Of a DNA stretch of 64,000 nucleotides, positions 1-64,000 are shown one piece after another. The position numbers and the translations under genes were made by a program. The stretch comes from Minisyncoccota bacterium (lineage in GTDB: Bacteria; Patescibacteriota; Minisyncoccia; Phycocordibacterales; UBA9973), in NCBI GenBank assembly GCA_041657885.1, contig JBBABB010000002.1, positions 25,483 to 89,482 on the forward strand, written 5' to 3'. The first letter of the stretch is position 1. Each line of letters starts with the position of its first letter. The notes under the pieces were generated by a model. It did not search any database and was not told where the DNA came from. It saw only the letters and a list, made by a program, of their open reading frames with translations.

Positions 1-1091
1 AGTTTAACTGTATCCCCTGGCATAACCATTTCTACTCCAGTAGGTAATGTTGCTTCTCCAGTAACATCTGTAGTACGAATGTAGAATTGTGGTTTGTATC
101 CAGTAAAGAATGGTGTGTGACGTCCACCTTCTTCTTTCTTTAAAATATAAACTTCACATTCAAATTCTGAGTGAGGAGTAACAGTTCCTGGTTTTGCAAG
201 AACTTGTCCACGAGTAACATCTTCTTTTTTAATACCACGAATAAGGACACCAGCATTATCTCCGGCCATACCCTCTTTCAAATTTTTGTTGAACATTTCA
301 ATGCCAGTAACTGTTGTTTTTGCTGTAGGTTTAATACCAACAATTTCAACGTCTTCTCCTACTTTTACTATTCCGCGTTCAATCTTACCAGTAACGACTG
401 TCCCACGTCCTTCAATAGAGAAGATATCTTCAATCGGCATTAGAAATGGTTTTGTAATATCACGTTCTGGAATTGGAATGTAAGTATCTAGAGCATTTAC
501 TAGGTCTAAGACCTTCTTTGCCCATTCATCATCATTGCTTGTTGAATCAAGAGCTTTAAGAGCTGAACCGCGGATTACTGGAGCATTTACACCATCATAT
601 CCTTGTTTTGTAAGAAGTTCACGAACTTCTTCTTCAACTAGGTCAAGCATTTCTGGGTCATCCACCATATCACATTTGTTTAAGAATACGATAATTTTTG
701 GAACGTTGACTTGCTTTGCAAGAAGAATGTGCTCACGTGTCTGAGGCATAACCCCATCTGTAGCCGCAACAACAATAATAGCTCCGTCCATTTGAGCGGC
801 ACCAGTAATCATATTCTTAATATAGTCGGCGTGACCTGGAGCATCAATGTGTGCGTAATGACGCGCTGGTGTCCAGTATTCGTTGTGAGAAAGAGCAATC
901 GTGATACCACGAGCTTTTTCTTCTGGAGCTGAGTCAATCTGGTCAACTCCTCTAATCTTGGCACCATATCCAGTGCCTTGTCTTGCTAAAATTTTTAAAA
1001 TAGCCGCAGTCAATGTAGTTTTCCCATGGTCAACGTGACCAATAGTCCCTACATTTACATGGGGTTTATCTCTCTTAAATTCTTCTGCCAT
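1..1091 (-). CDS. tuf: Elongation factor Tu, 3'-truncated by the window edge. N-terminus [30 protein letters not shown].
   Basis: Reverse-strand translation from ATG at 1089-1091 gives the canonical EF-Tu G-domain motifs ([17 protein letters not shown]). The frame stays open to position 1. Confidence 0.95.
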
Positions 1092-1208
1092 ATATTTTTA
1101 TTGGTTGATAAAAAGAATAAAATATACGAGTAACCTTACTTTATTCAAACTACCAACATAAATTATTAATAAATATAGTTTCTATACTAGCAGGTTTAAA
1201 AAAAAATG

Positions 1209-1287
1209 CAAGCCCCCACACCTACTTTTTTATTGCAGGCATTAGCCTGCGTTTTTAAACTATAAAAAAGTAGGTGTGGGGGCAAGC
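1209..1287. repeat. P-family inverted-repeat element. TIRs gcaagCCCCCACACCTACTTTTTT / AAAAAAGTAGGTGTGGGGGcaagc flank an inner gcaggc..gcctgc mini-hairpin.
   Basis: A near-perfect inverted repeat of about 23 bp is visible in the sequence. It lies immediately 3' of the giant gene stop. Confidence 0.8.
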
Positions 1288-1293
1288 AGAACT

Positions 1294-1337
1294 CTTCCTC
1301 CCCTGCTAAGGGTAGGTATCCAAAGGACGGAGGGGTT
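1294..1337. repeat. GC-rich element, family A half-copy (cTTCCTCCCCTGCTAAGGGtAGGTaTCCAAAGGACGGAGGGGTt).
   Basis: Related copies lie at 24076-24127 (reverse complement, inside cca) and 59572-59666 (full palindromic copy). Confidence 0.7.
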
Positions 1338-4300
1338 ATTGTTCTTTTATAATTAGAGTGATAACTTTTGTTACAACAGTTTTCTCTTTTGAACCTGAAG
1401 TATTTGAACATGTAAGGATGTAAGTAGTTGTTACGATTGGAGATACTATACGAGTACCTTGTTTTGTTCCCCCCGTATCAAATCCAGTACCAGTACAAGA
1501 ATCAGCTAGAGGTGAATCCCATGCGAGAGTTGATGACCTTCCTTCAAAGATTGTAGATGGATTTGCTTCAAATATAGTAGTATCACTTGGAGCATCTATT
1601 ACGCATTTTGCTGGTAGTGGTAATAGTTGCCAGTGTGTAGTAGGAGCACAGCCTGCTGTCACTGATAATGTTTTCAATGACAAAGCCCCGCTATATAAGG
1701 TGAGTATTTTCTCAACACCATAAACCAGAGAAAACGTTGCAGTTCCTGAAACTGCTGTCGTTGAAGGGACTATAGGACTAGTTCCATAACTTGCATCCAC
1801 TCTAGAATTACCAATTTTGTTTGTTACAGCCCAATCTAATTGAGCATCATTACAACTACTATTTCCTTCTGTAATTGAGCAACCACCCGAAGAAAGAGTT
1901 CCACTTGGAGTGACGCATTTACTCCCATCCCAAAATGTTTGAGGGGTGTCAGTACAGTCCGCATTAACTGTTTCTCTCTTTAATTCTACACCATTGTGAT
2001 AAAGATAAAATATTCTTCCTCCGCTAACTGATGTGTTTCCAACATTATAATTTACTGCGCCTGCGTTTGTTGATGAAACTCCTGTTCCTCCACCTCCGAC
2101 AATCGTATTACTAGGTTCTGTCGTAACAGCAGAAACAGAATTTACCGGATAAATTGTATTCCAACTTATATTGACAGGGCAACTACTTTCACCTTCACCT
2201 ATTTTACAACTAAGCGGATTAATCGTTAGTGTTCCCGACGGAGGATTACATATACCGTTTCCTAGAGTTGTATTTACCGGACACTCCGTATTTACCGTAA
2301 TCAAACCGGAAGTTCCTACCGCTGTTGTCGTCGTTGTATTTTGACATCGGATATAGTAACCGTAGGCACCAATTCCATTTGGAGAAGTATAAGTTTTTGT
2401 ATTGATTACATCTTTAGTTGCGGAAGTATATGCGGTTAAATCTGTTTGATTATTATCTAACAGTTTACATTGAACTAAACCTGAGTTTGTCGTCGGAGTG
2501 TAAGTGAAAGAAACATTTGTATTTGGAGTTGTATTGTAAGTTAGTGGAGAAGCAGTGACAGAGACAGTGACAGAGGTACAAGTTCCGGCAATAATTACTG
2601 AACCTGCTACACAAGTTGTACATGTTGGAGGGTTGGTTGCTCCATTTGCACAAGCAGTTGGTGTAAATGTAGCACTGATTGTATGATTGGCTGTGATGTT
2701 AGAAAATGTATATGAATTAGCAACAGTGATAGCACTTCCATCAACTGTTAGTGAAGCTATAGAATAATTAGTAATAGGAGTAATAGTATATATTTGATTA
2801 GAACCATATGCAACACTTGTTACGCCTGTTGGTGTTACTGTTCCATTTGCCCCTGATGAAGCTGTGATTGTTGGTCTAACTCGACAAGCTCCAGAAACAA
2901 AGTCACTACCTGTTGCACACGCCGTATTCACCGTAATCAAACCAGAAGTCCCTACCGCTGTTGTCGTTGTATTTTGACATCGAATATAGTAACCGTAGGC
3001 ACCAATTCCATTTGGAGAAGCATAAGTTTTTGTATTGACTACATCTTTAGTTGCGGAAGCATATGCGGTTAAATCTGCTTGATTATTATCTAACAGTTTA
3101 CATTGAACTAAACCTGAGTTTGTCGTCGGAGTGTAAGTGAAAGAAACATTTGTATTTGGAGTTGTATTGTAAGTTGTTGGAGAAGCAGTGACAGAGACAG
3201 TGACAGAGGTACATATTCCACCTATTATTGCAGAACCTGGCGGACAAGTTGTACACGTTGGATAGTTTGATGCTCCGTTTGAACAAATAAGCGAACAACC
3301 ATATATATTGCTAGGTCCAGTAGCATTATAATTAGTATCTGTAGCTGTTGTACATCCATACTTTGGGGCAGAACAAGTCGTTACTGTTCCACAAGTCCAT
3401 TTCCAGAGAAGTGAAGTATCAACAGGAGAACTTGAATTGAGCGTTCCAATTGTACAGGCACTTGTTCCAGTTGGTTCAGGATTTTGTGGGGTAGAACCAC
3501 TCCCGGGACCACAAGAATCAACAGGAACTGGAACATTGGTCCATGAGCTACAGTTATCGCCTTCATTCGATTCTGTAATCACCCCGCCACCCGCCGCTGA
3601 AGTCTTGTCGGCACAAACTCTGATTGAATACGTTCCAGCAGAACTAAATATATGACTAACACTTATAGTATTTGTTCCACTTGCAGCAAGAGTTGTCATT
3701 GAAGTAGATGTTTTGTCGGTAATAGTTCCTCCACCGTTGGCCGATGATGCAACTTGGAAGAAATTACTAAAGCTTGCACCTGTTGAAGCATTACCATTGT
3801 TTGTAATTGTTGAAGTGAAAGTTTGAGCAACGTTTATGTAAGCAGAAGATGGTGTTGGAGCTGAAGCTGTGAGATTAGGAGCAGGGCATGCTGGAGTTGT
3901 GAATGAGGCAGGAGTAACTGTCCATCCCGTTCCAGTTGTATTCGTCGCACAACCATACACATAGTATATAGTACTTGGAGTTAACCCCGTTTTAGACATT
4001 GTATATACCCCAGTTGTTCTACCTCCTTGGTCTACACAAGTTCCTGGTGAACCAATAGTAACAGAAGTCCCGCGGGCAGAAAGAGTGGCAGGAACACCTA
4101 AAGATGTAACATTTGCCCCAACTGTTGCGCTATTACAAGTTACAGAAGTTGCAGTTGGACTTGTGACAGTTGGAATAACTCCGACAGGTGCACATACTGA
4201 TCCATTCCAAGATGTAGCTACCGGAGTTTGAGAACAGCTAACAGTAATCGGTAAACTAGCAAGTATATTATCAACAGAAGTTCCATTATTTTCTCCATCA

Positions 4301-5859
4301 ACTTTATTTTTAGAAGTAAGAGTCACTGTTCCACTAGTCCCCCCTACAGAAATAGCACTTCCACTAAATGTTACATTGGTGTTACTACCAGAATTCCCAG
4401 AAACGACAGAAGTTCCTCCCGTTAAAGTAGTCGTTACCCCAGATTTTGGATTTGTTGTCCCCCAATTCATCGGAATATTACAACTTCCTTGTCCCGAAGA
4501 AATTGTACAGGCAGGTGAATACGTCGCAGCTAGAGTTCCAGATTGAGCCAATACATTTTGTATTGCACTTTTTGTAGTAGGAGAAGAAGAATTAGTACAA
4601 TCAAGCTGAAAATCGTTACTGTTGTTTTGTAGGCTTGAGACATTTTTTGGCTGGGGACTAAGATTATTATAAAATGTACCATATGTAGTACCATCAGTAT
4701 TATTTTTTAATATACAACCTCCAGAAGTAAGACCACTAACATTAACCACTAAATATGCCGTACCAATACCACTAGAGTCAGAACTACTTTTTTTAACTAA
4801 ATTTTTACTAGGATTATCTTTTTTTGTAAGTGTAACAGTCACAGTTTGAGAAATTAAATTAAACGTACCAATACATCTCACTGTTCTATTCATTGTAACC
4901 TGTCCATCGTTACAATCAGCATCATAAACCCAAGAACAGCCACTAGGACCTGAGCATGATAAACCAGTCCACCCAGCAAATGTTGAACCTGAACTTGGAG
5001 TAGCTGTAATATAGGCAGTTCGATTTAATAAATAATTCCCCGATCCGGTGAAAGACCCCGTGCCAGTTCCAGCAGATTCAGTTGAAAGTGCGTAGACATT
5101 GGAATCACAATTCATCCCATTCCATAAGGTACCAGAAGTACAAGAAGCCGTTGCCGAATCTGAAGATAACTGTACTCCGTTATAGAAAAGACGAAAGCTT
5201 CTAGTGGCTGTGCGATATTGATTAGTATCATCACCAACAATAGTTATAGGGTAAGTAGTACTGCCTGAAGTCAATGATGTTGGAGCTATTACATCAGTAT
5301 TCCAAGGAGTTGTTACAACTCTAGAAATTGCATTAGCAATAGGATTTGCTACACTCCAATTTATTTGGGAATTACAACTATTATATCCTGCCTGAACAGG
5401 ACAATCATTGGCATTTAAAACACCTGAGGGATTAGGCCCACCACCACCGATAGTAACAGTTGCTGACGCTGCAACTGAAGTATATCCAGACCTACTACAA
5501 GTTACAGTATAAGTTGTGGTTTGAGTAGGATTATAGACGACAGAACCAGAGGGAGTTGCTGCTTCAGCTTCTTTTATCCCTAATAAACTCGCAAACTTTT
5601 GTAGAAATGTTGATGGTACAAATGGTAATGGTAAAGTATTATTAATTCCTATAGGAACTCCTCCAGCATTAACAGTAATCGCACAAGTAGTGGCAATCGT
5701 TGATGACCAAGTAAGAGTTACAGGATTCCCTGATGCAACTGAAGTAGGAGATACACTGGCTTGAACGGTAATTCCAGTAAGAGCAGAAGCATTATTTGCA
5801 AAAAATAATGAACCGACCAAAATAATACTTAACACAAAAATTTTTGATAGATTTTTCAT
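1336..5859 (-). CDS. Giant secreted Ser/Thr/Gly-rich surface protein (1507 aa). It carries a CARDB-like module and an internal tandem duplication of about 110 aa.
   Basis: Signal peptide MKNLSKIFVLSIILVGSLFFANNASA. Motif STGASFSNFFQ ... YSIRVCADKTSAAGGGVITESNEGDNCSSW is shared with the proteins at 9320-11965 and 49670-52753. The C-terminal Ig-like module is homologous to that of 9320-11965. Confidence 0.85.
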   Translation of the reverse strand: MKNLSKIFVLSIILVGSLFFANNASALTGITVQASVSPTSVASGNPVTLTWSSTIATTCAITVNAGGVPIGINNTLPLPFVPSTFLQKFASLLGIKEAEAATPSGSVVYNPTQTTTYTVTCSRSGYTSVAASATVTIGGGGPNPSGVLNANDCPVQAGYNSCNSQINWSVANPIANAISRVVTTPWNTDVIAPTSLTSGSTTYPITIVGDDTNQYRTATRSFRLFYNGVQLSSDSATASCTSGTLWNGMNCDSNVYALSTESAGTGTGSFTGSGNYLLNRTAYITATPSSGSTFAGWTGLSCSGPSGCSWVYDADCNDGQVTMNRTVRCIGTFNLISQTVTVTLTKKDNPSKNLVKKSSSDSSGIGTAYLVVNVSGLTSGGCILKNNTDGTTYGTFYNNLSPQPKNVSSLQNNSNDFQLDCTNSSSPTTKSAIQNVLAQSGTLAATYSPACTISSGQGSCNIPMNWGTTNPKSGVTTTLTGGTSVVSGNSGSNTNVTFSGSAISVGGTSGTVTLTSKNKVDGENNGTSVDNILASLPITVSCSQTPVATSWNGSVCAPVGVIPTVTSPTATSVTCNSATVGANVTSLGVPATLSARGTSVTIGSPGTCVDQGGRTTGVYTMSKTGLTPSTIYYVYGCATNTTGTGWTVTPASFTTPACPAPNLTASAPTPSSAYINVAQTFTSTITNNGNASTGASFSNFFQVASSANGGGTITDKTSTSMTTLAASGTNTISVSHIFSSAGTYSIRVCADKTSAAGGGVITESNEGDNCSSWTNVPVPVDSCGPGSGSTPQNPEPTGTSACTIGTLNSSSPVDTSLLWKWTCGTVTTCSAPKYGCTTATDTNYNATGPSNIYGCSLICSNGASNYPTCTTCPPGSAIIGGICTSVTVSVTASPTTYNTTPNTNVSFTYTPTTNSGLVQCKLLDNNQADLTAYASATKDVVNTKTYASPNGIGAYGYYIRCQNTTTTAVGTSGLITVNTACATGSDFVSGACRVRPTITASSGANGTVTPTGVTSVAYGSNQIYTITPITNYSIASLTVDGSAITVANSYTFSNITANHTISATFTPTACANGATNPPTCTTCVAGSVIIAGTCTSVTVSVTASPLTYNTTPNTNVSFTYTPTTNSGLVQCKLLDNNQTDLTAYTSATKDVINTKTYTSPNGIGAYGYYIRCQNTTTTTAVGTSGLITVNTECPVNTTLGNGICNPPSGTLTINPLSCKIGEGESSCPVNISWNTIYPVNSVSAVTTEPSNTIVGGGGTGVSSTNAGAVNYNVGNTSVSGGRIFYLYHNGVELKRETVNADCTDTPQTFWDGSKCVTPSGTLSSGGCSITEGNSSCNDAQLDWAVTNKIGNSRVDASYGTSPIVPSTTAVSGTATFSLVYGVEKILTLYSGALSLKTLSVTAGCAPTTHWQLLPLPAKCVIDAPSDTTIFEANPSTIFEGRSSTLAWDSPLADSCTGTGFDTGGTKQGTRIVSPIVTTTYILTCSNTSGSKEKTVVTKVITLIIKEQ

Positions 5860-5987
5860 AGTGATAAATTTATAATAATAAAAAAAATATTTATTAAAAC
5901 TAAAGATAATATTAAAAAATAAAATATCTTAATTATTAGAATTATACCACATAAAAAGTATATTAAGAATAGTAATGAGCAAAAAGA

Positions 5988-6026
5988 ATAGCCGTTACGT
6001 GAAAACGCAACGGCTCCTTTTTATAA
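5988..6026 (-). terminator. Rho-independent terminator for the lipoprotein gene on the minus strand.
   Basis: Hairpin AGCCGTTaCG / CGcAACGGCT is followed by a T-run on the minus strand. Confidence 0.6.
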
Positions 6027-6038
6027 ACCAATTAGAGT

Positions 6039-6968
6039 TCATTTCGGATGTATAAAGGTTTCCCTATTGGCATCTTTTTGACTGCCTGGATAATACACCC
6101 AGACTAAAGTGTCCTTTGTAAGTGTCATAATATTATAATTATTATATTCACACAAAGTCAACACAGATCCAGTCAAAGACCATGACCCCTCTTGAGTCTC
6201 ATTCTCACTGCCACAACGAACTTCACCGTTATCATAAACCCCTATTTTAGAAGGTGTAAGATAAAATTTTATCAAATCATCCTTCATGCATTCCCATATG
6301 TCTGCCTCAACCCAGGGATAACCAGATTCTTGTTGGAATTCCAACTTGATTTTTGACCATGGAGCTAAACAAAGTAGTTTTTCCTCATCTGTAAAGACAG
6401 GATCCTTAACTACAACGGTGACACTAGCTGTAGCTGACTTATTAGCTAATCCATAAACAGTTACAGTGTAATCTGTCGTAACCCCAGGTCCAACCTCAGT
6501 AGAACCAGAAAGACCATTTACTCCACCAAAGGTTGCCTTAATGGAAAGTGCATTTTCCGAAGTCCAACTGATAGTTGTCATTTCCCCTTCAAAAATTTCT
6601 GAGGGAGTAGCAGTAATAGCAACAGTCAGAACCTCAGTAGGCTCTTTTGCAACAATTTTTAGTTGCTGTTGAGCAGGAGCTATATCCATATTGCCTATTG
6701 GATAGGCGGTACAGGTAACAGTGATATTTTTATCTATCACTATTTCCTTGGTTCCTGAAAGAGGAACCGTGTCTTTGTTCACTATCACAATGCTAGCGTT
6801 TTCTACACTCCATCGGATAGTAACAACATCGCCAATCTCACACGAATCAGCCGAAGCTGAAAAAACACGTATAATTGGCTTAAGATTCACAACCGGTTCT
6901 TCTTCACATCCTGTAAACATAAGCAGGGAAAGAAAAAGACCCATCAGAAGAGAAAGCATCTTTTTCAT
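6039..6968 (-). CDS. Secreted lipoprotein with two Ig-like modules (309 aa).
   Basis: Lipobox LLMFTGC follows an N-terminal hydrophobic segment. Modules with conserved W and C match those in the giant proteins. Confidence 0.7.
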   Translation of the reverse strand: MKKMLSLLMGLFLSLLMFTGCEEEPVVNLKPIIRVFSASADSCEIGDVVTIRWSVENASIVIVNKDTVPLSGTKEIVIDKNITVTCTAYPIGNMDIAPAQQQLKIVAKEPTEVLTVAITATPSEIFEGEMTTISWTSENALSIKATFGGVNGLSGSTEVGPGVTTDYTVTVYGLANKSATASVTVVVKDPVFTDEEKLLCLAPWSKIKLEFQQESGYPWVEADIWECMKDDLIKFYLTPSKIGVYDNGEVRCGSENETQEGSWSLTGSVLTLCEYNNYNIMTLTKDTLVWVYYPGSQKDANRETFIHPK

Positions 6969-7030
6969 GATATGATTTATTTGTTTATTTTTTCAAGAGG
7001 ATTTGTTTAAATTTATCGTGACAAACGCTT

Positions 7031-7128
7031 ATTTATCCCCACACCTATATTTCCATCAAAAATATATAACAGCAGGGTATTTTTACTAAAAAAGCAGAAT
7101 GATGGGAATATGGGTGTGGGGATTTATC
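7031..7128. repeat. P-family MITE-like element. TIRs atttatCCCCACACCTATATTTCCATC / GATGGGAATATGGGTGTGGGGatttatc.
   Basis: The inverted pair is visible. The inner sequence aaaaagcagaatgatgggaatat recurs in the copy at 20539-20683. Confidence 0.8.
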
Positions 7129-7207
7129 AAGATAAAATTAAACAAATCCGAACAATATGCCTTTGTACTAATTATCTAAGTAATTAAGCATCATGTCAAG
7201 GAGTTTT

Positions 7208-7350
7208 ACCCCCACACCCACTTTTTCATTGCTTTAATATTGTGCCATTAAAATATTCAGAAATATATAAAATATCTTTATAAATCAAGTATAAATAATA
7301 ATATTCCTAAAAAATAAAGCACAATGATGAAAAAGTAGGTGTGGGGGTTT
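7208..7350. repeat. P-family MITE-like element. TIRs CCCCCACACCCACTTTTTCAT / ATGAAAAAGTAGGTGTGGGGG with an AT-rich core of about 100 bp.
   Basis: A perfect inverted repeat of about 21 bp. Confidence 0.8.
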
Positions 7351-7360
7351 ATGCACTTTT

Positions 7361-7527
7361 TATCCCCACACCTATATTTTTATAGATTTTCATCTTTTAA
7401 ATAAAAAACTACTTAATTGGTATTTCTAATAAATTATCGCGTAAAAATAGACATTTTGTATTCAAAATAATAAAAATATAGGTGTGGGGATTTATCCCAC
7501 CTTGCCACCTATATTTTTATTGCAGGC
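7361..7527. repeat. P-family element (tatCCCCACACCTATATTTTtata ... AAAAATATAGGTGTGGGGATTTATC) plus an adjacent partial inverted fragment ccaCCTATATTTTTATTGCAGGC.
   Basis: Inverted TIRs are present. The 3' fragment shares TTTTTATTGCAGGC with the copy at 1209-1287. Confidence 0.75.
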
Positions 7528-7771
7528 TCCTTTTTATCCTAATTTTAAGTTGAAATAATGCCCTGCCGTCCTTTTTTAGAGACGATTCTCTTTTCCTTGC
7601 ATCACTCTCATCAAAATATGATTCATAATATCTAAGTTCAAAAGGACGACGACTTTTAGTGGAAAAAACTTTACCATTATTATGATCCGAGAGCCTGCGT
7701 CGTAAATCATTTGTTGAGCCAATGTAAATATTATTGTCTTTTTTACTTTTTAAAATATATAAGTAGAACAT
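7517..7771 (-). CDS. GIY-YIG nuclease-superfamily small protein (YhbQ/UPF0213-like, 84 aa).
   Basis: N-terminal motif YLYILKSKKDNNIYIGSTNDLRRRLSDHN is a classic GIY-YIG. The gene is flanked on both sides by same-orientation copies of the P-family TIR. Confidence 0.8.
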   Translation of the reverse strand: MFYLYILKSKKDNNIYIGSTNDLRRRLSDHNNGKVFSTKSRRPFELRYYESYFDESDARKRESSLKKDGRALFQLKIRIKRSLQ

Positions 7772-7800
7772 ATATTTATATTATATGATTTATGACTATA

Positions 7801-7826
7801 AAAATATAGGTGTGGGGATTTATCCA
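7801..7826. repeat. Solo P-family TIR (AAAATATAGGTGTGGGGATTTATCC). It contains a perfect DnaA-box-like nonamer TTATCCACA.
   Basis: Identical to the right TIR at 7473-7497. Confidence 0.7.
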
Positions 7827-7866
7827 CAGGGCTCCAAAACCCTTTCCATAGTAGCAAGGACGGTCC

Positions 7867-8583
7867 TTGCTAATTTTTTATAAACCTTCAAAATTATTTA
7901 TGCAATCATTGAGATATTGCATTAATATACCATTTATGCTAGGATGTGGACTGGAGATTAGGTTAAACCTAAGTTCCAGTAGATATATGAATAATAAAGC
8001 TAAAAAAGGGGAATATTTAGACATTCTATTAAGATCAAAGAATAGCGTATTTTCAACGAAAGATATCGCTTTGCTTTGGCGTGATGTTCAAACAACGGCA
8101 TCGCAAGTAAGATTGAACTATTATGTTAAAGCTGGGAAGCTTATTAGAATTCGTAGAGGTATTTATGCAAAAGATAAAAATTATGATAAATATGAATTTG
8201 CGACTAAGATTTTTAGACCCTCATATATAAGTTTTGAAACTGTCTTAGGTGCATCTGGTATGACTTTCCAATATTATGGAAATATTTTTATTGCTTCATA
8301 TTTAAAGAGGGAGATTAAATGTGACGGACAAACTTATTCTTTTGTAAAAATGAAGGATTCTATTTTAAGTAACCCAAAAGGAATAGATCAAACAGGTGAA
8401 TATGCTATTGCTTCAAAAGAAAGAGCTTTCTTGGATACAATTTATAGAAGTAAAAAGTATTATTTTGATAATCATTCTCCGCTTGATTGGGATAAGGTAT
8501 TTGAAATGTTGCCAATTTATAATAATAAAAAAATGGCAAAAACTGTGCAAAAATATTATAAGGATTATAAAACTACTAAATAA
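7867..8583 (+). CDS. AbiEi-family type IV TA antitoxin / transcriptional regulator.
   Basis: wHTH region carries the LIRIRRGIYAK (RRG.Y) signature and the gene abuts the AbiEii-like gene downstream. The 5' end is uncertain. An internal ATG (MNNKAKKGEYLDILL) about 120 nt in is the likelier start. Confidence 0.65.
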   Translation: MLIFYKPSKLFMQSLRYCINIPFMLGCGLEIRLNLSSSRYMNNKAKKGEYLDILLRSKNSVFSTKDIALLWRDVQTTASQVRLNYYVKAGKLIRIRRGIYAKDKNYDKYEFATKIFRPSYISFETVLGASGMTFQYYGNIFIASYLKREIKCDGQTYSFVKMKDSILSNPKGIDQTGEYAIASKERAFLDTIYRSKKYYFDNHSPLDWDKVFEMLPIYNNKKMAKTVQKYYKDYKTTK

Positions 8584-8585
8584 AT

Positions 8586-9290
8586 ATGACATTAAATTAT
8601 CCAATACATAAAAATATTCTCGTACAGATACTTATTGATATTTACTCGGATACGACAATTAGCCCATATTTAGGTTTTAAAGGTGGAACGGCTGCTTATT
8701 TGTTCTATGGACTTGATCGTTATTCTGTTGACTTAGATATTGATATTTTAGATGAATCAAAAGAAGATTACATCTTTGAACAAGTTGAAAAAATAGGGAG
8801 AAAATATGGAGAAGTAAAAGAATCTCAAAAGAAAAGATTTAATCTAATATTTTTAATATCGTATGAGAATAAAGAAAAAAATGCTCAGAATATAAAAATT
8901 GAGATTAATCGTAGGTCTTTTGATTCAAAATATGAAGTTCGTGCCTTTAATGGTATTTCAATGCTTGTAATGGTCAAAGAAGATATGTTTGCTCATAAGC
9001 TTGTAGCCATGCACGAACGACTAGGAATAACTAATCGTGATATTTTTGATGTATGGTTTTTCTCAAAAAATAACTGGGAAATTAATAAAGAAATTATAGA
9101 AAAAAGAACAGGAATGTCATATAAAAAATTTCTTGAAGTATGCATTAAAGAATTAGAAAAGATGAATAATAACAATATTCTCCATGGTCTTGGTGAGCTT
9201 ATAACAGAAAAACAGAAAGCTTGGGTAAGATCAAAATTAAAACTTGAGACAATTTTACAACTAAAATTAAGATTAGAATCCGAAAATTAA
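8586..9290 (+). CDS. AbiEii/AbiGii-family nucleotidyltransferase toxin (DUF1814-like), 234 aa.
   Basis: Motif FKGGTAAYLFYGLDRYSVDLDIDI is the GGTAL..R.S.DID nucleotidyltransferase signature. Start lies 2 nt after the upstream stop. Confidence 0.7.
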   Translation: MTLNYPIHKNILVQILIDIYSDTTISPYLGFKGGTAAYLFYGLDRYSVDLDIDILDESKEDYIFEQVEKIGRKYGEVKESQKKRFNLIFLISYENKEKNAQNIKIEINRRSFDSKYEVRAFNGISMLVMVKEDMFAHKLVAMHERLGITNRDIFDVWFFSKNNWEINKEIIEKRTGMSYKKFLEVCIKELEKMNNNNILHGLGELITEKQKAWVRSKLKLETILQLKLRLESEN

Positions 9291-9319
9291 TTTCATCATA
9301 AATATTTTTTGAGTGTTTT

Positions 9320-11965
9320 TTACGTTTCTATAATTTTTATACTACTAACTGTAATGGTAGCTTGCTTAAATTCAGTTATGTTATCTCTTGTACAAGAAAT
9401 TTTATAAACAGTTGTTTTCAATGGAACTACCGTTGAGCTACCATTTGGGTTATTAGTTCCTGTACTCCATTCACCAAATCCTGTTTCATTAAGAGCTTTG
9501 CAATTATCAGCATTTGAAGTCCACATAAGAACAGAAGATCTTCCTTTAAATATTTTAGCTGGATTTGGGGTAAAGGTTATTTTTAATAAGTTTCCACCGT
9601 TACCACCAAAAATATTATCCCCGGTGTCCGTACCTGTACCTGTGCCTGTACCTGTGCCTGTACCTGTACCTGTGCCTGTATCTACACTTGTATCGTCACC
9701 AATAGACGCTACACACTTCCCTCCATCCCATCCTGTTCCACTTTCACAACTTGCCCCAACCGGCAGAATATCAAGTGGTAAACTATTATGATTAAGGAAA
9801 AATGTAGTTCCCCCATAAGCAACTGGAATGTTTTTCCTTTCTACTGGGAAAGTAGGAATGACAGCAGATGAAACGACAATTGTATTGTTTGGATTTTTAG
9901 TAACATTAGTTTCTTTTCCTGTTATAGGATTAATAATGTCTATAGTCAAAGTTGTCTCACAATCACTTGCGTTTTCTTCTATCTCACAATCATCTCCAGA
10001 AAGAGTTCCAACAGTACCACCTTCAGGCGAAATATCAACAGGAACCCATGCGCTACAATTATTGTCCTCAACTAACTCTATAACTATTCCTAGACCAGCA
10101 GCAGAATTTTTATCTGCACAAGCTCTAATATAAAATGTTCCAGTAGCTTCAAACGAAATCGATTGTAAAGCGACCGCTGTTTTATCAACTGCAAGAGCAG
10201 ACATCCCCGGTACATCATAATCAGTTAATGTTCCTTCCCCTTCTGGAAGTGTTGATGTTTGAAATAAATTGGTAAAACTTTTACCTGTTGAAATTGAGCC
10301 TTGATTTTTTATTGTTGAGGAAAAATTTGTTGGCGTTTTAACTATCACCGAAAGTGGAGATGGAATTGAAGCTATTAGATCAGGTCTTGGCTCACAGATT
10401 GTTCCATTCCAAATCGTTTTAGGTGCACATGTCGCATTTATCGTCGCACCATTTGGAGTAATAGTTTCTCCGTTGTGATTCAAAAAGAAAGTTGTATTTG
10501 GATAATCAACTGTTATATTTGGTTTTTCTACTGGGAAAGTATTGATAATCGCAGAAGGAACAACGAGTGTATTTGGTTCAGGAATATTTTTTGTGACATT
10601 TGTTGGTGCTTTTGTAACCGGCTTATAAACATTTAATGTCAATGTTGTCTCACAATTGCTTTCATTCATTTTTATAACACAATCATTTCCACTTATACTT
10701 CCACCATTTGGGTCAACTGGCATTGTAACAATAACTTCTAACCAATCACTACAATTATCCCCTTCATCACTTTCTGTAATTTCACCTAAACTATCTCTAT
10801 TGCTTTTATCTGCACAAGCCCTGACAAAAAACGTTCCTTCTTCACCAAATACATACACCTGAGAAGCAGTACCAGAAGCCCCTTCGTTTAATTTCCCCAT
10901 TGTGGTTGGGTCTAAACCTATAGCTATTGTCTCGTCTTCCTTATCAGTCGTTACTTGGAAAAAGTTTGAAAAACCTTTATTGGTAGAGACATCTCCCGTA
11001 TTGCTAATTATTGAGGTATATGAATTAGAAACACCAACTTCTACTTTTGCTGGAGTATAAGTTGGAACTGAAGCTTTAAGATTAGGTTTATTTAGAGGAA
11101 CTTCAGGATTTTCACTATTACCACATCCCCAATCTATTCCGTAATTTTTTGCAACACTAGCTGAAAACCAACATGAATAAGGTGTGCAGTTATTCCCTTC
11201 ATCTGACTCATTGACATCTGACTCTACATCTGTACAAAATCTTACTTTATACCCTGTATAAGTCCCATTGGCTCCATTATTCTCTGCTGGGAAAGTAACT
11301 GGGGAGAAATTTGAAACTGCGTGACCCGCAGCAACTATCATTGGCATCTTATATTTACCGGTAATGAGGGCATTTTCTTTCCATGTAGTATTAGGAATAG
11401 TTGCTGGCTCAATAATGTTACCATTTTGGTCTAACCTTGCAGTTTTAGAAATTATTTCGTAAGAATTATAAAAAGATGTTTTTGTGCTAGAACCAATAGA
11501 GTTCCACACTCCTGGTCGAAAAGTTACGGGGTTACCAGCAGGATATCTCGCATTATTGTATTGAGAAGAACCGTTCGAATTTATCGTCAAATCTGATGGC
11601 TGATAAGTAACAACAAGAGTAGGAGTTATTGTGGTTTTTGTTACTTCAAAATTTTTACATATTAATTCATACTCTGTTGTGATTACAGGATAAACTGAAG
11701 TTGAAACTGTGGTTGTAACTGTAGGGTTTGAAATAGGATGTGATGAAATAAAAATATTACTTCCACCGTTATAATCAAAAAAATCACAAGAACTAGCTCC
11801 AACTACTTTCCAGGAAAGTGTTGCTGATTGACCTTCAATAATACTAGTCGGACTAGGGGCAAAATTGGTGATAACAATATCTGTTACAGCAAAGGTTTTA
11901 CTTGCAATAAATAAAGAGCCAAAAACAAATAGACCTGACACAAAAATTTTTAATAGATTTTTCAT
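9320..11965 (-). CDS. Giant secreted surface protein (881 aa) with two CARDB-like modules and a (TG)n linker. Paralog of the protein at 1336-5859.
   Basis: Signal peptide MKNLLKIFVSGLFVFGSLFIASKTFA resembles the paralog's. Motifs FVRACADKSNRDSLGEITESDEGDNCSDW and YIRACADKNSAAGLGIVIELVEDNNCSAW are present. The C-terminal Ig-like module is homologous to the paralog's. Confidence 0.85.
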   Translation of the reverse strand: MKNLLKIFVSGLFVFGSLFIASKTFAVTDIVITNFAPSPTSIIEGQSATLSWKVVGASSCDFFDYNGGSNIFISSHPISNPTVTTTVSTSVYPVITTEYELICKNFEVTKTTITPTLVVTYQPSDLTINSNGSSQYNNARYPAGNPVTFRPGVWNSIGSSTKTSFYNSYEIISKTARLDQNGNIIEPATIPNTTWKENALITGKYKMPMIVAAGHAVSNFSPVTFPAENNGANGTYTGYKVRFCTDVESDVNESDEGNNCTPYSCWFSASVAKNYGIDWGCGNSENPEVPLNKPNLKASVPTYTPAKVEVGVSNSYTSIISNTGDVSTNKGFSNFFQVTTDKEDETIAIGLDPTTMGKLNEGASGTASQVYVFGEEGTFFVRACADKSNRDSLGEITESDEGDNCSDWLEVIVTMPVDPNGGSISGNDCVIKMNESNCETTLTLNVYKPVTKAPTNVTKNIPEPNTLVVPSAIINTFPVEKPNITVDYPNTTFFLNHNGETITPNGATINATCAPKTIWNGTICEPRPDLIASIPSPLSVIVKTPTNFSSTIKNQGSISTGKSFTNLFQTSTLPEGEGTLTDYDVPGMSALAVDKTAVALQSISFEATGTFYIRACADKNSAAGLGIVIELVEDNNCSAWVPVDISPEGGTVGTLSGDDCEIEENASDCETTLTIDIINPITGKETNVTKNPNNTIVVSSAVIPTFPVERKNIPVAYGGTTFFLNHNSLPLDILPVGASCESGTGWDGGKCVASIGDDTSVDTGTGTGTGTGTGTGTGTDTGDNIFGGNGGNLLKITFTPNPAKIFKGRSSVLMWTSNADNCKALNETGFGEWSTGTNNPNGSSTVVPLKTTVYKISCTRDNITEFKQATITVSSIKIIET
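9632..9700. repeat. Hexanucleotide microsatellite (cctgtacctgtg)n encoding the in-frame dipeptide run DTGTGTGTGTGTGTGTGTDTGD.
   Basis: Tandem CCTGTA/CCTGTG units are visible inside the CDS. Confidence 0.85.
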
Positions 11966-12121
11966 ATTTAATAAATTATTAATAATAAACTAACTACTTA
12001 CAATTATATCATCTCCATTGACTAATTAAAAGCATTGCGGTAACATTACCTATGTAAGTCCGTTCTCGAACCGGGCTTTTATTTTTAGAAAAATAAGGAG
12101 CAAGGCGACTATATTTTTCTT

Positions 12122-12171
12122 ACCCCCACACCTACTTTGGGATTCAATTATCAAAGTAGGTGTGGGGATGG
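12122..12171. repeat. Short P-family hairpin (ACCCCCACACCTACTTTG ... CAAAGTAGGTGTGGGGAT) in the divergent promoter / 5' leader region of nusA.
   Basis: A 17-bp inverted repeat with the same CCCCACACCTA core as the other P elements. Confidence 0.75.
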
Positions 12172-12209
12172 AAATTTTTATATTTCGCTCGGTTCCATTA
12201 AAAATTACC

Positions 12210-13388
12210 ATGTTAGATTTAAAAACAATGAGGTCTGCCCTAGAACAACTTGAGGTTGAAAGAAAAATTCCTCGAGAAAAAATAATTGATGCAATAGAGC
12301 AAGCTCTCGCCGCTGCCTATAAAAAAGATTACGGCAAAAAAGGTCAAATTATCAGAGCAAAGATTGATATAGAAACTGGGAAAATGGAATTTTACCAGAT
12401 TAAAATAGCTGTTGATGATACTTTAGTTAGAATGACCAGTGAAGATGATGAGGAAGAAATTGCTGAAGATGATGAAAGAGTGCGTTTTAACGAAGAACAT
12501 CATATCTTAATAGAAGATGCTAAAAAAATAAAAAATGATGCCATCCCAGGCGAAGAATTAATATTCCCTCTTGAGAATAAAGAGGATTATGGGCGTATCG
12601 CTGCGCAAACAGCCAAGCAAGTCATAATCCAAAAAATCCGCGAAGCAGAGAGAGGTGCAATAATAGAAGAATACGGAACAAAAGAAGGAGAAATAATAAA
12701 CGGCTTCGTTTCAAAAGTAGAAAGAGGAATTGTTTATATTGATTTCAATCGCGCCACTGGAATAATTCTTCCAGAAGAACAAATCCCCGGTGAATTCTAT
12801 AAACGCGGAGAAAGAATTCGCGCATATCTTTACCAAGTAGAAGAAACTCCACGCGGAGTAAATCTTAAACTCTCACGTACTCATCCACAACTTATTGAGG
12901 GATTGTTCGCTATGGAAGCGCCAGAAATAGCTTCGGGAGTTGTTGAAATTAAAGCAATCGCGCGTGAAGCTGGGAGTCGTTCCAAGATTGCTGTATTCTC
13001 AAATGATGAACATGTGGACCCAGTTGGCTCTTGTGTCGGGCAAAAAGGGGTTAGAGTAACTACAGTTATGAGTGAATTAAACGGTGAAAAAATAGATATT
13101 ATTCCTTGGTCTCCTGACGCAGGAACATATATCTCAAGTGCAATTTCTCCAGCAAATGTCTTAAATATTGAAGTAAATGAAGCGGAACATAAGGCAACAG
13201 TGGAAGTTGCAAATGACCAACTCTCTCTTGCTATCGGTAAAGGAGGACAAAATGTTCGTCTTGCTGCAAAACTTACTGGATGGAGAATAGATATAAAGGG
13301 CCTTGAAGAAAATGGCAACCAAATTAAAGAAAATGTAGAAAGTGATGATATACTAGATGACGGTATTGTCGATGACGGTACGAATTAA
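12210..13388 (+). CDS. nusA: Transcription termination/antitermination factor NusA.
   Basis: N-terminus MLDLKTMRSALEQLEVERKIPREKIIDAIEQAL, an S1 domain and KH repeats (GQKGVRV ... AIGKGGQNVRLAAKLTGWRIDI). The ORF track starts at 12162. The ATG at 12210 is the likelier start. Confidence 0.9.
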   Translation: MLDLKTMRSALEQLEVERKIPREKIIDAIEQALAAAYKKDYGKKGQIIRAKIDIETGKMEFYQIKIAVDDTLVRMTSEDDEEEIAEDDERVRFNEEHHILIEDAKKIKNDAIPGEELIFPLENKEDYGRIAAQTAKQVIIQKIREAERGAIIEEYGTKEGEIINGFVSKVERGIVYIDFNRATGIILPEEQIPGEFYKRGERIRAYLYQVEETPRGVNLKLSRTHPQLIEGLFAMEAPEIASGVVEIKAIAREAGSRSKIAVFSNDEHVDPVGSCVGQKGVRVTTVMSELNGEKIDIIPWSPDAGTYISSAISPANVLNIEVNEAEHKATVEVANDQLSLAIGKGGQNVRLAAKLTGWRIDIKGLEENGNQIKENVESDDILDDGIVDDGTN

Positions 13389-13395
13389 ATTAGGG

Positions 13396-13427
13396 AAGGT
13401 TCGAATAGTCTACTATTCCGAACCTGA
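13396..13427 (+). terminator. Hairpin terminator after nusA.
   Basis: aGGTTCGaatagtctactattCCGAACCt stem-loop. Confidence 0.5.
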
Positions 13428-13464
13428 CCCACGTTTATTAATTATTAATTAAAAAAATAAATAT

Positions 13465-15495
13465 ATGAATCCATTTATAATATTTGCACTTGTTTCTTCA
13501 GTAGTCGCAATAGTTTACGGTTTGTTTTTAATTAGAGTTGTTATGAGTAAAGGTGCTGGCGATGAAAAAATGAAAGCCATCGCACTTGCTATTCAGCAAG
13601 GAGCAAAAGCATATTTGAATCGTCAATATAAAACAATTGGCGTTATCGCGGTCGTTCTATTTTTAATAATTGGTTTTGTCCCAATGCTTGGATGGATGAT
13701 GGCTGTTAGTTTCCTAGTTGGAGCAATTCTTTCGGCTCTTGCCGGATATATCGGAATGAATGTTTCCGTTCGGGCAAATGTCCGCACCACAGAAGAAGCA
13801 AAAAAAGGATTAAAAGAAGCCCTCGGTCTTGCTTTCAAAGGAGGCAGTGTCACTGGACTTCTTGTTGTTGGTCTTGCTCTTTTAGGAGTTACAGTATTTT
13901 ATTTAATCGCAACTCATTTTGTCGGCGCTGGTGCAGTCAGGTCACTCGTCGGACTTTCTTTCGGAGCAAGTTTGATTTCAGTTTTCGCTCGCTTGGGTGG
14001 TGGAATCTTTACAAAAGCTGCTGATGTCGGGGCAGACCTCGTTGGAAAAGTTGAAGCTGGAATCCCAGAAGATGACCCTAGAAATCCCGCAGTTATTGCC
14101 GACAACGTCGGAGATAATGTTGGTGACTGTGCAGGTATGGCGGCGGATTTATTTGAAACTTATGCTGTGACATCTGTTGCAACTATGCTTTTGGGCTCTC
14201 TGGTATTTTCTGGATTTGATAATGCCATAATTTACCCTCTCGCTATCGGCGGAGTTTCAATTATTTCTACAATTATCGGAACATGGTTCGTTCGTCTTGG
14301 AAAAAAGAAAAACATAATGGGGGCTTTGTATAAAGGACTTGCTATTTCTGCAATTCTTTCTGCAATTGGTTTCTACCCGATTACAAAATGGCTAATGTCA
14401 GCGCAAACTACTTACTCAGTTGGCAATCTATATATGAGTGCTCTCGTCGGAATAATCGTCACGGTTCTTATCATTGTCATCACAGAATATTACACTTCAA
14501 CAAAATATAATCCGGTAAAATCTATCGCAAAAGCGTCCCTTTCAGGACACGGCACAAACGTAATTCAGGGCTTAGCAATCTCAATGAAGTCCACAGCTCT
14601 TCCACTTCTTTCTATTGTCGCGGGAATTTTAGCTTCATATTATTTCGGAGAACTATATGGTATTGCAATCGCTGCAATGTCGATGCTTTCTCTCACTGGT
14701 ATCATTGTCGCCATCGATTCATTCGGACCTATTACAGATAACGCCGGTGGTATTGCTGAAATGGCAGGATTACCTGATAGTGTTCGTGCCGTTACAGACC
14801 CACTTGATGCTGTTGGCAACACAACAAAGGCGGTTACAAAAGGTTACGCTATTGGTTCCGCCGGACTCGCTGCACTCGTCCTCTTCTCATCTTATACACA
14901 AGAATTCGCAGACCTAGGACACAAATTAAATTTTGACCTCGGCAATCCTCTCGTTATCGCTGGACTTTTGCTCGGTGGATTGCTTCCTTATTATTTCGGA
15001 GCTCTTTGTATGGAAGCTGTTGGTAAAGCCGCAGGAAAAGTTGTGGAAGAAGTTCGCCGACAATTCCGCGATATCAAAGGTATTATGACAGGCGAAGGCA
15101 AACCTGACTATGCAACTTGCGTAGATATCGTCACAACTGGTGCCATTAAACAAATGATTCTTCCAGCATTAATCCCAGTTCTTGCTCCAATACTTGTTGG
15201 GTTCATACTTGGCCCTGAAGCACTCGGTGGACTTCTCGTTGGATCAATCGTGACTGGAATATTCCTCGCCATCTCAATGACCTCGGGTGGAGGCGCATGG
15301 GACAATGCCAAGAAATATATTGAACTTGGAAATCATGGCGGTAAAGGAAGTGATGCACACAAGGCAGCCGTTACCGGAGACACAGTTGGCGACCCTTACA
15401 AAGACACAGCGGGGCCTGCTATCAATCCAATGATAAAAATCTTAAACATCATCGCCTTGATTCTTGTGCCTATCTTGGTGGCAATTTGGTTTTAA
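13465..15495 (+). CDS. hppA: Membrane-bound H+-translocating pyrophosphatase, K+-independent type (GNTTKA).
   Basis: Multi-TM protein with [12 protein letters not shown], the DNVGDNVGD motif and [18 protein letters not shown]. Confidence 0.93.
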
Positions 15496-15519
15496 TAAAT
15501 CTAAAAAATCATTCAACTA

Positions 15520-15548
15520 TTGACTATGTCTTTATATAAAGATATACT
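15520..15548 (+). promoter_or_regulatory. Near-consensus sigma70-like promoter TTGACT-17-TATACT.
   Basis: TTGACT at 15520-15525, a 17-nt spacer, TATACT at 15543-15548. Confidence 0.55.
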
Positions 15549-15596
15549 CTAAGAGTCTAATGGTTTATCCATAAACTGTTAGGGTATTACATCCAA

Positions 15597-15630
15597 GGGT
15601 AGCCCTCCGCGAGGAGGGTTACTTTTATTT
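15597..15630 (+). terminator. Intrinsic terminator: GC hairpin CCCTCC-GCGA-GGAGGG followed by a T-run.
   Basis: A perfect 6-bp GC stem followed by TTACTTTTATTT. Confidence 0.6.
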
Positions 15631-15760
15631 CTGGTCTCTATATCGTAGGTCACGTCCCCATATATCATTTTCAATTTAAATACTAAAAATATATTAATTT
15701 CTAAGGTACCAAAATGGATACTTAAAGATTTTTGACAAAAGTGCTTCATCCATATAAGAT

Positions 15761-16903
15761 ATGGATACTATGAAAACAACAATAAAAAAATTAGAAAAAA
15801 GCGAAATAGAAATAGTGGGCTCTATAGAAGTCGCTGAATTTGAGAAATATGAGGGCAAAGCGCTCGAAAGAATCGGCGAGCGCCTTGAACTTCCTGGTTT
15901 TCGAAAAGGGAAAGCCCCGAGTGGAATTGTGAAAGAAAACGTTCAAGAAATGGAACTATTGGAAGAAACGGCAGAGCTTGCATTGATGGATAATTATATG
16001 AAAATCTTGGAAGAGAATAAGATAGATGCTATCGGTCGTCCACAAATCGCAATTACAAAAATCGGAAAGGGTTCTGACCTAGAATTCAAAATCGTCACTG
16101 CTGTTCTTCCAGAAATGAAACTTCCTGATTATAAAAAAATTGCAAAAGAACAAAGTGGAAAAGAGGACAACAAGCGAGAAATTATTGTTGATGAAAAAGA
16201 TGTAGAAAAAGTAATTCTTGACCTTCGCAAAATGCGAGCTGAGCAGGCTCGTGGTAGTAATCATGTTGGCCATGAGAACATGACAGAAGAACCTGCCCGC
16301 CCTCACGATCATTCGGGAGCAGGCGGGGAACATGCAAAAGCCCATGCTGAATCTGCCTCATCGGCAGATAAAATTCCAGAAAGTGAATACCCTATTTTTG
16401 ATGATGCATTCGCAAAAACTTTTGGTGACTTCAAAGATGCTGGGGCATTCAAAGAAAAAATTCGCAGTAATATAAAAATAGAAAAGGAAACCGAGCAGAA
16501 AGACAAACTGCGCCTTGTGATAGTGGAAGAGCTAGTGAAACTAACCGAAGGAGAAATTCCTGAGATTTTAATAGAAAGTGAGATAGATAAAATAATGTAT
16601 CGGCTAGAAGCAGACATCACAAATGCTGGATTAAAACTAGAAGATTATTTAAAACAAATAAATAAAACCGATGCGGATTTGAGAAAAGAATGGCGAGCAG
16701 ACGCAGAGAAACGCGCGAAACTTCAAATGATAATCCATACAATCTCTGAAAAAGAAAATCTAAAACCAACCGAAGAAGAAATTGTAAAAGACGTTACACA
16801 AATCACAACTATGTACAAAGATGCCGACCCCACTCGTGCTCGTTCGTACGTAGAACAAATGTTAGAAAATGAGAAGGTGTTTAAGTTTTTAGAAACACAA
16901 TAA
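15761..16903 (+). CDS. tig: Trigger factor.
   Basis: N-terminal PGFRKGKAP signature. Carries an in-frame GC-rich insertion encoding [13 protein letters not shown] at 16291-16331. Confidence 0.88.
16291..16331. repeat. GC-rich hairpin element, family D (CCTGCCCGCCCTCAC..ATTCGGGAGCAGGCGGGGA), in-frame inside tig.
   Basis: A near-identical copy sits at 44398-44441 in the helicase C-terminus. Both encode ARPH..SGAGGE. Confidence 0.75.
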
Positions 16904-16944
16904 ATCGTTCCACAGGATTATTATCAATATGCTATAATAGCCTT

Positions 16945-17535
16945 ATGCTTATACCAACAGTTATAGAAAAATCACAATTCGGCGAAAGAGCTTATGATAT
17001 ATACTCTCGCCTTTTAAACGAACGCATTATTTTCCTTGGTGGTCCAATAGACGACCACGTCGCTAATTTAATTATCGCTCAGCTTCTTTATTTGGACCAT
17101 ACCGACCCAAAAAAAGATATTTCACTTTATATCAACTCCCCTGGCGGTTCAGTTACAGCTGGGCTTGCAATTATAGACACAATGAATTTTGTAAAAAGTG
17201 ATGTCTCCACAATTTGCGTCGGCATAGCTGCATCAATGGGAGCACTTATTCTTTCATCGGGACAAAAAGGCAAAAGATTTTCTCTCCCAAATTCAGAAGT
17301 TATGATTCACCAAGTTATGGGAGGCACCGAAGGCCAAGCAAGTGATATTGCAATCAATGCAAAACACATCCTTCGCACAAAAGATACTTTGAATAAAATT
17401 CTTGCCCAAAATACAAATAAAAAAATTGACCAAGTTGATAAAGATTCCGACCGCGACTACTGGATGACCGCTGATGAAGCAAAGAAATACAACATCGTCG
17501 ACGACATTATCACAAAACAAAAAGCTGGAAAATAA
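16945..17535 (+). CDS. clpP: ATP-dependent Clp protease proteolytic subunit.
   Basis: GIAASMGA with the active-site Ser, and the MIHQ His. Position is conserved immediately after tig. Confidence 0.95.
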
Positions 17536-17627
17536 AAAATACCAAAAAACCTAGCAAGGTCTTTCCTCTAGTATCCCCGAGGTAAGTCCTTGCTGGGCTT
17601 TCTATTTGTTGCATTATTTGTTGCATA

Positions 17628-18704
17628 ATGCTACAATTAGTGCAACAAATGATTAAATTAACAGAAAGACAAAAAAAAATATTAGGATTTATAACAGAAA
17701 ATACCCAAATCGGTATCTCAGAAATTCTTGAGTTTATAAACAAAAATGAGTTAGAAATTACTCGTTTTTCTATTATCCGTGATTTAAATATACTTATTGA
17801 GAATAACCTAGTAAAAAAAGTGGGTGGTGGCCGTTCTACAAAATATACACCAAAGGAAAATGATACTCTCCATAAATATATTGATATTGATGATTATTTC
17901 AAAAAACCACAAGATGAGAGGGTTCTTATCTCAAAAAACTTTGAATTTAACATTTTTGAAAAAATAAATAATTTATTTACAAAAGAACAACTAGAAAAAA
18001 TAAACGTTCTTAACAATAAATTTAGAGAAAATATAAATAAAATTTCTCCGACCATAAAAAAACTAGAAATGGAGAGATTTATCATAGAATTATCTTGGAA
18101 ATCATCGCAAATAGAAGGAAATACTTACTCGCTGCTGGATACAGAATATTTAATCAAAAATAAAATTGAAGCTGAAGGACATAAAAAAGAAGAAGCCATT
18201 ATGATTTTGAATCATAAAATTACTTTAGATTTTATAAATAAAAATACTTCTTATTTCAAATCAATATCTATAAAAAAAATAGAGGAGCTACATAAACTTA
18301 TAACGGAAGGATTAGGAGTCAATCATGGAATTAGAAAATCTCCAGTCGGGATTACGGGGACAAATTATATTCCGCTTGATAATGAATATCAGATAAAAGA
18401 AGCTATAAAAAAAATGACTGAGAGAATAAACAAAGAAGTAGATCCAATTATAAAAGCATTCCTATCTTTATCTATTATTTCTTATATACAACCATTTGAA
18501 GACGGAAATAAGAGAACAGCGCGACTACTCGCAAATGCGATACTTATCGCTCACAATTACTGCCCACTATCATACAGAAGCGTCAAAGAGGTTGATTATA
18601 AAAAAGCAATTTTAGTGTTTTATGAGTCTCACAATCTTGATCCACTAAAAAGAATGTTTGTTGAGCAATTTGAATTCGCTATTAAAAATTATTTTAGAAA
18701 ATAA
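17628..18704 (+). CDS. Fic/Doc-family protein with an N-terminal wHTH. Its core motif is the non-canonical QPFEDGNKRTAR.
   Basis: Fic fold motif .PF.DGN.R..R is present, but the catalytic His is Gln and the second Gly is Lys, which is Doc-like. wHTH: LTERQKKILGFITENTQIGISEILEFI. Confidence 0.75.
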   Translation: MLQLVQQMIKLTERQKKILGFITENTQIGISEILEFINKNELEITRFSIIRDLNILIENNLVKKVGGGRSTKYTPKENDTLHKYIDIDDYFKKPQDERVLISKNFEFNIFEKINNLFTKEQLEKINVLNNKFRENINKISPTIKKLEMERFIIELSWKSSQIEGNTYSLLDTEYLIKNKIEAEGHKKEEAIMILNHKITLDFINKNTSYFKSISIKKIEELHKLITEGLGVNHGIRKSPVGITGTNYIPLDNEYQIKEAIKKMTERINKEVDPIIKAFLSLSIISYIQPFEDGNKRTARLLANAILIAHNYCPLSYRSVKEVDYKKAILVFYESHNLDPLKRMFVEQFEFAIKNYFRK

Positions 18705-18716
18705 TATACAAACAAA

Positions 18717-18752
18717 AATGCCCTCCGACCTAGGTCGGAGGGCATTCCCTTT
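18717..18752 (+). terminator. Strong intrinsic terminator after the fic-family gene.
   Basis: aTGCCCTCCGACC-tag-GTCGGAGGGCAt then TCCCTTT. Confidence 0.7.
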
Positions 18753-18994
18753 ACCACCATAATTCTGCCGACTAATTAGGCTCTAGACAAAACCGCGGTT
18801 TTGGAGTATTATGGAAGTATCGAATTTTAAAAGTTTTATTGAAATGTTCGCTTTTTTAATGCAGTCACGATATCGATTTTTTTATGAATTTATTTAATTT
18901 TCAGTCTTGTTCTAAATCAATCATACATGTTCGAATAAACTGCCCATTTATGGGTGGAATAATCTCTGTGTTTTAAAAGCGGCAAAAAGTCACT

Positions 18995-20521
18995 ATGAGT
19001 TTAACAATAATAATGATCGGGGCTCTGACTCTCGTAGTAGGTGTTGGAGTTGGGTATTATTTACGTCTCGTTATTTCTCTTGGTAAGAAGGGCTCTATGG
19101 AGCTTGAAATCAAGCAGATAATGTTGAAGGCAAAAGAAGATGCCCAAAAAGTTATAGACGAAGCCAAGAAAAAAGGAGAAGCGCATTTGAACGAAGTTAA
19201 TAAGGAGACAAAGCAAAAGGAGGAAGAGTGGAAGTTGACGGAGAATCGTCTCATAAAGAAAGACGAGATACTCGATAACCGTCAAGTAGAGATAGATAAG
19301 GAAGTAGAGAAGATAAAAGTTAAAATAGAAGAAGTAAAGAAAGTAAAAGAAAGGGTTGATGGCATGGAGGCTGAAAAAGAAAAAGCACTTGAAAAAGTTG
19401 CTGGCCTAACGCGCGACGATGCTAAAGAAGTTTTATTTAAAGATATAGAAACAAAATACGAAGAAGATTTGCTTATAAGAATGCAAAAAATGGAAGGTCT
19501 CAACACTGAAAAACTTGACCGCAGGGCAAAAGACATCCTTGCGACTAGTATCAATCGTCTTGCCTCATCAACGGCAAGTGAGATGATGACGACTTCAGTA
19601 AATATCCCAAATGATGATATCAAAGGTAAAATAATCGGTAAGGAAGGAAGAAATATTCGTGCTTTTGAGAAAACCTCTGGGGTTGAATTGATAATTGATG
19701 AAACTCCGGGAGCTATTGTGATTTCATCTTTTGACCCTGTCCGCCGGCAAGTTGCACGTCTGGCGCTTGAGAATTTAATTTTAGATGGGAGAATTCAACC
19801 AGCTAAAATTGAAGAAATAGTTGCTAAAGCTCAGGAAGATATAAATAAAATAATAAAAGAAAAGGGAGACCAAGCAGTTTATGAATGTGGGATATTAAAT
19901 CTTGACCCACGTATTAGTGCCATAGTTGGCCGTCTATATTTCAGAACCTCTTATGGACAAAATGTTCTTCAGCACTCTATTGAAATGGCTTACATTGCCG
20001 GAATGCTTGCTGAAGAACTTAACGCTGATGTCCAAATCGCTAAGGCGGGCGCACTTGTCCACGACATTGGTAAAGCTTTAGACCACGAAGTCCAAGGTAC
20101 ACATATAGATATAGGTATAAGAATTTTGCAGAAATTCGGAGCCGACCCACGCATTATAACAGCAATGAAAAGTCACCATGATGATACTCCTCATGAATCT
20201 CTTGAGGCTGTAATTGTTCAAACTGCCGATATGATTTCTGGTGGACGCCCTGGAGCTCGACGTGATAGTGTTGAAAATTATCTAAAACGATTACAAGAAC
20301 TTGAAGCCCTAACAAAAACATTTGAAGGAGTAGAAAAATCATACGCTCTATCAGCTGGACGCGAAATCCGCATATTTGTTACCCCAGAAAAAGTCTCAGA
20401 CCTTGAAGCAAAAGAAATGGCTCGTGACATTGCCAAGAAAATTGAGCAAGAACTCACTTACCCTGGTGAAATCCGCGTCACAATGATAAGAGAAAACCGA
20501 ATCATCGAATATGCAAGGTAG
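18995..20521 (+). CDS. rny: Ribonuclease Y.
   Basis: N-terminal TM helix, KH domain (IIGKEGRNIRAFE), HD domain (HSIEMAYIAGMLAEE ... LVHDIGKA). Confidence 0.93.
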   Translation: MSLTIIMIGALTLVVGVGVGYYLRLVISLGKKGSMELEIKQIMLKAKEDAQKVIDEAKKKGEAHLNEVNKETKQKEEEWKLTENRLIKKDEILDNRQVEIDKEVEKIKVKIEEVKKVKERVDGMEAEKEKALEKVAGLTRDDAKEVLFKDIETKYEEDLLIRMQKMEGLNTEKLDRRAKDILATSINRLASSTASEMMTTSVNIPNDDIKGKIIGKEGRNIRAFEKTSGVELIIDETPGAIVISSFDPVRRQVARLALENLILDGRIQPAKIEEIVAKAQEDINKIIKEKGDQAVYECGILNLDPRISAIVGRLYFRTSYGQNVLQHSIEMAYIAGMLAEELNADVQIAKAGALVHDIGKALDHEVQGTHIDIGIRILQKFGADPRIITAMKSHHDDTPHESLEAVIVQTADMISGGRPGARRDSVENYLKRLQELEALTKTFEGVEKSYALSAGREIRIFVTPEKVSDLEAKEMARDIAKKIEQELTYPGEIRVTMIRENRIIEYAR

Positions 20522-20538
20522 AATAATGTAATTCGGGG

Positions 20539-20683
20539 CTTGCCCCCACACCTATATTCCCATAGCTTTTATTCTGTTAAGCAAAATTCCTAATCATTTC
20601 ATATTTTTGATTGAATTATAGAGTTATAACCTTTTTTTATTGAAAAAGCAGAATAATGGGAATATAGGTGTGGGGGCTTGTAT
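20539..20683. repeat. P-family MITE-like element. TIRs cttgCCCCCACACCTATATTCCCAT / ATGGGAATATAGGTGTGGGGGcttg.
   Basis: A perfect inverted repeat of about 25 bp. Internal sequence is homologous to the copy at 7031-7128. Confidence 0.85.
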
Positions 20684-20805
20684 TAAAATTAGCTTGGTAT
20701 ATAATAACATCATACCTATTTATTAGGGATCGTTTGCAAACGGTCGAATATTATTCAGATAGAATGTATATTTTTTTGTTTTTTTAAAAAAATACACAAA
20801 AAATA

Positions 20806-21078
20806 ATGAATAAACAAGCATTAGTAGAACTCGTTCATGAAAAGCTTGGTGGTACAAAGGTACAAGCTGAAGAAATTGTGAACGCAATGTTTGATGCTAT
20901 CGTTGCTACTTTGAAAAAAGGAGACGAGGTATCAATCGCAGGTATTGGGATCTTCTCTGTCAAGGCACGTGCAGCCCGCATGGCTCGCAACCCAAAGACA
21001 GGAGAACAAGTCAAAGTAGCTGCAACAAAAGTTCCTAAGTTTAGAGCAGCAAAGGCTCTTAAGGAAGCTGTAAAATAA
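20806..21078 (+). CDS. hup: HU-family DNA-binding protein.
   Basis: 90 aa, GIGIFSVKARAARMARNPKTGEQVKVAATKVPKFRAAKALK. Confidence 0.93.
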   Translation: MNKQALVELVHEKLGGTKVQAEEIVNAMFDAIVATLKKGDEVSIAGIGIFSVKARAARMARNPKTGEQVKVAATKVPKFRAAKALKEAVK

Positions 21079-21102
21079 TTCGCCTCTCGTGTGAATTAAA
21101 TA

Positions 21103-21136
21103 AAAACCACTCTATTCTATCTATGAGTGGTTTTTA
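21103..21136. terminator. Bidirectional hairpin terminator between hup and zupT.
   Basis: AAAAACCACTC-tattctatctat-GAGTGGTTTTT. Confidence 0.65.
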
Positions 21137-21138
21137 TT

Positions 21139-21888
21139 TTATTCGAGTAAAAGCAGAGCGAGCATTGATATAATGCCAAGCATTATTATTCCCAATTGAA
21201 TTATTGAATGTTTTAATTCTTTTGTTTTATGAAGTTCTGGAATTAAATCTGCAACTGCTATATATATAAATCCTCCAGCAGCGATAGGGATAAACCACAG
21301 AGCAACATTTTCAACTATATTTCCAAAAATAAAAACAATCGCAAGCCCAAGAACGGAAGCGAGAGCAGAAATAAAGTTTAGCCATAAAGCACGTTTTTTC
21401 GTGTACCCTGAGTGTATTAAAACGGCAAAATCCCCTATTTCTTGTGGTATTTCGTGAAGAACCACTGCCAGTGTTGTTGCAATCCCTACCGGGATACTAA
21501 CCAAAAAACTCGCACCAATAATCGCCCCATCAATAAAATTGTGAAATCCATCTGTAAAAAGAATCAGCTTCCCTACTGGATGAATACCACTTTCATCTTT
21601 ATCTTCTCCGTGATGATGCCAATGAATAAATTTCTCTATCACAAAAAATAAAAGAATTCCAGCAATAACTAAAATGCTTGATAAATTTGCACCTAAATTA
21701 CTTTTAAATGTTTCTGGAATAATATGAATAAATGCATCCCCCAAAAGAGCTCCAATAGCCAAACTAATAAAAAAGTTTATATATTTTTTCAAAACCTCTT
21801 CTCTTAAAGAGAGAGAGAGAACCCCGACAAGTGAGACTAAACTCACTATTATGACACTTACAAATGCATATAAATAGTTTATCGTCAT
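21139..21888 (-). CDS. zupT: ZIP-family zinc transporter.
   Basis: HEIPQEIGDFAVLIHSGY motif, multi-TM, His-rich loop HWHHHGEDKDESGIH. Confidence 0.85.
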   Translation of the reverse strand: MTINYLYAFVSVIIVSLVSLVGVLSLSLREEVLKKYINFFISLAIGALLGDAFIHIIPETFKSNLGANLSSILVIAGILLFFVIEKFIHWHHHGEDKDESGIHPVGKLILFTDGFHNFIDGAIIGASFLVSIPVGIATTLAVVLHEIPQEIGDFAVLIHSGYTKKRALWLNFISALASVLGLAIVFIFGNIVENVALWFIPIAAGGFIYIAVADLIPELHKTKELKHSIIQLGIIMLGIISMLALLLLE

Positions 21889-21962
21889 ATGATAATCATA
21901 ATAGCATAAATAATATAAAAATTGTTTTTAATGTAAAATATGATAAGATAAGAAAATCATAT

Positions 21963-22033
21963 CGGGGTGTAGTATATCGGTAGTATCCATGTTTTGGGAA
22001 CATGAGGGCCGGGTTCGATTCCCGGCACCCCGA
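21963..22033 (+). tRNA. tRNA-Pro(UGG).
   Basis: Cloverleaf: acceptor CGGGGTG/CACCCCG, anticodon stem CATGT/ACATG with loop TTTGGGA, T-arm CCGGG-TTCGATT-CCCGG. The D-stem has two G-U pairs. Confidence 0.8.
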
Positions 22034-22143
22034 CATTATAAAAAGGATTCTCTCGTGAGAACTTTTTTCTTATTGTCACTCTTCCTTCCTTTTGATACAC
22101 TATATATATTAAAAGGTCACAAAATTAATTTGAAAATAATAAT

Positions 22144-22395
22144 ATGAACTTGAGAGAAATACTTGGTGGTCCCGCGCAAGATAAGGATGACATTTTAAAT
22201 TTTCTAGGGGAAAAAGAATATTCTATTGTAATAAAAAACGGTAAAAAACATTTACTTAAAAAAGGTCAACCAACCATGCGCACAGGTTATGATAGTTTTT
22301 TTATAAGGGATGGGGCTGTCTGGGGAAAAATCGGTATACAAGAGGACCTTATTATAGCTCCTGAAAAAATAGACACTAAAAAGAACCTGAGCTAG
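22144..22395 (+). CDS. Hypothetical small protein (83 aa).
   Basis: ORF only. Confidence 0.4.
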   Translation: MNLREILGGPAQDKDDILNFLGEKEYSIVIKNGKKHLLKKGQPTMRTGYDSFFIRDGAVWGKIGIQEDLIIAPEKIDTKKNLS

Positions 22396-22530
22396 TGGAA
22401 GAAATGCATGCTTAAATAAGAGTGAAATTAAAAACTATTTAAATTTGTAAAATATTAATTTTTCGGATATAATCAAAAACAATAAAGTGATAACAATAGC
22501 GGGCATTGCCCCGCCGTAGCTTTAGCGGAG

Positions 22531-22601
22531 GCGGGGTTAGTTAAATGGTATAACTCTAGTTTTCCAAACTAGTGTCAGGAGTCCGATTCTCCTACCCCGC
22601 A
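22531..22601 (+). tRNA. tRNA-Gly(UCC).
   Basis: GCGGGGT-TA-GTTA-AATGGTA-TAAC-T-CTAGT-TTTCCAA-ACTAG-TGTC-AGGAG-TCCGATT-CTCCT-ACCCCGC-A. Confidence 0.88.
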
Positions 22602-22610
22602 CAAATCAAA

Positions 22611-22793
22611 CTACAGACCTAAAGACCCCCTAACCCGTTCAATCTCTTCCTTCAGTTTTTCTTTATTCTCTTCTACTATTTTTTTCGATTGCATAGGGCC
22701 AAATTCTTTTTCTTGTTTTTCTTTTTGGACCTCTTTTCCTAGGACGTTATTTAATTCTCTTTGTGATCGTTCTAAAGATGCCATAATAAACAT
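22611..22793 (-). CDS. Hypothetical small K/E-rich protein (60 aa), co-oriented with yraN.
   Basis: ORF only. Confidence 0.35.
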   Translation of the reverse strand: MFIMASLERSQRELNNVLGKEVQKEKQEKEFGPMQSKKIVEENKEKLKEEIERVRGSLGL

Positions 22794-22800
22794 TATACCA

Positions 22801-23217
22801 CTACAATATTATATTATCCACAACCTTTACTCTCGCTTTTCTGTTGTCCAAATCTAGATAGACCACCAAAAGGTCAAATTGCCAATCAACATACCCCAAT
22901 CTTTTGCTTATAAGATAGGTCTCTACTACCCTTCTCAACCTTCTCATTTTCATTGGATGCATATTTTCCTCTGACCGTCCTGCACCATTCTCCAAAACTT
23001 CTTTTTGTGGATAAACATAATCTAAATTTGAAACACTTTTTGATTTAACTTCAATAAAATATCTTTTATCATTTTTTTGAGCAATAATATCAATTTCTCC
23101 CCATTTCTTTGTATAATTTCTTTCTAATATAGAAAAGCCATGTTTAATGAGAAACTTGCAGGCTACTCCTTCACCCAACTCACCTATTTTTTGAGAATTT
23201 GAGGTAAAATTTTTCAT
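22801..23217 (-). CDS. yraN: YraN-family (UPF0102) endonuclease.
   Basis: GELGEGVACKFLIKHGFSILERN ... GEIDIIAQKNDKRYFIEVKSK. Confidence 0.85.
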   Translation of the reverse strand: MKNFTSNSQKIGELGEGVACKFLIKHGFSILERNYTKKWGEIDIIAQKNDKRYFIEVKSKSVSNLDYVYPQKEVLENGAGRSEENMHPMKMRRLRRVVETYLISKRLGYVDWQFDLLVVYLDLDNRKARVKVVDNIIL

Positions 23218-23501
23218 ATTACATTTAAAATCGTTTCACGTGAAACTATATTAATATAATGGACACAAAAACAACAAAACCAAAATGGTCTTTATAAAAA
23301 TATCTTTATTTATCAAGGTATTATTGTCAAAACTTCAATTATTTGTCTCTCATAAAAATGACCTCAGTTGTGTCTTTTATAAACAATACACACATAGTTA
23401 TCCACAGAAGTCTTAATTTTAAAGTGTTCTGGATGTGGATAAAGGACTAATAAAGGTCAAACCGTAAATTAATTTTTCAAGTATAAAAAGACTTCTTTTT
23501 G

Positions 23502-23570
23502 TGCGGGATAGGAGAATCGGACTCCTGTCAAATGATTGGCAACCATTTGTTCTACCACTGAACCAATCCC
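23502..23570 (-). tRNA. tRNA-Gly(GCC).
   Basis: Reverse complement gives GCGGGAT-TG-GTTC-AGTGGTA-GAAC-A-AATGG-TTGCCAA-TCATT-TGAC-AGGAG-TCCGATT-CTCCT-ATCCCGC-A. Confidence 0.88.
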
Positions 23571-23724
23571 GCAAACTTAAAATAACTCATAAATTATAAT
23601 CATTTTTTGTAAAAAATGCAATTGTAATTTTATGCTTATTTTTAAAGCTTATTTACTAAAATATTAAATTAGTATATAATTAGATTTGTCAGTTGAGAAA
23701 ATTATTAAATAAATAATTACATAT

Positions 23725-23796
23725 GCACCCGTAGTGAAATGGATATCATGTCTGCCTTCGAAGCAGTTGTTCCAAGTTCGAGTCTTGGCGGGTGCA
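23725..23796 (+). tRNA. tRNA-Arg(UCG).
   Basis: GCACCCG-TA-GTGA-AATGGATA-TCAT-G-TCTGC-CTTCGAA-GCAGT-TGTT-CCAAG-TTCGAGT-CTTGG-CGGGTGC-A. Confidence 0.8.
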
Positions 23797-23847
23797 CCTT
23801 ATATAGTTAGATAGGGCTAGATAGGGCTTAAAGCCCTATCTGAAAAT

Positions 23848-25407
23848 ATGCAAACAAACAATTTTAAAATCCCCAAATATGTTACACATGTAACATCCAC
23901 TCTCGAAAAAGCCGGTTTCGAGGCTTTTCTAGTTGGTGGGTGTGTTCGTGATCTAATTATGAGTAGAGAACCGAAGGATTGGGATATTACAACTAATGCC
24001 AAACCAGAAGAGATAATCCCTCTATTTGAAAAGACTATATATGAAAATAAATTTGGAACTGTCGGAGTAGTTCTCCCCCTTACCCCTCCGGCTTCCAGCC
24101 ACCTCCCCTTAGCAGGGGAGGAAAAAACCATAGTAGAAGTTACGCCATACCGAACTGAGGCAAAATATAGTGATTTTAGGCATCCAGATGAAGTTAAATT
24201 CAGCGACAACATAGAAGACGACTTAAAAAGACGTGATTTTACAATAAATGCAATGGCTTACGCGCCCGCCATAGCTTCAGCAAAGGAAGGTAATTTTTCT
24301 AAAGGACATCTCATTGACCTTTATAAAGGACAAGAGGATATAAAGGACAAAGTAATTAGGACAGTGGGAGCCCCAAAAGACAGGTTCAATGAAGATGCTC
24401 TTCGCATGCTTAGAGCAGTTAGATTGTCAACTCAACTCAATTTTGCAGTTTCATATGAAACCATGCAGGCCATTTCTGACGGCGCAGAACTGATTAAAAA
24501 CATATCTTTTGAAAGAATCCGCGATGAATTTACTAAGATTATAATGTCTAACGACCCTGTGGTGGGAATTGGCCTTCTTTCTAAATTAGGACTCCTAAAA
24601 CACATTATTCCTGAATTAGAAGAGGGAGTTGGCTGTGAGCAAAAGGGTGAGCATATATATGACGTTTGGGAGCACTTACTTCACGCCCTTGATCATGCTG
24701 CCCAAAAGGGGTGGTCTCTGGAAGTTAGACTCTCGGCCTTGTTTCATGACATTGGCAAACCCAGGTCTAGAAGAAAGGGGGAGAAAAAGGCCTATACTTT
24801 CTATGGGCATGAAGTAATTGGCTCACGAATGACCCAAAAGATTATGGAGCGCCTAAAATACCCAAAGGAGACAACGGAAATGGTCATTCGTTTCACGAGA
24901 AACCATATGTTCTTCTCTGATACTGAGAAAATAACCCTTTCGGCCGTCCGTCGTATCGTTCAACATGTTGGACCCTCCGACGCTAAAGCTATGGCGGGCA
25001 AAGAAGAAAATCATCCTATCTGGGACCTTATGAAAGTTCGTGAATGTGATAGGGTAGGGATGAAAAAGAAAGAAGCCCCTTATCGCCTAAGGAAATACCA
25101 CGCTATGATTGAAGAAGTTCTTCATGACCCGATATCTGTCGGCCAACTTGCAATTGATGGGAAAATAATGATAGAGGAGTTACACATGAAACCCGGACCA
25201 AGAATGGGGTGGATTTTGAATGCACTTCTTGAGGAAGTTCTGGATGACCCAACTAAAAATACGGCTGAACATCTATCCGAACTTGTAAAATCTCTAGATA
25301 TGCTCGGCGACGCGGAACTTAAAACGCTAGGGGAGAGAGGAAAAGAGAAAAAAGATGAACTTGAGAAAGAAGAAGTAGAAAAGCTCCACAAAAAGCACGG
25401 AGTATAA
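23848..25407 (+). CDS. cca: CCA-adding tRNA nucleotidyltransferase with a C-terminal HD domain.
   Basis: GGCVRDLIMSREPKDWDITT head motif, RRDFTINAMAY, HD motif LFHDIGKP. Contains an in-frame GC-rich family A insertion (..LPLTPPASSHLPLAGEE..). Confidence 0.9.
   Translation: MQTNNFKIPKYVTHVTSTLEKAGFEAFLVGGCVRDLIMSREPKDWDITTNAKPEEIIPLFEKTIYENKFGTVGVVLPLTPPASSHLPLAGEEKTIVEVTPYRTEAKYSDFRHPDEVKFSDNIEDDLKRRDFTINAMAYAPAIASAKEGNFSKGHLIDLYKGQEDIKDKVIRTVGAPKDRFNEDALRMLRAVRLSTQLNFAVSYETMQAISDGAELIKNISFERIRDEFTKIIMSNDPVVGIGLLSKLGLLKHIIPELEEGVGCEQKGEHIYDVWEHLLHALDHAAQKGWSLEVRLSALFHDIGKPRSRRKGEKKAYTFYGHEVIGSRMTQKIMERLKYPKETTEMVIRFTRNHMFFSDTEKITLSAVRRIVQHVGPSDAKAMAGKEENHPIWDLMKVRECDRVGMKKKEAPYRLRKYHAMIEEVLHDPISVGQLAIDGKIMIEELHMKPGPRMGWILNALLEEVLDDPTKNTAEHLSELVKSLDMLGDAELKTLGERGKEKKDELEKEEVEKLHKKHGV
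24076..24127. repeat. GC-rich element, family A copy (reverse complement), in-frame within cca.
   Basis: Reverse complement ggttttTTCCTCCCCTGCTAAGGGGAGGTgGCtgGAAgCCGGAGGGGTaagggg matches 1294-1337 and 59572-59666. Confidence 0.75.
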
Positions 25408-25447
25408 AAAACGACTAGGTCTTGCCTAGTCGTTTTAATTAGTTTCT

Positions 25448-26266
25448 TTAACATTTAATTTTATTGATGGCCCAAATAATTGTGTTCCACAATAAAATCT
25501 CCCCTTGTATTTCCAACCTTCCCACATCACTTACAATTTCATTTTTTTTCTCTAAAAAAGAAAACCTTTTTTGAACTAGCTCCAAATATTTTTGTAATTG
25601 CTCATTATTACAGTTTTTAAAAATATTTGATACATCTTTTATATGGGAAACCTGATAAGTTGGAGGAGCGTCATATAAAAAAAGATCAATAAAGGATTCA
25701 TTTTTAGTAAGTTTTAATTTAAAAGAGTCATCCACTGTGATTTTTAAATCCGAATAATCAGGGACGATAATCTTTAACTTCTCAATGAACAAATCCTCCC
25801 ATAACCCATAAAAATATGACCTGTAATAATATAATTCTTGAGGTGTTTCTCTCTCAAAACAACGACAAGCATCTTTACAAAATTGTATGCCAGTATTCTG
25901 TACTTTTTGTTTTATGAATTTTTTCAATAGATAATCAGTTTCTAGTTCAAAACGATACTTTGCAGTATAAAAAAATTTTTTATACTTTAAATATAACAAA
26001 TCATGACTAAAAAAAGAAAAATCTATCACAAGCCAGATGTCTATGTTTTTCTCTAGAGGTGGTTCAAAGAACTTCATCCAAGAAAGATAGAGTACATAGT
26101 AACAATATTCCTTTTGGTTTTCTGAAAGAGATTCATCTTCTCTAAGTTTTAAAAGAACCTCTCTATGAGTATAGGGGGTATTTGACTCCAACCCTAGTTT
26201 GCTCATATAACAATTTGCTTCATTAAGATTTCTTAAGAAGTTTTTACTCCTAGGTATTTTTTTCAT
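25448..26266 (-). CDS. Hypothetical protein (272 aa).
   Basis: Long ORF with no recognisable motif. Confidence 0.5.
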   Translation of the reverse strand: MKKIPRSKNFLRNLNEANCYMSKLGLESNTPYTHREVLLKLREDESLSENQKEYCYYVLYLSWMKFFEPPLEKNIDIWLVIDFSFFSHDLLYLKYKKFFYTAKYRFELETDYLLKKFIKQKVQNTGIQFCKDACRCFERETPQELYYYRSYFYGLWEDLFIEKLKIIVPDYSDLKITVDDSFKLKLTKNESFIDLFLYDAPPTYQVSHIKDVSNIFKNCNNEQLQKYLELVQKRFSFLEKKNEIVSDVGRLEIQGEILLWNTIIWAINKIKC

Positions 26267-26431
26267 TTTGCTTTATATTAAATTGTGAATAATTTTATTT
26301 GAACATAGTATAGCAAATTGTAAATATATTGTCAAGCGGTATCGTCTATTTTATCCTAATTTTAAAGGGTATTTGGGGATTACATTATTTTTTGTCGGTC
26401 TATATTGACAACAAAAACATAAGGGTATATA

Positions 26432-27226
26432 ATGGTAAAAATGAAAAAAGTATTACAATCACAAACAGAAAAAGTGCTACTTGATGTAGGTTTTTCTGAA
26501 AAAGAAATAGCAGTTTATGTAGCTCTTTTATCTCTCGGAAAAGGTATTGTCACAAAAATATCACGAACTGCTTCTATTAGTAGGACTACCACTTATGATA
26601 TTCTTGACAATTTATCTCAAAAAGGATTAGTTAGAATATCGGGGAAAGAACCTAAGCAAGAATACATAGCGGAACCACCAGAGAAATTAGAAAAATTTAT
26701 TATTGAAGAAATTGAGAAGAAAAATAATAACTTAAGTAAAATAAAAGATATAATTCCAGAATTAAGGTCTGTGTACACAGAAGGAGAAAGACCAAAAATA
26801 AAATTTTATGAGGGGCTTGATGGGTTAGCTGAAGTATACGACGACACTTTAACCGCCAAAGAGACAATAGTGGCTTATGCATGTTATGAGGACATGGAAC
26901 CATTATTACCAAAATATTTTGAAAGTTATTATAAGCGCCGAGTCAAAAACAAGATTTTTGCTCGTGGTATTGTTCCAGAAACTCCTATGGCAATAGAGCA
27001 TAAAAAAAGAGATTTAGAAGAAATGAGAGAATTATCACTTGTCCCAAAAGATAAATATAATTTTACTCCAGATATTGAAATATATGATAATAAAGTTATG
27101 ATTGCTTCTTGGAAAGAAAAACTTGGAATAATAATAGAATCACAAGAAATATCTGACGCAATGAAAAAGATTTTCGAACTGGCGTGGATTGGAGCAAAAC
27201 AATTTAAAAAAGAAAAGAACTTTTAA
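26432..27226 (+). CDS. TrmB-family HTH transcriptional regulator.
   Basis: N-terminal wHTH LLDVGFSEKEIAVYVALLSLGKGIVTKISRTASISRTTTYDILDNLSQKGLV. Confidence 0.7.
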   Translation: MVKMKKVLQSQTEKVLLDVGFSEKEIAVYVALLSLGKGIVTKISRTASISRTTTYDILDNLSQKGLVRISGKEPKQEYIAEPPEKLEKFIIEEIEKKNNNLSKIKDIIPELRSVYTEGERPKIKFYEGLDGLAEVYDDTLTAKETIVAYACYEDMEPLLPKYFESYYKRRVKNKIFARGIVPETPMAIEHKKRDLEEMRELSLVPKDKYNFTPDIEIYDNKVMIASWKEKLGIIIESQEISDAMKKIFELAWIGAKQFKKEKNF

Positions 27227-27398
27227 AAAACCAACTAGTTCCAAATTAGAACTAGTTCAAAAGATGGTTAAATAGACCTAAAAAGCAATTATTGCAAAAA
27301 ATGCAACAGTTCAAATTGAATTGAAGAAAAAAGCAATATGCAAAAAATGCACATTGCTAATTCAGACAAACCCGGTCACACAACTGCTTAGATAAAGA

Positions 27399-28214
27399 TT
27401 AAAACTCTATCATTATCGGACAGTGGTCGGAGCCATAATAATCGGACATTGTTTTGAAACTTTTTATTTTGGAAACAAAAGATTGATTTGTGAAAAAATA
27501 ATCTAACCGCCAGCCGACGTTTCTGTCGCGAGCACGAGTTTTAATATCCCAGTAAGTGTAGACATCTTTTTTATTTGGATAAAAATTGCGAAATATATCT
27601 ACCCAACCATTATTCACGACTTCATCAAGCCAAGCGCGCTCTATTGGCAAGAAGCCTGTATTATCAGCATTCTCTTTTGGTCGAGCTAAATCAATTTCTT
27701 TGTGGGCAGTATTTATATCGCCACAAAAAATTACACTGCGTCCCGCTGTAGCTTTATGCGAAAGCGGATTATTTCCATTTTTTAATTTATTTATAAATTC
27801 TAAAAATGCATCATAAAATTCAAGTTTGTAATTGAGTCGTTCTTCTCCTCCTCCGCTGTTAGGAAAGTAGCAGTTTATTAAAACAAAATCAGGGTAGTAA
27901 GCAACAAGTGTTCGTCCCTCATCATCAAATTTTGGAATTCCAAAACCATATTCAACTTTTTCTGGTTCGGTTTTTGAATATATTACTACACCACTGTATC
28001 CTTTTCTCCCTTTTGAATATGAAAAGTATGAATGATATCCTTTTAAATTCCTAGATTTCTCATCGAGTTGTTCTGGTTCGCATTTGGTTTCTTGAAGACA
28101 AACAATATCTGGCCCGCCTGCGCAGGCAGGATTATTAAAAGCAAACAAGGGAATAAAATTCTCTTGTTTTATTGTCGCCCGTAAGCCGTTCGTGTTCCAA
28201 CTGATAATCTTCAT
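27399..28214 (-). CDS. xth: Exodeoxyribonuclease III / AP endonuclease.
   Basis: MKIISWNTNGLRA, LQETK, and the C-terminal WRLDYFF..SDHCP signature. Confidence 0.9.
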   Translation of the reverse strand: MKIISWNTNGLRATIKQENFIPLFAFNNPACAGGPDIVCLQETKCEPEQLDEKSRNLKGYHSYFSYSKGRKGYSGVVIYSKTEPEKVEYGFGIPKFDDEGRTLVAYYPDFVLINCYFPNSGGGEERLNYKLEFYDAFLEFINKLKNGNNPLSHKATAGRSVIFCGDINTAHKEIDLARPKENADNTGFLPIERAWLDEVVNNGWVDIFRNFYPNKKDVYTYWDIKTRARDRNVGWRLDYFFTNQSFVSKIKSFKTMSDYYGSDHCPIMIEF

Positions 28215-28312
28215 ACAATTATTATATCATTAATCCTTATATTGAGTATTTGATCTTAAAAGAGTATAATTTTAAGAGGAAGTCAAGATTATTATAAATT
28301 AATATAAAAACT

Positions 28313-29386
28313 TTGAATATGAATGAAAATATATTTAAAAAAGAAGATGTCGTAGAAAATCTTTCTGCTTCTCAAAAAGCAATAGAGATGGCTAAAAAAA
28401 TGAATGACCCTCGTATTTGGTCGACGGTTCTTAATAGACCTGATGTTTCTCCTAACGAGGCAATCCATCTTGTTTGTGATATAACTAGTAGCATCGACAT
28501 CAACAATATGATCGACATGATATATGTTATTTTAAATAGGGATGATGTTACACCTAAAGATGCTCTCAGACTTGCAGGAGAAGCTAATTATTATAAAGCT
28601 TGGAATCTTGCACTCGAAAGAGAAGATGTTTTAGAATTATTAAACAGGGGCCCAGTTGATGAAGTAATAGAAATCGCAAAAGAAGTCAACGACTGGAGAG
28701 TTTGGCGAACTGTACTTAGTAGGATTGATATATCTCCTGAAAAAGTTATTGAGCTAGCAGGTGTGGCAAAGGATGATGGAGATTTATGGCAGACGATACT
28801 TAATAGAGATGATGTTAACAAATTTATAAAAGAAAAAACTCCACAAGAAGTAGCTATATTAGCTAAAGAAGCAAAAAGCATCGATCTCTGGTTAAATATA
28901 ATTAATAGAAATAATCTTACCCCTCAAGAAGCTATTGCTTTTGCAAAAGAAGCGAAAGATGAAATAATCTGGAGGCATGTGCTTGACAGAGATGATATCC
29001 CTCCTCAGGAAGCTATCAATCTAGCTGAAAGTGTTAATAACCAACACACATGGAGAGGATTACTGAACAGAGATGATGTTAAAGAGTTAATCAATAAAAA
29101 GACCCCAGAAGAAGTTATTGAGATGGCAGAAAAAATCAATTATTCTGAGTTTAGCGAAATTATCTTTAAGAGAGAAGACATAAAAGAGTTAATCAATAAA
29201 AAGACCCTCGAAGAAACGATTACACTGGCGGAAAAAATTAAAAATACTGATTTATGGAAAATTGTTCTTAATAGAGCCGATATCACACCTGAAAGAAGTT
29301 TGGAATTAGCTAAAAAAATAGACCGACGTGATGTTTGGAAAGTTGTACTTGACAGAGATGATGTTCAAAAATTATTAAATGGATGA
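28313..29386 (+). CDS. Tandem-repeat protein (357 aa) with about 10 copies of a 33-aa unit W..VLNRDDV.P.EAI.LAKEAKD.
   Basis: The repeats are visible in the translation. No known family is recognised. Confidence 0.7.
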   Translation: MNMNENIFKKEDVVENLSASQKAIEMAKKMNDPRIWSTVLNRPDVSPNEAIHLVCDITSSIDINNMIDMIYVILNRDDVTPKDALRLAGEANYYKAWNLALEREDVLELLNRGPVDEVIEIAKEVNDWRVWRTVLSRIDISPEKVIELAGVAKDDGDLWQTILNRDDVNKFIKEKTPQEVAILAKEAKSIDLWLNIINRNNLTPQEAIAFAKEAKDEIIWRHVLDRDDIPPQEAINLAESVNNQHTWRGLLNRDDVKELINKKTPEEVIEMAEKINYSEFSEIIFKREDIKELINKKTLEETITLAEKIKNTDLWKIVLNRADITPERSLELAKKIDRRDVWKVVLDRDDVQKLLNG

Positions 29387-29434
29387 TTCAAAACAAAAAA
29401 CTATGAGAATTATTAATTCTCATAGTTTTTTGTT

Positions 29435-30085
29435 TTATTTCTTCTTTTGAAAAAGAGTTTCAAGTAATGCCACCTTATCTGGTTCGCCGACGAATTCAAT
29501 ATTTTGCTCAATCGGGTTTAGTTGGTGATTAAAAATATTTTTCATTTCGTCTTTATTGAAAAAATGATAATGAACACCATATTTTTGAAATTCTCCACTT
29601 TTTGAACCTTTTGGAAAAAATTCAAAAAAGTGTTGCGTCTCTCGAGAAAGAGATGTGTTTAAGTAAAATCCTCCGGGTTTCAAGACACGGCTTATTTCAC
29701 TTGCGTATTGTTCCCAATCTTCTTTATATAAATTCTCCATTAATCCAAAATCACAAACCCCATCAAAACTATCATCAGTAAAAGGAATATCTAGCGCGCT
29801 TCCTTCCACAAATTTTAATTTGCCCTCAAGTCCCCAGTTCTTTACATCTTCATTTGTTTTTTTAACTATATTACTTTCAAAATCAAGACCAATTACTCGA
29901 TAACCTGCATCAACTAATTGTTTTGCAAAAAGTCCACGTCCAGAGCCTACGTCTAAAATAAGCGCGCCTAACGGGAGTTGTTCCATAAGCATTTTCCCTC
30001 TATCTTTCATGGGAAGATGAGTCCAAATATCTGAACCAGTCCTATACGCCGTCTCAAAATATTCTTTGTGTTTGTCGTAATCCAT
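29435..30085 (-). CDS. Class I SAM-dependent methyltransferase.
   Basis: Motif I ILDVGSGRGLFAKQLVDAGYRVIGLD. Confidence 0.8.
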   Translation of the reverse strand: MDYDKHKEYFETAYRTGSDIWTHLPMKDRGKMLMEQLPLGALILDVGSGRGLFAKQLVDAGYRVIGLDFESNIVKKTNEDVKNWGLEGKLKFVEGSALDIPFTDDSFDGVCDFGLMENLYKEDWEQYASEISRVLKPGGFYLNTSLSRETQHFFEFFPKGSKSGEFQKYGVHYHFFNKDEMKNIFNHQLNPIEQNIEFVGEPDKVALLETLFQKKK

Positions 30086-30233
30086 ATGTTTATTATAACA
30101 CTACACAACAAATAAAAACACGAAGTAAAAATGTTCTCGAGCGAACCCTTTCGCAGGCTGTCGAGCCGAGAAGAGAAATTTTTCAGCAGAAAAATATTCG
30201 TGGTGAGTCCGAGAATTTTTTTATGGAGTGTTT

Positions 30234-31223
30234 TTATTTGCTATGAAATTTCTTATGCACATCTCGAAGTTGTTTATCTGTAACATGAGTATATATCTGA
30301 GTGGTTGCAATATTTGCATGGCCGAGCATCATTTGAACTGAACGGATATCGGCACCATTAGAAAGTAAATCCGTCGCAAACGAGTGGCGAATAACGTGAG
30401 GTGTAACTTTTTTTGAGATACCGGCAACTATTGCATAATATTTTACAATGCGTTCTACAGAGCGGGGAGTAAGACGATTTGTATTAGAGGTCGTACCTCT
30501 AGTGCTCCCGAGGTCCGACCTCTGATTTCTTGAATACTGTATAAATAATGGTTCATCCATATCCTTGCGAGCTTTCAGATATTCACGAATTGCATTTTTT
30601 GCAGAATCGGACAAAAACACAACTCGAACTTTTTCTCCTTTACCACGGACAGAGAATTCATCTTTGGATAAATCCAAATCTCGGTCAAGAGAGCAAAGTT
30701 CGGACAAACGTAACCCTGTTGAGAAAAACAATTCTAATATCGCTTTATCTCGTAAAATTTTCTGTGTTTTAGAGGTCAGATCTCTAGTGCTCCCGAGGTC
30801 TGACCTCTTTAATAATTCATTTGGTGCATTCAATAATCTATTGAGTTCATCAACGGATATTAAATCAAGCGAGCGCTCTTTTATTTTTGCTAGGTCTATG
30901 CGGTCGGGAGGTAGGGAAGTAATATCTCTTTTCATTAAATATTTGAGAAATGAGCGAAGGGCAATCAAGTGATAATTCTGAGTATTTTTCTTTAGTGTAC
31001 TTGATTGTTGTCCACTAACTTTTACTCCCGGCTGACGATTAAGGAACAGGCGAAATTCACGAATCTTTTCGTCAGTTATTTCTTTTGGTCCCGAAATTTT
31101 GGCAAATTCAAAAAAGCGACTTATATAATGGTCATAATTATTAACCGTTTTTAAACTATTGCCTTTCTCAATTTCAACATGTTCAAGAAATTCTCTTTTT
31201 AATTGTTCAAGTTCGGTAGTCAC
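30234..31223 (-). CDS. Tyrosine recombinase, XerC/XerD-like.
   Basis: C-terminal RHSFATDLLSNGADIRSVQMMLGHANIATTQIYTHV. Carries two in-frame palindromic family E insertions. Confidence 0.88.
   Translation of the reverse strand: MTTELEQLKREFLEHVEIEKGNSLKTVNNYDHYISRFFEFAKISGPKEITDEKIREFRLFLNRQPGVKVSGQQSSTLKKNTQNYHLIALRSFLKYLMKRDITSLPPDRIDLAKIKERSLDLISVDELNRLLNAPNELLKRSDLGSTRDLTSKTQKILRDKAILELFFSTGLRLSELCSLDRDLDLSKDEFSVRGKGEKVRVVFLSDSAKNAIREYLKARKDMDEPLFIQYSRNQRSDLGSTRGTTSNTNRLTPRSVERIVKYYAIVAGISKKVTPHVIRHSFATDLLSNGADIRSVQMMLGHANIATTQIYTHVTDKQLRDVHKKFHSK
30485..30525. repeat. Family E palindrome (AGAGGTCgtACCTCTAGTGCTCCCGAGGTCcGACCTCT), in-frame within the recombinase gene.
   Basis: Outer arms AGAGGTC..GACCTCT are a perfect inverted repeat. 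Encodes ..RSDLGSTRGTTSNT. Confidence 0.8.
30770..30812. repeat. Family E palindrome, second copy (AGAGGTCAGAtCTCTAGTGCTCCCGAGGTCTGACCTCT).
   Basis: About 90% identical to 30485-30525. Encodes ..RSDLGSTRDLTSK. Confidence 0.8.
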
Positions 31224-31560
31224 ATTTACATTATATCATCTCTCCAGTCTAATGTCGCAAAATAAAAAATCAAGCCGAACCTCGTGAGAGATTCGGCTTT
31301 TAGATTTGTTTCAAACAAAAACTTGGGCACTCAAGACCCGGACCGTTTTGATTTCGATAAGCTCTTGCAAGAAACGTTACTGGTAATGGCATGCCAGGAC
31401 TTTGACGAATTTGATGAACTCAGTTGAGCAATCATAGGACATGTCCTCCATTAAATTTTGTCCAACATTTAGGGGTGCTGGGCTTTCCCCAAAGAACTGT
31501 TTGAATCCAATGATAGTATATAGGTAATATTGGGATAAATCAAACAAAAACACAGAGAGG

Positions 31561-31589
31561 TTGCATTTATTAACAATTTGTGCTAGTAT
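31561..31589 (+). promoter_or_regulatory. Promoter of rpsO: TTGCAT-17-TAGTAT. The ATG lies only about 10 nt downstream, so the mRNA is near-leaderless.
   Basis: Hexamers at 31561-31566 and 31584-31589. ATG at 31599. Confidence 0.5.
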
Positions 31590-31598
31590 ATACTCACG

Positions 31599-31859
31599 AT
31601 GTTAACAACGAAGAAAAAGCAAAATATTATAAAAAAGAATCAGTTACACGACAAAGATACTGGTAGCCCTGAAGTGCAGATTGCTATTTTGAGCAAAAGA
31701 ATCAACGAGCTTGCTGGACACCTAAAGGAACACAAAAAAGACAACAGTTCCCGACGTGGATTGATAAAGATGGTAGCTGACCGAAGAAATCACCTCAAAC
31801 ATCTTGAAAAGACCGACAAGGAAAGATTTATGTTTGAGACCCAAAAATTAAAAGCATAA
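31599..31859 (+). CDS. rpsO: 30S ribosomal protein S15.
   Basis: [38 protein letters not shown]. Confidence 0.93.
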
Positions 31860-31933
31860 CAAAATCTCGGCATTAGTCGGGATTTTGTTATTTAGTAAAA
31901 TAGTTGTTAATATAAAAGAAGGTCGATAATCCC

Positions 31934-32020
31934 GTAAAAATTTGATTACAAATTCACGGGATAAATTAATTTTTAAATATAAGAAAAACCCCGTAAAAAT
32001 TTGATTACAAATTCACGGGG
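31934..32020 (+). promoter_or_regulatory. Two direct copies of a 30-bp hairpin motif CCCGTAAAAATTTGATTACAAATTCACGGG immediately upstream of the NYN gene.
   Basis: Copies at 31934-31963 and about 31990-32020. Each is internally self-complementary (CCCGT..ATTTG / CAAAT..ACGGG). Confidence 0.6.
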
Positions 32021-32028
32021 CAAGTAAT

Positions 32029-32532
32029 ATGATAATAAAACACAAGGAGCAGAGAGTAGGAGTTTTTATAGATACCTCAAATCTATATCATAGTGCGAAA
32101 AATTTATATAAGAGAAAAGTAAACTTTGGAGCAGTTTTAAAAGACGCAGTAGCAGGGCGTAAACTTGTCCGCGCAATTGCATATGTTATAACAAGTGAAG
32201 GAGGTGAAGAAAAGAATTTTTTTGAAGCATTGACAAAACTTGGGATTGAAACAAAAACAAAAGAATTACAAATATTTTCAGGGGGAGTAAAAAAGGGTGA
32301 CTGGGATGTCGGACTTGCGGTTGATGTGATGAAAATGGCACCAAAGCTTGACGCTGTAATTTTAGTAGCTGGTGATGGGGACTTTGTCCCACTGGTAGAA
32401 TATTTACAAAGTACTTCAGGAGTTCAAGTAGAAGTCGTATCTTTTGGAAAGAGCGCATCTATGAAATTAAAAGAACAAGCCGATGATTTCCTAGACCTAT
32501 CAAACAATTACCGCAAATATTTAATTTACTAA
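32029..32532 (+). CDS. NYN-domain (LabA-like) protein, a putative RNase, inserted between rpsO and pnp.
   Basis: VFIDTSNLYHSAKNL, DWDVGLAVDVM, LVAGDGDFVPLV. Confidence 0.8.
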   Translation: MIIKHKEQRVGVFIDTSNLYHSAKNLYKRKVNFGAVLKDAVAGRKLVRAIAYVITSEGGEEKNFFEALTKLGIETKTKELQIFSGGVKKGDWDVGLAVDVMKMAPKLDAVILVAGDGDFVPLVEYLQSTSGVQVEVVSFGKSASMKLKEQADDFLDLSNNYRKYLIY

Positions 32533-32671
32533 ACACAAAAAACACTCTTTATTAAAAGAGTGTTTTTTGCTATAATGGAATCATTAATAATTAATTTGTT
32601 AATCTCCGGACAGTTAGAGTTGAAGCCACAAATAGGTTTCAAAACTAGGGTCTGGGGACTAGCTAAAATAT

Positions 32672-34798
32672 ATGCATAGCAAAGAATACGAAGTAGAAAT
32701 TGGTGGTAAGAAAATTACCGCATTGTTTAGTGACCTAGCTGACCAAGCAAACGGTTCAGTAATATTAAAAAGTGAGGGGACTGTGGTGATGGCAACTGCT
32801 GTCATTTCCAAGGATGGGAAAAATAATCCTGGATTTTTTAATTTGACTGTTGAGTATTTAGAAAAGTTTTATGCAGCAGGGAAAATTCTCGGCGGACAAT
32901 TCAACAAAAGAGAGGGAAGACCAAGTGACCAAGCGATATTGGCTGCTCGCATGACCGACCGCGCAATTCGTCCACTTTTTGACCACAAAATAAAAAACGC
33001 TGTCCAATTAATTATCACTGTTATCGCCATCGGTAAAGCAGACCCTAAAACTCTAGGAGTAAATGCAGCTTCTATTGCTCTCCATGTGTCAGATATTCCT
33101 TGGGCAGGCCCTGTTGGCGCAGTTCACGTAAGCAAAACAAAAGAAAATCCTACTATTCAAATTAATGATTACATTCCAAATTCTGACGAGGCAGTATACG
33201 CACTTGATTTACTTGTTTGTGGGAAAGACAAGACAATCAACATGATTGAATCAATGGCTTTTGAATTATCTGAAGAGGAAATGGGGAAATGTTTTGATTT
33301 GGCAGTAGTTGAGATAACCAAGTGGGAAGAATTTCAAAATAAATTAAGAAGTGAATTTGGTAAAACTAAAATCACCTTCGAAAAGGTAGAGACACCAAAA
33401 GAGATTGTTTCACTTTTTGAAGAAAAAATTAAATTAGAATTGGATAAAGGGTTATTCAGTAGCAAAAGTAAACAAGTTATAAATAAAACCGAAGCTGATT
33501 GGAAAAATATAATTGATGAAAAATATAAAGATGATGAAGAGGATGAAAGAAAACATGTGGCTTACGATTACATGCACCATTATCTAGATAAAAAGTTTCA
33601 TGAGAAAGCATTAAAAGAAAATATTCGTGCCGATGGACGCAAACTTGATGAGATTAGAAACCTCTACGCTAAGGCAGGAGGAATATCGGAAATTTTACAT
33701 GGTTCAGGAATATTTTATAGAGGTGAAACTCACGTAATGTCAGTTCTTACTCTTGATGGACCTGAATCAATGTACGCAATTGACGGAGTAGAAGCATCTT
33801 ATAAAAAACGCTTTATGCATCACTATAATTTCCCTCCGTACTCAAGTGGTGAAACAGGAAGAGTCGGCGGAATAAATCGCAGAGAAATGGGACATGGATT
33901 TTTGGCAGAGAAAGCTCTCACTCCGGTAATTCCAGAAAAGGCAATTTTCCCTTACACAATTCGCGTGGTTTCTGAATCAACAGCTTCAAATGGTTCTACT
34001 TCTCAAGCTTCAATCTGTGCAGCAACAATAGCTTTGATGGATGGAGGAGTACCCATCGCAAATCCCGTCGCTGGAATTTCTGTCGGTTTGATGATAGATG
34101 AAAATGACAAAAATAAATACGTTCTTCTTTCTGACATCCAAGGACCCGAAGATCACTACGGCGACATGGATTTTAAAGTTGCTGGAACTGTAAACGGAAT
34201 CACCGCAATACAACTTGATGTGAAAGTTGATGGAGTTCCTGTAAATATATTAAAAGAAGCACTAACTCGCGCACGGATTGCTCGATTGAAAATCATAGGA
34301 ACAATTCTCGCTGAAATTCCAAAACCAAGAGAATCAATTTCTCCAAATGCGCCAAAAATCCTTACCATAAAAATTAAAAAAGACCAGATTGGTACAATTA
34401 TTGGGCCGGGGGGTAAAAACATAAATGCTATTCGTGAAGAAACAGGTACAGATATCACAATAGAAGAAGATGGAACGATTTTTGTAACAGGAAAAAATGA
34501 TGGAGCGGACCGTGCAATAGTTATTATAGAGAGTATGACTCATGAATATAAAATAGGAGATATTGCCACAGGGGAAGTCGTTAAGCTTATGGATTTTGGA
34601 GCTTTTGTTCGTATTGGATATGATACCGAAGGGCTAGTTCACATATCAGAGATTGCCCCATTCCGTGTTGAGAAAGTTTCTGATATCCTTAAAGAAGGGG
34701 ACAAAGTTCCTGTGAAAATTATTAAGGTTGATGAGAGAGGACGTTTAAATTTCTCAATCAAAGAAGCGGATAAAAATTTCTTTAAACCCAAAGTTTAA
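32672..34798 (+). CDS. pnp: Polynucleotide phosphorylase.
   Basis: Two RNase PH domains, KH (IGTIIGPGGKNINAIREETG) and S1 (GEVVKLMDFGAFVRI) at the C-terminus. Confidence 0.95.
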   Translation: MHSKEYEVEIGGKKITALFSDLADQANGSVILKSEGTVVMATAVISKDGKNNPGFFNLTVEYLEKFYAAGKILGGQFNKREGRPSDQAILAARMTDRAIRPLFDHKIKNAVQLIITVIAIGKADPKTLGVNAASIALHVSDIPWAGPVGAVHVSKTKENPTIQINDYIPNSDEAVYALDLLVCGKDKTINMIESMAFELSEEEMGKCFDLAVVEITKWEEFQNKLRSEFGKTKITFEKVETPKEIVSLFEEKIKLELDKGLFSSKSKQVINKTEADWKNIIDEKYKDDEEDERKHVAYDYMHHYLDKKFHEKALKENIRADGRKLDEIRNLYAKAGGISEILHGSGIFYRGETHVMSVLTLDGPESMYAIDGVEASYKKRFMHHYNFPPYSSGETGRVGGINRREMGHGFLAEKALTPVIPEKAIFPYTIRVVSESTASNGSTSQASICAATIALMDGGVPIANPVAGISVGLMIDENDKNKYVLLSDIQGPEDHYGDMDFKVAGTVNGITAIQLDVKVDGVPVNILKEALTRARIARLKIIGTILAEIPKPRESISPNAPKILTIKIKKDQIGTIIGPGGKNINAIREETGTDITIEEDGTIFVTGKNDGADRAIVIIESMTHEYKIGDIATGEVVKLMDFGAFVRIGYDTEGLVHISEIAPFRVEKVSDILKEGDKVPVKIIKVDERGRLNFSIKEADKNFFKPKV

Positions 34799-34809
34799 AA
34801 TTTAAAAAA

Positions 34810-35712
34810 ATGGAGGAAGAAAAAAAACAACCAAATTACAAAGATGCAAAAGTTCTCAGAACTTATACTTCTGATATGGTAGATGTTATTAGAACAGATG
34901 AGGTCTCTGTAATAAAAATTGCTCTAGCAGAAAAAGAAAAGAGAGAGCGTGAGGCTATGTATAAAAAAGCAGAAGGAACAAAAACTTCAAAAATACTCCT
35001 TGTGATAGGAGGAGTAGTTTTAATTGTAGCCGCAATTATCGGGTCATACTTTTTGATTCAAAAGAAAAAAGAAAAAGATACTCCAAAGCAAGTAGCGAGT
35101 GGAGTTGAAACTTTCATTACATATAACGCGCAATCATATATTGATGTGACAAACGCAACTAATATTATTGAATTATTAGATACAATCAAGCAACAAGAGT
35201 CCGTATCTCAAGGATTGATAAAAACATTGTTTCTGACAAGAAAAACAAATAACATATCTGAGTTATTAACATCAAAAAATTTCCTTTCTTTAATTAAAAC
35301 AAGCATACCGGGAGCACTGACAAGGTCTCTATCTGATAAATATTTACTTGGAAAATATTCAAATCCAAATGCTACAAATGAGCAAGATAAATCTGCAATG
35401 TTTTTAATTTTCCAGACAACCGACTACACCCAAGCTTATGCATCTATGCTCTCTTGGGAAGGAACAATGCTGAAAGATTTGTTTATTTTATTTAATATCA
35501 ATATGGGTAAATCCGATAATACCCTTTTTGAAAAACCATGGAAAGACATTATTATAAATAATAAAGATGCTCGTGTCTTATACAATGATAATGGAGAAGC
35601 AATACTTTACTATGTTTTTGTAAATAAAAATAATCTTGTTATTACAAGTAGCACAGAGGCAATAAAAGAAATAATCTCACGATTACTCATAAAAAATGCC
35701 AAGCCTTTATAA
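34810..35712 (+). CDS. Hypothetical membrane-anchored protein (single TM, 300 aa).
   Basis: TM segment ILLVIGGVVLIVAAIIGSYFLI. Confidence 0.55.
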   Translation: MEEEKKQPNYKDAKVLRTYTSDMVDVIRTDEVSVIKIALAEKEKREREAMYKKAEGTKTSKILLVIGGVVLIVAAIIGSYFLIQKKKEKDTPKQVASGVETFITYNAQSYIDVTNATNIIELLDTIKQQESVSQGLIKTLFLTRKTNNISELLTSKNFLSLIKTSIPGALTRSLSDKYLLGKYSNPNATNEQDKSAMFLIFQTTDYTQAYASMLSWEGTMLKDLFILFNINMGKSDNTLFEKPWKDIIINNKDARVLYNDNGEAILYYVFVNKNNLVITSSTEAIKEIISRLLIKNAKPL

Positions 35713-35742
35713 GGTTGTCATTTATTATATAAATGATAATAT

Positions 35743-36108
35743 ATGGACATGATAAAAATTTACAAAACAAAATTGGAGGAGGAAAAGAAATTATTAGAAG
35801 ATGAGTTAAGTACTCTTGGCCAAATAGATAAAATGGGAGATTGGGAAGCAACACCTGAGGCTGAAATGAATAGCCAAGAAGTTCAAGATGAGGGTGATAT
35901 GGCAGAGCGGGCAGAAGATTATGAGGAACGCTCAATCAAGTTAGATTTACTCGAGTTGAGACTTTCTGATATAAACAAAGCTCTAGAAAATATTGAGAGT
36001 GGTAAATATGGAATTTGTGAAAATTGTAAAAAAGAAATCGGAAAAGATCGACTAGAAGTAAATCCCGCAGCTCGTACTTGTAAAGAGTGTATGGATAAAA
36101 TTGTTTAA
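35743..36108 (+). CDS. DksA/TraR-family C4 zinc-finger protein.
   Basis: C-terminal CENCKKEIGKDRLEVNPAARTCKEC. Confidence 0.75.
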   Translation: MDMIKIYKTKLEEEKKLLEDELSTLGQIDKMGDWEATPEAEMNSQEVQDEGDMAERAEDYEERSIKLDLLELRLSDINKALENIESGKYGICENCKKEIGKDRLEVNPAARTCKECMDKIV

Positions 36109-36153
36109 CTTTGTTAAAAATCTGAAATAATTATTTCGGGGTTTTATATTTAT

Positions 36154-37722
36154 ATGTCATTCTCAAGAATTTATTCTGCTCAAACACATTTATTAAAAGG
36201 CAAAATTGTAACTATTGAAGTTGATATTACAAAGAAAACTTTGCATTCTTTTACTTTAGTTGGACTTCCAGATAAAGCAGTCGATGAATCGAAGGATAGA
36301 ATGAGCTCGGCTTTAAAAAACTCGGGGTTTGAATCCCCTAAAAACCAAAACCAGAAAGTAGTTATATCCCTTTCTCCGGCTGATCTCAAAAAAGAAGGGC
36401 CATATTTTGATTTAGCAATTGCTCTTTCTTATCTACTTTCAGCTGAAGAAATAAATTTTGAGCCCGAGGGGAGAATTTTTCTTGGAGAGTTATCACTCAA
36501 CGGTGAACTACGACCAATAAAAGGGGCATTACCACTCACACAAGAAGCAAAGCGTCTTGGATATAAAGAAATATTTTTGCCAATAGATAACGCCCCCGAA
36601 GCAGCACTTGTGGACGAGATTACAATATATGGAGCAAAAAATTTGAAAGAGGTCATAGACCATATTTATATTATTAAAAAAGATAAGAAAGGAAATGCAC
36701 TGGAAAAAGAAAGACCTAAAATATCTTCCTTCCCAAAAACTGAAATTATCCACAAAGAAAAAACAGGCAATATTGATTTCTCTGATATTAAAGGCCAAGA
36801 AGGAGCGAAACGTGGATTAGAAATTGCAGCGAGCGGTGGGCACAATATAGCAATGTCGGGTCCTCCGGGAACTGGGAAAACAATGCTGGCTAGAGTTTTC
36901 TCTCAAATACTTCCAGATTTGGATAAAGATGATTGCCTTGAAATTACGGGGATACATTCTGTCGTTGGATTATTAGAAGATGCGATTATCACAGACCCAC
37001 CATTTAGAGCTCCACATCACACTGCAAGCTATGTCTCAATGATCGGTGGTGGAGCAAATCCAAAACCAGGAGAGGTAACTCTGGCTCATAGAGGAGTATT
37101 ATTCCTTGATGAATTTCCAGAGTTTGAGAAAAGAGTTTTAGAATCACTTCGTCAGCCACTTGAAGATAATATTGTTTCAATTTCACGTGCTCGAGGGTCT
37201 GCAATTTTTCCATCAAATTTTATTTTAGTTGCGGCAATGAATCCTTGTCCGTGTGGAAACAAGGGCAACAAACAAAAAGAATGTATCTGTAAGCAAGGAG
37301 ACCTTGACCGTTATAAAAGAAAACTTTCAGGTCCTATTATGGATCGCATAGATATCTGGGTTACCGTCGGGAATGTGGATTATGAAAAACTTTCAAGTGA
37401 ATTACAAGAAGGAGAGAAGACAAATACAATAAAAGAAAGAGTTAAAAAAGCTCGTGATATACAAATAAAAAGATTCAAAAATTCTCCAAGAAAAATAAAT
37501 ACAAACAGCGAAATGAATGTTAAAGAGCTTAATCTTTACGCACCGCTTACTGATGAGATAAAAAAACTGTTAAACCAAAGTGCTGAACGACTCCAGCTCT
37601 CCGCTCGTGCGTATCATCGCACTATCAAACTCGCCCGTACCATCGCTGACTTAGAAGGAAGTGTAAATATAACACAGTCACATATACTTGAAGCACTACA
37701 ATATCGTCCACGCGAAAATTAA
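36154..37722 (+). CDS. YifB/ComM-family Mg-chelatase-like AAA+ ATPase.
   Basis: N-terminal Lon-like domain, Walker A GPPGTGKTMLA, Walker B LFLDEFPEF. Confidence 0.9.
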   Translation: MSFSRIYSAQTHLLKGKIVTIEVDITKKTLHSFTLVGLPDKAVDESKDRMSSALKNSGFESPKNQNQKVVISLSPADLKKEGPYFDLAIALSYLLSAEEINFEPEGRIFLGELSLNGELRPIKGALPLTQEAKRLGYKEIFLPIDNAPEAALVDEITIYGAKNLKEVIDHIYIIKKDKKGNALEKERPKISSFPKTEIIHKEKTGNIDFSDIKGQEGAKRGLEIAASGGHNIAMSGPPGTGKTMLARVFSQILPDLDKDDCLEITGIHSVVGLLEDAIITDPPFRAPHHTASYVSMIGGGANPKPGEVTLAHRGVLFLDEFPEFEKRVLESLRQPLEDNIVSISRARGSAIFPSNFILVAAMNPCPCGNKGNKQKECICKQGDLDRYKRKLSGPIMDRIDIWVTVGNVDYEKLSSELQEGEKTNTIKERVKKARDIQIKRFKNSPRKINTNSEMNVKELNLYAPLTDEIKKLLNQSAERLQLSARAYHRTIKLARTIADLEGSVNITQSHILEALQYRPREN

Positions 37723-37749
37723 ATCGCAAATTAATCTTAAAAACATATC

Positions 37750-37785
37750 TGTAACACTTGCCAACGGGTGTAGGCATCTGTTACA
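37750..37785. promoter_or_regulatory. 36-bp palindromic site TGTAACACTTGCCAACGGGTGTAGGCATCTGTTACA immediately upstream of the PaaX-like gene.
   Basis: Arms TGTAACA/TGTTACA. A 34/36-identical direct copy lies at 38378-38413. Confidence 0.65.
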
Positions 37786-37793
37786 CTAAACAA

Positions 37794-38357
37794 ATGATGA
37801 AATTCAAAAAAGAGAACCTACAACATGGAGCTCAAACTTTAGGAAATATATTACTGGCGAGCGTCGCTATTGCTGGAATAGCAGGTGTCGCAGTTTTTGC
37901 TCCAAATGCAATGCAAATAATTAAATACGTAATTCCCGAGGATGATATAAAACGTCACTATAAATATCGAATAAATAGTAGTCTAAAAAAACTAATCACT
38001 AATGGATATCTAGTAGAGAAAATTGTTAATAATAAAAAGGTTATTGTGCTTACTAATAAAGGTAAATTACGCTATGAATCTCTTAAAGAACATAAAAATC
38101 AAAAATGGGATGGTAAGTGGAGGGTTGTATCTTTTGATGTTTATGAAAAAAATAGAAAGAAGAGAGATTTACTACGTCAAGAACTTCAAGCATATGGATT
38201 TCAAATGATGCATCAAAGTATGTGGATATATCCTTATCCTTGCGATGAATATATAGCATTATTAAAGTCAAATTTATCCTTTGGAAAAAATGTTCAATAT
38301 ATGTTAGTTGATTATGTAGATATGCACATTGAGCTGAAAAGAATGTTCGATTTATAA
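37794..38357 (+). CDS. PaaX-like transcriptional regulator (wHTH plus C-terminal domain).
   Basis: WDGKWRVVSFDVYEKNRKKRDLLRQELQAYGFQMMHQSMWIYP matches the PaaX W.G.W..V.....E.R..R..LR..L...GF......W..P pattern. The ORF track's 37758 start is a TTG inside the palindrome. ATG 37794 is preferred. Confidence 0.65.
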   Translation: MMKFKKENLQHGAQTLGNILLASVAIAGIAGVAVFAPNAMQIIKYVIPEDDIKRHYKYRINSSLKKLITNGYLVEKIVNNKKVIVLTNKGKLRYESLKEHKNQKWDGKWRVVSFDVYEKNRKKRDLLRQELQAYGFQMMHQSMWIYPYPCDEYIALLKSNLSFGKNVQYMLVDYVDMHIELKRMFDL

Positions 38358-38377
38358 ATAAATCAAACTTAAACAAG

Positions 38378-38413
38378 TGTAACACTTGTCAACGGGTGTA
38401 GGTATCTGTTACA
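38378..38413. promoter_or_regulatory. Second copy of the 36-bp palindrome, TGTAACACTTGTCAACGGGTGTAGGTATCTGTTACA, downstream of the PaaX-like gene.
   Basis: Direct repeat of 37750-37785. Confidence 0.65.
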
Positions 38414-38443
38414 AATACAAAAAAATAGATTACTTGGTAATCT

Positions 38444-38565
38444 TAAATTTCTTTGTCGAGACGTTTTGCTTCGGCCCAAGAGAGCTCGTAGATTTTTTTC
38501 ATTGCATCGGCAATTTCGGCACTTTCTATAATTATTCCGAGCTTTTCTCGCCATGAGGCAATCAT
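38444..38565 (-). pseudogene. Remnant of a TrmB-family regulator paralog (C-terminal 40 aa only).
   Basis: MIASWREKLGIIIESAEIADAMKKIYELSWAEAKRLDKEI matches the C-terminus of the 26432-27226 product (MIASWKEKLGIIIESQEISDAMKKIFELAWIGAKQFKKEK). Confidence 0.7.
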
Positions 38566-38584
38566 AATTTTATTGTCGTAAACA

Positions 38585-38620
38585 AAGAGGCTCGGCGACT
38601 AAAGTCGCCGAGCCTCTTTT
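38585..38620. terminator. Bidirectional hairpin terminator.
   Basis: AAAGAGGCTCGGCGAC-taaa-GTCGCCGAGCCTCTTT. Confidence 0.7.
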
Positions 38621-38641
38621 AATTATTAATTCTTAATTATT

Positions 38642-39766
38642 TTACACCGGTGGTCTCATCTTTGACCCATTTGCATTTTCAACTTCAAAGTCCAAATGTG
38701 GACCTGTTGAACGTCCAGTATTTCCTATTTTACCAATTTGTTTTCCTTGAGAAACTTGTTGTCCAACAAATACAGATACTTTAGATAAGTGAGAATATCT
38801 TGTCCTTGTTCCATTTAGGTGCTCAATAACAATCTGATTTCCATAACGCCCACCGCAACTCCTTACTCCTTCTTTACATCCACTAACTACACTAACAACT
38901 ATACCAGAAGCCGCTGCAACTACAGGAGTTCCTCTTTTATTGCCTATATCTATACCATAATGGAATCCTCCTTTTCTTGAACCATAAGGTGAAGTAATTG
39001 GACCAGGAGCAGGTCGAATATAATATCCTGATTGAACTTTTGTATTAGATACTATTTTACCAGAGCCAGAAGATGTTGGCTGGGAAACAACTGATTTAAT
39101 AATACCGTTTGGTACGAAAATTATATCCCCCAGTTTAAGAGTATCCCCATTTGAAATACCATTAAAAATCGTTATGTCTTCTATTTCTGCCTCATATTTA
39201 TCGGCAATTTTACTTATAGTATCACCACTTTTAACAATATGTTTGACCCCGGTAACAGGCAAAATGTTAAGTTTTTGTCCAACCGAGATAGTCTGTCCAG
39301 AAATGTTGTTTTCCCAACGGATAGTGTTTGTAGAGATATTAAACTTTTCTGCTATTTCAGAAAGGGTGTCTTTTTCTTTTACTGTATAAACATTTATTTG
39401 GTCAGACAATGGACTTTTTTCTAAATTGAGTAAACTCACATCTATTTCTGATAATCCATCATTATAAATAAAAGAGTCATTCTGCACAATTACGATATCT
39501 TCCGATTTATTTGTATTTTTGAGGTCTGGGTTAATAGAAGTTTCAAGAAGAGGAATGGTTTGTGAGTTGTGAACAACATTATTACTACTCTCTGGACTGT
39601 CTGTTGTTTCGTTGGCCTGTACTTGCTCTCCTCCAAAAACCGTTGTAGTTACATCAGAAAAAAAGCCAGCATTCACCATTAAAGGAGTGCCAGCAATAAG
39701 CGAAATAGCTATAAAAAAAGAAGAAACCTTAACGATATAAGGCTTGGGAAATAAGGATATTTTCAT
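38642..39766 (-). CDS. LysM-domain M23-family peptidoglycan metallopeptidase.
   Basis: Two LysM repeats (YTVKEKDTLSEIAEKFNIS.., HIVKSGDTISKIADKY) and C-terminal M23 motifs (FHYGIDIG ... HLSK ... GNTGRSTGPHLDFEV). N-terminal signal/TM present. Confidence 0.9.
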   Translation of the reverse strand: MKISLFPKPYIVKVSSFFIAISLIAGTPLMVNAGFFSDVTTTVFGGEQVQANETTDSPESSNNVVHNSQTIPLLETSINPDLKNTNKSEDIVIVQNDSFIYNDGLSEIDVSLLNLEKSPLSDQINVYTVKEKDTLSEIAEKFNISTNTIRWENNISGQTISVGQKLNILPVTGVKHIVKSGDTISKIADKYEAEIEDITIFNGISNGDTLKLGDIIFVPNGIIKSVVSQPTSSGSGKIVSNTKVQSGYYIRPAPGPITSPYGSRKGGFHYGIDIGNKRGTPVVAAASGIVVSVVSGCKEGVRSCGGRYGNQIVIEHLNGTRTRYSHLSKVSVFVGQQVSQGKQIGKIGNTGRSTGPHLDFEVENANGSKMRPPV

Positions 39767-40136
39767 CTTACAGCCATTTTGACTAGCAGAATCGCCTAAA
39801 GAATCTTGTGTTTTTAGTTGAATAAGCCTAATTAAATAACTACACTATTTTACCCCTTGGTTAGGAACCACAGTACGACCGCATAAGCGAGGGCTGTAAT
39901 TGTTAAGTAAAACAAGCATAATTGTTACAATCGTCTCAGGAAAGCTTGAAAAATATAGCTTTTTTCGGATTCTCTGCACCATAAGACCCATACCAGAGGC
40001 CCTATCTCTATAAAGGGTAGCCCATATGGAAATGATAGTCAACCGAGTAATCCACAGGTAATCCACATGGGTGTTATTAGAACATATAATCAAAATTAGA
40101 CAAGAAATTAAATCCGGTGGTATAATATACTTGTAT

Positions 40137-42077
40137 ATGAAAAATCTAGACAAAAATAGAATTGAATTGGCACAAATAGAAGATGCTCCTGATAAAATAC
40201 CATGGAAATTAACTGAAATAGAAAAAGGAATGGCAGAGAAAGTTCCTTTTGAAGAAATAAATAAGGATGAAGAATCTTGGACAGGTCAAGATGAAAAAAT
40301 ATTAAATGAGTTGCTGATTTTTATTAAAAATATAGAAATCCATATAGCAGAAATAGACACTGAGTTGAATATAATAAAAAAAGAAATAAAAAGTCCTATA
40401 ACTGTAAATAACGAAACAAAAGGAGTAAAGGATTATTCAACAGATTTTATAAAAGAGAAAATTTTACCCCTTTTAGAAAAAAATAAAGAAATAGATGAAA
40501 TCATAAGTTTTGAAATAAAAGGAATTGGTAAAGAAATAAGACTAAACATAGTAGTAAAAAGTTATGGCTTTAATATAAAAGTACAAGTAACTTTTGAAAA
40601 CAAAGGGGATGGTGTTGCAGTAAAAGATGATTATATAATTGACGCAAAATGGCCAGTAAAAGGAAAAGCAGAAAAAGAATTAGTACCACAACTTGGTAAA
40701 GTTTCTGAAATGTTAAAAATGTATATAGAAAAAGAAGGGGGTAAAAAAATTGAAAAAATTTGGATTGAAGATGGAAAGTTAAAAGCACTATCTAAAACAA
40801 AAAAAGAACTAGAGAAAGAAAAAACGGAACAGCTTGAAATCCTTGCGAGAGTAAAAAAGGGAGTAGAAGATTTGTTGGCTAAAAAAAATAAAGCGGTAGG
40901 TACAAATAAAAATATTATGAAAGGAAAAGACCCAGAAGTGGATTCTGTGGTTGATGAAGACGAGGTGAGAGTAGATAACCCTAAAGATGGAAAAGAAAAA
41001 AAACAAGCCCGAGATCGTAAACTTTTAAAAGCAGTTGTTGGTGGAGCAATCATAATGGCTAGTGGATATTTTGCATATTACTTTGTGGGCAATAAAAGAT
41101 TACCTGTAAATAAAGATCATAATACTGCCGTTGGTCAAGATCCAGAAAATAAATTAATTAAAACTTATTCATATCCTACTGGTAAATCTGAAGAAATAAT
41201 AGATACTGGAACAAAAGAGACCAAAGATGTAACCGTCAAAAATAGTGAAAATATTAACCAAGTAGAAGAAATTGAAAAACCAAAAGTTGTAGTTGATACA
41301 ACAACTCTTAACAATCAAAATATATCATCAGAAAAATTTGTAGAAATTAATAATGACTCAATAAAAACACCCGATGTTATTATTTCTCATTATTCAGGTG
41401 GAGTATTGGGTAGACTTGAACAGGCGTATGATCAAAATATAAAACATCTTTTCCCTAATAACATAAATAATCATGCGTGGGATAATGTAAAAGGTAAAAG
41501 TCCAAATGATTTGTTTAAACTTGAGAAAGAAGGAGGTCTAAACGAAATGTACAAACCATTAGCTGTTTATCTTCACAAGCTTGAAATAACCACGGGTCTT
41601 TCTCCAGAAAATGAAACAACATCTGAATACATGAATCGTGGATTAGAAAAAGCCTATGAAATGGGAAGATTAAAAAATGTAGAATTATTGGATGCCCCGA
41701 AAATCGAAGTTGAGCAAATTCCAAGCAATAATATAACCCCCGAAGAAATTTTCAAAATAACGGGTGTTAAAGAATTAAATGTTGGTGAATTAAAAGACTG
41801 GGAAAATATAATTAAGGGGTATGAAGCTGATGGGTATAAGGATATTTATGGACAACTACCTTTTAAAACGAAAATGGACGGGGTTGAGTTAAAAGAATTG
41901 CACGCGGTTGCAATAGAAAATAATGCCATGACACAAGAAGCAGTAAAAGTCGCATCAAATGCTAAAATGGATAATGTTATGGAATTAATAAACGGCAAAG
42001 AATTTTATGATTATTATCTTGAAAAAATAACACCAGATAAGAGGATTAAACTAATACATATCAAGTTTTATAAATAG
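40137..42077 (+). CDS. Hypothetical large K/E-rich protein with one central TM (about 646 aa from ATG 40137).
   Basis: Long ORF. TATAAT at 40121-40126 lies just upstream of the ATG. TM segment LLKAVVGGAIIMASGYFAYYFV. Confidence 0.6.
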   Translation: MKNLDKNRIELAQIEDAPDKIPWKLTEIEKGMAEKVPFEEINKDEESWTGQDEKILNELLIFIKNIEIHIAEIDTELNIIKKEIKSPITVNNETKGVKDYSTDFIKEKILPLLEKNKEIDEIISFEIKGIGKEIRLNIVVKSYGFNIKVQVTFENKGDGVAVKDDYIIDAKWPVKGKAEKELVPQLGKVSEMLKMYIEKEGGKKIEKIWIEDGKLKALSKTKKELEKEKTEQLEILARVKKGVEDLLAKKNKAVGTNKNIMKGKDPEVDSVVDEDEVRVDNPKDGKEKKQARDRKLLKAVVGGAIIMASGYFAYYFVGNKRLPVNKDHNTAVGQDPENKLIKTYSYPTGKSEEIIDTGTKETKDVTVKNSENINQVEEIEKPKVVVDTTTLNNQNISSEKFVEINNDSIKTPDVIISHYSGGVLGRLEQAYDQNIKHLFPNNINNHAWDNVKGKSPNDLFKLEKEGGLNEMYKPLAVYLHKLEITTGLSPENETTSEYMNRGLEKAYEMGRLKNVELLDAPKIEVEQIPSNNITPEEIFKITGVKELNVGELKDWENIIKGYEADGYKDIYGQLPFKTKMDGVELKELHAVAIENNAMTQEAVKVASNAKMDNVMELINGKEFYDYYLEKITPDKRIKLIHIKFYK

Positions 42078-42107
42078 GTTTAAACTACAATTAATAATAA
42101 AAAATAT

Positions 42108-42416
42108 ATGTTCAATCAAATAAATAAAAATATAGTTGTAATCCTAGGAATTAATACTTTGCCTGTCGAACAACAAAAAGAGGCCATGGAGCGTCTTGGT
42201 GCTATTGTTTATCAAGAGGTAATGTTGCGTGTTCTTGATATTTTAACAGAAGAAGACAAAGATGAATTTGAGAAATTAATTGAGAAAGATCCAAACCCAG
42301 AAATGATGTTTGAGTTTTTATCAAATAAAATATCAAATTTTGAAGAAATAGTAAAAGAAGAAGCAGAAAAGTTAAGAGAAGAAAGTGCAGAAATCATAAG
42401 CGAAATAGGGAAATAA
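42108..42416 (+). CDS. Hypothetical small acidic protein (102 aa).
   Basis: ORF only. Confidence 0.45.
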   Translation: MFNQINKNIVVILGINTLPVEQQKEAMERLGAIVYQEVMLRVLDILTEEDKDEFEKLIEKDPNPEMMFEFLSNKISNFEEIVKEEAEKLREESAEIISEIGK

Positions 42417-42434
42417 AATGCTACAATAGGAGTC

Positions 42435-44456
42435 ATGCGATATCTTGATTCTTTGAATGAAAAACAAAAAGAGGCAGTTCTTTATACGGATGGGCCTCTT
42501 TTGATTGTAGCTGGGGCTGGAGCAGGGAAGACGAAAACATTGACTCACCGAATAATTCACCTTATCCACAAAGGAGTAAACCCGAGCTCAATATTGGCAG
42601 TAACCTTTACAAATAAGGCCGCAAAGGAAATGCGGGATAGGGTTATGGGATTGTTGGAAGATAGGGAGCATGGAGTTAGTGCGCCCGAGCGAAGCGAGGG
42701 CGCCCCATTCGTCTCCACCTTTCACTCACTTGGGGTTCATATTATAAAAGAAAATTCTCATTTGATAGGTTTGAATAAATATTTCACGATTATAGACGAG
42801 AGCGATGCGCTGAGCATCATCAAAAGCATAATGAAAGAACGCGACATAGATACAAAACAACATGAGCCAAGAAAAATAAAATCAATTATTTCAAAGTCAA
42901 AAGGTGACTTTATTACAGTAGATACATTTAGTGCCAATGCAAAAAGTGCTGTGCAAAGTATCGTCGCAATGATTTGGCGAGATTATGAAGCAAGATTGAA
43001 AAAAGAAAAAGCATTGGACTTCGACGATTTACTTCTTGAGACAGTTTTGATTTTAAAAAAATATCCGGAGATAAAACAAAAATATCAAGAGGAGTGGAAA
43101 TATCTTCATATAGATGAGTACCAAGATACGAACGAAGTTCAATATGAAATGACAAAACTTTTAGTCGGAAAAGAAGAAAATATTTGTGTTACGGGAGATT
43201 GCGATCAATGTGTGTATTCATGGCGAGGTGCTAGCATCAAAAACATGTTGCACTTTGAAAAAGATTATCCAAACGCCAAGATAGTAATACTCGAACAAAA
43301 TTACCGCTCAACAAAAAATATTATTGAAGCGGCAAATAGTGTTATTGAGAAAAATGTTTATCGCGTGCCTAAAATTTTATTTACGGAAAATGTGAAAGGG
43401 GAGGAGATTACGATTTGCGAAGCTTATGATGAACAAAGTGAAGCAATATTTGTGGTAAAAAAGATAGACGAATTTTTAAAAGAAAATAATCCCGAAGATA
43501 TCGCGATACTTTATCGTGCAAACTTTCAATCAAGAGTTTTAGAAGAGGCATTACTTGATAAACAAATTCCTTATCAAGTACTTGGAGTAAAATTCTTTGA
43601 ACGAAAAGAAATTAAAGATTTGCTCGCATACATTCGCCTCTCTTACAATAAAGAAAGTTTGTCGGACATAAAAAGAATAATAAATATTCCAACTCGTGGA
43701 ATAGGGAAGACCACAATCGCAAAACTTTTTGCGGGGACTACAAATGATTTACCAAAAGGAATGCAAATAAAAATTGGAAAATTCTATGAGCTTGTTGACG
43801 GCATACGATTGTATATTGACTCTCATAAACCATCTGAATCTGTGAAATACGTGATAGAGAAAAGTGGACTAAAAGAGGAGCTTTCTCACGGCACGAGCGA
43901 CGAACAAGAACGCTTGGAAAATATGATGGAATTGGTAACTTTAGCTATAAAATATGACAATATTCCAGACGGTGAAGGAATGGAAAAACTACTTGAAGAT
44001 GCATCTCTTGCAAGCGACCAAGACACTCTGATGCACCCCATTAAAAACCGCGAGGGATCACAAGGACCCTCTGTTTCTAACGGGACAGGTAAGGGAAATG
44101 GCGTGAAGTTAATGACAGTGCATGCATCGAAAGGTCTTGAGTTTAAATATGTTTTCATCACGGGGCTTGAACAAGATTTATTCCCACATACAAAAGGAAA
44201 TTCAAAAACAAAAGAAGACAACGAGGAAGAGAGAAGATTATTTTACGTGGCCGTCACTCGAGCAAGGGAAAAATTATTTTTATCTTATGCATCACTCCGA
44301 ACAATTTTTGGAATGAAACAAGTGAACAGCCCAAGCGAATTCATTTACGATATTCCCGCACACTTAACAATTTTTGAACAAGCATATTCTTCAAGGGGAC
44401 CTGCCCGCCCTCACAAAGATTCGGGAGCAGGCGGGGAGAAAGTGGTGTATTTATAG
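42435..44456 (+). CDS. pcrA: UvrD/PcrA-family ATP-dependent DNA helicase.
   Basis: Motif I AGAGAGKTKTLTHR, Ia TFTNKAAKEM, II LHIDEYQDTN, plus later motifs. The C-terminus carries a family D insertion (..ARPHKDSGAGGEKVVYL). Confidence 0.92.
   Translation: MRYLDSLNEKQKEAVLYTDGPLLIVAGAGAGKTKTLTHRIIHLIHKGVNPSSILAVTFTNKAAKEMRDRVMGLLEDREHGVSAPERSEGAPFVSTFHSLGVHIIKENSHLIGLNKYFTIIDESDALSIIKSIMKERDIDTKQHEPRKIKSIISKSKGDFITVDTFSANAKSAVQSIVAMIWRDYEARLKKEKALDFDDLLLETVLILKKYPEIKQKYQEEWKYLHIDEYQDTNEVQYEMTKLLVGKEENICVTGDCDQCVYSWRGASIKNMLHFEKDYPNAKIVILEQNYRSTKNIIEAANSVIEKNVYRVPKILFTENVKGEEITICEAYDEQSEAIFVVKKIDEFLKENNPEDIAILYRANFQSRVLEEALLDKQIPYQVLGVKFFERKEIKDLLAYIRLSYNKESLSDIKRIINIPTRGIGKTTIAKLFAGTTNDLPKGMQIKIGKFYELVDGIRLYIDSHKPSESVKYVIEKSGLKEELSHGTSDEQERLENMMELVTLAIKYDNIPDGEGMEKLLEDASLASDQDTLMHPIKNREGSQGPSVSNGTGKGNGVKLMTVHASKGLEFKYVFITGLEQDLFPHTKGNSKTKEDNEEERRLFYVAVTRAREKLFLSYASLRTIFGMKQVNSPSEFIYDIPAHLTIFEQAYSSRGPARPHKDSGAGGEKVVYL
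44398..44441. repeat. Family D GC-rich hairpin element, in-frame at the helicase C-terminus.
   Basis: gaCCTGCCCGCCCTCACaaagATTCGGGAGCAGGCGGGGAgaa, about 90% identical to 16291-16331 in tig. Confidence 0.75.
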
Positions 44457-44457
44457 A

Positions 44458-44568
44458 TTCCCCTCGTTGAGGGGTGCCCGTAGGGTGGGGTGGATTTAAT
44501 TAATTAACCCATCCACCCCGTCCTCTGGTTACAGAGTCCACCCCTCAAGAGGGGAATTAATACAGAAA
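44458..44568. repeat. Family C composite palindrome of about 110 bp, intergenic between the helicase and rsmA.
   Basis: ATTCCCCTCgTTGAGGGGTGCCCGTAGGGTGGGGTGGAT ... ATCCACCCCGTCC ... CACCCCTCAAGAGGGGAAT. A shorter copy lies at 56986-57051. Confidence 0.8.
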
Positions 44569-44589
44569 ATTTGTGTTAATATTATTTGT

Positions 44590-45477
44590 ATGATTCATAA
44601 AGCGAAAAAATCAATGGGGCAGAATTTTCTTAAGTCCAAACCGGCACTCAATATGATGTGCGAGGCAGGAGAGGTAAATAACTCCGATACTATTCTTGAA
44701 ATTGGTCCGGGGAAAGGAGTACTGACAGAAAAACTTTTAGAAAAGGCGGGGAAGGTGATAGCGATTGAAAAAGACCGAGAACTATTTGAATTTTTAAAAG
44801 AAAAATTTGGAGAAGAAATAAAAAATAAAAAATTAATTTTATTAAATGAAGATATATTACAGTTTGAGTTCCCCTCCCCTTTGGGGAGGGCTGGGGAGGG
44901 GTTCCTAATTAAGAACCTCCCCTCATTCCCCTCCAAAGGAGGGGAGGAAATCAATTCTTATAAAATCATCGCCAACATTCCGTATAATATTACCGGCTCA
45001 ATTTTAAAAAAGTTTCTATCTTGCGAGAATCAACCAGAAAGAATGGTTCTCTTAGTGCAAAAAGAAGTCGCGGAAAGAATTGTCACTCGCGATGGCAAAG
45101 AAAGTATTTTGTCACTAAGCGTGAAGGCATACGGGACTCCGAAATACATAATGAAGGTTCATAAGCGATTTTTCTCACCAGCTCCTAAAGTAGATTCGGC
45201 TATTATTGCAATCAATAATATTTCTAGACAGAATTTTCATACAAAAAATGAAGAAAATGTGTTTTTTGGCTTGGTTAAAACAGGTTTTGCTCACAAAAGA
45301 AAAGTTCTTCGTAAAAATCTGGAAACTAAGGAAGTCGGACCCTCCTCGTCGGCGGGCATGCTTCCAAAGATTGATGAGATTTTTGAAAAATTAGGAATTA
45401 ATCCGAATGCTCGCGCCGAGGATATCAAGTTCGAAAAATGGCTTCTGATTTCTCGTCTTTTATCCACAGATATCTAG
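44590..45477 (+). CDS. rsmA: 16S rRNA (adenine1518/1519-N6)-dimethyltransferase RsmA/KsgA, with an in-frame insertion of about 27 aa.
   Basis: MGQNFLKS, EIGPGKGVLT, NIPYNITG. The family B palindrome encodes EFPSPLGRAGEGFLIKNLPSFPSKGGEEI just before the NIPYNI motif. Confidence 0.9.
   Translation: MIHKAKKSMGQNFLKSKPALNMMCEAGEVNNSDTILEIGPGKGVLTEKLLEKAGKVIAIEKDRELFEFLKEKFGEEIKNKKLILLNEDILQFEFPSPLGRAGEGFLIKNLPSFPSKGGEEINSYKIIANIPYNITGSILKKFLSCENQPERMVLLVQKEVAERIVTRDGKESILSLSVKAYGTPKYIMKVHKRFFSPAPKVDSAIIAINNISRQNFHTKNEENVFFGLVKTGFAHKRKVLRKNLETKEVGPSSSAGMLPKIDEIFEKLGINPNARAEDIKFEKWLLISRLLSTDI
44868..44949. repeat. Family B GC-rich palindromic element of about 82 bp, in-frame inside rsmA.
   Basis: TTCCCCTCCCCTTTGGGGAGGGCTGGGGAGGGGTTCCTAATT | AATTAAGAACCTCCCCTCATTCCCCTCCAAAGGAGGGGAGGAA. 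An intergenic reverse-complement copy lies at 56449-56540. Confidence 0.85.
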
Positions 45478-45555
45478 GATATTTTAATAAAAAGTTGTAT
45501 AATTTACTCGTAAAAAGAAAATCGTGAAAAGTGAACAGTTGTAATCCGTGTCAAT

Positions 45556-46452
45556 ATGAATAACTTTAAAAAATATCTTCCGAGTAAAAGTTTTTTTGCA
45601 GTTATTATCTCTATTATTGTATTAATAGGTTTGTTTTTCGGCATATTTTTTGGAATTAAAGGAATTATATCTTTATTTAAGAATAAAAAATTAGCAAAAG
45701 ATGGTAAACAAGTTGAGGTAACCGTGGGAGAAATTATCCAAAAAGATAGCAACGATAACGGTATCGCTGATTGGGAAGAGTATCTATGGGGTCTTGACCC
45801 GAAGAAAAGTGGACCAGAAAACAAAGATTTTATTTTAGCTAAGAAAAAAGCATTGGAAGAAAGTGGCGTTTTGGTTTCCGATGAGACTAAAACACTAACA
45901 GACAATGACATGCTTTCGCAAGAATTTTTCGCAACAATTATCTCCTTACAACAAACGGGTGACTTGAACACAGAGTCAATGAAATCTGTTGCGAAAGCTT
46001 TAGGGAAAAATATTGTGGCCGTTCCAATTCCTGATATTTATACAAATAATATGTTGACTGTAGAAAATGATTCTGCTACTGCAAACACCGCTTATCATGA
46101 GGCATTGGTAGAACTTATAACTAAATATAGTAATGCCGATATTGGAAGTGAGTTAACCTTTATCACTCAAGGGCTAAGCAATAAAGACCCAAGTGCACTT
46201 TATGCTGCCACAACCGTTGCTGATGCGTATAGAGCATTCGGAGAAGAACTTATCCAAATACCCGTTCCGAGGTCATTGTCTACCGCGCACTTAAGCGCCG
46301 CCAATAACTATGAAAAAGTAGGTCAGACAATAAATGACCTGGCAAAAATACTATCCGACCCGCTCATTGGGATGAAGGCAATTATCAGTTACAAAAATTA
46401 CAGTGACCTCTTGGCTTCTGACTTAGAAAAAATTTCAACAACTTTGCAATAG
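45556..46452 (+). CDS. Hypothetical N-terminally membrane-anchored protein (298 aa).
   Basis: TM segment FFAVIISIIVLIGLFFGIFFGI. Confidence 0.55.
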   Translation: MNNFKKYLPSKSFFAVIISIIVLIGLFFGIFFGIKGIISLFKNKKLAKDGKQVEVTVGEIIQKDSNDNGIADWEEYLWGLDPKKSGPENKDFILAKKKALEESGVLVSDETKTLTDNDMLSQEFFATIISLQQTGDLNTESMKSVAKALGKNIVAVPIPDIYTNNMLTVENDSATANTAYHEALVELITKYSNADIGSELTFITQGLSNKDPSALYAATTVADAYRAFGEELIQIPVPRSLSTAHLSAANNYEKVGQTINDLAKILSDPLIGMKAIISYKNYSDLLASDLEKISTTLQ

Positions 46453-46487
46453 GTAGTAATAAAGTAGTATAATATCAGTAATTATTT

Positions 46488-49400
46488 ATGAGAAAACAAA
46501 CTATAACAAAAATAATTGGAGGTATGATTATCTTTGTTTTCGTTGTATCTTTTTTCCAATTTGCCCTACCTATACAGGCTACTACTACGACAAATCTGCC
46601 AGACCTTTACTCTAATCCAAACCAAACCAGTGCCAAAAATCCATATAAATTCACTTTGGCTTCCGTATTAAAATCTGGAATACTCCAAAATGTTATTGGT
46701 TGTACAGGTGTTGTAAATAAAGTTGCTACTTGGATGTCAACATTGCTACAATCTCCAGCACAAATAGCTAAAACTTTAAAAGCTAAAAAAGATAAAATCA
46801 AAGAACAATTAACAGCAACGTGTTTAGCTGTTAAAGCTGGAGCTCAAATAGCAGGACAAATTATCCCATCTATTGGAGGTCTTGCTCCCGCAATAGATAC
46901 TGCAATGGCAGGTGTAAAAATTGACGGAGTAGAAGTATGTAAGGCGCAAGCTGAAGTGACCGTCGACAAAATGACTGATGCACAAATTGAAGCAAATGAG
47001 AGAGAAGCGGCAAATACCTTAAAAGACCAATGCTTTGACGGTATCGCTATTATGCTTGCTAAGAATCAACTCACTTCTATGACCCGTAGTGCTATGAACT
47101 GGGTAAATACTGGGTACGGAGGCAATCCGTTCTTTGTCCAGAATGTACAGAATTTTGCAAATAAACTTGAACAAAATGTCGTAGAAACAGGAATAGATAT
47201 ATTACTCACACCAAAAAATCAAAACCCATATGCTAGTGATTTTGTTAAATCGGTTATAGCAAGTAGGGGCATAGGAAAAAGTTTTACTAGTTCTCTTTTT
47301 AATCTTAAATCCGACTTGGGAGCTTTTATAACAGACCCACAATCTTATTATACTGAAGAACATCTCAGTGATGCAGAAAAAACACAAATGGCACTCAGAA
47401 GAGCACAGGGTGCAAATAATGCTTTTGCGAATGATTTCTCTGTTGGTGGTTGGGATGGATGGCTTGCCTTAACCCAAAGAGACCAGAATAACCCTCTTGG
47501 TTTTACTATGCTTGCAAGCCAATATTTAGAAGAAGCCCAAACACAAGCAGTGGCTGAGAAAAAAGACGAGTTATTACAAAATAATGGATTTTTAAGTCAG
47601 AAAAAATGTGTTTTGTGGCAAGTGTATGGGGAAGACCATAAACCAAAATATGAGGAGGGTGGTTTTTCTCCATCAGGATTAGCTAAATCATCTTTTACAC
47701 CAATTACTCAAAAAACTAAACCATCTATATGTTATAAATCTGGTGGTGAATGTTGTGTAGAGTGGGAAGTAGTAACCCCCGGAAGTATCATCAAAGAGCA
47801 AACGGCAAATTATTTGGCTTCTCCACAGCGTCAACTTGAGCTTGTAAAAACAATAAACGATGGAATAAATGCTCTTTTTTCTTATTTAATTTCTGAATTA
47901 GAAAATGCCGGCCTTTCAGGACTTTCAGATTCTGTTGATAATCCAGCAAATTTTGACGATAATACAAACTTTATTAGTTCAGATGGAAATACTCCTTATG
48001 ATAACAATGGCGCTTATGATGGTTTCAATCTAACCCGTGACTTAGGAAATACTTATATACACACCACCCCAATAAAATTAGGAAATTGGCATGCTGATAC
48101 AAATGCAACAGATAGTGATTATGACAAAGATGATAATTACGATAATGGAAAATTATATCAAGGAGAAGCTCCTATAGATATTCCTAGTGGAAAAAGTGCT
48201 GTTGACTCATACTACACAGTAACGATAGCCGGAAAAACAGAACTTTTACTTGATGGTTATAATGGTTGGAATGAGGGAGACAGAGCATTTTGGGATGGAA
48301 GTGAGTGGCAAAATTGGAAGAAAGATGTGAAAGATGAAAGTGGAGTAATTCAAAAAACAAACCCTATAAAGAAAAGGGGAGTAATTCAAATTCAACAAGA
48401 TTATATTGTGGCAGCGACTGAGATACTAAAAGTTTTACCAAGTGTAATGACAAAGCTCGGCGAGCTTGATTATTGTATTCCCGGACCAAATCCAAGTTAT
48501 CTAACAAATTCCACAGATGCTCAGTCCGCATATCAGGATTGGGTTGGGTCGCTTTATGTTGGGCCAATAGATGCAGCAAGACAAGTTTATACAATAGACC
48601 ACCCAGGAGAAAGAACGTATGATAATTTAGCAAATATATTTACTGATAGTCCAAGCGTTTGGAAAACAATAAAAAATTCTATGGACTTTTTGTTAGAGAA
48701 TTTTGATAGTTATAAATATATAACTGGTAATATTTTTAGTGGTAGTAATAAAAAACAAAAAATAGTTGACAAAAAAAGAAACTTAATGGATGTTAACATG
48801 GATTATGCAAACAGTAGTCTCTTCCAAAATTTCTATGAGAACTTTGATAAAATGATGAATAAACTCTACTTCAACAATATGACTAGTATGTATAATGAGT
48901 ATGAGAATAGATCAATAACTTTACCGACAACAAATAGCACAGGGGATAAAAACTTAGGTTACATCCCAATGGCTGAAAGCGGGCTTGACCTGACAAAAAA
49001 TATAATGTACTACGCCGAGGATATAGCAAAAGTAACACAAGAGTATAGCGATGATATCGCCATAGCAAAAGTAAATATCGCCAAACTTGAACCAATTAAA
49101 GCGGAAGTGAGTAAAATTATAAAAGATGCACAAGACCGCCGTGATAAAAGATTGCTTGAGATAGTTAATAAAGAAATGTGTAATGAAAATTATACAAAAT
49201 GTATGCAAGATGGATTTGGTCTTACCGGCCAACAGAAATCAGCAATAGGGAATAGGGGTTCCTATTGTAATATAAACCAAACAACTTGTAATGAGAATGA
49301 GAAACCGGTGACAGATGCACAAGTAGCACAATACAAAGAAAAATATAAAGAATGTCTCGCTGAAGAAAATATGAATTTCTATGATGCAGATACAATAATG

Positions 49401-49652
49401 AATATTGGTGGTGCTGACGCTGAAAGATGCTTCAATGGAATTGATGACGATTTAGATGGATTGATAGATACAAAAGATCCTGATTGTTTTGGAGTAACAC
49501 CTGTTGTTCATTGTGTAAGAAGTGGAATTTCCACCCCATATACAGGAAGAATAAATGCTGGAAGTAAATGTTCCGATATAACAGACAGTCAATCTTGTAG
49601 TTTATATCATGAATATGAGTCTAACTTGGCATGGCAGTGTGAATGGAAATAA
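46488..49652 (+). CDS. Large secreted protein (1054 aa) with a Cys-rich C-terminus that includes a TSP3-like Ca-binding motif.
   Basis: Signal/TM IIGGMIIFVFVVSFFQFALPIQA. CFNGIDDDLDGLIDTKDPDC. Confidence 0.7.
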   Translation: MRKQTITKIIGGMIIFVFVVSFFQFALPIQATTTTNLPDLYSNPNQTSAKNPYKFTLASVLKSGILQNVIGCTGVVNKVATWMSTLLQSPAQIAKTLKAKKDKIKEQLTATCLAVKAGAQIAGQIIPSIGGLAPAIDTAMAGVKIDGVEVCKAQAEVTVDKMTDAQIEANEREAANTLKDQCFDGIAIMLAKNQLTSMTRSAMNWVNTGYGGNPFFVQNVQNFANKLEQNVVETGIDILLTPKNQNPYASDFVKSVIASRGIGKSFTSSLFNLKSDLGAFITDPQSYYTEEHLSDAEKTQMALRRAQGANNAFANDFSVGGWDGWLALTQRDQNNPLGFTMLASQYLEEAQTQAVAEKKDELLQNNGFLSQKKCVLWQVYGEDHKPKYEEGGFSPSGLAKSSFTPITQKTKPSICYKSGGECCVEWEVVTPGSIIKEQTANYLASPQRQLELVKTINDGINALFSYLISELENAGLSGLSDSVDNPANFDDNTNFISSDGNTPYDNNGAYDGFNLTRDLGNTYIHTTPIKLGNWHADTNATDSDYDKDDNYDNGKLYQGEAPIDIPSGKSAVDSYYTVTIAGKTELLLDGYNGWNEGDRAFWDGSEWQNWKKDVKDESGVIQKTNPIKKRGVIQIQQDYIVAATEILKVLPSVMTKLGELDYCIPGPNPSYLTNSTDAQSAYQDWVGSLYVGPIDAARQVYTIDHPGERTYDNLANIFTDSPSVWKTIKNSMDFLLENFDSYKYITGNIFSGSNKKQKIVDKKRNLMDVNMDYANSSLFQNFYENFDKMMNKLYFNNMTSMYNEYENRSITLPTTNSTGDKNLGYIPMAESGLDLTKNIMYYAEDIAKVTQEYSDDIAIAKVNIAKLEPIKAEVSKIIKDAQDRRDKRLLEIVNKEMCNENYTKCMQDGFGLTGQQKSAIGNRGSYCNINQTTCNENEKPVTDAQVAQYKEKYKECLAEENMNFYDADTIMNIGGADAERCFNGIDDDLDGLIDTKDPDCFGVTPVVHCVRSGISTPYTGRINAGSKCSDITDSQSCSLYHEYESNLAWQCEWK

Positions 49653-49669
49653 TAAATTATTAAAAATAT

Positions 49670-52600
49670 ATGGAAAAAAACCCTAAAAAAAGTAAAGCTC
49701 TCATCATAACAATAATTTTAATTGTCTTGCTTTTAATTGCTGGGTATTTTATTTTTAAGAATAAAGATAGTATTTTCAAAATTAAAACTTCTACTAATAC
49801 TTTTACTTCACTTCCTGCATCAGAGAATAAACCGGGATTTCTCGCTAAAATATTCTCCCCACTTCTTCCATCAAGTAATTCAAAAAATCTAGATACGGGT
49901 GAGAACATCAAGACTACATACGCAGAAGCGGGAGAAAACATTAAGAAAGGGGACATCGTTTATAAAGTAGGTACAAATAAAAATAATTTGCCTATAGTGA
50001 GAAAAACTGGACTTCAGAATCAAAATAAATTCGGTACTGCCCTTGAAGATATAAATATGGGAAGCTTTGGCAATATTGCTGTTGATAGTAGTTTCTGGGG
50101 AAGTATAAAAGATTTTTTTAATAACACAACAGGTAATATTGGAAACTGGGTAGGTGGAATATTCAGAGGTAATGGTGGAACTGGCCCTAGTAGTAATACG
50201 TGCACAAATGGTGCAACTAATCCGACTTTGTGTACTACTATTGGTGGTAATTGTATAAATAATGCAACTAATCCACCCCTCTGTACGACTATGGATAACG
50301 ATACAAACATTTTCCCCACAGTCACAGTTATAGCAACCCCAGCATCAATTGCAAAAGGTGAATCATCCACTATTAGTTGGGAATCAACAAATGCAGATGC
50401 TTGTAATGCTGGCACTGGTAATGGGACGGGGAAGACGGGGTCATTCTCAACTGGAATACTTCAATCAAGTAGGTCATATACAGTGACTTGTACTGGAGTA
50501 AATGGAACAGGTAGTGGAAATATCTTAGTGGCTGTTGGTGGAGGAGGAAATGTTTGTCCTACCGGCTGGACGGGGACTTACCCTAACTGTACTGATCCCA
50601 ATTCTAATAGTTGCCCTGCCGGTTGGACAGGGACTTTTCCTAACTGTACCAATACTGGAAACTGTCCTGTCGGTTGGACCGGAACTTATCCTGTCTGTAC
50701 TGACCCCAATTCCAATGTTTGCCCTGCGGGTTGGATGGGAACCTACCCTGACTGTACTGACCCCAATTCCAATAGTTGTCCTGTCGGGTGGACGGGGACT
50801 TTTCCTAACTGTACCAATATTGGGGGCTGCCCTCTTGGCTGGACGGGGACTTACCCTGACTGTATTGCCCCTAATTTTATATTTCCCTCTGTCACTGTTT
50901 GGGCAACACCACCAATAGTTGAATACGGTGAAAAATCGGAGATTGGTTGGGAATCAAAAAATACTGAATACTGCGTGGAGGGTGCTGTGGGTAATGCATC
51001 GCCCGATGGTAGTGTAAATAATAAAAAAGGTATAAAAGGAAAACTTACGACGGGAGCATTGCTTAGTAGTAAATCATTTACAATAACTTGTTATGACAAG
51101 AATGGAGGAGGAGTGAGTGGAAGCGTTGTTGTTTTCGTCAACCTAGCTGGAGTCCCAGATCTTCGAGCCACTGACCCGACACCAACGACAGTTCTCGTTG
51201 GAGTAAACACAATGTTCTATTCAGATATAATAAACCAAGGAACTGCATCGACTGGAGAAACTACTTTCTACAACATAATGCAATGGGCAAAACCCGCTTT
51301 TACAACGACTACGACTGGTGCAACTGGTGCGACTAGTCCTGACTCAAGTGACTCTACTGGCGGTTCTTCTTCCTCTGAAACAAACACCTTTATGGATGAA
51401 TCAAAATTAATCCCTATTGATTTGCCAAAAGTCAGGATGAAAACTATTCCAGCGGGAGAATCTCAACCTTTTACAATTGTCTATAATTTTAAAGACATAG
51501 GTACATACTATATAAGAGTTTGTGCCGATAAACAAAGTCAGACAGATGCTGGAAATATTAATGAAGGAACAAATGAAAATAACAATTGCAGCAATTGGGT
51601 AGCAATAGCAGTCACAAATTCACTTCCAACACCATGTCCTCAGCTAACAGATGCTACTGGTAAATGTGTTTCTGTAGATGAATGTCTGGCACTGAATAAA
51701 ATCGTTTCAGGGGATCAATGTGTTGACGACCCATCGGTTTGTCCTCCCCCTAAAATAAAAGATACTACTGGTAAATGTATAGATGCATCTGAAGTTATAC
51801 CACCAAATATTTGTAAAGATATAGAACAAAACCCACTAACTTTCACCCCTGAAGAGAAAGCCAGATTGGCAGTATTGCTCCGTAAGTTTTATCTAATATC
51901 CTCAACCCTTAGAACAAGTGACGATATCTCCACAATATATAGCGACATTGACCAACAGAAAATTTTTATGGGACAAATTGATGGATTAACAAAGCAGTGT
52001 TATTTGCAGATAAATGATACAGATGGATACAAAAATTTCTGTTCAAGAAATCCGAGTTTGTGTAAAACCACAGATATACCTACTTCTGGTATACCTACTC
52101 CTGGCTATAAAGACAATTATTATACACAAGGACAAAACTTAACATTAAGACGCGGAAATCCTTGGTATCAAAAAACGTCGGGTGGAACATTCCCTTACAC
52201 AGGTAATAATGTTTTTGATAAAAATGGTGTTTCGATTAAAGACCCAGAAGGAAAACCAATCACTGCTGGATACATGGATTACAACTGGTTAGAAGGTAAT
52301 TATATAGATAACGGAAATGGTAATTATTCTCCATATTTAAGCCCAAGCCAAAAAGCAAGTGGGGCGTCTTCAACTGCTTCATCAGATGGTCCTGGCTGTA
52401 AGGTTGTATCTGGTTATTATTATGGAACATTAACAAGAGATGTAATTTTAACAAAAGATACCCCTGATATAGGCATACTCATACTAATGATGCCATATCA
52501 AGGAATAATAAATGCTGCAATAGAAGCACTTACTCCGACTAAGGTATGGAGTGCAGGAGAAAGTTGTGATAAATTTAATTTAGACATTAGGGATGATCAA

Positions 52601-52753
52601 AATAATCTAATAACCAATAATTGTTATTACAACAATACAAAAATATTTGGAAATTGGAATGCCCCTCCAAGTCAAACTTTACTTGAAAGTGGCTGTAAGT
52701 GGGTAGATGGAGTGGATATGATAAACACGGAAAGGATTTTGAATATTTGGTAG
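49670..52753 (+). CDS. Large secreted protein (1027 aa) with Ig-like modules, a tandem CPxGWTGTYPxCTDPNSN repeat array and a CARDB-like module.
   Basis: Signal anchor ALIITIILIVLLLIAGYFIF. Six tandem Cys-rich units of 17-19 aa. YIRVCADKQSQTDAGNINEGTNENNNCSNW. Confidence 0.8.
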   Translation: MEKNPKKSKALIITIILIVLLLIAGYFIFKNKDSIFKIKTSTNTFTSLPASENKPGFLAKIFSPLLPSSNSKNLDTGENIKTTYAEAGENIKKGDIVYKVGTNKNNLPIVRKTGLQNQNKFGTALEDINMGSFGNIAVDSSFWGSIKDFFNNTTGNIGNWVGGIFRGNGGTGPSSNTCTNGATNPTLCTTIGGNCINNATNPPLCTTMDNDTNIFPTVTVIATPASIAKGESSTISWESTNADACNAGTGNGTGKTGSFSTGILQSSRSYTVTCTGVNGTGSGNILVAVGGGGNVCPTGWTGTYPNCTDPNSNSCPAGWTGTFPNCTNTGNCPVGWTGTYPVCTDPNSNVCPAGWMGTYPDCTDPNSNSCPVGWTGTFPNCTNIGGCPLGWTGTYPDCIAPNFIFPSVTVWATPPIVEYGEKSEIGWESKNTEYCVEGAVGNASPDGSVNNKKGIKGKLTTGALLSSKSFTITCYDKNGGGVSGSVVVFVNLAGVPDLRATDPTPTTVLVGVNTMFYSDIINQGTASTGETTFYNIMQWAKPAFTTTTTGATGATSPDSSDSTGGSSSSETNTFMDESKLIPIDLPKVRMKTIPAGESQPFTIVYNFKDIGTYYIRVCADKQSQTDAGNINEGTNENNNCSNWVAIAVTNSLPTPCPQLTDATGKCVSVDECLALNKIVSGDQCVDDPSVCPPPKIKDTTGKCIDASEVIPPNICKDIEQNPLTFTPEEKARLAVLLRKFYLISSTLRTSDDISTIYSDIDQQKIFMGQIDGLTKQCYLQINDTDGYKNFCSRNPSLCKTTDIPTSGIPTPGYKDNYYTQGQNLTLRRGNPWYQKTSGGTFPYTGNNVFDKNGVSIKDPEGKPITAGYMDYNWLEGNYIDNGNGNYSPYLSPSQKASGASSTASSDGPGCKVVSGYYYGTLTRDVILTKDTPDIGILILMMPYQGIINAAIEALTPTKVWSAGESCDKFNLDIRDDQNNLITNNCYYNNTKIFGNWNAPPSQTLLESGCKWVDGVDMINTERILNIW
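50540..50880 (+). repeat. Tandem DNA repeats with a 51-57 nt period, encoding CP.GWTGT(Y/F)P.CT(D/N)PNSN units.
   Basis: The six units are visible in the translation. Confidence 0.8.
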
Positions 52754-52863
52754 GAGGGGGAATAATTAAGAATTAATAATTAAGAATTTAAAGAGGAAAA
52801 GTAGTAAGGGGGATTAAGTAGTAGGTAGCATGTAGCAAGTAGTGAGAGAAATAATAAATACAA

Positions 52864-55476
52864 ATGATTAAGAAATTTGTGCCATACATTCTAATAGCTG
52901 TAATACTTGTGCAATTATTTGCGCCGTTTACAGTTGGTATTGGAACAAAAAATAATTTAGTTATAGAGACCAATAAAGCCGAGGCAGATGAAGATATATG
53001 GGATGGAAGCATTGATGGTTACAAAAATGCCTTTCCTAAGAGTTCAGTATCTCAAAATAGTTCATTATATGTAAATGAAACTGAAACTGATTCAGATTTT
53101 ACTGTAATAGTTGATACTGGAATTGCAGATGGTGAATCATCTGTAAATAGGTGGTATCATGTTAAACCTGAAAAAACTAAATTTGCATCTAGTGTTCAAA
53201 GCCTTCTTACTTTCGGAATAGGAGGAGACTATGTTGAATTTGAAGTAAATGGTACCTTTATTTTAGAAGTAGTTGAAGATGGGACAGGTAAAACTGGGTT
53301 CGTTGATATAACAACTACTATTTTAAACGGATATCAATATAGTAGAAAGGCAGGAATGAAGAATAAAATCACAAGAACAGTAGTGATCGATAAAAAATTA
53401 ACACCATCTGGAACGGACGGTGTATCTAGTTTAAAACCTGGCACAAAATATAATGTCTCTTTGTACTATTTATCTTCTATAGAATATGAAAACCCAGATG
53501 TTGTACAAGGAACAGGGGAAACTCTCCCAGGACTTGAGGATAATGGAACAAATTATATACAAATAGCAAGTACTTCAATAACGACAGCAACAAAAGAAGA
53601 ACAAGTATTAATAACTGGGAAAGCTATCGAGAATAGTGTTGTTAATGGTGAAGTTGAAATGCCAGAATGTAGAATAGATTTTTATAATACTATTGGTGGC
53701 TGTCTCGGGCAATTATTATACAAATTGGTCTTCCGGCCATCTTCTGCTTTATTCGCTATTACGGGGAAACTACTAGATGTCTCTATTAGTTATTCAATAA
53801 AAGATACCTCCTATAGGTCTGCATTTGTGGTTGAGGGGTGGAAACTGGTGAAAGATTTCTGTAATATGTTCTTTATTTTCATATTGCTATATATAGCATT
53901 CTCAACTATTTTGAATATTAACAGCGCCAACACAAAACAAATGATTATAAATGTTGTCATCATCGGGCTCCTGATAAATTTCAGCTTGTTTGCCACCCAA
54001 GTTATTATTGATGCTTCAAACGTGCTGACACGAGTATTTTATAATGAAAGTGCCCTTGTTGTGGGAGAGAAGGGCCTTAATGATAAAGTAGTAACCAGCC
54101 AAACTGGAAAATTTGGAGAGATAAGATTATCGGAAGCTATTGTTACAAAAATAGGACCAGTAAAACTTATAACCGATGCAGCAAAAGTTGGAACATCTAC
54201 TAATGCCAATGGGGATGAAATAGTAAACGACGGAGTTACTGCGGGAACATTTATTCTCGTCGTCCTGCTCGCGAGTGCAGTAAATATAGTAGGACTAATA
54301 GTATTCTTGTCTGTTAGTTTAATATTTATAGCGAGAGTTATCGGCTTGTGGTTGGCAATGGTATTTGCACCATTTGCATTCTTTAGTTATATGATACCCG
54401 CAATGCAAAACTGGGAAATGGTAGGATGGAAAAAATGGTGGCCAGATACAATAAAGATGGCATTCTTGGCACCAGTATTTTTGTTCTTTATGTATCTGAT
54501 TATTAAATTCTTAGGCATTATGTCTATTGCTGTTTTTGATGCAGATAATAAATCGGGAATGGATTTCGTAGTAGCGATAATGATTCCGTTTGGACTTGTG
54601 ATGGTTCTGATGTGGAAAGCAAAAGGAATTGCCAAAGATATGTCTGGTAAAATTGGTGACTATGCAACAAAAGTTGGAAAGACAATAGGAGGGGTTGCTC
54701 TAGGTGGAGCTGTAGGAGGCCTCGCGTTAGCTGGAAGACAAACTCTGGGACGTGCAGCAGCAAACTTGTCTCAAAGTAACAAATTTAGAGATTGGGCATC
54801 ACAAAGTAAGTTTGGTAAAAGCGTAGCAAAAATGACAGGTGGTATTGCTTCTGGAAGTTTTGATGCAAGAGGAGTAAAAATTGCAGGTAAAGATTTAGGT
54901 TCAGCAACAGGGCTCAAGGTAGGAAAAAATGTAAAGACTGGAGGATTTGCTAAAGGAAGAGAAGAAAAAGTTAAGAAAGAAGAAGAGTTTGCAAATAAAA
55001 TGCTTGATACAGGTGATTATGGAATGGCTGAATTACAAGGTGGAAAAATGTCAGCAAAAAGAGCAGATAGTGTCGTAGAACAAATGAATAAGGGCAGAGC
55101 AAATGAAAATAAAATGACAGCTTTTGAAATGGGAACAATGCGAGCAAGATTAGTTGGTGGTAATGGGTTAGAATATAAAATGGCAAGAGAGGTGGCTGAT
55201 CAAATGAATTTTGCTAGAAGAAATTCAACAGCAGATTATTTATCAAGAAGTAAATTTATGACAAATAAAATAAAAGCTACTAAGATTAGAAAAAGTGTAG
55301 ATCAAATGAAAACAAGTAGAGATCTAGCAGCTACAGTAGCAGCCCTTGCAGCAGCTCAAAAAGCTGCCGATGGGGGAGGAGGTAAACCAGCGACACACAC
55401 AACACCAACACCCCACACAACACCAACAACGCTGACTACTCCTAGTGCTCCAACAGGTGGAGGTGGACATCACTAA
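52864..55476 (+). CDS. VirB6/TrbL/ConG-like polytopic membrane protein (870 aa) with a large N-terminal extracytoplasmic domain. Candidate T4SS channel component.
   Basis: N-terminal signal/TM, about 330-aa soluble domain, then at least 5 TM helices. K/G-rich tail ending HTTPTPHTTPTTLTTPSAPTGGGGHH. Confidence 0.6.
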   Translation: MIKKFVPYILIAVILVQLFAPFTVGIGTKNNLVIETNKAEADEDIWDGSIDGYKNAFPKSSVSQNSSLYVNETETDSDFTVIVDTGIADGESSVNRWYHVKPEKTKFASSVQSLLTFGIGGDYVEFEVNGTFILEVVEDGTGKTGFVDITTTILNGYQYSRKAGMKNKITRTVVIDKKLTPSGTDGVSSLKPGTKYNVSLYYLSSIEYENPDVVQGTGETLPGLEDNGTNYIQIASTSITTATKEEQVLITGKAIENSVVNGEVEMPECRIDFYNTIGGCLGQLLYKLVFRPSSALFAITGKLLDVSISYSIKDTSYRSAFVVEGWKLVKDFCNMFFIFILLYIAFSTILNINSANTKQMIINVVIIGLLINFSLFATQVIIDASNVLTRVFYNESALVVGEKGLNDKVVTSQTGKFGEIRLSEAIVTKIGPVKLITDAAKVGTSTNANGDEIVNDGVTAGTFILVVLLASAVNIVGLIVFLSVSLIFIARVIGLWLAMVFAPFAFFSYMIPAMQNWEMVGWKKWWPDTIKMAFLAPVFLFFMYLIIKFLGIMSIAVFDADNKSGMDFVVAIMIPFGLVMVLMWKAKGIAKDMSGKIGDYATKVGKTIGGVALGGAVGGLALAGRQTLGRAAANLSQSNKFRDWASQSKFGKSVAKMTGGIASGSFDARGVKIAGKDLGSATGLKVGKNVKTGGFAKGREEKVKKEEEFANKMLDTGDYGMAELQGGKMSAKRADSVVEQMNKGRANENKMTAFEMGTMRARLVGGNGLEYKMAREVADQMNFARRNSTADYLSRSKFMTNKIKATKIRKSVDQMKTSRDLAATVAALAAAQKAADGGGGKPATHTTPTPHTTPTTLTTPSAPTGGGGHH

Positions 55477-55483
55477 TTAAACA

Positions 55484-56449
55484 TTGTTTAAACAAAATTA
55501 TAATCATATGGAAACAGAAATAGAAGAAATAATAAAACAACAATTGGAATATTTACCAAAAGAGATTGTGGATCTTTTTACTAATCCAAAATTAAGTGAT
55601 AAAATATTTGAAATAGGAAAAGAAAATAAAATTAATATTGAACAGTTAGATATTTTTCAAACTGAAACCTTCTTATTGATATTAGGGTTAACTAATTCTG
55701 ATGAGTATGAAGAGGAGTTGAGAAATAAGTTAAATATAAATAAAGAAACTATAGATAATATAAAAAAGGGGATATATTCATTTATCTCAAATGAAACACT
55801 GGAAAAAATTAAAGAAATATATAAACAAACAACAAACGAGATCTTTGAGGGAGGGGACCCAGACATAGACAAACCACTTATTTTAGATCCTCGTTTCGAA
55901 AATGCCCCACAAGAAACTCAGAAAGCTATTGCTAAATCAGGATGGAAAGAGAGGTTGTATTCAATCGCACCAATATATAAACTCAATGTTGAACAAATGG
56001 GAATTTTGGAAGAAACTACCATAAAAGTAATACTTGGTGAAATACACCCAGACAAATATGAAGATGAATTAGCTTCCAAAATAACAATACCAAAAGAAGA
56101 TGTCGCAAATCTTGTAATTGATATCAATGAAAAAATTTTTAAAGTAATACGCGGGGTAGAAAAGAAATATTGGGATAAAGAAAAAACAATTACAAATGAA
56201 GATGAAATTCCTCTTCCTCCATATGCAAAAATAATTAATAATGAAGATGAAATTCCTCTTCCTCCTCCTAGTATCAAACTTGATACAAAAATAATAGAAA
56301 AAACTGAACTAATTCAACCAATTATTGGAATAACAAATACTCCTCAAAATATAATAGAGGAAAAATTAAAGGGTGTAACAGTAAGTGACCATACGGTATC
56401 AGACCATTCATTACCTAAAATGAATGACCCTTATCGGGAAACGATTTAA
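55484..56449 (+). CDS. Hypothetical soluble protein (321 aa) with a tandem NEDEIPLPP repeat.
   Basis: ORF. The 45-bp direct DNA repeat at about 56196-56270 encodes the duplicated peptide. Confidence 0.5.
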   Translation: MFKQNYNHMETEIEEIIKQQLEYLPKEIVDLFTNPKLSDKIFEIGKENKINIEQLDIFQTETFLLILGLTNSDEYEEELRNKLNINKETIDNIKKGIYSFISNETLEKIKEIYKQTTNEIFEGGDPDIDKPLILDPRFENAPQETQKAIAKSGWKERLYSIAPIYKLNVEQMGILEETTIKVILGEIHPDKYEDELASKITIPKEDVANLVIDINEKIFKVIRGVEKKYWDKEKTITNEDEIPLPPYAKIINNEDEIPLPPPSIKLDTKIIEKTELIQPIIGITNTPQNIIEEKLKGVTVSDHTVSDHSLPKMNDPYRETI

Positions 56450-56540
56450 TTCCTCCCCTCCTTACCAAGGAGGGGAATGAGGGGAGGTTCTTAATTAATT
56501 AGGAACCCCTCCCCAGCCCTCCCCAAAGGGAAGGGAATCC
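56449..56540. repeat. Family B GC-rich palindromic element, intergenic copy (reverse complement of the rsmA copy).
   Basis: TTCCTCCCCTCCTTaccAAGGAGGGGAATGAGGGGAGGTTCTTAATTAATTAGGAACCCCTCCCCAGCCCTCCCCAAAGGGaAGGGAA. Confidence 0.85.
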
Positions 56541-56565
56541 TATTTATTAATGTTATAATATAAAA

Positions 56566-56976
56566 ATGCAATTCAAAGTCCCACAATTTATTGATATCGA
56601 GGACAAATTATTTGGCCCTTTTACTTTCTTTCAGTTTGTATACCTTGTGGGAGGAGCTGGAATAGTGTTTGTCATATATAAAATTTTCCCTTTGTGGATT
56701 GGTATTTTTCTTATTATTCCAGTTGCTATATTATCTGTCCTGCTTGTCTTTTATAGAATAAACGGAAAACCTTTTATTTATTACCTTCAGGCTGGAGCTA
56801 GTTATCTCGTTTCAAGTAAATTGTATATATGGAAGCAGAGATTAATAAATCCAAATAGCAAGAAAAAAGAGGAGGAAGCACAAGCTCCACAAATGGTTTC
56901 GGTCATTCCGATGACATCAAATGACAAATTGAGAGACATATCTTGGAGTTTGGATGTGGAAGGGAAGGAGAAGTAA
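56566..56976 (+). CDS. Small two-TM membrane protein (136 aa), candidate VirB3/PrgI-like T4SS component.
   Basis: Two adjacent hydrophobic helices. The position just upstream of the VirB4-like ORFs is inferred from gene context. Confidence 0.45.
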   Translation: MQFKVPQFIDIEDKLFGPFTFFQFVYLVGGAGIVFVIYKIFPLWIGIFLIIPVAILSVLLVFYRINGKPFIYYLQAGASYLVSSKLYIWKQRLINPNSKKKEEEAQAPQMVSVIPMTSNDKLRDISWSLDVEGKEK

Positions 56977-56985
56977 TAATGTGTG

Positions 56986-57051
56986 AATTCCCCTCTTGAG
57001 GGGTGCCTGAAAGGCGGGGTGGATGAATTTGAGGGGAATTAAAATTCTTTC
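56986..57051. repeat. Family C element, shortened copy (AATTCCCCTCTTGAGGGGTGCCTGAAAGGCGGGGTGGAT...GAGGGGAATT).
   Basis: The left arm matches 44458-44497. Outer inverted ends are retained. Confidence 0.75.
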
Positions 57052-57078
57052 AGTAACAAATTATGTTATAATTATAAT

Positions 57079-57732
57079 ATGGCCATTAGTGCAAAAAGCT
57101 CTCAAGAGTTTGTATCAATTAAAGAAGTTAGAAACGGTATCATCGTCCTAAAAGACGGGGGACTTCGGTCTGTGCTAGTGGCATCTTCTTTGAACCTTTC
57201 TTTAAAATCCTCCGAGGAGCAGGCTGCAATAATAAATGGATTTCAAGGTTTTATAAATGGGTTAGATTTTTCTACTCAAATAGTTGTGCAATCCCGTCGG
57301 CTAGACATTAGACCATACCTTCTTCTTTTAGAAAACAGAATTAAAGAGCAAGTAGAACCACTTTTAAAGATACAAACGAAAGAATATATTAATTTTATAA
57401 AATCTTTCACAGATGAAGTGAACATTATGACAAAAACTTTCTTTATTGTGGTTCCTTATACTCCTACAATAATAAAATCTAGTGGTAAGATGATGGATAG
57501 TTTACTTGGTGGAGGTGCACCAAAGAAACAGGTTGAAGATACAAAGAGAGCGATTGACATGGCCTCTTTTGAGGAAAAGCGCACCCAGCTTGACCAACGG
57601 GTAAGAGTTATAAGCGAAGGACTTGGAGGAATGGGAATTAGAACATCTGAACTTAAAACAGACCAGGTTATTGAACTTTTTTATAAAACATTCAATCCAG
57701 GAGATATTAGTCAGGGAATTAAATTACAATAA
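57079..57732 (+). CDS. VirB4/TcpF/PrgJ-type ATPase, N-terminal domain (217 aa), encoded as a separate ORF abutting the ATPase ORF.
   Basis: KEVRNGIIVLKDGGLRSVLVASSLNLSLKSSEEQAAII resembles the N-terminus of Gram-positive VirB4-like proteins. Stop TAA at 57730-57732, next ATG at 57735, different frame. Confidence 0.55.
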   Translation: MAISAKSSQEFVSIKEVRNGIIVLKDGGLRSVLVASSLNLSLKSSEEQAAIINGFQGFINGLDFSTQIVVQSRRLDIRPYLLLLENRIKEQVEPLLKIQTKEYINFIKSFTDEVNIMTKTFFIVVPYTPTIIKSSGKMMDSLLGGGAPKKQVEDTKRAIDMASFEEKRTQLDQRVRVISEGLGGMGIRTSELKTDQVIELFYKTFNPGDISQGIKLQ

Positions 57733-57734
57733 GT

Positions 57735-59570
57735 ATGTCAATATTTTCAAATTTATTAGGAAAAAAGAATAACATCTCTAAAAACAAGAGCATGGTTATG
57801 CCTGTTTTACCAAGTGAAATATATAAAGCGGCAGCACTTGAACTTCAGGATATTATCGCTCCATCAGCTCTTCAGATAACTCCAAGGTCACTAAACCTCG
57901 GAGACAAAATAGCAAGAACATTCTTTGTAATATCATATCCACGGTATCTTAGTGATAATTGGTTCTCTCCAATTATAAATTTGGATAAGGTTTTTGATGT
58001 ATCTATTTTTATCCACCCTATTGACACAGCAGAAATATTGAGAACATTTCAGAAGAAAGTAGCCGAGGTTCAGAGTCAAATCTCTGTTCGTGAATCAAGG
58101 GGGCTAGTGCGAGACCCAATGCTTGATACTGCATACCAAGACCTTGAAAATTTACGAGATAATCTTATGCAAGCTCAAGAGAAAATGTTTAATGTTGGTC
58201 TTTATATCACAGTTTATGCTGAGAATGATAACGATTTATTTAAAATTGAAAATGAAATTAAATCTCTTCTTGAATCAAAACTCATCTATCTAAAGCCAGC
58301 ACTATTTCAGCAGGCTGAAGGATTTAAAAGTGTTATTCCTTTAGGAACAGACGTGCTAGGTATTCACCAAAAACTCAACACTGAACCACTTTCAAGTATT
58401 TTCCCATTCGTCTCTTTTGACTTAACTGATGATAAAGGAATATTGTATGGGGTCAATCGCCACAATTCTAGCTTGATTCTTTTTGATAGATTTTCCCTCC
58501 CAAACTACAACTCCATAATTTTTGCAACTGCTGGAGCTGGTAAATCTTATGCCGCTAAATTAGAAATTATTCGTACTTTAATGTTTGACACAGAAGTTAT
58601 CGTCATAGACCCAGAGCGTGAATACGAATATCTAGCTGAAGCAGTAGGAGGTAGATATTTTAACATCGCTCTTTCTTCCGACCACCATATAAATCCTTTT
58701 GAATTACCTATTCCCACAGGAGATGAAACAGGGGCAGATGTTCTCCGCTCAAATACTATAAATCTTGTAGGGTTGTTCCGCATAATGCTTGGAGGATTAA
58801 CACCAGAAGAAGATTCTATTATAGATAGTGCTATCACAGAGACATATGCCTTAAAAGATATTACCGCGGAGTCAGACTTTAGAAATATTGAGGTTCCATT
58901 ATTAACGGACTTTGAGATGGTTCTCTCTGGAATGGAGGGAAGCGATTCGCTTGTCCAGCGCTTGACCAAATATACTCACGGGTCTTGGGCATCATTTTTA
59001 AACCAACCATCAAACGTTGATATCAACCGAAAATTTATAGTTTTCTCTGTCAGAGATATGGAGGATGAACTAAAACCTGTAGCAATGTATATTGTTACTC
59101 ATTATATTTGGAATTCTATTCGTAAAAATATTAGAAAAAGATTACTTGTAGTAGATGAGGCCTGGTGGATGATGAAATCAGAAGATACTGCATCGTTCCT
59201 CTATTCTATTGCTAAAAGAGGACGAAAATACTGGCTAGGACTTGCAACTATTACTCAAGACGTAGGGGATTTTATGAAAAGCGCTTATGGCATACCTATT
59301 ATTACTAACTCTTCTATTCAATTACTTCTAAAACAGTCCCCAGCAACAATAGATGTCTTACAAAAAACATTCAGTCTTACAGAGGAAGAGAAATATTTGC
59401 TGTTAGAGGCAAATGTTGGAGAAGGTATCTTTTTTGTTGGCCTAAAACACGTTGCAGTTAAAACAATCGCTTCTTATACCGAAGACCAAATTATCACATC
59501 TGACCCTTCACAAATTTTGGCTATCAAAAAAGCAAAAGGGGAATTATTGGCGGCGGGGAGTAGTAATTAG
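57735..59570 (+). CDS. VirB4/TraC/ConE-like T4SS ATPase, C-terminal motor portion (611 aa).
   Basis: Walker A FATAGAGKSYAAK, Walker B LLVVDEAWWMM. Walker A sits about residue 265, so about 200 N-terminal residues appear to be supplied by the preceding ORF. Confidence 0.85.
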   Translation: MSIFSNLLGKKNNISKNKSMVMPVLPSEIYKAAALELQDIIAPSALQITPRSLNLGDKIARTFFVISYPRYLSDNWFSPIINLDKVFDVSIFIHPIDTAEILRTFQKKVAEVQSQISVRESRGLVRDPMLDTAYQDLENLRDNLMQAQEKMFNVGLYITVYAENDNDLFKIENEIKSLLESKLIYLKPALFQQAEGFKSVIPLGTDVLGIHQKLNTEPLSSIFPFVSFDLTDDKGILYGVNRHNSSLILFDRFSLPNYNSIIFATAGAGKSYAAKLEIIRTLMFDTEVIVIDPEREYEYLAEAVGGRYFNIALSSDHHINPFELPIPTGDETGADVLRSNTINLVGLFRIMLGGLTPEEDSIIDSAITETYALKDITAESDFRNIEVPLLTDFEMVLSGMEGSDSLVQRLTKYTHGSWASFLNQPSNVDINRKFIVFSVRDMEDELKPVAMYIVTHYIWNSIRKNIRKRLLVVDEAWWMMKSEDTASFLYSIAKRGRKYWLGLATITQDVGDFMKSAYGIPIITNSSIQLLLKQSPATIDVLQKTFSLTEEEKYLLLEANVGEGIFFVGLKHVAVKTIASYTEDQIITSDPSQILAIKKAKGELLAAGSSN

Positions 59571-59571
59571 A

Positions 59572-59666
59572 TACACCCCCTCTGCTTTTAGCATCTCCCC
59601 CTTCGCAGGGGGCGAGGAATTCTTCCTCCCTTGCGAAGGGGAGGTGTCCAAAGGACGGAGGGGTGA
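59572..59666. repeat. Family A GC-rich element, full two-armed palindromic copy of about 95 bp.
   Basis: ACACCCCCTCTGCTTTTAGCATCTCCCCCTTCGCAGGGGGCGAGG-aattc-TTCCTCCCTTGCGAAGGGGAGGTGTCCAAAGGACGGAGGGGTG. Confidence 0.8.
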
Positions 59667-59730
59667 ATCAAATTATAGGTTGTTAGAGAAGCAGGATTAT
59701 TATATAATATATAAAGTGAAATTTACAAAA

Positions 59731-60711
59731 ATGAAAATCTTTCTCGTCGGATTTTTTATTCTGGGGATAATAAATATCCCTTATATTTCTTCAGCTGAAA
59801 TGCAAATTGAAGTGCAGGAAGGAGAAATAAACGTGGAAACAAGTCCAAACAATCCACAACCATACCAAGATGTAACAATCAATCTATCTAGTTATGCAAC
59901 CGATTTAAACAAAGCAACAATAATGTGGCAAGCGGAATCGGGAGTTGTTCTATCTGGGATAGGTAAAACGAGTTATTCTTTTAAAGCTCTAGGCCCAAAT
60001 ACCATCACTGTTTTTAATATCAGTGTTACCCCAGCAGGCTCTATGAACACAATAAATAAGAGGGTGGTTATTGCTCCATCTGAAATTGAAGTTATGTGGG
60101 AATCTGCTGACGGATATACTCCGCCTTTTTATAGAGGGAAGTCTCTTCCAATTAGTGGTGCAGTGATAAGAGCTGTGGCAATTCCAAATACAAACACAAT
60201 AAAATCTGGTAGTGGAAGTATTACCTATACGTGGAAAAATGGTGACAACACAGTACTTGAAGCTTCTGGATATAATAAAAATGCTTATGTATTTAAAAAT
60301 AGTATGTTTGATGAGAAAAATACGATAACGGTAATCGCTTCGTCAGTCAGTGGGGATTATGGGGCAGAAAACACAATAGATATACCACTCTATCAACCTA
60401 AAATAATTTTTTATAAAAAATCACCAACAGATGGTGTTCTTTATAATAAAGCTCTTGATAAAGAAACTGCTATGCCTGAAGATGAAATGACAATCGTGGG
60501 TGAACCATATTTTTTATCTATCAAAGGGAAAGAAGGTTCTTTTAATTACAACTGGAAAATAAATGGGAGTAGTATACAAACACCAACAAAGAAAACAGAA
60601 TTAACAATAAGGCCAAATTCTCGTGGAGGATATGCTACTATAAGTTTAGTAATTGAAAATATAAATGAATTATTCCAAAGTGTTAGTAATCAGCTAAAAA
60701 TCAATCTTTAA
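59731..60711 (+). CDS. Secreted beta-rich protein with Ig-like modules (about 326 aa from ATG 59731).
   Basis: Signal peptide MKIFLVGFFILGIINIPYISSA. The ORF-track start at 59452 is a spurious extension through the GC-rich repeat. Confidence 0.6.
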   Translation: MKIFLVGFFILGIINIPYISSAEMQIEVQEGEINVETSPNNPQPYQDVTINLSSYATDLNKATIMWQAESGVVLSGIGKTSYSFKALGPNTITVFNISVTPAGSMNTINKRVVIAPSEIEVMWESADGYTPPFYRGKSLPISGAVIRAVAIPNTNTIKSGSGSITYTWKNGDNTVLEASGYNKNAYVFKNSMFDEKNTITVIASSVSGDYGAENTIDIPLYQPKIIFYKKSPTDGVLYNKALDKETAMPEDEMTIVGEPYFLSIKGKEGSFNYNWKINGSSIQTPTKKTELTIRPNSRGGYATISLVIENINELFQSVSNQLKINL

Positions 60712-60712
60712 T

Positions 60713-61981
60713 ATGAAAAAAAATGAAAATAAAAATATTTATGGAGTAGTTGGCGGGTTTTTCCTTTCTATTTTTATAATATTTCCTTTTTTTGTAACAT
60801 TAAAAGCGGAAGCTGTAACCACATTTTATGAGTATATTAATGTGGGAGGGGTACAAAGTAGAATTTGTGGAATGAAATATGAAGCGATGTGTAATATTGC
60901 TTTACAACAAATCCCTGGATGTGAAAAATTTTCATGCTCAAAAACTTCGCAACTAGATAATTATATTTGTGTTAGTGCAATTCCTCCTATTTGTCCCAAA
61001 GACGAGGTGCAAACAGTTGACCCTCAAAAAGACACCCCAAAAAGTGATGTTTATACATTTCTCGCTCCTTTAACAGAAGAAAAAACAGCACCAAATAATA
61101 TTGGAGATTATTTTAATTGGATATTTACTTTAGCCATAGGTCTTTGTGGTGCCCTTGCTGTTATTATGATTGTGATAGGAGGAGTAACATATATGGGAAG
61201 TGAATCTATTTTTGGCAAAACAGAGGCAAAGAAACAAATAACAAATGCAATACTGGGTTTATTGATTGCTCTTGGGGCTTTTGCACTACTTAATACTATT
61301 AATCCAGACCTTCTGAAAACCGATATTAATATAAAGCAAGTTAGTGCAGAGATAGTAAACTTTGATGTTTCTGGATCAGCAACGTTTGATGGGAAGCCCA
61401 TTAAAATCAATTTCAATAAAGAGGCTTACCCGGCTGCAAAAATCGCTTCAGAAAAAACAGGTGTTGAGACCGCTTTTATTCTAGCTATGTTTGCCCAAGA
61501 AACTGGCAGTGGAAGTAATACCGGGGGTTGTAATTATTCAAGTGCAAATATGGGGAGCGGTCAATTAGATTCCCTAAAGACAGTTGCAACTAGTTTGGGT
61601 CTTGATTATACAAAAATAAATATGTCTTGTAGTGGAGGAGGTAGTTCTCATGGAGGAGCGATAGGATATACTCAATTTCTCCCAGGCACATGGCTTCTAT
61701 ATCGTGCCGAGGCAAAACAATTGCTAGGGCATGAACCAAATCCATGGAACACTGCTGATGCTCTGATGATGACAGCTTTATTCCTAAAGAGGAATGGGGG
61801 TGCTGGTTCTAATCCTGCTAGTCAAGAAGCGGCGGCGTGTAAATATTTCGGTAGTTGTTCTGTGGTTGTTAGTTGCGGGGGTGGAAAAACAGGGACTTAC
61901 GGACAATGTATAATGGGTAAAAAATTGAGTATACAACAACAGATAGATGAGGCAATTAAAAATGGAGAAATAAATAAATAA
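60713..61981 (+). CDS. Membrane protein with an N-terminal signal, a two-helix hydrophobic hairpin and a C-terminal SLT-type lytic transglycosylase domain (VirB1/CwlT-like).
   Basis: AQETGSG ... GAIGYTQFLPGTW resembles the SLT motif E-S...GxxGxMQxxPxTW. Hydrophobic hairpin NWIFTLAIGLCGALAVIMIVIGG...ILGLLIALGAFALL. Confidence 0.6.
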   Translation: MKKNENKNIYGVVGGFFLSIFIIFPFFVTLKAEAVTTFYEYINVGGVQSRICGMKYEAMCNIALQQIPGCEKFSCSKTSQLDNYICVSAIPPICPKDEVQTVDPQKDTPKSDVYTFLAPLTEEKTAPNNIGDYFNWIFTLAIGLCGALAVIMIVIGGVTYMGSESIFGKTEAKKQITNAILGLLIALGAFALLNTINPDLLKTDINIKQVSAEIVNFDVSGSATFDGKPIKINFNKEAYPAAKIASEKTGVETAFILAMFAQETGSGSNTGGCNYSSANMGSGQLDSLKTVATSLGLDYTKINMSCSGGGSSHGGAIGYTQFLPGTWLLYRAEAKQLLGHEPNPWNTADALMMTALFLKRNGGAGSNPASQEAAACKYFGSCSVVVSCGGGKTGTYGQCIMGKKLSIQQQIDEAIKNGEINK

Positions 61982-61982
61982 C

Positions 61983-63458
61983 ATGTCTAAAAAAACAATT
62001 ATCATTTTTATATCAGTGTTTGCAATCGTCGGAGCGATAATTTTCGGCGTTATTTCATTAATAAATAAAAAAAATAGTAATACCACAGACAATACAACTC
62101 CCTGGTATCAAAGCTTCAATCCATTTGGAACAGGTACACAAGACACCAATAATACTGGTGAACAATCAACAGACACAGAAGGACAGGGAACAACAGAAAC
62201 AAAAACTTCTAGGTTTTATCAAATAACAGATTTTGCTATAGCTGGGGCAACATTTCTAGAAGATACAAGACCAATATTTTACAACGAAACCACTCCAGAG
62301 CCAGAACCAATCAAAACAGTAATCAATGCTGACACAAAAGAGGGGAGAAAAGAAATTCAAATATTTTTAAATAAAGCATTATCTTTAACACCACCACTTG
62401 TAGTTGACGGGAGTTTTGGAAAATTAGCAATTCAAGCCATAAAAGATTTTCAAGAATTAAATGGGCTTACTATTACTGGTAAGATTGACACAGAAACTGC
62501 TCCATTTTTCACAAAGACAACTACTGCAGTTGTAGAGAAAAACCAATACGAGCAAGCTCCATCTGTAAGATATACAGGAAGAATGAACGGCCATATTTAT
62601 AAAATGTTCCTAGATACAAAGATAGAGGAGAAAATTTCAAACTCTACCATACCGGGTATTTATGAAGCATTTTTCAATAATATTGCAAACACTGTTATAT
62701 ATAGATATCTTTCTTCGGATAATTCAATAAGCAGTTTTACGGCAACTCTCGGAGAACCCAAGGGGGAATTTTTACCAAAAGATATTTCGGATTTGATCAC
62801 ATCTCCAGATAAAATAAAATTTTTCTATTTAACAGAAAATAGTAACGGGATATCGGGTGTCGTTAAAAATTTCGGGGATACAAAAATGAGTGTCGTGTTC
62901 AGTTCACCACTCACGGAGTGGCTATCGCAATGGGCAAACAACAAAGATATATATCTAACAACAAAAGCATCGTATGGTGTTGATGGGAGTGTTTTCCTCT
63001 TAAATATGACAAACAAAACAATTTCTAAAATATTTGGCGGAGTAAAGGGCCTCACAACATTGGTCAATCCAAATAGTTCTCTGGTCTTATATAGCGTAGC
63101 GACGGGTACTGGGCCAAGGCTTGGGATTTTTGACATAACAAAACATACAACAAAAGATTTAGGAATATATGGTTTACCTGAAAAATGTATTTGGTCCAGC
63201 GACAATATTACAATTTATTGTGCCTTACCAAACGTTATTACTGGCAATCAATACCCAGATTATTGGTATCAAGGGTTAATATCTTTTGATGATTATTTTA
63301 TAAAAATGGACACCACATCAAGCGGGACGACGACAATAGCAAATTCAACCAACGAAACACCGATAGATGGCACACACCTATTCTTAAGTGATAAAGAGGA
63401 CACACTATTCTTCACAAATAAAAAGGACTCCACACTGTGGAGCTTGAACTTAAGGTAA
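61983..63458 (+). CDS. Membrane-anchored protein with a PG_binding_1-like peptidoglycan-binding domain and a C-terminal beta-rich domain.
   Basis: TM IIIFISVFAIVGAIIFGVISLI. LVVDGSFGKLAIQAIKDFQELNGLTITGKIDTETAPFF. Confidence 0.6.
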   Translation: MSKKTIIIFISVFAIVGAIIFGVISLINKKNSNTTDNTTPWYQSFNPFGTGTQDTNNTGEQSTDTEGQGTTETKTSRFYQITDFAIAGATFLEDTRPIFYNETTPEPEPIKTVINADTKEGRKEIQIFLNKALSLTPPLVVDGSFGKLAIQAIKDFQELNGLTITGKIDTETAPFFTKTTTAVVEKNQYEQAPSVRYTGRMNGHIYKMFLDTKIEEKISNSTIPGIYEAFFNNIANTVIYRYLSSDNSISSFTATLGEPKGEFLPKDISDLITSPDKIKFFYLTENSNGISGVVKNFGDTKMSVVFSSPLTEWLSQWANNKDIYLTTKASYGVDGSVFLLNMTNKTISKIFGGVKGLTTLVNPNSSLVLYSVATGTGPRLGIFDITKHTTKDLGIYGLPEKCIWSSDNITIYCALPNVITGNQYPDYWYQGLISFDDYFIKMDTTSSGTTTIANSTNETPIDGTHLFLSDKEDTLFFTNKKDSTLWSLNLR

Positions 63459-63461
63459 TTG

Positions 63462-63932
63462 CTATATACTACTATCCACGTATTTAATAACAACCCGTCG
63501 AGTTGAGCCATACCCCTCTGATTCTGTTTTAATATCTTTAGCGCCTTCTAAAAACATATGGACAATTTTTCTCTCATAGGCAGGCATTGGATCAATCTCA
63601 ATATTGCTCTTAAAATAGCGAGCACGTTCTGCCATCATGTGAGCAATATTTTTTAAATTTTCAAAACGCTTTTTCTGATAACCATTAACATCAATAAAAA
63701 TAGTTGGACCCTTTTCTTCGGTTTCAACTACATCTTTTTTTACTATTTTTTGAACAAGATGATTTAAAGAGCGTAGTGTTTCTCCATCTCGCCCAATAAT
63801 GAAACCAGAATCAGGAGTTTCTATCATGCACCAAAGCATTCCATTTTCATTAGAAAATTCAAGTTTAGAAATAACACACGACGCGTGTTTAAAAATTTGC
63901 TCTATAGCTTCTTTTATCTTGTCTTCTTGCAT
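63462..63932 (-). CDS. jag: Jag/KhpB-family RNA-binding protein (KH-like plus R3H).
   Basis: C-terminal R3H-like PMPAYERKIVHMFLEGAKDIKTESEGYGSTRRVVIKY. Confidence 0.75.
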   Translation of the reverse strand: MQEDKIKEAIEQIFKHASCVISKLEFSNENGMLWCMIETPDSGFIIGRDGETLRSLNHLVQKIVKKDVVETEEKGPTIFIDVNGYQKKRFENLKNIAHMMAERARYFKSNIEIDPMPAYERKIVHMFLEGAKDIKTESEGYGSTRRVVIKYVDSSI

Positions 63933-64000
63933 TGTGTTTATTTTTAATTAAGCGACAGTTTTCGACGAATATACCACTCTTGAACAATAGTGAATATATT

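Follow-up and report, generated by a model that had tools for sequence, protein, structure and literature searches.

We found that eleven genes at positions 45556–63458 of the window (the whole 64-kb stretch of DNA that was analysed) very probably constitute a chromosomal, vertically inherited and non-conjugative T4SS of a Patescibacteria clade, derived from Gram-positive MPF-FATA conjugation machinery. All eleven are intact ORFs on the + strand, and those of the original prediction, from 52864–55476 through 61983–63458 together with two giant genes upstream, were recovered at their predicted positions. They encode a TrsD plus VirB4 ATPase, a PrgI/VirB3 protein, a VirB6-like subunit, a VirB2-like pilin module, a peptidoglycan enzyme and lineage-specific envelope proteins. 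The prediction of a T4SS-like locus is therefore supported, as its VirB4 is MPF-FATA CD1110-like and is accompanied by PrgI, TrsD, a VirB6-like fold, a pilin module and an SLT hydrolase. The locus itself is already known: it belongs to the Patescibacteria T4SS clade of papers from 2023–2025, which Wang et al. 2023 (PMC10633639) and Quinonero-Coronel et al. 2025 (PMC12102498) treat at length and PMC12857230 reviews. The prediction that minimal T4SS-like loci occur in CPR genomes was thus right but understated (PMC10633639, PMC12102498, PMC12857230), while the picture of an isolated minimal island did not hold, the locus being vertically inherited and adjoining oriC. What is possibly new is a little-noticed feature, a pilin hairpin, the only one in the window, that is fused to interchangeable peptidoglycan enzymes across orthologues; the pilin-bearing gene has been given simply as VirB2, with the fused enzyme domains unmentioned (PMC12102498).

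The 611-aa product of positions 57735–59570 (+) scored 370.5 bits against the NCBIfam CD1110-family VirB4 model (conju_CD1110), above the curated cut-off of 325 and spanning 550 residues, and also matched P-loop_TraG (E 6e-25). Its best match among solved structures was the VirB4 C-terminal domain (PDB 4ag5, E 7e-40). It is 100% identical to a protein from a 'Candidatus Paceibacterota' MAG, in keeping with a Paceibacteria (Nomurabacteria-like) source. The Walker A motif reads ATAGAGKS (GAGKS at residues 267–271), and the Walker B motif, VVDEAW at residue 472, is unbroken in 82/82 VirB4 sequences. Pfam additionally reported DUF87/HerA (E 1.7e-6) and AAA_10, and the public annotation is 'DUF87 domain-containing protein', as would suit a HerA/FtsK-type ATPase outside any T4SS, surrounded by unrelated envelope proteins. 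The probability of that reading is negligible and we regard it as refuted: besides the CD1110-family score and the 4ag5 match, the closest plasmid relatives are annotated as VirB4 and lie inside conjugation modules, a clostridial one being colinear with the locus, and PrgI, TrsD, the pilin module and the VirB6-like fold adjoin the ATPase gene. The original prediction had placed the ATPase in two ORFs. The upstream one (57079–57732, +; 217 aa) matched NCBIfam TrsD/TraD (E 8e-6) and VirB4_plasma (positions 102–233, E 2e-7), and is the counterpart of the VirB4 N-terminal domain, encoded apart. Since the two ORFs lie in different frames with TAA-gt-ATG between them, and a T4CP and relaxase are missing, the locus might be what is left of a decaying, integrated conjugative element, with virB4 a frameshifted pseudogene. 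This is highly improbable, and the pseudogene is refuted by comparison of 81 related loci. TrsD is present in 81/81 (median identity 57%), and in all 80 that were comparable (in the remaining one TrsD matches on the opposite strand) it never forms one ORF with VirB4, the gaps ranging from -17 to +497 nt and frame offsets of 0, 1 and 2 all occurring. The 120 VirB4 homologues among the matches listed are all about 590–623 aa long, more than 100 cluster representatives at 87–91% identity are all ~610 aa, Walker B is kept throughout, and the eleven genes are intact. Systems of the pGO1 type, moreover, also have TrsD as a gene of its own, and no T4SS component is more abundant in Patescibacteria than TrsD (PMC12102498). 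The predicted ATPase is thus indeed a VirB4, and its two ORFs are native TrsD and VirB4 genes.

The membrane components expected beside such an ATPase were likewise recognized. The polytopic protein with a large N-domain bore out its prediction: this channel subunit (52864–55476, +; 870 aa) has a VirB6-like fold, with a signal or TM segment followed by a variable beta-rich ectodomain (aa ~50–250), a conserved helical TM core (aa ~277–614) and a helical or disordered Gly/Lys-rich C-terminal tail. The predicted VirB3-like protein (56566–56976, +; 136 aa) matched PrgI (PF12666, E 1.5e-7, above the cut-off) and TcpE (E 1.4e-4), and is present in 77/81 loci with a median identity of 49%. Between them lies the soluble repeat protein (55484–56449, +; 321 aa), a conserved cytoplasmic accessory whose orthologue occupies the same position between the VirB6-like and PrgI genes in 50 loci. 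It contains two internal repeats of ~70 aa (32% identity, E 5e-11) with a duplicated NEDEIPLPP motif and no predicted TM segment; Pfam and NCBIfam searches gave no match for it, and a comparison with the DUF5663 protein at 42108 showed the two to be unrelated.

The 422-aa fusion protein (60713–61981, +) comprises a signal or TM segment, a Cys-containing N-terminal ectodomain, a VirB2-like pilin hairpin (aa ~114–205) and an SLT_2 domain (aa ~237–373), with TM segments at 12–30, 137–155 and 175–193. Prediction of an SLT enzyme with a hydrophobic hairpin was correct for the enzyme, which matched SLT_2 lytic transglycosylases (E 2e-8) and whose catalytic-Glu motif (aqETGsG) and GAIGYTQFLPGTW align to MltB/SltB1; the hairpin is to be amended to a pilin module, matching T4SS_pilin PF18895 and the Mbov_0395 pilin-like family (both E 4e-6). 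PF18895 was found in 58/70 orthologues, which keep the hairpin and change the C-terminal enzyme. Domains after the hairpin fell into 22 unrelated clusters among the 70 orthologues, with types that include NlpC/P60, VanY/M15, YkuD, SLT, SLT_2, SLT_4 and Amidase_5, and in the ten nearest species this place is taken by SLT, VanY, YkuD or unknown domains. The domain type equalled that of the nearest VirB4 neighbour in 13/67 loci, with ~5 expected by chance, and was the same in 12% of pairs whose VirB4 proteins are at least 90% identical.

Two further envelope proteins flank the fusion gene, both in agreement with the prediction. The secreted Ig-like protein starts at 59731 and not at the TTG at 59452 (59731–60711, +; 326 aa; membrane-anchored or secreted, TM at aa 3–21). 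Its AlphaFold model (pLDDT 83) is all-beta with three tandem Ig/FnIII-like beta-sandwich domains, for which Foldseek returned the Ig domains of Hoc, NCAM and Sidekick in the PDB (E about 1e-8). Present in 77/81 loci, it is a probable wall-spanning scaffold or adhesion module; it does not qualify as the VirB8-like (NTF2-fold) component, which was not found. The PG-binding membrane protein (61983–63458, +; 491 aa) has a TM anchor (aa 6–24), PG_binding_1 (aa 120–172, E 5.5e-10) and a ~300-aa C-terminal domain with no assigned fold. That last domain (aa 190–491) is conserved in all of its orthologues in 67 loci, and PG_binding_1 occurs in only 8/50. The gene is the last of the block and is followed by convergent jag/khpB at 63462–63932.

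Conserved synteny reaches upstream to 45556, where the first gene after ksgA encodes a 298-aa protein (45556–46452, +) with one TM segment (aa 13–31) and a conserved DTDGDGIxDWEE-like motif. Its orthologue stands directly after ksgA and ahead of the first giant gene in 39 related loci; its only family match was a weak one to CagC on the TM segment (E 0.008), and a PDB search with a profile of its orthologues gave none. The two giant proteins that follow, predicted to be secreted, do have N-terminal hydrophobic segments and may be secreted or anchored. Giant1 (46488–49652, +; 1054 aa; segment at aa 9–27) has a variable, Cys-rich C-terminus. Its orthologue sits in the corresponding place in 46 loci (median identity 27%), and only a core of aa ~150–500 is conserved. 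Pfam and PDB sequence searches gave no match for it, and we consider it a candidate surface or host-contact component. Giant2 (49670–52753, +; 1027 aa; segment at aa 11–29) is poorly conserved, with an orthologue detectable in only 16 loci, and carries six tandem CPxGWTGTxPxC repeats, read from the translation, and a weak CARDB-like domain (E 7e-4; 20.1 bits against a Pfam cut-off of 22.7). Compared with each other, the giants showed no similarity. Among orthologues, both the VirB6-like protein and the giants have hypervariable ectodomains.

Across the 81 related loci the order is ksgA, the 298-aa gene, giant1 (and giant2), VirB6-like, 321-aa repeat, PrgI, TrsD, VirB4, Ig, pilin/enzyme, PG-binding and jag on the opposite strand, then yidC/rnpA/dnaA, an arrangement that recurs in about 80 species. 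As predicted, the window lacks VirD4 and relaxase: no ORF of at least 100 aa matched a T4CP or relaxase family, and the context is one of housekeeping genes. This absence applies to 64 kb of the genome, and in many Patescibacteria T4CP-like genes lie far from virB4 (RAAC4_OD1_1 genes 83, 85 and 469, for example), so that a working conjugation system with its coupling protein and relaxase encoded elsewhere deserves consideration. We judge it very unlikely. The locus lies a few kb from dnaA, and this chromosomal position is fixed, with dnaA a median of 5.8 kb downstream of VirB4, in 51/55 species loci with enough flank; the GC content of the locus equals that of its flanks (0.359 versus 0.355 elsewhere in the window); and neither an integrase nor an oriT-type module nor an element boundary was seen at the locus. 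VirB4, with a median identity of 78.5% across the 81 species loci, is more conserved than DnaA (65%), DnaN (59%), UvrD (56%) or KsgA (50%). Of 3,035 Patescibacteria genomes, furthermore, only 103 were found to have a relaxase, and in Southlakia the T4SS genes are essential and the T4CP is not (PMC12102498). The same survey found the VirB4 clade, nested in MPF-FATA and accompanied by TrsD, PrgI, VirB6 and PF18895 pilins, in 2,407 of the 3,035 genomes, with few relaxases and near dnaA/ksgA/rnpA (PMC12102498).

In the model that we favour for this non-conjugative T4SS, a TrsD/VirB4 hexamer would dock in the cytoplasmic membrane on PrgI and on an oligomer of the VirB6-like protein and power the building of a short conduit through the cell wall. 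The pilin-hairpin protein could join the VirB6 platform, as VirB2 does, and thereby position its fused enzyme where the wall must open, while the three-Ig and PG-binding proteins may scaffold the channel in the wall and the giant proteins and variable ectodomains may make host contact. The wall opened in this way might be the cell's own, and possibly that of the attached host as well. Some Paceibacteria relatives have been reported on archaeal hosts without peptidoglycan, which would argue that the enzyme acts only on its own wall. Polymorphic toxins join an invariant trafficking module to an exchangeable toxic domain, and the turnover of domains behind the hairpin, even among close relatives, along with the hypervariable ectodomains, would fit a machine that mainly exports proteins, the hairpin/enzyme fusion and perhaps the giants being effectors or toxins against the host wall. 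We consider this rather unlikely, since Gram-positive conjugation systems likewise use diverse hydrolases on the donor's own wall (PrgK, TraG, CwlT and TcpG, with SLT, CHAP, NlpC/P60 and LytM domains), the hairpin predicts a membrane-integral and not a soluble protein, and a T4CP, which usually serves as the receptor for effectors, is missing from the window. The substrate of the T4SS is probably not relaxase-processed DNA. Its function is most likely macromolecule exchange with a host cell, the import of nucleic acids or further building blocks from the host being somewhat more likely than effector export; tubular, possibly T4SS, pili have been described at a parasite–host interface (bioRxiv 10.64898/2026.06.21.733656).

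Functional precedent is found in Helicobacter pylori ComB and archaeal Ced/Ted, VirB4-driven DNA importers that, like the window locus, have no relaxase (PMC11665869, PMC12102498). VirB4 is the sole specific homology, however, its match to CedB being weak (E 6e-8, far below the cut-off), and the window has no ComB-type outer-membrane parts. The trs operon of staphylococcal pGO1/pSK41 (TrsC, TrsD, TrsE, TrsG) shares a separate TrsD immediately upstream of a VirB4-type ATPase, a component restricted to the pGO1 subclass according to PMC12102498; unlike the window locus, the operon belongs to a conjugative plasmid with relaxase and T4CP, and it has no pilin and, as PMC12102498 states, no VirB6 homologue. 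In CTn2/CD1110-type modules of Firmicutes, such as that of Clostridium perfringens plasmid pSXP-169_2, VirB4 is 28–35% identical and of the same NCBIfam family, and the order PrgI–VirB4–SLT hydrolase is colinear, but the module is plasmid-borne, its 783-aa VirB4 is unsplit, and MobC, relaxase, DUF3801 and a VirD4-like T4CP lie directly upstream. The only experimentally tested relative, the T4SS of Southlakia epibionticum ML1 (Saccharimonadia; SEML1_0006–0019), is essential for epibiotic growth (PMC10633639). It too is of Gram-positive type with pilin genes and no recognizable coupling protein or relaxase, and its low locus-tag numbers suggest a similar near-origin position. Yet it represents a different class, with an array of six stand-alone divergent pilins and, downstream of virB4, a peptidase and a lysozyme encoded by genes of their own, whereas the only pilin module of the window is joined to a wall enzyme. 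Closest are the Patescibacteria-clade systems catalogued in PMC12102498, for example that of Parcubacteria bacterium RAAC4_OD1_1, whose genes 531–537 comprise, as here, VirB6, (the repeat protein), VirB3/PrgI, TrsD, VirB4, (the Ig protein) and the PF18895 'VirB2', individually annotated as VirB6/VirB3/TrsD/VirB4/VirB2 in Table S3 of PMC12102498, a paper silent on the Ig, PG-binding, repeat and upstream giant proteins. Its VirB4 is 87% identical to that of the window, and its locus also adjoins ksgA and dnaA with no relaxase or T4CP nearby. The window locus is another member of this Patescibacteria T4SS clade, with no essential difference from it.

The region 52864–63458 carries eight consecutive ORFs on the + strand, directly preceded by a pair of ORFs that each exceed 1000 aa, the arrangement of co-oriented genes and upstream giants described in the original prediction. 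Its 611-aa ATPase (57735–59570, +) scored 370.5 bits against the NCBIfam model conju_CD1110, above the curated cut-off of 325, which identifies it as a VirB4 of the CD1110 family, and it also matched P-loop_TraG (E 6e-25) in the Pfam/NCBIfam searches. The closest solved structure was the VirB4 C-terminal domain of Thermoanaerobacter (PDB 4ag5, E 7e-40), with TrwK/VirB4 of R388 ranking second, and both the Walker A (ATAGAGKS) and Walker B (VVDEAW) motifs are intact. The protein is 100% identical to one from a 'Candidatus Paceibacterota' MAG, and Paceibacteria and Nomurabacteria supply over 100 cluster representatives, all of about 610 aa, that share 87–91% identity with it. Family and PDB searches would have exposed an FtsK/HerA-type ATPase among neighbours lacking T4SS homology; this reading fails because the VirB4, PrgI, TrsD, pilin and SLT_2 families, the 4ag5 match and the intact Walker motifs are all present, and the ATPase was rightly called VirB4-like.

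The ATPase had been predicted to occupy two ORFs, which holds, and these ORFs proved to be native TrsD and VirB4 genes and not one gene that has been broken. The 217-aa product of the upstream ORF (57079–57732, +) is of TrsD/TraD type (NCBIfam, E 8e-6) and matches the N-terminal part of VirB4; a change of frame separates the two ORFs, whose junction is TAA-gt-ATG. Reading this as a frameshift or pseudogene was ruled out by comparing 81 related loci, of which 80 were comparable (L033 was left out, its TrsD match lying on the opposite strand): each of the 80 encodes TrsD and VirB4 in ORFs of their own, with gaps of −17 to +497 nt between them, and the three frame offsets are all seen. The split is ancestral and has its counterpart in pGO1-type systems, where TrsD and TrsE are arranged in this way.

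The neighbouring products are largely what had been predicted of them, namely a two-TM VirB3-like protein, a VirB6-like polytopic protein with a big N-domain, a soluble repeat protein, an Ig-like protein and a PG-binding membrane protein. The 136-aa protein (56566–56976, +) matched PF12666 (PrgI/VirB3-like) above the Pfam cut-off (E 1.5e-7). The 870-aa protein (52864–55476, +) has an N-terminal hydrophobic segment followed by at least five further TM segments, and its AlphaFold model (72 homologues, pLDDT 76) consists of a beta-rich ectodomain (aa ~50–250), a helical membrane core (aa 277–614) and a helical or disordered tail. Pfam and NCBIfam gave no VirB6 family match for the window protein, 1 of 46 orthologues had a weak TrbL match (E 0.0017), and the profile of the protein found nothing among PDB sequences. 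An hhalign comparison with the 264-aa protein upstream of clostridial PrgI was not significant (E 0.17), with a GR...P motif aligned, and the PF19590 assignment precomputed for some homologues could not be reproduced. It is fold comparison alone that points to a VirB6-like polytopic membrane protein near virB4. The 321-aa protein (55484–56449, +) lacks TM segments, and its internal repeat is genuine (E 5e-11); kinship with the DUF5663 protein (42108–42416) was considered and rejected. In the closest of the relatives retrieved a 126-aa gene with a 23S_rRNA_IVP domain (PF05635; L001:8354–8734) lies between the repeat-protein gene and PrgI, and it is absent from the window. The Ig protein, which starts at 59731 (59731–60711, +, 326 aa), was modelled by AlphaFold (pLDDT 83) as three tandem beta-sandwich domains with matches to Ig/FnIII proteins (E ~1e-8), and these all-beta domains rule it out as the missing analogue of VirB8, the bitopic NTF2-fold protein of conjugative Gram-positive T4SSs. 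Finally, PG_binding_1 was found by Pfam/NCBIfam in the 491-aa protein (61983–63458, +), and in only 8 of 50 orthologues of that protein.

At the upstream end of the block, profile or sequence comparison with PDB gave nothing significant for the 298-aa TM protein g298 (45556–46452, +) or for giant1 (46488–49652, +), nor did it for the 491-aa protein. Pfam on 40 giant1 orthologues returned isolated matches too sparse to interpret (T2SS-T3SS_pil_N in two, DUF4141 in one, E 1.4e-5). Giant2 (49670–52753, +) contains, at aa ~295–400, a Cys motif of ~17 aa, CP(x)GW(T/M)GT(Y/F)P(x)C, repeated six times in tandem, as well as long low-complexity Thr/Ser/Gly stretches. CARDB domains occur in two more very large proteins of the window, of 1507 aa (1336–5859, −) and 881 aa (9320–11965, −), and these may belong to the same surface-protein class as giant2, which has a weak CARDB match. 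Outside the T4SS the window is mostly housekeeping, with NusA, H+-PPase, trigger factor, ClpP, RNase Y, CCA-adding enzyme, PNPase, ComM, UvrD, KsgA and four tRNAs. An AbiEi/AbiEii toxin–antitoxin pair (7867–9290) and a Fic-domain protein (17628–18704) lie amid these genes; the window also encodes a XerC/D-type integrase (30234–31223) and a PaaX_M/Cas2-like domain protein (37758–38357), and ComM, a Mg-chelatase-like competence helicase (36154–37722), is found 15 kb upstream of the T4SS.

To place the block in its genomic setting, we used a scan of one genome per species, which gave 80 loci at 74–88% identity, RAAC4_OD1_1 included; the context past the window end was taken from these and L001. 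The conserved order is ksgA, the 298-aa TM protein, giant1 (followed in some by giant2), VirB6-like protein, repeat protein, PrgI, TrsD, VirB4, Ig protein, pilin/enzyme fusion, 491-aa protein and jag(−), and downstream of jag the related loci carry yidC(−), rnpA(−), dnaA(+) and dnaN(+). The dnaA gene lies a median of 5.8 kb beyond VirB4 in 51 of the 55 loci with enough flank. In the window, ksgA is at 44590–45477 and jag at 63462–63932, with dnaA past the window end; from the conserved synteny, the block thus starts at 45556 and adjoins the origin region, which lies shortly beyond the end of the window. The block (45556–63458) is transcribed towards jag-yidC-rnpA/dnaA, an orientation that would oppose replication head-on were oriC located at dnaA; GC skew in the window tracks the coding strand and gives no origin position. 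Promoter-like sites occurred at chance level in a promoter/terminator scan (70 against 68.8 expected), which was hence uninformative.

Median identity to the window proteins is 78.5% for VirB4, compared with 65% for DnaA, 59% for DnaN, 57% for TrsD, 56% for UvrD, 50% for KsgA, 49% for PrgI and 47% for Jag, and it falls among the envelope parts to 38% (491-aa protein), 34% (VirB6-like protein), 33% (Ig protein), 31% (repeat protein) and 27–35% (giants). Across L001–L081, the constraint on VirB4 is thus unusually strong for a secretion ATPase and stronger than that on DnaA. The membrane or core parts of the VirB6-like, giant1 and 491-aa proteins align in nearly all orthologues, whereas VirB6-like aa 40–250, giant1 beyond aa 500 and aa 1–190 of the 491-aa protein are alignable in few of the 46–67 orthologues. 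A plasmid or ICE would be expected at variable locations; the T4SS locus has a fixed oriC-side synteny in about 80 species and a GC content of 0.359, equal to that of its flanks (0.355 in the rest of the window), and it is a core locus passed on by vertical inheritance and not a mobile element.

The 422-aa protein (60713–61981, +), two genes downstream of VirB4, had been described as an SLT lytic transglycosylase with a hydrophobic hairpin. The enzymatic part of this description stands: Pfam detected SLT_2 (E 2e-8), and the SLT_2 catalytic Glu and the GAIGYTQFLPGTW motif are retained on alignment to MltB/SltB1, so that a VirB1/CwlT-type hydrolase is predicted, with a competent peptidoglycan-cleaving domain and a membrane anchor. 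The hairpin, on the other hand, is a VirB2-like pilin module, matching the T4SS pilin domain PF18895 (E 4e-6, aa 134–193) as well as TrbC. VirB2/TrbC pilins are small proteins in which two hydrophobic helices are joined by a basic loop and which polymerise into a pilus, with both termini outside the membrane. In the 422-aa protein the TM segments span aa 137–155 and 175–193, the loop between them (aa 156–174) contains three Lys and two Glu, and there are domains on either side of the hairpin. The predicted topology is a signal, an ectodomain outside, a TM segment in, the Lys-containing loop and a TM segment out, which would therefore put the enzyme outside the membrane; the enzyme side of the hairpin would then lie where the two VirB2 termini do. 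An HMM search of all ORFs of at least 40 aa showed this hairpin to be the sole pilin-like module in the 64-kb window, with no stand-alone pilin.

Across 70 aligned orthologues the hairpin is the conserved part (PF18895 in 58), and only residues ~112–205 can be aligned across species; in this lineage the hairpin always lies inside a larger protein, as in L006:12945–14426, L007:12863–14284, L009:12863–14278 and L012:11864–13714. The variable C-terminal ~155–280 aa belong to NlpC/P60 (11), VanY (8), YkuD (5), Peptidase_M15_4 (3), SLT_2 (3), Amidase_5 (3), SLT (2) or SLT_4 (1), several having no Pfam match, and form 22 unrelated clusters by BLAST. N-terminal ectodomains are still more diverse, with 38 clusters and TIG domains in some. 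In the ten closest species, whose VirB4 is 86–90% identical, the place of the window's SLT_2 is taken by SLT, VanY (three species), YkuD or unknown domains. The domain type agrees with that of the nearest VirB4 neighbour in only 13 of 67 loci (5.2 expected by chance), and it is shared by only 12% of locus pairs with VirB4 identity of at least 90%; this swapping is fast relative to a very slow VirB4, in species that are fairly distant from one another (KsgA ~50% identical). A 94-aa hairpin query against 1.84 billion representative proteins gave 15,754 matches with E up to 1e-3, and among the best 150 of these the hairpin was single in 143, of which 134 continue C-terminally for at least 120 aa. 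Tandem hairpins in one polypeptide were also seen in database proteins, with 17 domains in P0446 (1775 aa), 6 in P0484 (555 aa) and 2–4 copies each in P0396, P0403, P0431, P0433 and P0363 ('poly-pilin' proteins).

The locus thus combines a complete inner-membrane T4SS part set and a wall enzyme, without DNA-processing parts, and its ATPase is under strong purifying selection while the extracellular parts turn over rapidly. In the mechanism we propose, TrsD/VirB4 on PrgI and a VirB6-like oligomer would power the building of a wall-spanning conduit, the pilin-hairpin protein would dock at the VirB6 platform and position its enzyme to open peptidoglycan, the Ig and 491-aa proteins would scaffold the conduit within the wall, and the giant proteins and variable ectodomains would make contact with the host. 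Macromolecule exchange with a host is, in our judgement, probably the function. Within that, we place import of host material somewhat ahead of effector export, on the reasoning of PMC12102498 and PMC11665869 and because the window shows no coupling protein (T4CP), the receptor that export normally uses. More speculatively, and with distinctly less confidence, the sole VirB2-like pilin module of the T4SS in this Paceibacteria lineage might be the constant middle of an ectodomain–hairpin–enzyme protein, with no free pilin and an enzyme swapped much faster than the machine diverges. The hairpin could then serve for docking or pilus display, and the enzyme that it brings to the contact site might be specific for the host wall and thereby help to determine host range.

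Few machines are known that the ultrasmall Patescibacteria cannot do without in their host-dependent life, and their T4SS is one of them. The window adds no new kind of system, and the comparative data sharpen the substrate question. Turnover is quick in every extracellular part, from the VirB6 ectodomain and the giant proteins to the domains on either side of the pilin hairpin, and the predicted bond specificity of the pilin-tethered wall enzyme changes between related species. Together with the conserved ATPase, this is the pattern expected of a host-contact device, and it raises the question of which cell wall is cut. The interest is modest, resting on the function of an essential machine and on the pilin–enzyme fusion, whose swappable catalytic domain deserves targeted follow-up.

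Compared with known systems, the locus differs from conjugative Gram-positive T4SSs (pCF10, pIP501, ICEBs1, CTn2), which have a relaxase and a VirD4/TcpA-type coupling protein. As predicted, neither VirD4 nor a relaxase is in the window: a Pfam scan of every ORF of at least 100 aa gave no match to a VirD4/TraG/TcpA coupling protein, FtsK or relaxase. The closest plasmid VirB4 proteins, at 28–35% identity, come from Firmicutes and Actinobacteria and are ATPases of the CD1110 family. One such module, on Clostridium perfringens pSXP-169_2, reads MobC, relaxase, DUF3801, VirD4, two small proteins, PrgI, VirB4 (783 aa, unsplit) and an SLT protein; its PrgI-VirB4-hydrolase core is colinear with the window, but it has a relaxase and coupling protein beside VirB4, the DNA-processing half that the window lacks. 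A small 125-aa clostridial protein was compared as a pilin homologue and found no support.

The closest counterparts are the Patescibacteria systems themselves. VirB4 occurs in 2,417 of 3,035 Patescibacteria genomes, and 2,425 of the proteins group in a single clade within MPF-FATA (Quinonero-Coronel et al. 2025, PMC12102498). In that survey the clade is accompanied by TrsD (most abundant), PrgI/VirB3, VirB6 and PF18895 VirB2-like pilins, with VirB1 near virB4 mainly in Paceibacteria; relaxases were found in only 103 genomes, T4CP homologues are seldom near virB4, and the locus is close to dnaA, dnaN, rnpA, ksgA and rpmH. The window likewise has a FATA/CD1110-type VirB4, a separate adjacent TrsD, PrgI/VirB3, a VirB6-like protein, a PF18895 pilin (here only fused to SLT_2), no relaxase or T4CP within its bounds, and the dnaA/ksgA/rnpA position. 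From the 87% identity to the RAAC4_OD1_1 VirB4 of the published dataset, we infer that it belongs to this clade. The saccharibacterial T4SS (SEML1_0006–0019), which has no coupling protein or relaxase, is essential for epibiotic growth (Wang et al. 2023, PMC10633639), so that such loci in CPR genomes were indeed on record, as the original prediction said. The idea that the Patescibacteria T4SS might be a channel for taking up material from the host is discussed in a review of 2025 and a perspective of 2024, and a 2026 preprint describes tubular structures, possibly T4SS pili, at the parasite–host interface (bioRxiv 10.64898/2026.06.21.733656). The locus as first described is correct and already known, with nothing new, because the Patescibacteria T4SS is published and the RAAC4_OD1_1 orthologues are annotated in Table S3 of PMC12102498 (531 VirB6, 533 VirB3, 534 TrsD, 535 VirB4 and 537 VirB2, with T4CP-like genes far off). 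Genes 531–537 match those of the window by position and gene order. No description of pilin–enzyme fusions was found in the literature searched, and the text of PMC12102498 names fusions for VirB3–VirB4 only; in its Table S3, the pilin-bearing RAAC4_OD1_1 orthologue of the 422-aa fusion is scored simply as 'VirB2'.

Follow-up and report, generated by a model that had tools for sequence, protein, structure and literature searches.

The two abutting open reading frames at positions 57079-59570 of the window, by which is meant the whole analysed stretch of 64,000 nucleotides, were determined to be a natural, conserved two-piece VirB4 and not the result of a frameshift or a sequencing error. The related loci, found by a search with a closer 12-sequence alignment, represent 78 species at 59-94% identity, and in 78/78 of these the stop codon of the first frame and a separate ATG for the VirB4 gene are kept. 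Three readings had been offered in the initial annotation, and it was that of a naturally split VirB4 which proved correct, as the two frames (hereafter ORF1 and ORF2) tile one VirB4 and remain separated in every one of these species. Their pairing is not a matter of chance, each having thousands of homologues and the pairing recurring in every related locus examined. The features of the region are as follows, in positions of the window:

56566..56976, + strand: gene for a small membrane protein of the PrgI/TcpE family (VirB3-like; Pfam PF12666 PrgI)
56986..57040, no strand assigned: GC-rich inverted repeat AATTCCCCTC ... GAGGGGAATT with 10-nt perfect arms, between the prgI-like gene and ORF1
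57064..57072, + strand: extended -10-like box TGTTATAAT, candidate promoter for leaderless transcription of trsD-virB4 (sequence read directly)
57079..57732, + strand: ORF1, TrsD-like or 'TraC-like', detached VirB4 N-terminal subdomain, 217 aa
57733..57734, + strand: spacer GT, the 2 nt that separate the stop of ORF1 from the ATG of ORF2
57735..59570, + strand: ORF2, VirB4 core with the second part of the N-terminal domain and the RecA-like ATPase domain, 611 aa
58524..58547, + strand: Walker A, ATAGAGKS, ORF2 residues 264-271
59142..59159, + strand: Walker B, LLVVDE, ORF2 residues 470-475
59574..59665, + strand: near-perfect GC-rich hairpin of 92 nt, beginning 4 nt after the ORF2 stop
60713..61981, + strand: T4SS gene with a pilin-like transmembrane region and an SLT lytic transglycosylase domain, downstream context

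ORF1 extends from the ATG at 57079 to the TAA at 57730-57732, and the ATG of ORF2 at 57735 lies in a different frame from that of ORF1. The coordinates, stop codon, 2-nt gap and frame change described initially were all borne out by the sequence, and the Walker A motif, expected at about residue 265 of ORF2, was located at residues 264-271. The motif IVLKDGGLRSVLVASSLNLSLKSSEEQ occupies residues 21-47 of ORF1.

ORF2 was identified as a T4SS ATPase of the VirB4 family by its Walker A and B motifs, its homology to the solved VirB4 C-terminal domain 4AG5, a score above the CD1110 cutoff and its VirB3-like and T4SS neighbours. Residues 230-588 align to 4AG5 (E 6.6e-40) and residues 259-555 to residues 446-735 of TrwK (E 2.7e-6), while Pfam P-loop_TraG matched with 88.3 bits (cutoff 25.8). 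The profile NF045971 (conju_CD1110) scored 370.5 bits, above its cutoff of 325, over profile positions 183-732. As ORF2 begins at position 183 of this 752-position profile, about 180 N-terminal positions are absent from it, in agreement with the earlier estimate that some 200 N-terminal residues were missing. With positions 1-182 absent, ORF2 alone is not a complete VirB4; the complete N-terminal domain does not lie within it, and the full protein is obtained only as the sum of both ORFs. The scores of ORF2 against TIGR00929 (110 vs a cutoff of 643) and TraC-F-type (166 vs 567) were below cutoff, as expected of a distant monoderm-type member.

The proposal that the 217-aa ORF supplies the missing VirB4 N-terminus was supported by profile alignment and by fold comparison. 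Residues 16-121 of ORF1 align to positions 9-115 (of 752) of the CD1110 VirB4 profile, and its predicted fold superposes on TrwK, being that of the TrwK N-terminal region; as ORF1 aligns to the VirB4 N-terminus, it does not belong to an unrelated family. Among the searches against TrwK and solved structures, the fold comparison alone tied ORF1 to VirB4. A search of PDB chains by sequence with the ORF1 family profile gave chance matches only (E > 1), and hhalign gave no significant alignment of the ORF1 profile to the TrwK sequence (probability 0.35%, with a short match of residues 112-133 in both). Because the fold search gives no aligned TrwK residues, the N-terminal placement of ORF1 rests on profile coordinates. 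No family was returned by hmmscan of ORF1 against a local Pfam copy, even at E 10; precomputed database annotation places PF26593 'TraC-like' on ORF1 (P0001) and on all 120 of its closest homologues. The NCBIfam TrsD model NF041427 scored 25.8 bits (E 8.2e-6), below its cutoff of 200, and hhalign of the ORF1 family profile against TrsD of pSK41 aligned residues 6-203 to 32-217 over 175 columns with an E of 1e-4 and a probability of only 57.6%. Judged from these sequence comparisons, ORF1 appears to be a remote TrsD homologue that lies outside the narrowly defined staphylococcal/enterococcal subfamily.

The two ORFs tile one protein without overlap, ORF1 lying at 9-115 and ORF2 at 183-732 in the CD1110 model, and at 102-233 and 287-885, respectively, in the VirB4_plasma profile (894 positions). 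With ORF2 residue 259 anchored on TrwK residue 446, the 217 aa of ORF1 and the 258 aa of the N-terminal part of ORF2 come to 475, vs 445 in TrwK. Fused forms are rare: 148/150 representatives of 50%-identity clusters are unfused to a VirB4 core, and two are fused. The first of these, P0217, a protein of 797 aa from three Colwellbacteria MAGs, gives a single continuous match to TIGR00929 VirB4_CagE (protein residues 17-750, profile positions 18-725), and Pfam TraC_F_IV crosses the point equivalent to the ORF1/ORF2 junction. It is 40% identical to ORF1, and its C-terminal part shares 55% identity with residues 37-597 of ORF2. The second, P0253 (898 aa), is 38% identical to ORF1 and 49% identical to ORF2, in the same order, and contains some 90 residues of disordered linker where the window has a stop and restart. 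Both are single ORFs, unlike the two of the window.

It is highly probable that ORF1 and ORF2 function as separate genes whose two products jointly make up one VirB4; this would come about through one transcript, coupled translation and reassembly on PrgI. A TrsD-family ('TraC-like') protein encoded by ORF1 would provide the first 200 or so residues of the VirB4 N-terminal domain, and ORF2 the remainder of that domain together with the ATPase domain. We infer a single leaderless mRNA for both genes, which would be transcribed from the extended -10 box to the hairpin just after ORF2. Ribosomes ending ORF1 would restart at the ORF2 ATG 2 nt further on, so that the two proteins would be made in roughly equal quantity. 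These would then reassemble, without covalent linkage, to form a VirB4-like ATPase that docks on the VirB3-like PrgI protein. This ATPase would power the chromosomal Patescibacteria T4SS. [quoted passage not shown]

ORF1 could instead descend from the VirB4 N-terminus and now act as an accessory or adaptor protein in its own right, for example in regulation or in binding substrate or host factors, and not as a stoichiometric piece of the ATPase. About 36/150 homologue representatives have long tails that are disordered and abound in P, Q, T and A, which would suit such a role, as would the occurrence of TrsD homologues away from virB4 in Gracilibacteria, reported in PMC12102498. However, adjacency is strict within the clade (78/78 loci), fused forms are viable in Colwellbacteria, the fold still superposes on TrwK, and ORF2 keeps the rest of an N-terminal domain that would otherwise be incomplete. 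An accessory role was considered unlikely.

The spacing of the junction bears on how two separate genes would be translated. Over the 78 species, spacers of 1 nt (20 loci), 4 nt (10), 6 nt (7), 2 nt (6) and 3 nt (5) and ATGA overlaps (4) were observed, most species having 1-15 nt; in 14/78 the spacer is 31-288 nt, and 11 of these 14 hold an inserted element. As spacer lengths vary in this way, there is no conserved frame relationship between ORF1 and ORF2. Translation of ORF2 would be coupled to termination of ORF1, which fits most species, with their spacers of 1-8 nt or ATGA overlaps, while obligatory coupling is ruled out by the 14 species with long spacers. The genome barely uses Shine-Dalgarno (SD) sites, an SD-like motif being present in 4/42 window genes, and such sites are therefore uninformative about coupling; with almost none in the genome, ribosomes would restart at the ORF2 ATG.

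A distance of 6 nt separates the end of the extended -10-like box TGTTATAAT from the ORF1 ATG, and in 26/70 related loci a TAnAAT box ends at exactly this distance from that ATG. It is from this comparative spacing that the putative promoter was recognised; both it and the leaderless start are consensus matches only. The box upstream of ORF1 was not among the hits of a simple promoter/terminator scan covering 56300-59900, which showed no enrichment over shuffles. The hairpin at 59574-59665 has a minimum free energy of -61.9 kcal/mol (z -6.8), equalled by 0/200 shuffles, and is likely to be the 3' boundary of the unit, whether as a terminator, an RNA-stabilising hairpin or a palindromic repeat element. 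The inverted repeat at 56986-57040 folds no better than shuffled sequence (z -0.66), and its function is therefore uncertain.

A GIY-YIG/inverted-repeat mini-element, seen in relatives only, inserts exactly at start codons, and the trsD|virB4 junction holds it in 11/78 related species. Its ends are terminal inverted repeats (CCCGTTAGAG ... CTCTAACGGG), with a gene for an 84-aa GIY-YIG nuclease in the full form; in metagenomes, members of the family lie directly against host start codons and duplicate ATGNN. Nothing relevant to a GIY-YIG/inverted-repeat element targeting start codons was found by searches of the literature. That such a cassette originally cut VirB4 in two, creating the trsD|virB4 break or keeping it open, seems decidedly doubtful; on that account the two-piece state would have persisted because the pieces still assemble.

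Adjacent ORFs that tile one protein could also be joined by recoding, whereby programmed frameshifting, readthrough or bypassing would yield one fused VirB4. This was judged very improbable. Spacer lengths (1, 2, 3, 4, 5, 6 ... nt) take any value modulo 3 from one species to another, so that a single frameshift could not serve all of them, and in the sister strain L001 a TAA separates two ORFs that share one frame. There is no conserved slippery site, Rfam returned four tRNAs only for the window and nothing at the junction, and ORF2 always has its own ATG.

The reading as a frameshift pseudogene, a once-intact virB4 that suffered a recent indel and is now decaying, could draw on the 2-nt separation and different frames of the ORFs and on the existence of rare fused homologues (2/150 representatives). 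It is, however, excluded for practical purposes by the retention of stop and ATG in 78/78 species and by purifying selection on both ORFs. The same break is present with intact ORFs across the full 59-94% identity range, and the best 120 of 4506 ORF1 homologues are all 215-219 aa. Between the window and L001, pN was 0 and pS 0.083 for ORF1, and dN/dS was 0.05 for ORF2; the other pairs compared gave pN of 0.05-0.15 and pS of 0.6-0.8. With pN far below pS in both ORFs, purifying selection is strong on each. The N-terminus of ORF2 (M-G/S-I-F-S) is itself conserved in the related loci, together with its own ATG. A spurious indel introduced by sequencing or assembly, for which the frame change at the junction speaks and nothing more, is likewise excluded to all intents by the identical ORF1 and same stop in five independent assemblies from different samples (NCBI, JGI, ENA and two Logan), by the same junction DNA in L002 and L003, and by L001, in which TAA-TAT-ATG replaces the TAA-GT-ATG of the window and the one extra spacer base leaves both ORFs intact.

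The surroundings of this two-gene VirB4 appear to be those of a chromosomal T4SS cluster. The prgI-like gene (PF12666 PrgI, E 1.5e-7, 32.3 bits vs a cutoff of 27) lies directly upstream of the pair, in the position of trsC in pSK41, and the gene at 60713-61981 matches PF18895 T4SS_pilin (E 4.3e-6) and PF13406 SLT_2 (E 2.2e-8). The flanks are chromosomal housekeeping genes (PNPase, UvrD-like helicase, KsgA and KhpB/Jag), and neither a relaxase nor a coupling protein was present among the subset of window ORFs scanned.

To our knowledge, VirB4 is the one universal T4SS component, and the T4SS of Patescibacteria has been reported essential for epibiotic growth. In annotation, two genes should be called, a TrsD-like VirB4 N-terminal subunit and a VirB4 ATPase core, with neither a pseudogene flag nor a 'correction' to one gene. 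A motor in two pieces, cut within the domain that contacts VirB3 and forms the dimer in R388, matters for structural and genetic work. The arrangement is not a discovery, having been published for Patescibacteria in 2025.

Compared with full-length VirB4 proteins, such as TrwK of R388 (823 aa) and the CD1110 family of Firmicutes ICEs, the window has two polypeptides in place of one. These proteins are covered by ORF1 and ORF2 jointly and, like the window pair, carry Walker A and B and are encoded next to a VirB3-like gene. The cut in the window interrupts the N-terminal domain itself, at about profile position 115-183 of 752, and does not coincide with the border between that domain and the ATPase domain.

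A counterpart is found in the staphylococcal plasmids pSK41 and pGO1 (MPF_FATA, pGO1 subclass), the prototype pGO1 trs operon having reportedly been sequenced in 1993. The order trsC-trsD-trsE (TraD/TraE) is the same as in the window: in pSK41 the VirB3-like trsC is followed by trsD (227 aa) and then by the VirB4-like gene (672 aa), and a position upstream of VirB4 and downstream of a VirB3-like gene is shared by ORF1, its counterparts in 78/78 related loci and pSK41. The breakpoint is also the same, residue 39 of ORF2 aligning to residue 36 of TrsE (residues 39-576 to 36-616, E 2e-33). In contrast, identity of TrsD/TrsE to the window proteins is only about 19-22%, the trsD-trsE spacer is 14 nt vs 2 nt, and the plasmid pSK41 is conjugative, carrying a relaxase and coupling protein, whereas the window cluster lies among chromosomal housekeeping genes.

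The nearest comparison is with the T4SS of Patescibacteria itself, described by Quinonero-Coronel et al. (2025; PMC12102498). In that paper, TrsD beside VirB4 is the commonest T4SS component in the group, remote N-terminal homology and adjacency of TrsD to VirB4 are recorded, and for Ca. Southlakia epibionticum ML1 TrsD is reported to be essential. Searches of the same paper did not bring up the equivalence of the breakpoint, the spacing at the junction, the infrequent fused forms or the anatomy of the promoter, all set out here. As in the window, a TrsD-like gene is located immediately upstream of virB4, with PrgI/VirB3-like and pilin genes nearby in a chromosomal cluster; there is no substantive difference, the host here being Ca. 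Paceibacterota and the closest homologues all coming from Paceibacterota/Nomurabacteria. The window pair appears to be a member of the Patescibacteria TrsD-VirB4 set, and its break, the same as that of TrsD/TrsE in pSK41/pGO1, is the normal state in Patescibacteria.

The initial annotation had described a 217-aa ORF closed by TAA and followed, after 2 nt, by an ATG in a different frame, with a Walker A motif at about residue 265 of the second ORF. The sequence was found to read exactly so, confirming two abutting ORFs with the following layout.

57079-57732, forward strand: ORF1, TrsD-like ('TraC-like') piece, ATG 57079 to TAA 57730-57732, 217 aa
Between ORF1 and ORF2: spacer of 2 nt, GT
57735-59570, forward strand: ORF2, VirB4 core, ATG 57735, 611 aa, in a different frame from ORF1
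ORF2 residues 264-271: Walker A, ATAGAGKS
ORF2 residues 470-475: Walker B, LLVVDE

The proposals that the second ORF lacks an N-terminal part and that the first supplies it were both borne out when the proteins were placed on VirB4 profiles, on which their ranges do not overlap. ORF2 scored 370.5 bits (cutoff 325) with the full-length CD1110-family VirB4 model of NCBIfam, spanning only positions 183-732 of 752, and ORF1 residues 16-121 matched positions 9-115; on the VirB4_plasma model (894 positions), ORF1 occupied 102-233 and ORF2 287-885. The solved VirB4 C-terminal domain 4AG5 was matched by ORF2 residues 230-588 (E 6.6e-40). As ORF2 residue 259 is the counterpart of residue 446 of TrwK, the 823-aa VirB4 of R388, the 217 aa of ORF1 and the first 258 residues of ORF2 together cover the approximately 445-residue pre-ATPase region of TrwK. 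ORF1 and ORF2 do, then, tile one VirB4. The relationship of ORF1 to TrwK was not detected by sequence-only searches, and was seen with the use of an AlphaFold2 model of ORF1 (44-sequence alignment, mean pLDDT 82.9), for which Foldseek returned TrwK chains at all of ranks 1-14 (probability 0.97-1.00) and probabilities of at most 0.30 thereafter. The N-terminal domain of R388 VirB4 comprises residues 15-400, has a central/outside dimer interface and is wrapped by VirB3 (PMC9259494). The database's precomputed annotation places ORF1, along with every close homologue, in the family PF26593 'TraC-like'; hmmscan of ORF1 against a local Pfam-A copy gave no hit to any family up to E 10.

The cleanest test of tiling was provided by a naturally fused relative, P0217 (797 aa), residues 17-750 of which align in a single stretch with positions 18-725 of TIGR00929 VirB4_CagE, the Pfam family TraC_F_IV straddling the junction. 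Identity is 40% between its N-terminal part and ORF1, and 55% between its C-terminal part and ORF2 residues 37-597. Fusion to a VirB4 core was observed in 2 of 150 ORF1-homologue representatives (50%-identity clusters), and as P0217 was found in three Colwellbacteria MAGs and the second fused protein, P0253, on four contigs, it is real, though rare. P0253 carries a P/Q/T/A linker (residues ~230-320) where the window has its stop and restart, placing the cut at a flexible linker within the N-terminal domain. Disordered P/Q/T/A-rich extensions were also seen in about 36 of the 150 representatives (P0136, P0141, P0159, P0199, P0267 and others), mostly C-terminal and in some N-terminal (e.g. P0147, P0252), the proteins with long low-complexity extensions totaling 263-443 aa.

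A natural split of VirB4, one of three readings offered initially, was supported by the relatives. The large protein database held 4506 ORF1 homologues, the best 120 of which (76-100% identical) were all of 215-219 aa and from Paceibacterota/Nomurabacteria. When 80 loci from different species were fetched and their junctions analysed by script, both genes were present in 78, and each of the 78 retained a stop codon closing the ORF1 homologue and an ATG of its own for VirB4. Spacers were of 1 nt (n = 20), 4 nt (n = 10), 6 nt (n = 7), 2 nt (n = 6) or 3 nt (n = 5), or an ATGA overlap (n = 4); the remainder were mostly 5-15 nt, with 31-288 nt in 14 loci. Recoding into one protein was ruled out, as the free variation of spacer length modulo 3 is incompatible with conservation of any frameshift or readthrough mechanism. 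The frameshift pseudogene considered in the initial annotation was likewise ruled out, by the 78 intact junctions and by the strong purifying selection acting on each ORF: between the window and its sister strain, ORF1 showed no non-synonymous change at a pS of 0.083 and ORF2 a dN/dS of 0.05, and other locus pairs gave pN 0.05-0.15 and pS 0.6-0.8. The sister-strain junction reads TAA-TAT-ATG versus TAA-GT-ATG in the window, with both ORFs intact. Sequencing or assembly error, the third reading, was excluded by an identical ORF1 in five assemblies (NCBI, JGI, ENA and two Logan).

With regard to expression of the split gene, an extended -10-like box (TGTTATAAT, 57064-57072) ends 6 nt upstream of the ORF1 ATG, and a TAnAAT box lies at exactly this distance from the ATG in 26 of 70 relatives. 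The same layout precedes the PrgI-like (VirB3-like) gene directly upstream (56566-56976; box at ~56551-56559), and similar boxes (TGnTATAAT), ending 6-7 nt short of the ATG, precede the genes at 16945, 27399 (reverse), 29435 (reverse), 30234 (reverse) and 42435. SD-like motifs precede 4 of the 42 window genes; the genome hardly uses SD sites. The spacing of the boxes suggests leaderless mRNAs. Beyond the ORF2 stop lies a near-perfect GC-rich hairpin of 92 nt (59574-59665; -61.9 kcal/mol, z -6.8), weaker GC-rich palindromes follow the two upstream genes (56469-56524 and 56986-57040), and none lies between ORF1 and ORF2. The intergenic DNA around these palindromes is AT-rich, and they come after T4SS genes that succeed one another; candidate roles are those of terminators, RNA-stability elements or REP-like repeats. 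The box before ORF1 and the hairpin after ORF2, with none between, suggest a model, which we infer, in which trsD and virB4 would form a single two-gene unit, ribosomes terminating on ORF1 would reinitiate on ORF2, and the two products would reassemble on PrgI. The long spacers of some relatives indicate that tight coupling is dispensable.

An inserted element, absent from the window, was found at the trsD/virB4 junction in 11 of the 78 relatives. Terminal inverted repeats, CCCGTTAGA(G/A) ... (C/T)TCTAACGGG, also given as CCCGTTAGAG ... CTCTAACGGG, mark its two ends. In its long form, of ~276 nt, it carries the gene for an 84-aa GIY-YIG nuclease (PF01541, E 6.6e-17), and forms of 115-130 nt fold as long hairpins (z -3.8 to -4.8).

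Copies of the element in fetched loci (locus coordinates)
Long form: L006 5656-5931; L029 5663-5938; L035 5667-5942
Short forms: L010 2452-2566; L028 1870-1984; L054 5662-5776; L057 5650-5769; L062/L080 5671-5789
Other sites include: L006 8812-8918; L056 3188-3463
Metagenome loci: L087-L166

In the species loci the element occurs 17 times, at a number of different sites, and an ATG comes directly after every copy. A metagenome scan with an 18-mer of the right end gave at least 126 copies among the matches listed; within these, 90 of 126 abut ATG and 8 GTG, 73 out of 83 such ATGs begin an ORF of 60 aa or more, and left and right flanks agree at 5 or more of 6 bases in 60 of 116, an ATGNN target duplication. 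The right repeat contains the TAA that closes the element's own ORF, 4 nt upstream of the host ATG. Judged from these sequences, the element looks like a promoter-less cassette inserting at start codons of leaderless genes; no description of such a GIY-YIG/inverted-repeat start-codon element was found in the literature searched.

The window is chromosomal, the T4SS cluster being flanked by PNPase, a ComM-like Mg-chelatase ATPase, a UvrD-like helicase, KsgA and KhpB/Jag. Other features observed were as follows.

46488-52753 and 52864-55476: three ORFs of very large size (1054, 1027 and 870 aa), shortly before the T4SS core genes
59452-60711: ORF as called mechanically (419 aa from a TTG), overlapping the virB4 end and reading through the hairpin
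60713-61981: single ORF with a T4SS pilin-like TM segment (PF18895, residues 134-193) and an SLT lytic transglycosylase (PF13406, 237-373)
63462-63932, reverse strand: KhpB/Jag-type protein with KH and R3H domains, at the window edge
1214-1281, 7037-7121, 7210-7346, 7364-7489, 12124-12167 and 20544-20675: six inverted-repeat-bounded units (~44-140 nt) with the 11-mer CCCCACACCTA
7807-7817: solo copy of CCCCACACCTA

The three large ORFs have essentially no Pfam match; the 870-aa protein, apparently polytopic and of low complexity at its C-terminus, is possibly VirB6-like. The likely true start of the 59452-60711 ORF is the ATG at ~59734 (MKIFLVGFFILG..., signal-peptide-like), and the 60713-61981 protein combines VirB2-like and VirB1-like parts. 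The khpB/jag gene is found close to rnpA-yidC-oriC in many bacteria; its position here would agree with a statement in the literature that T4SS clusters of Patescibacteria are located close to the origin of replication, and neither dnaA nor oriC was seen within the window. The CCCCACACCTA 11-mer occurs 13 times in the window versus 0.34 expected by chance, with units clustered especially at 7.0-7.8 kb; it defines a genome-specific family of MITE-like repeats.

The gene order PrgI-like, ORF1, ORF2 is that of trsC-trsD-VirB4-like in the staphylococcal plasmid pSK41, where a VirB2-like gene is followed by trsC (VirB3-like position), trsD (227 aa) and the VirB4-like gene (672 aa). ORF2 residues 39-576 align with residues 36-616 of pSK41 TrsE (E 2e-33), so that both VirB4 cores start at the same point of the fold. 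The match of ORF1 to the NCBIfam TrsD/TraD model was weak (25.8 bits, cutoff 200), and pSK41 TrsD residues 32-217 were collinear with positions 6-203 of the ORF1 family profile at E 1e-4 and a probability of only 57.6%. According to Quinonero-Coronel et al. 2025 (PMC12102498), TrsD is the most abundant T4SS component of Patescibacteria, and of its 2,272 homologues 1,664 adjoin virB4; it is remotely homologous to the N-terminal portion of VirB4, and the homologue in Ca. Southlakia epibionticum ML1 is essential. The two-gene arrangement is thus already known, and its recognition here is a correct re-discovery.
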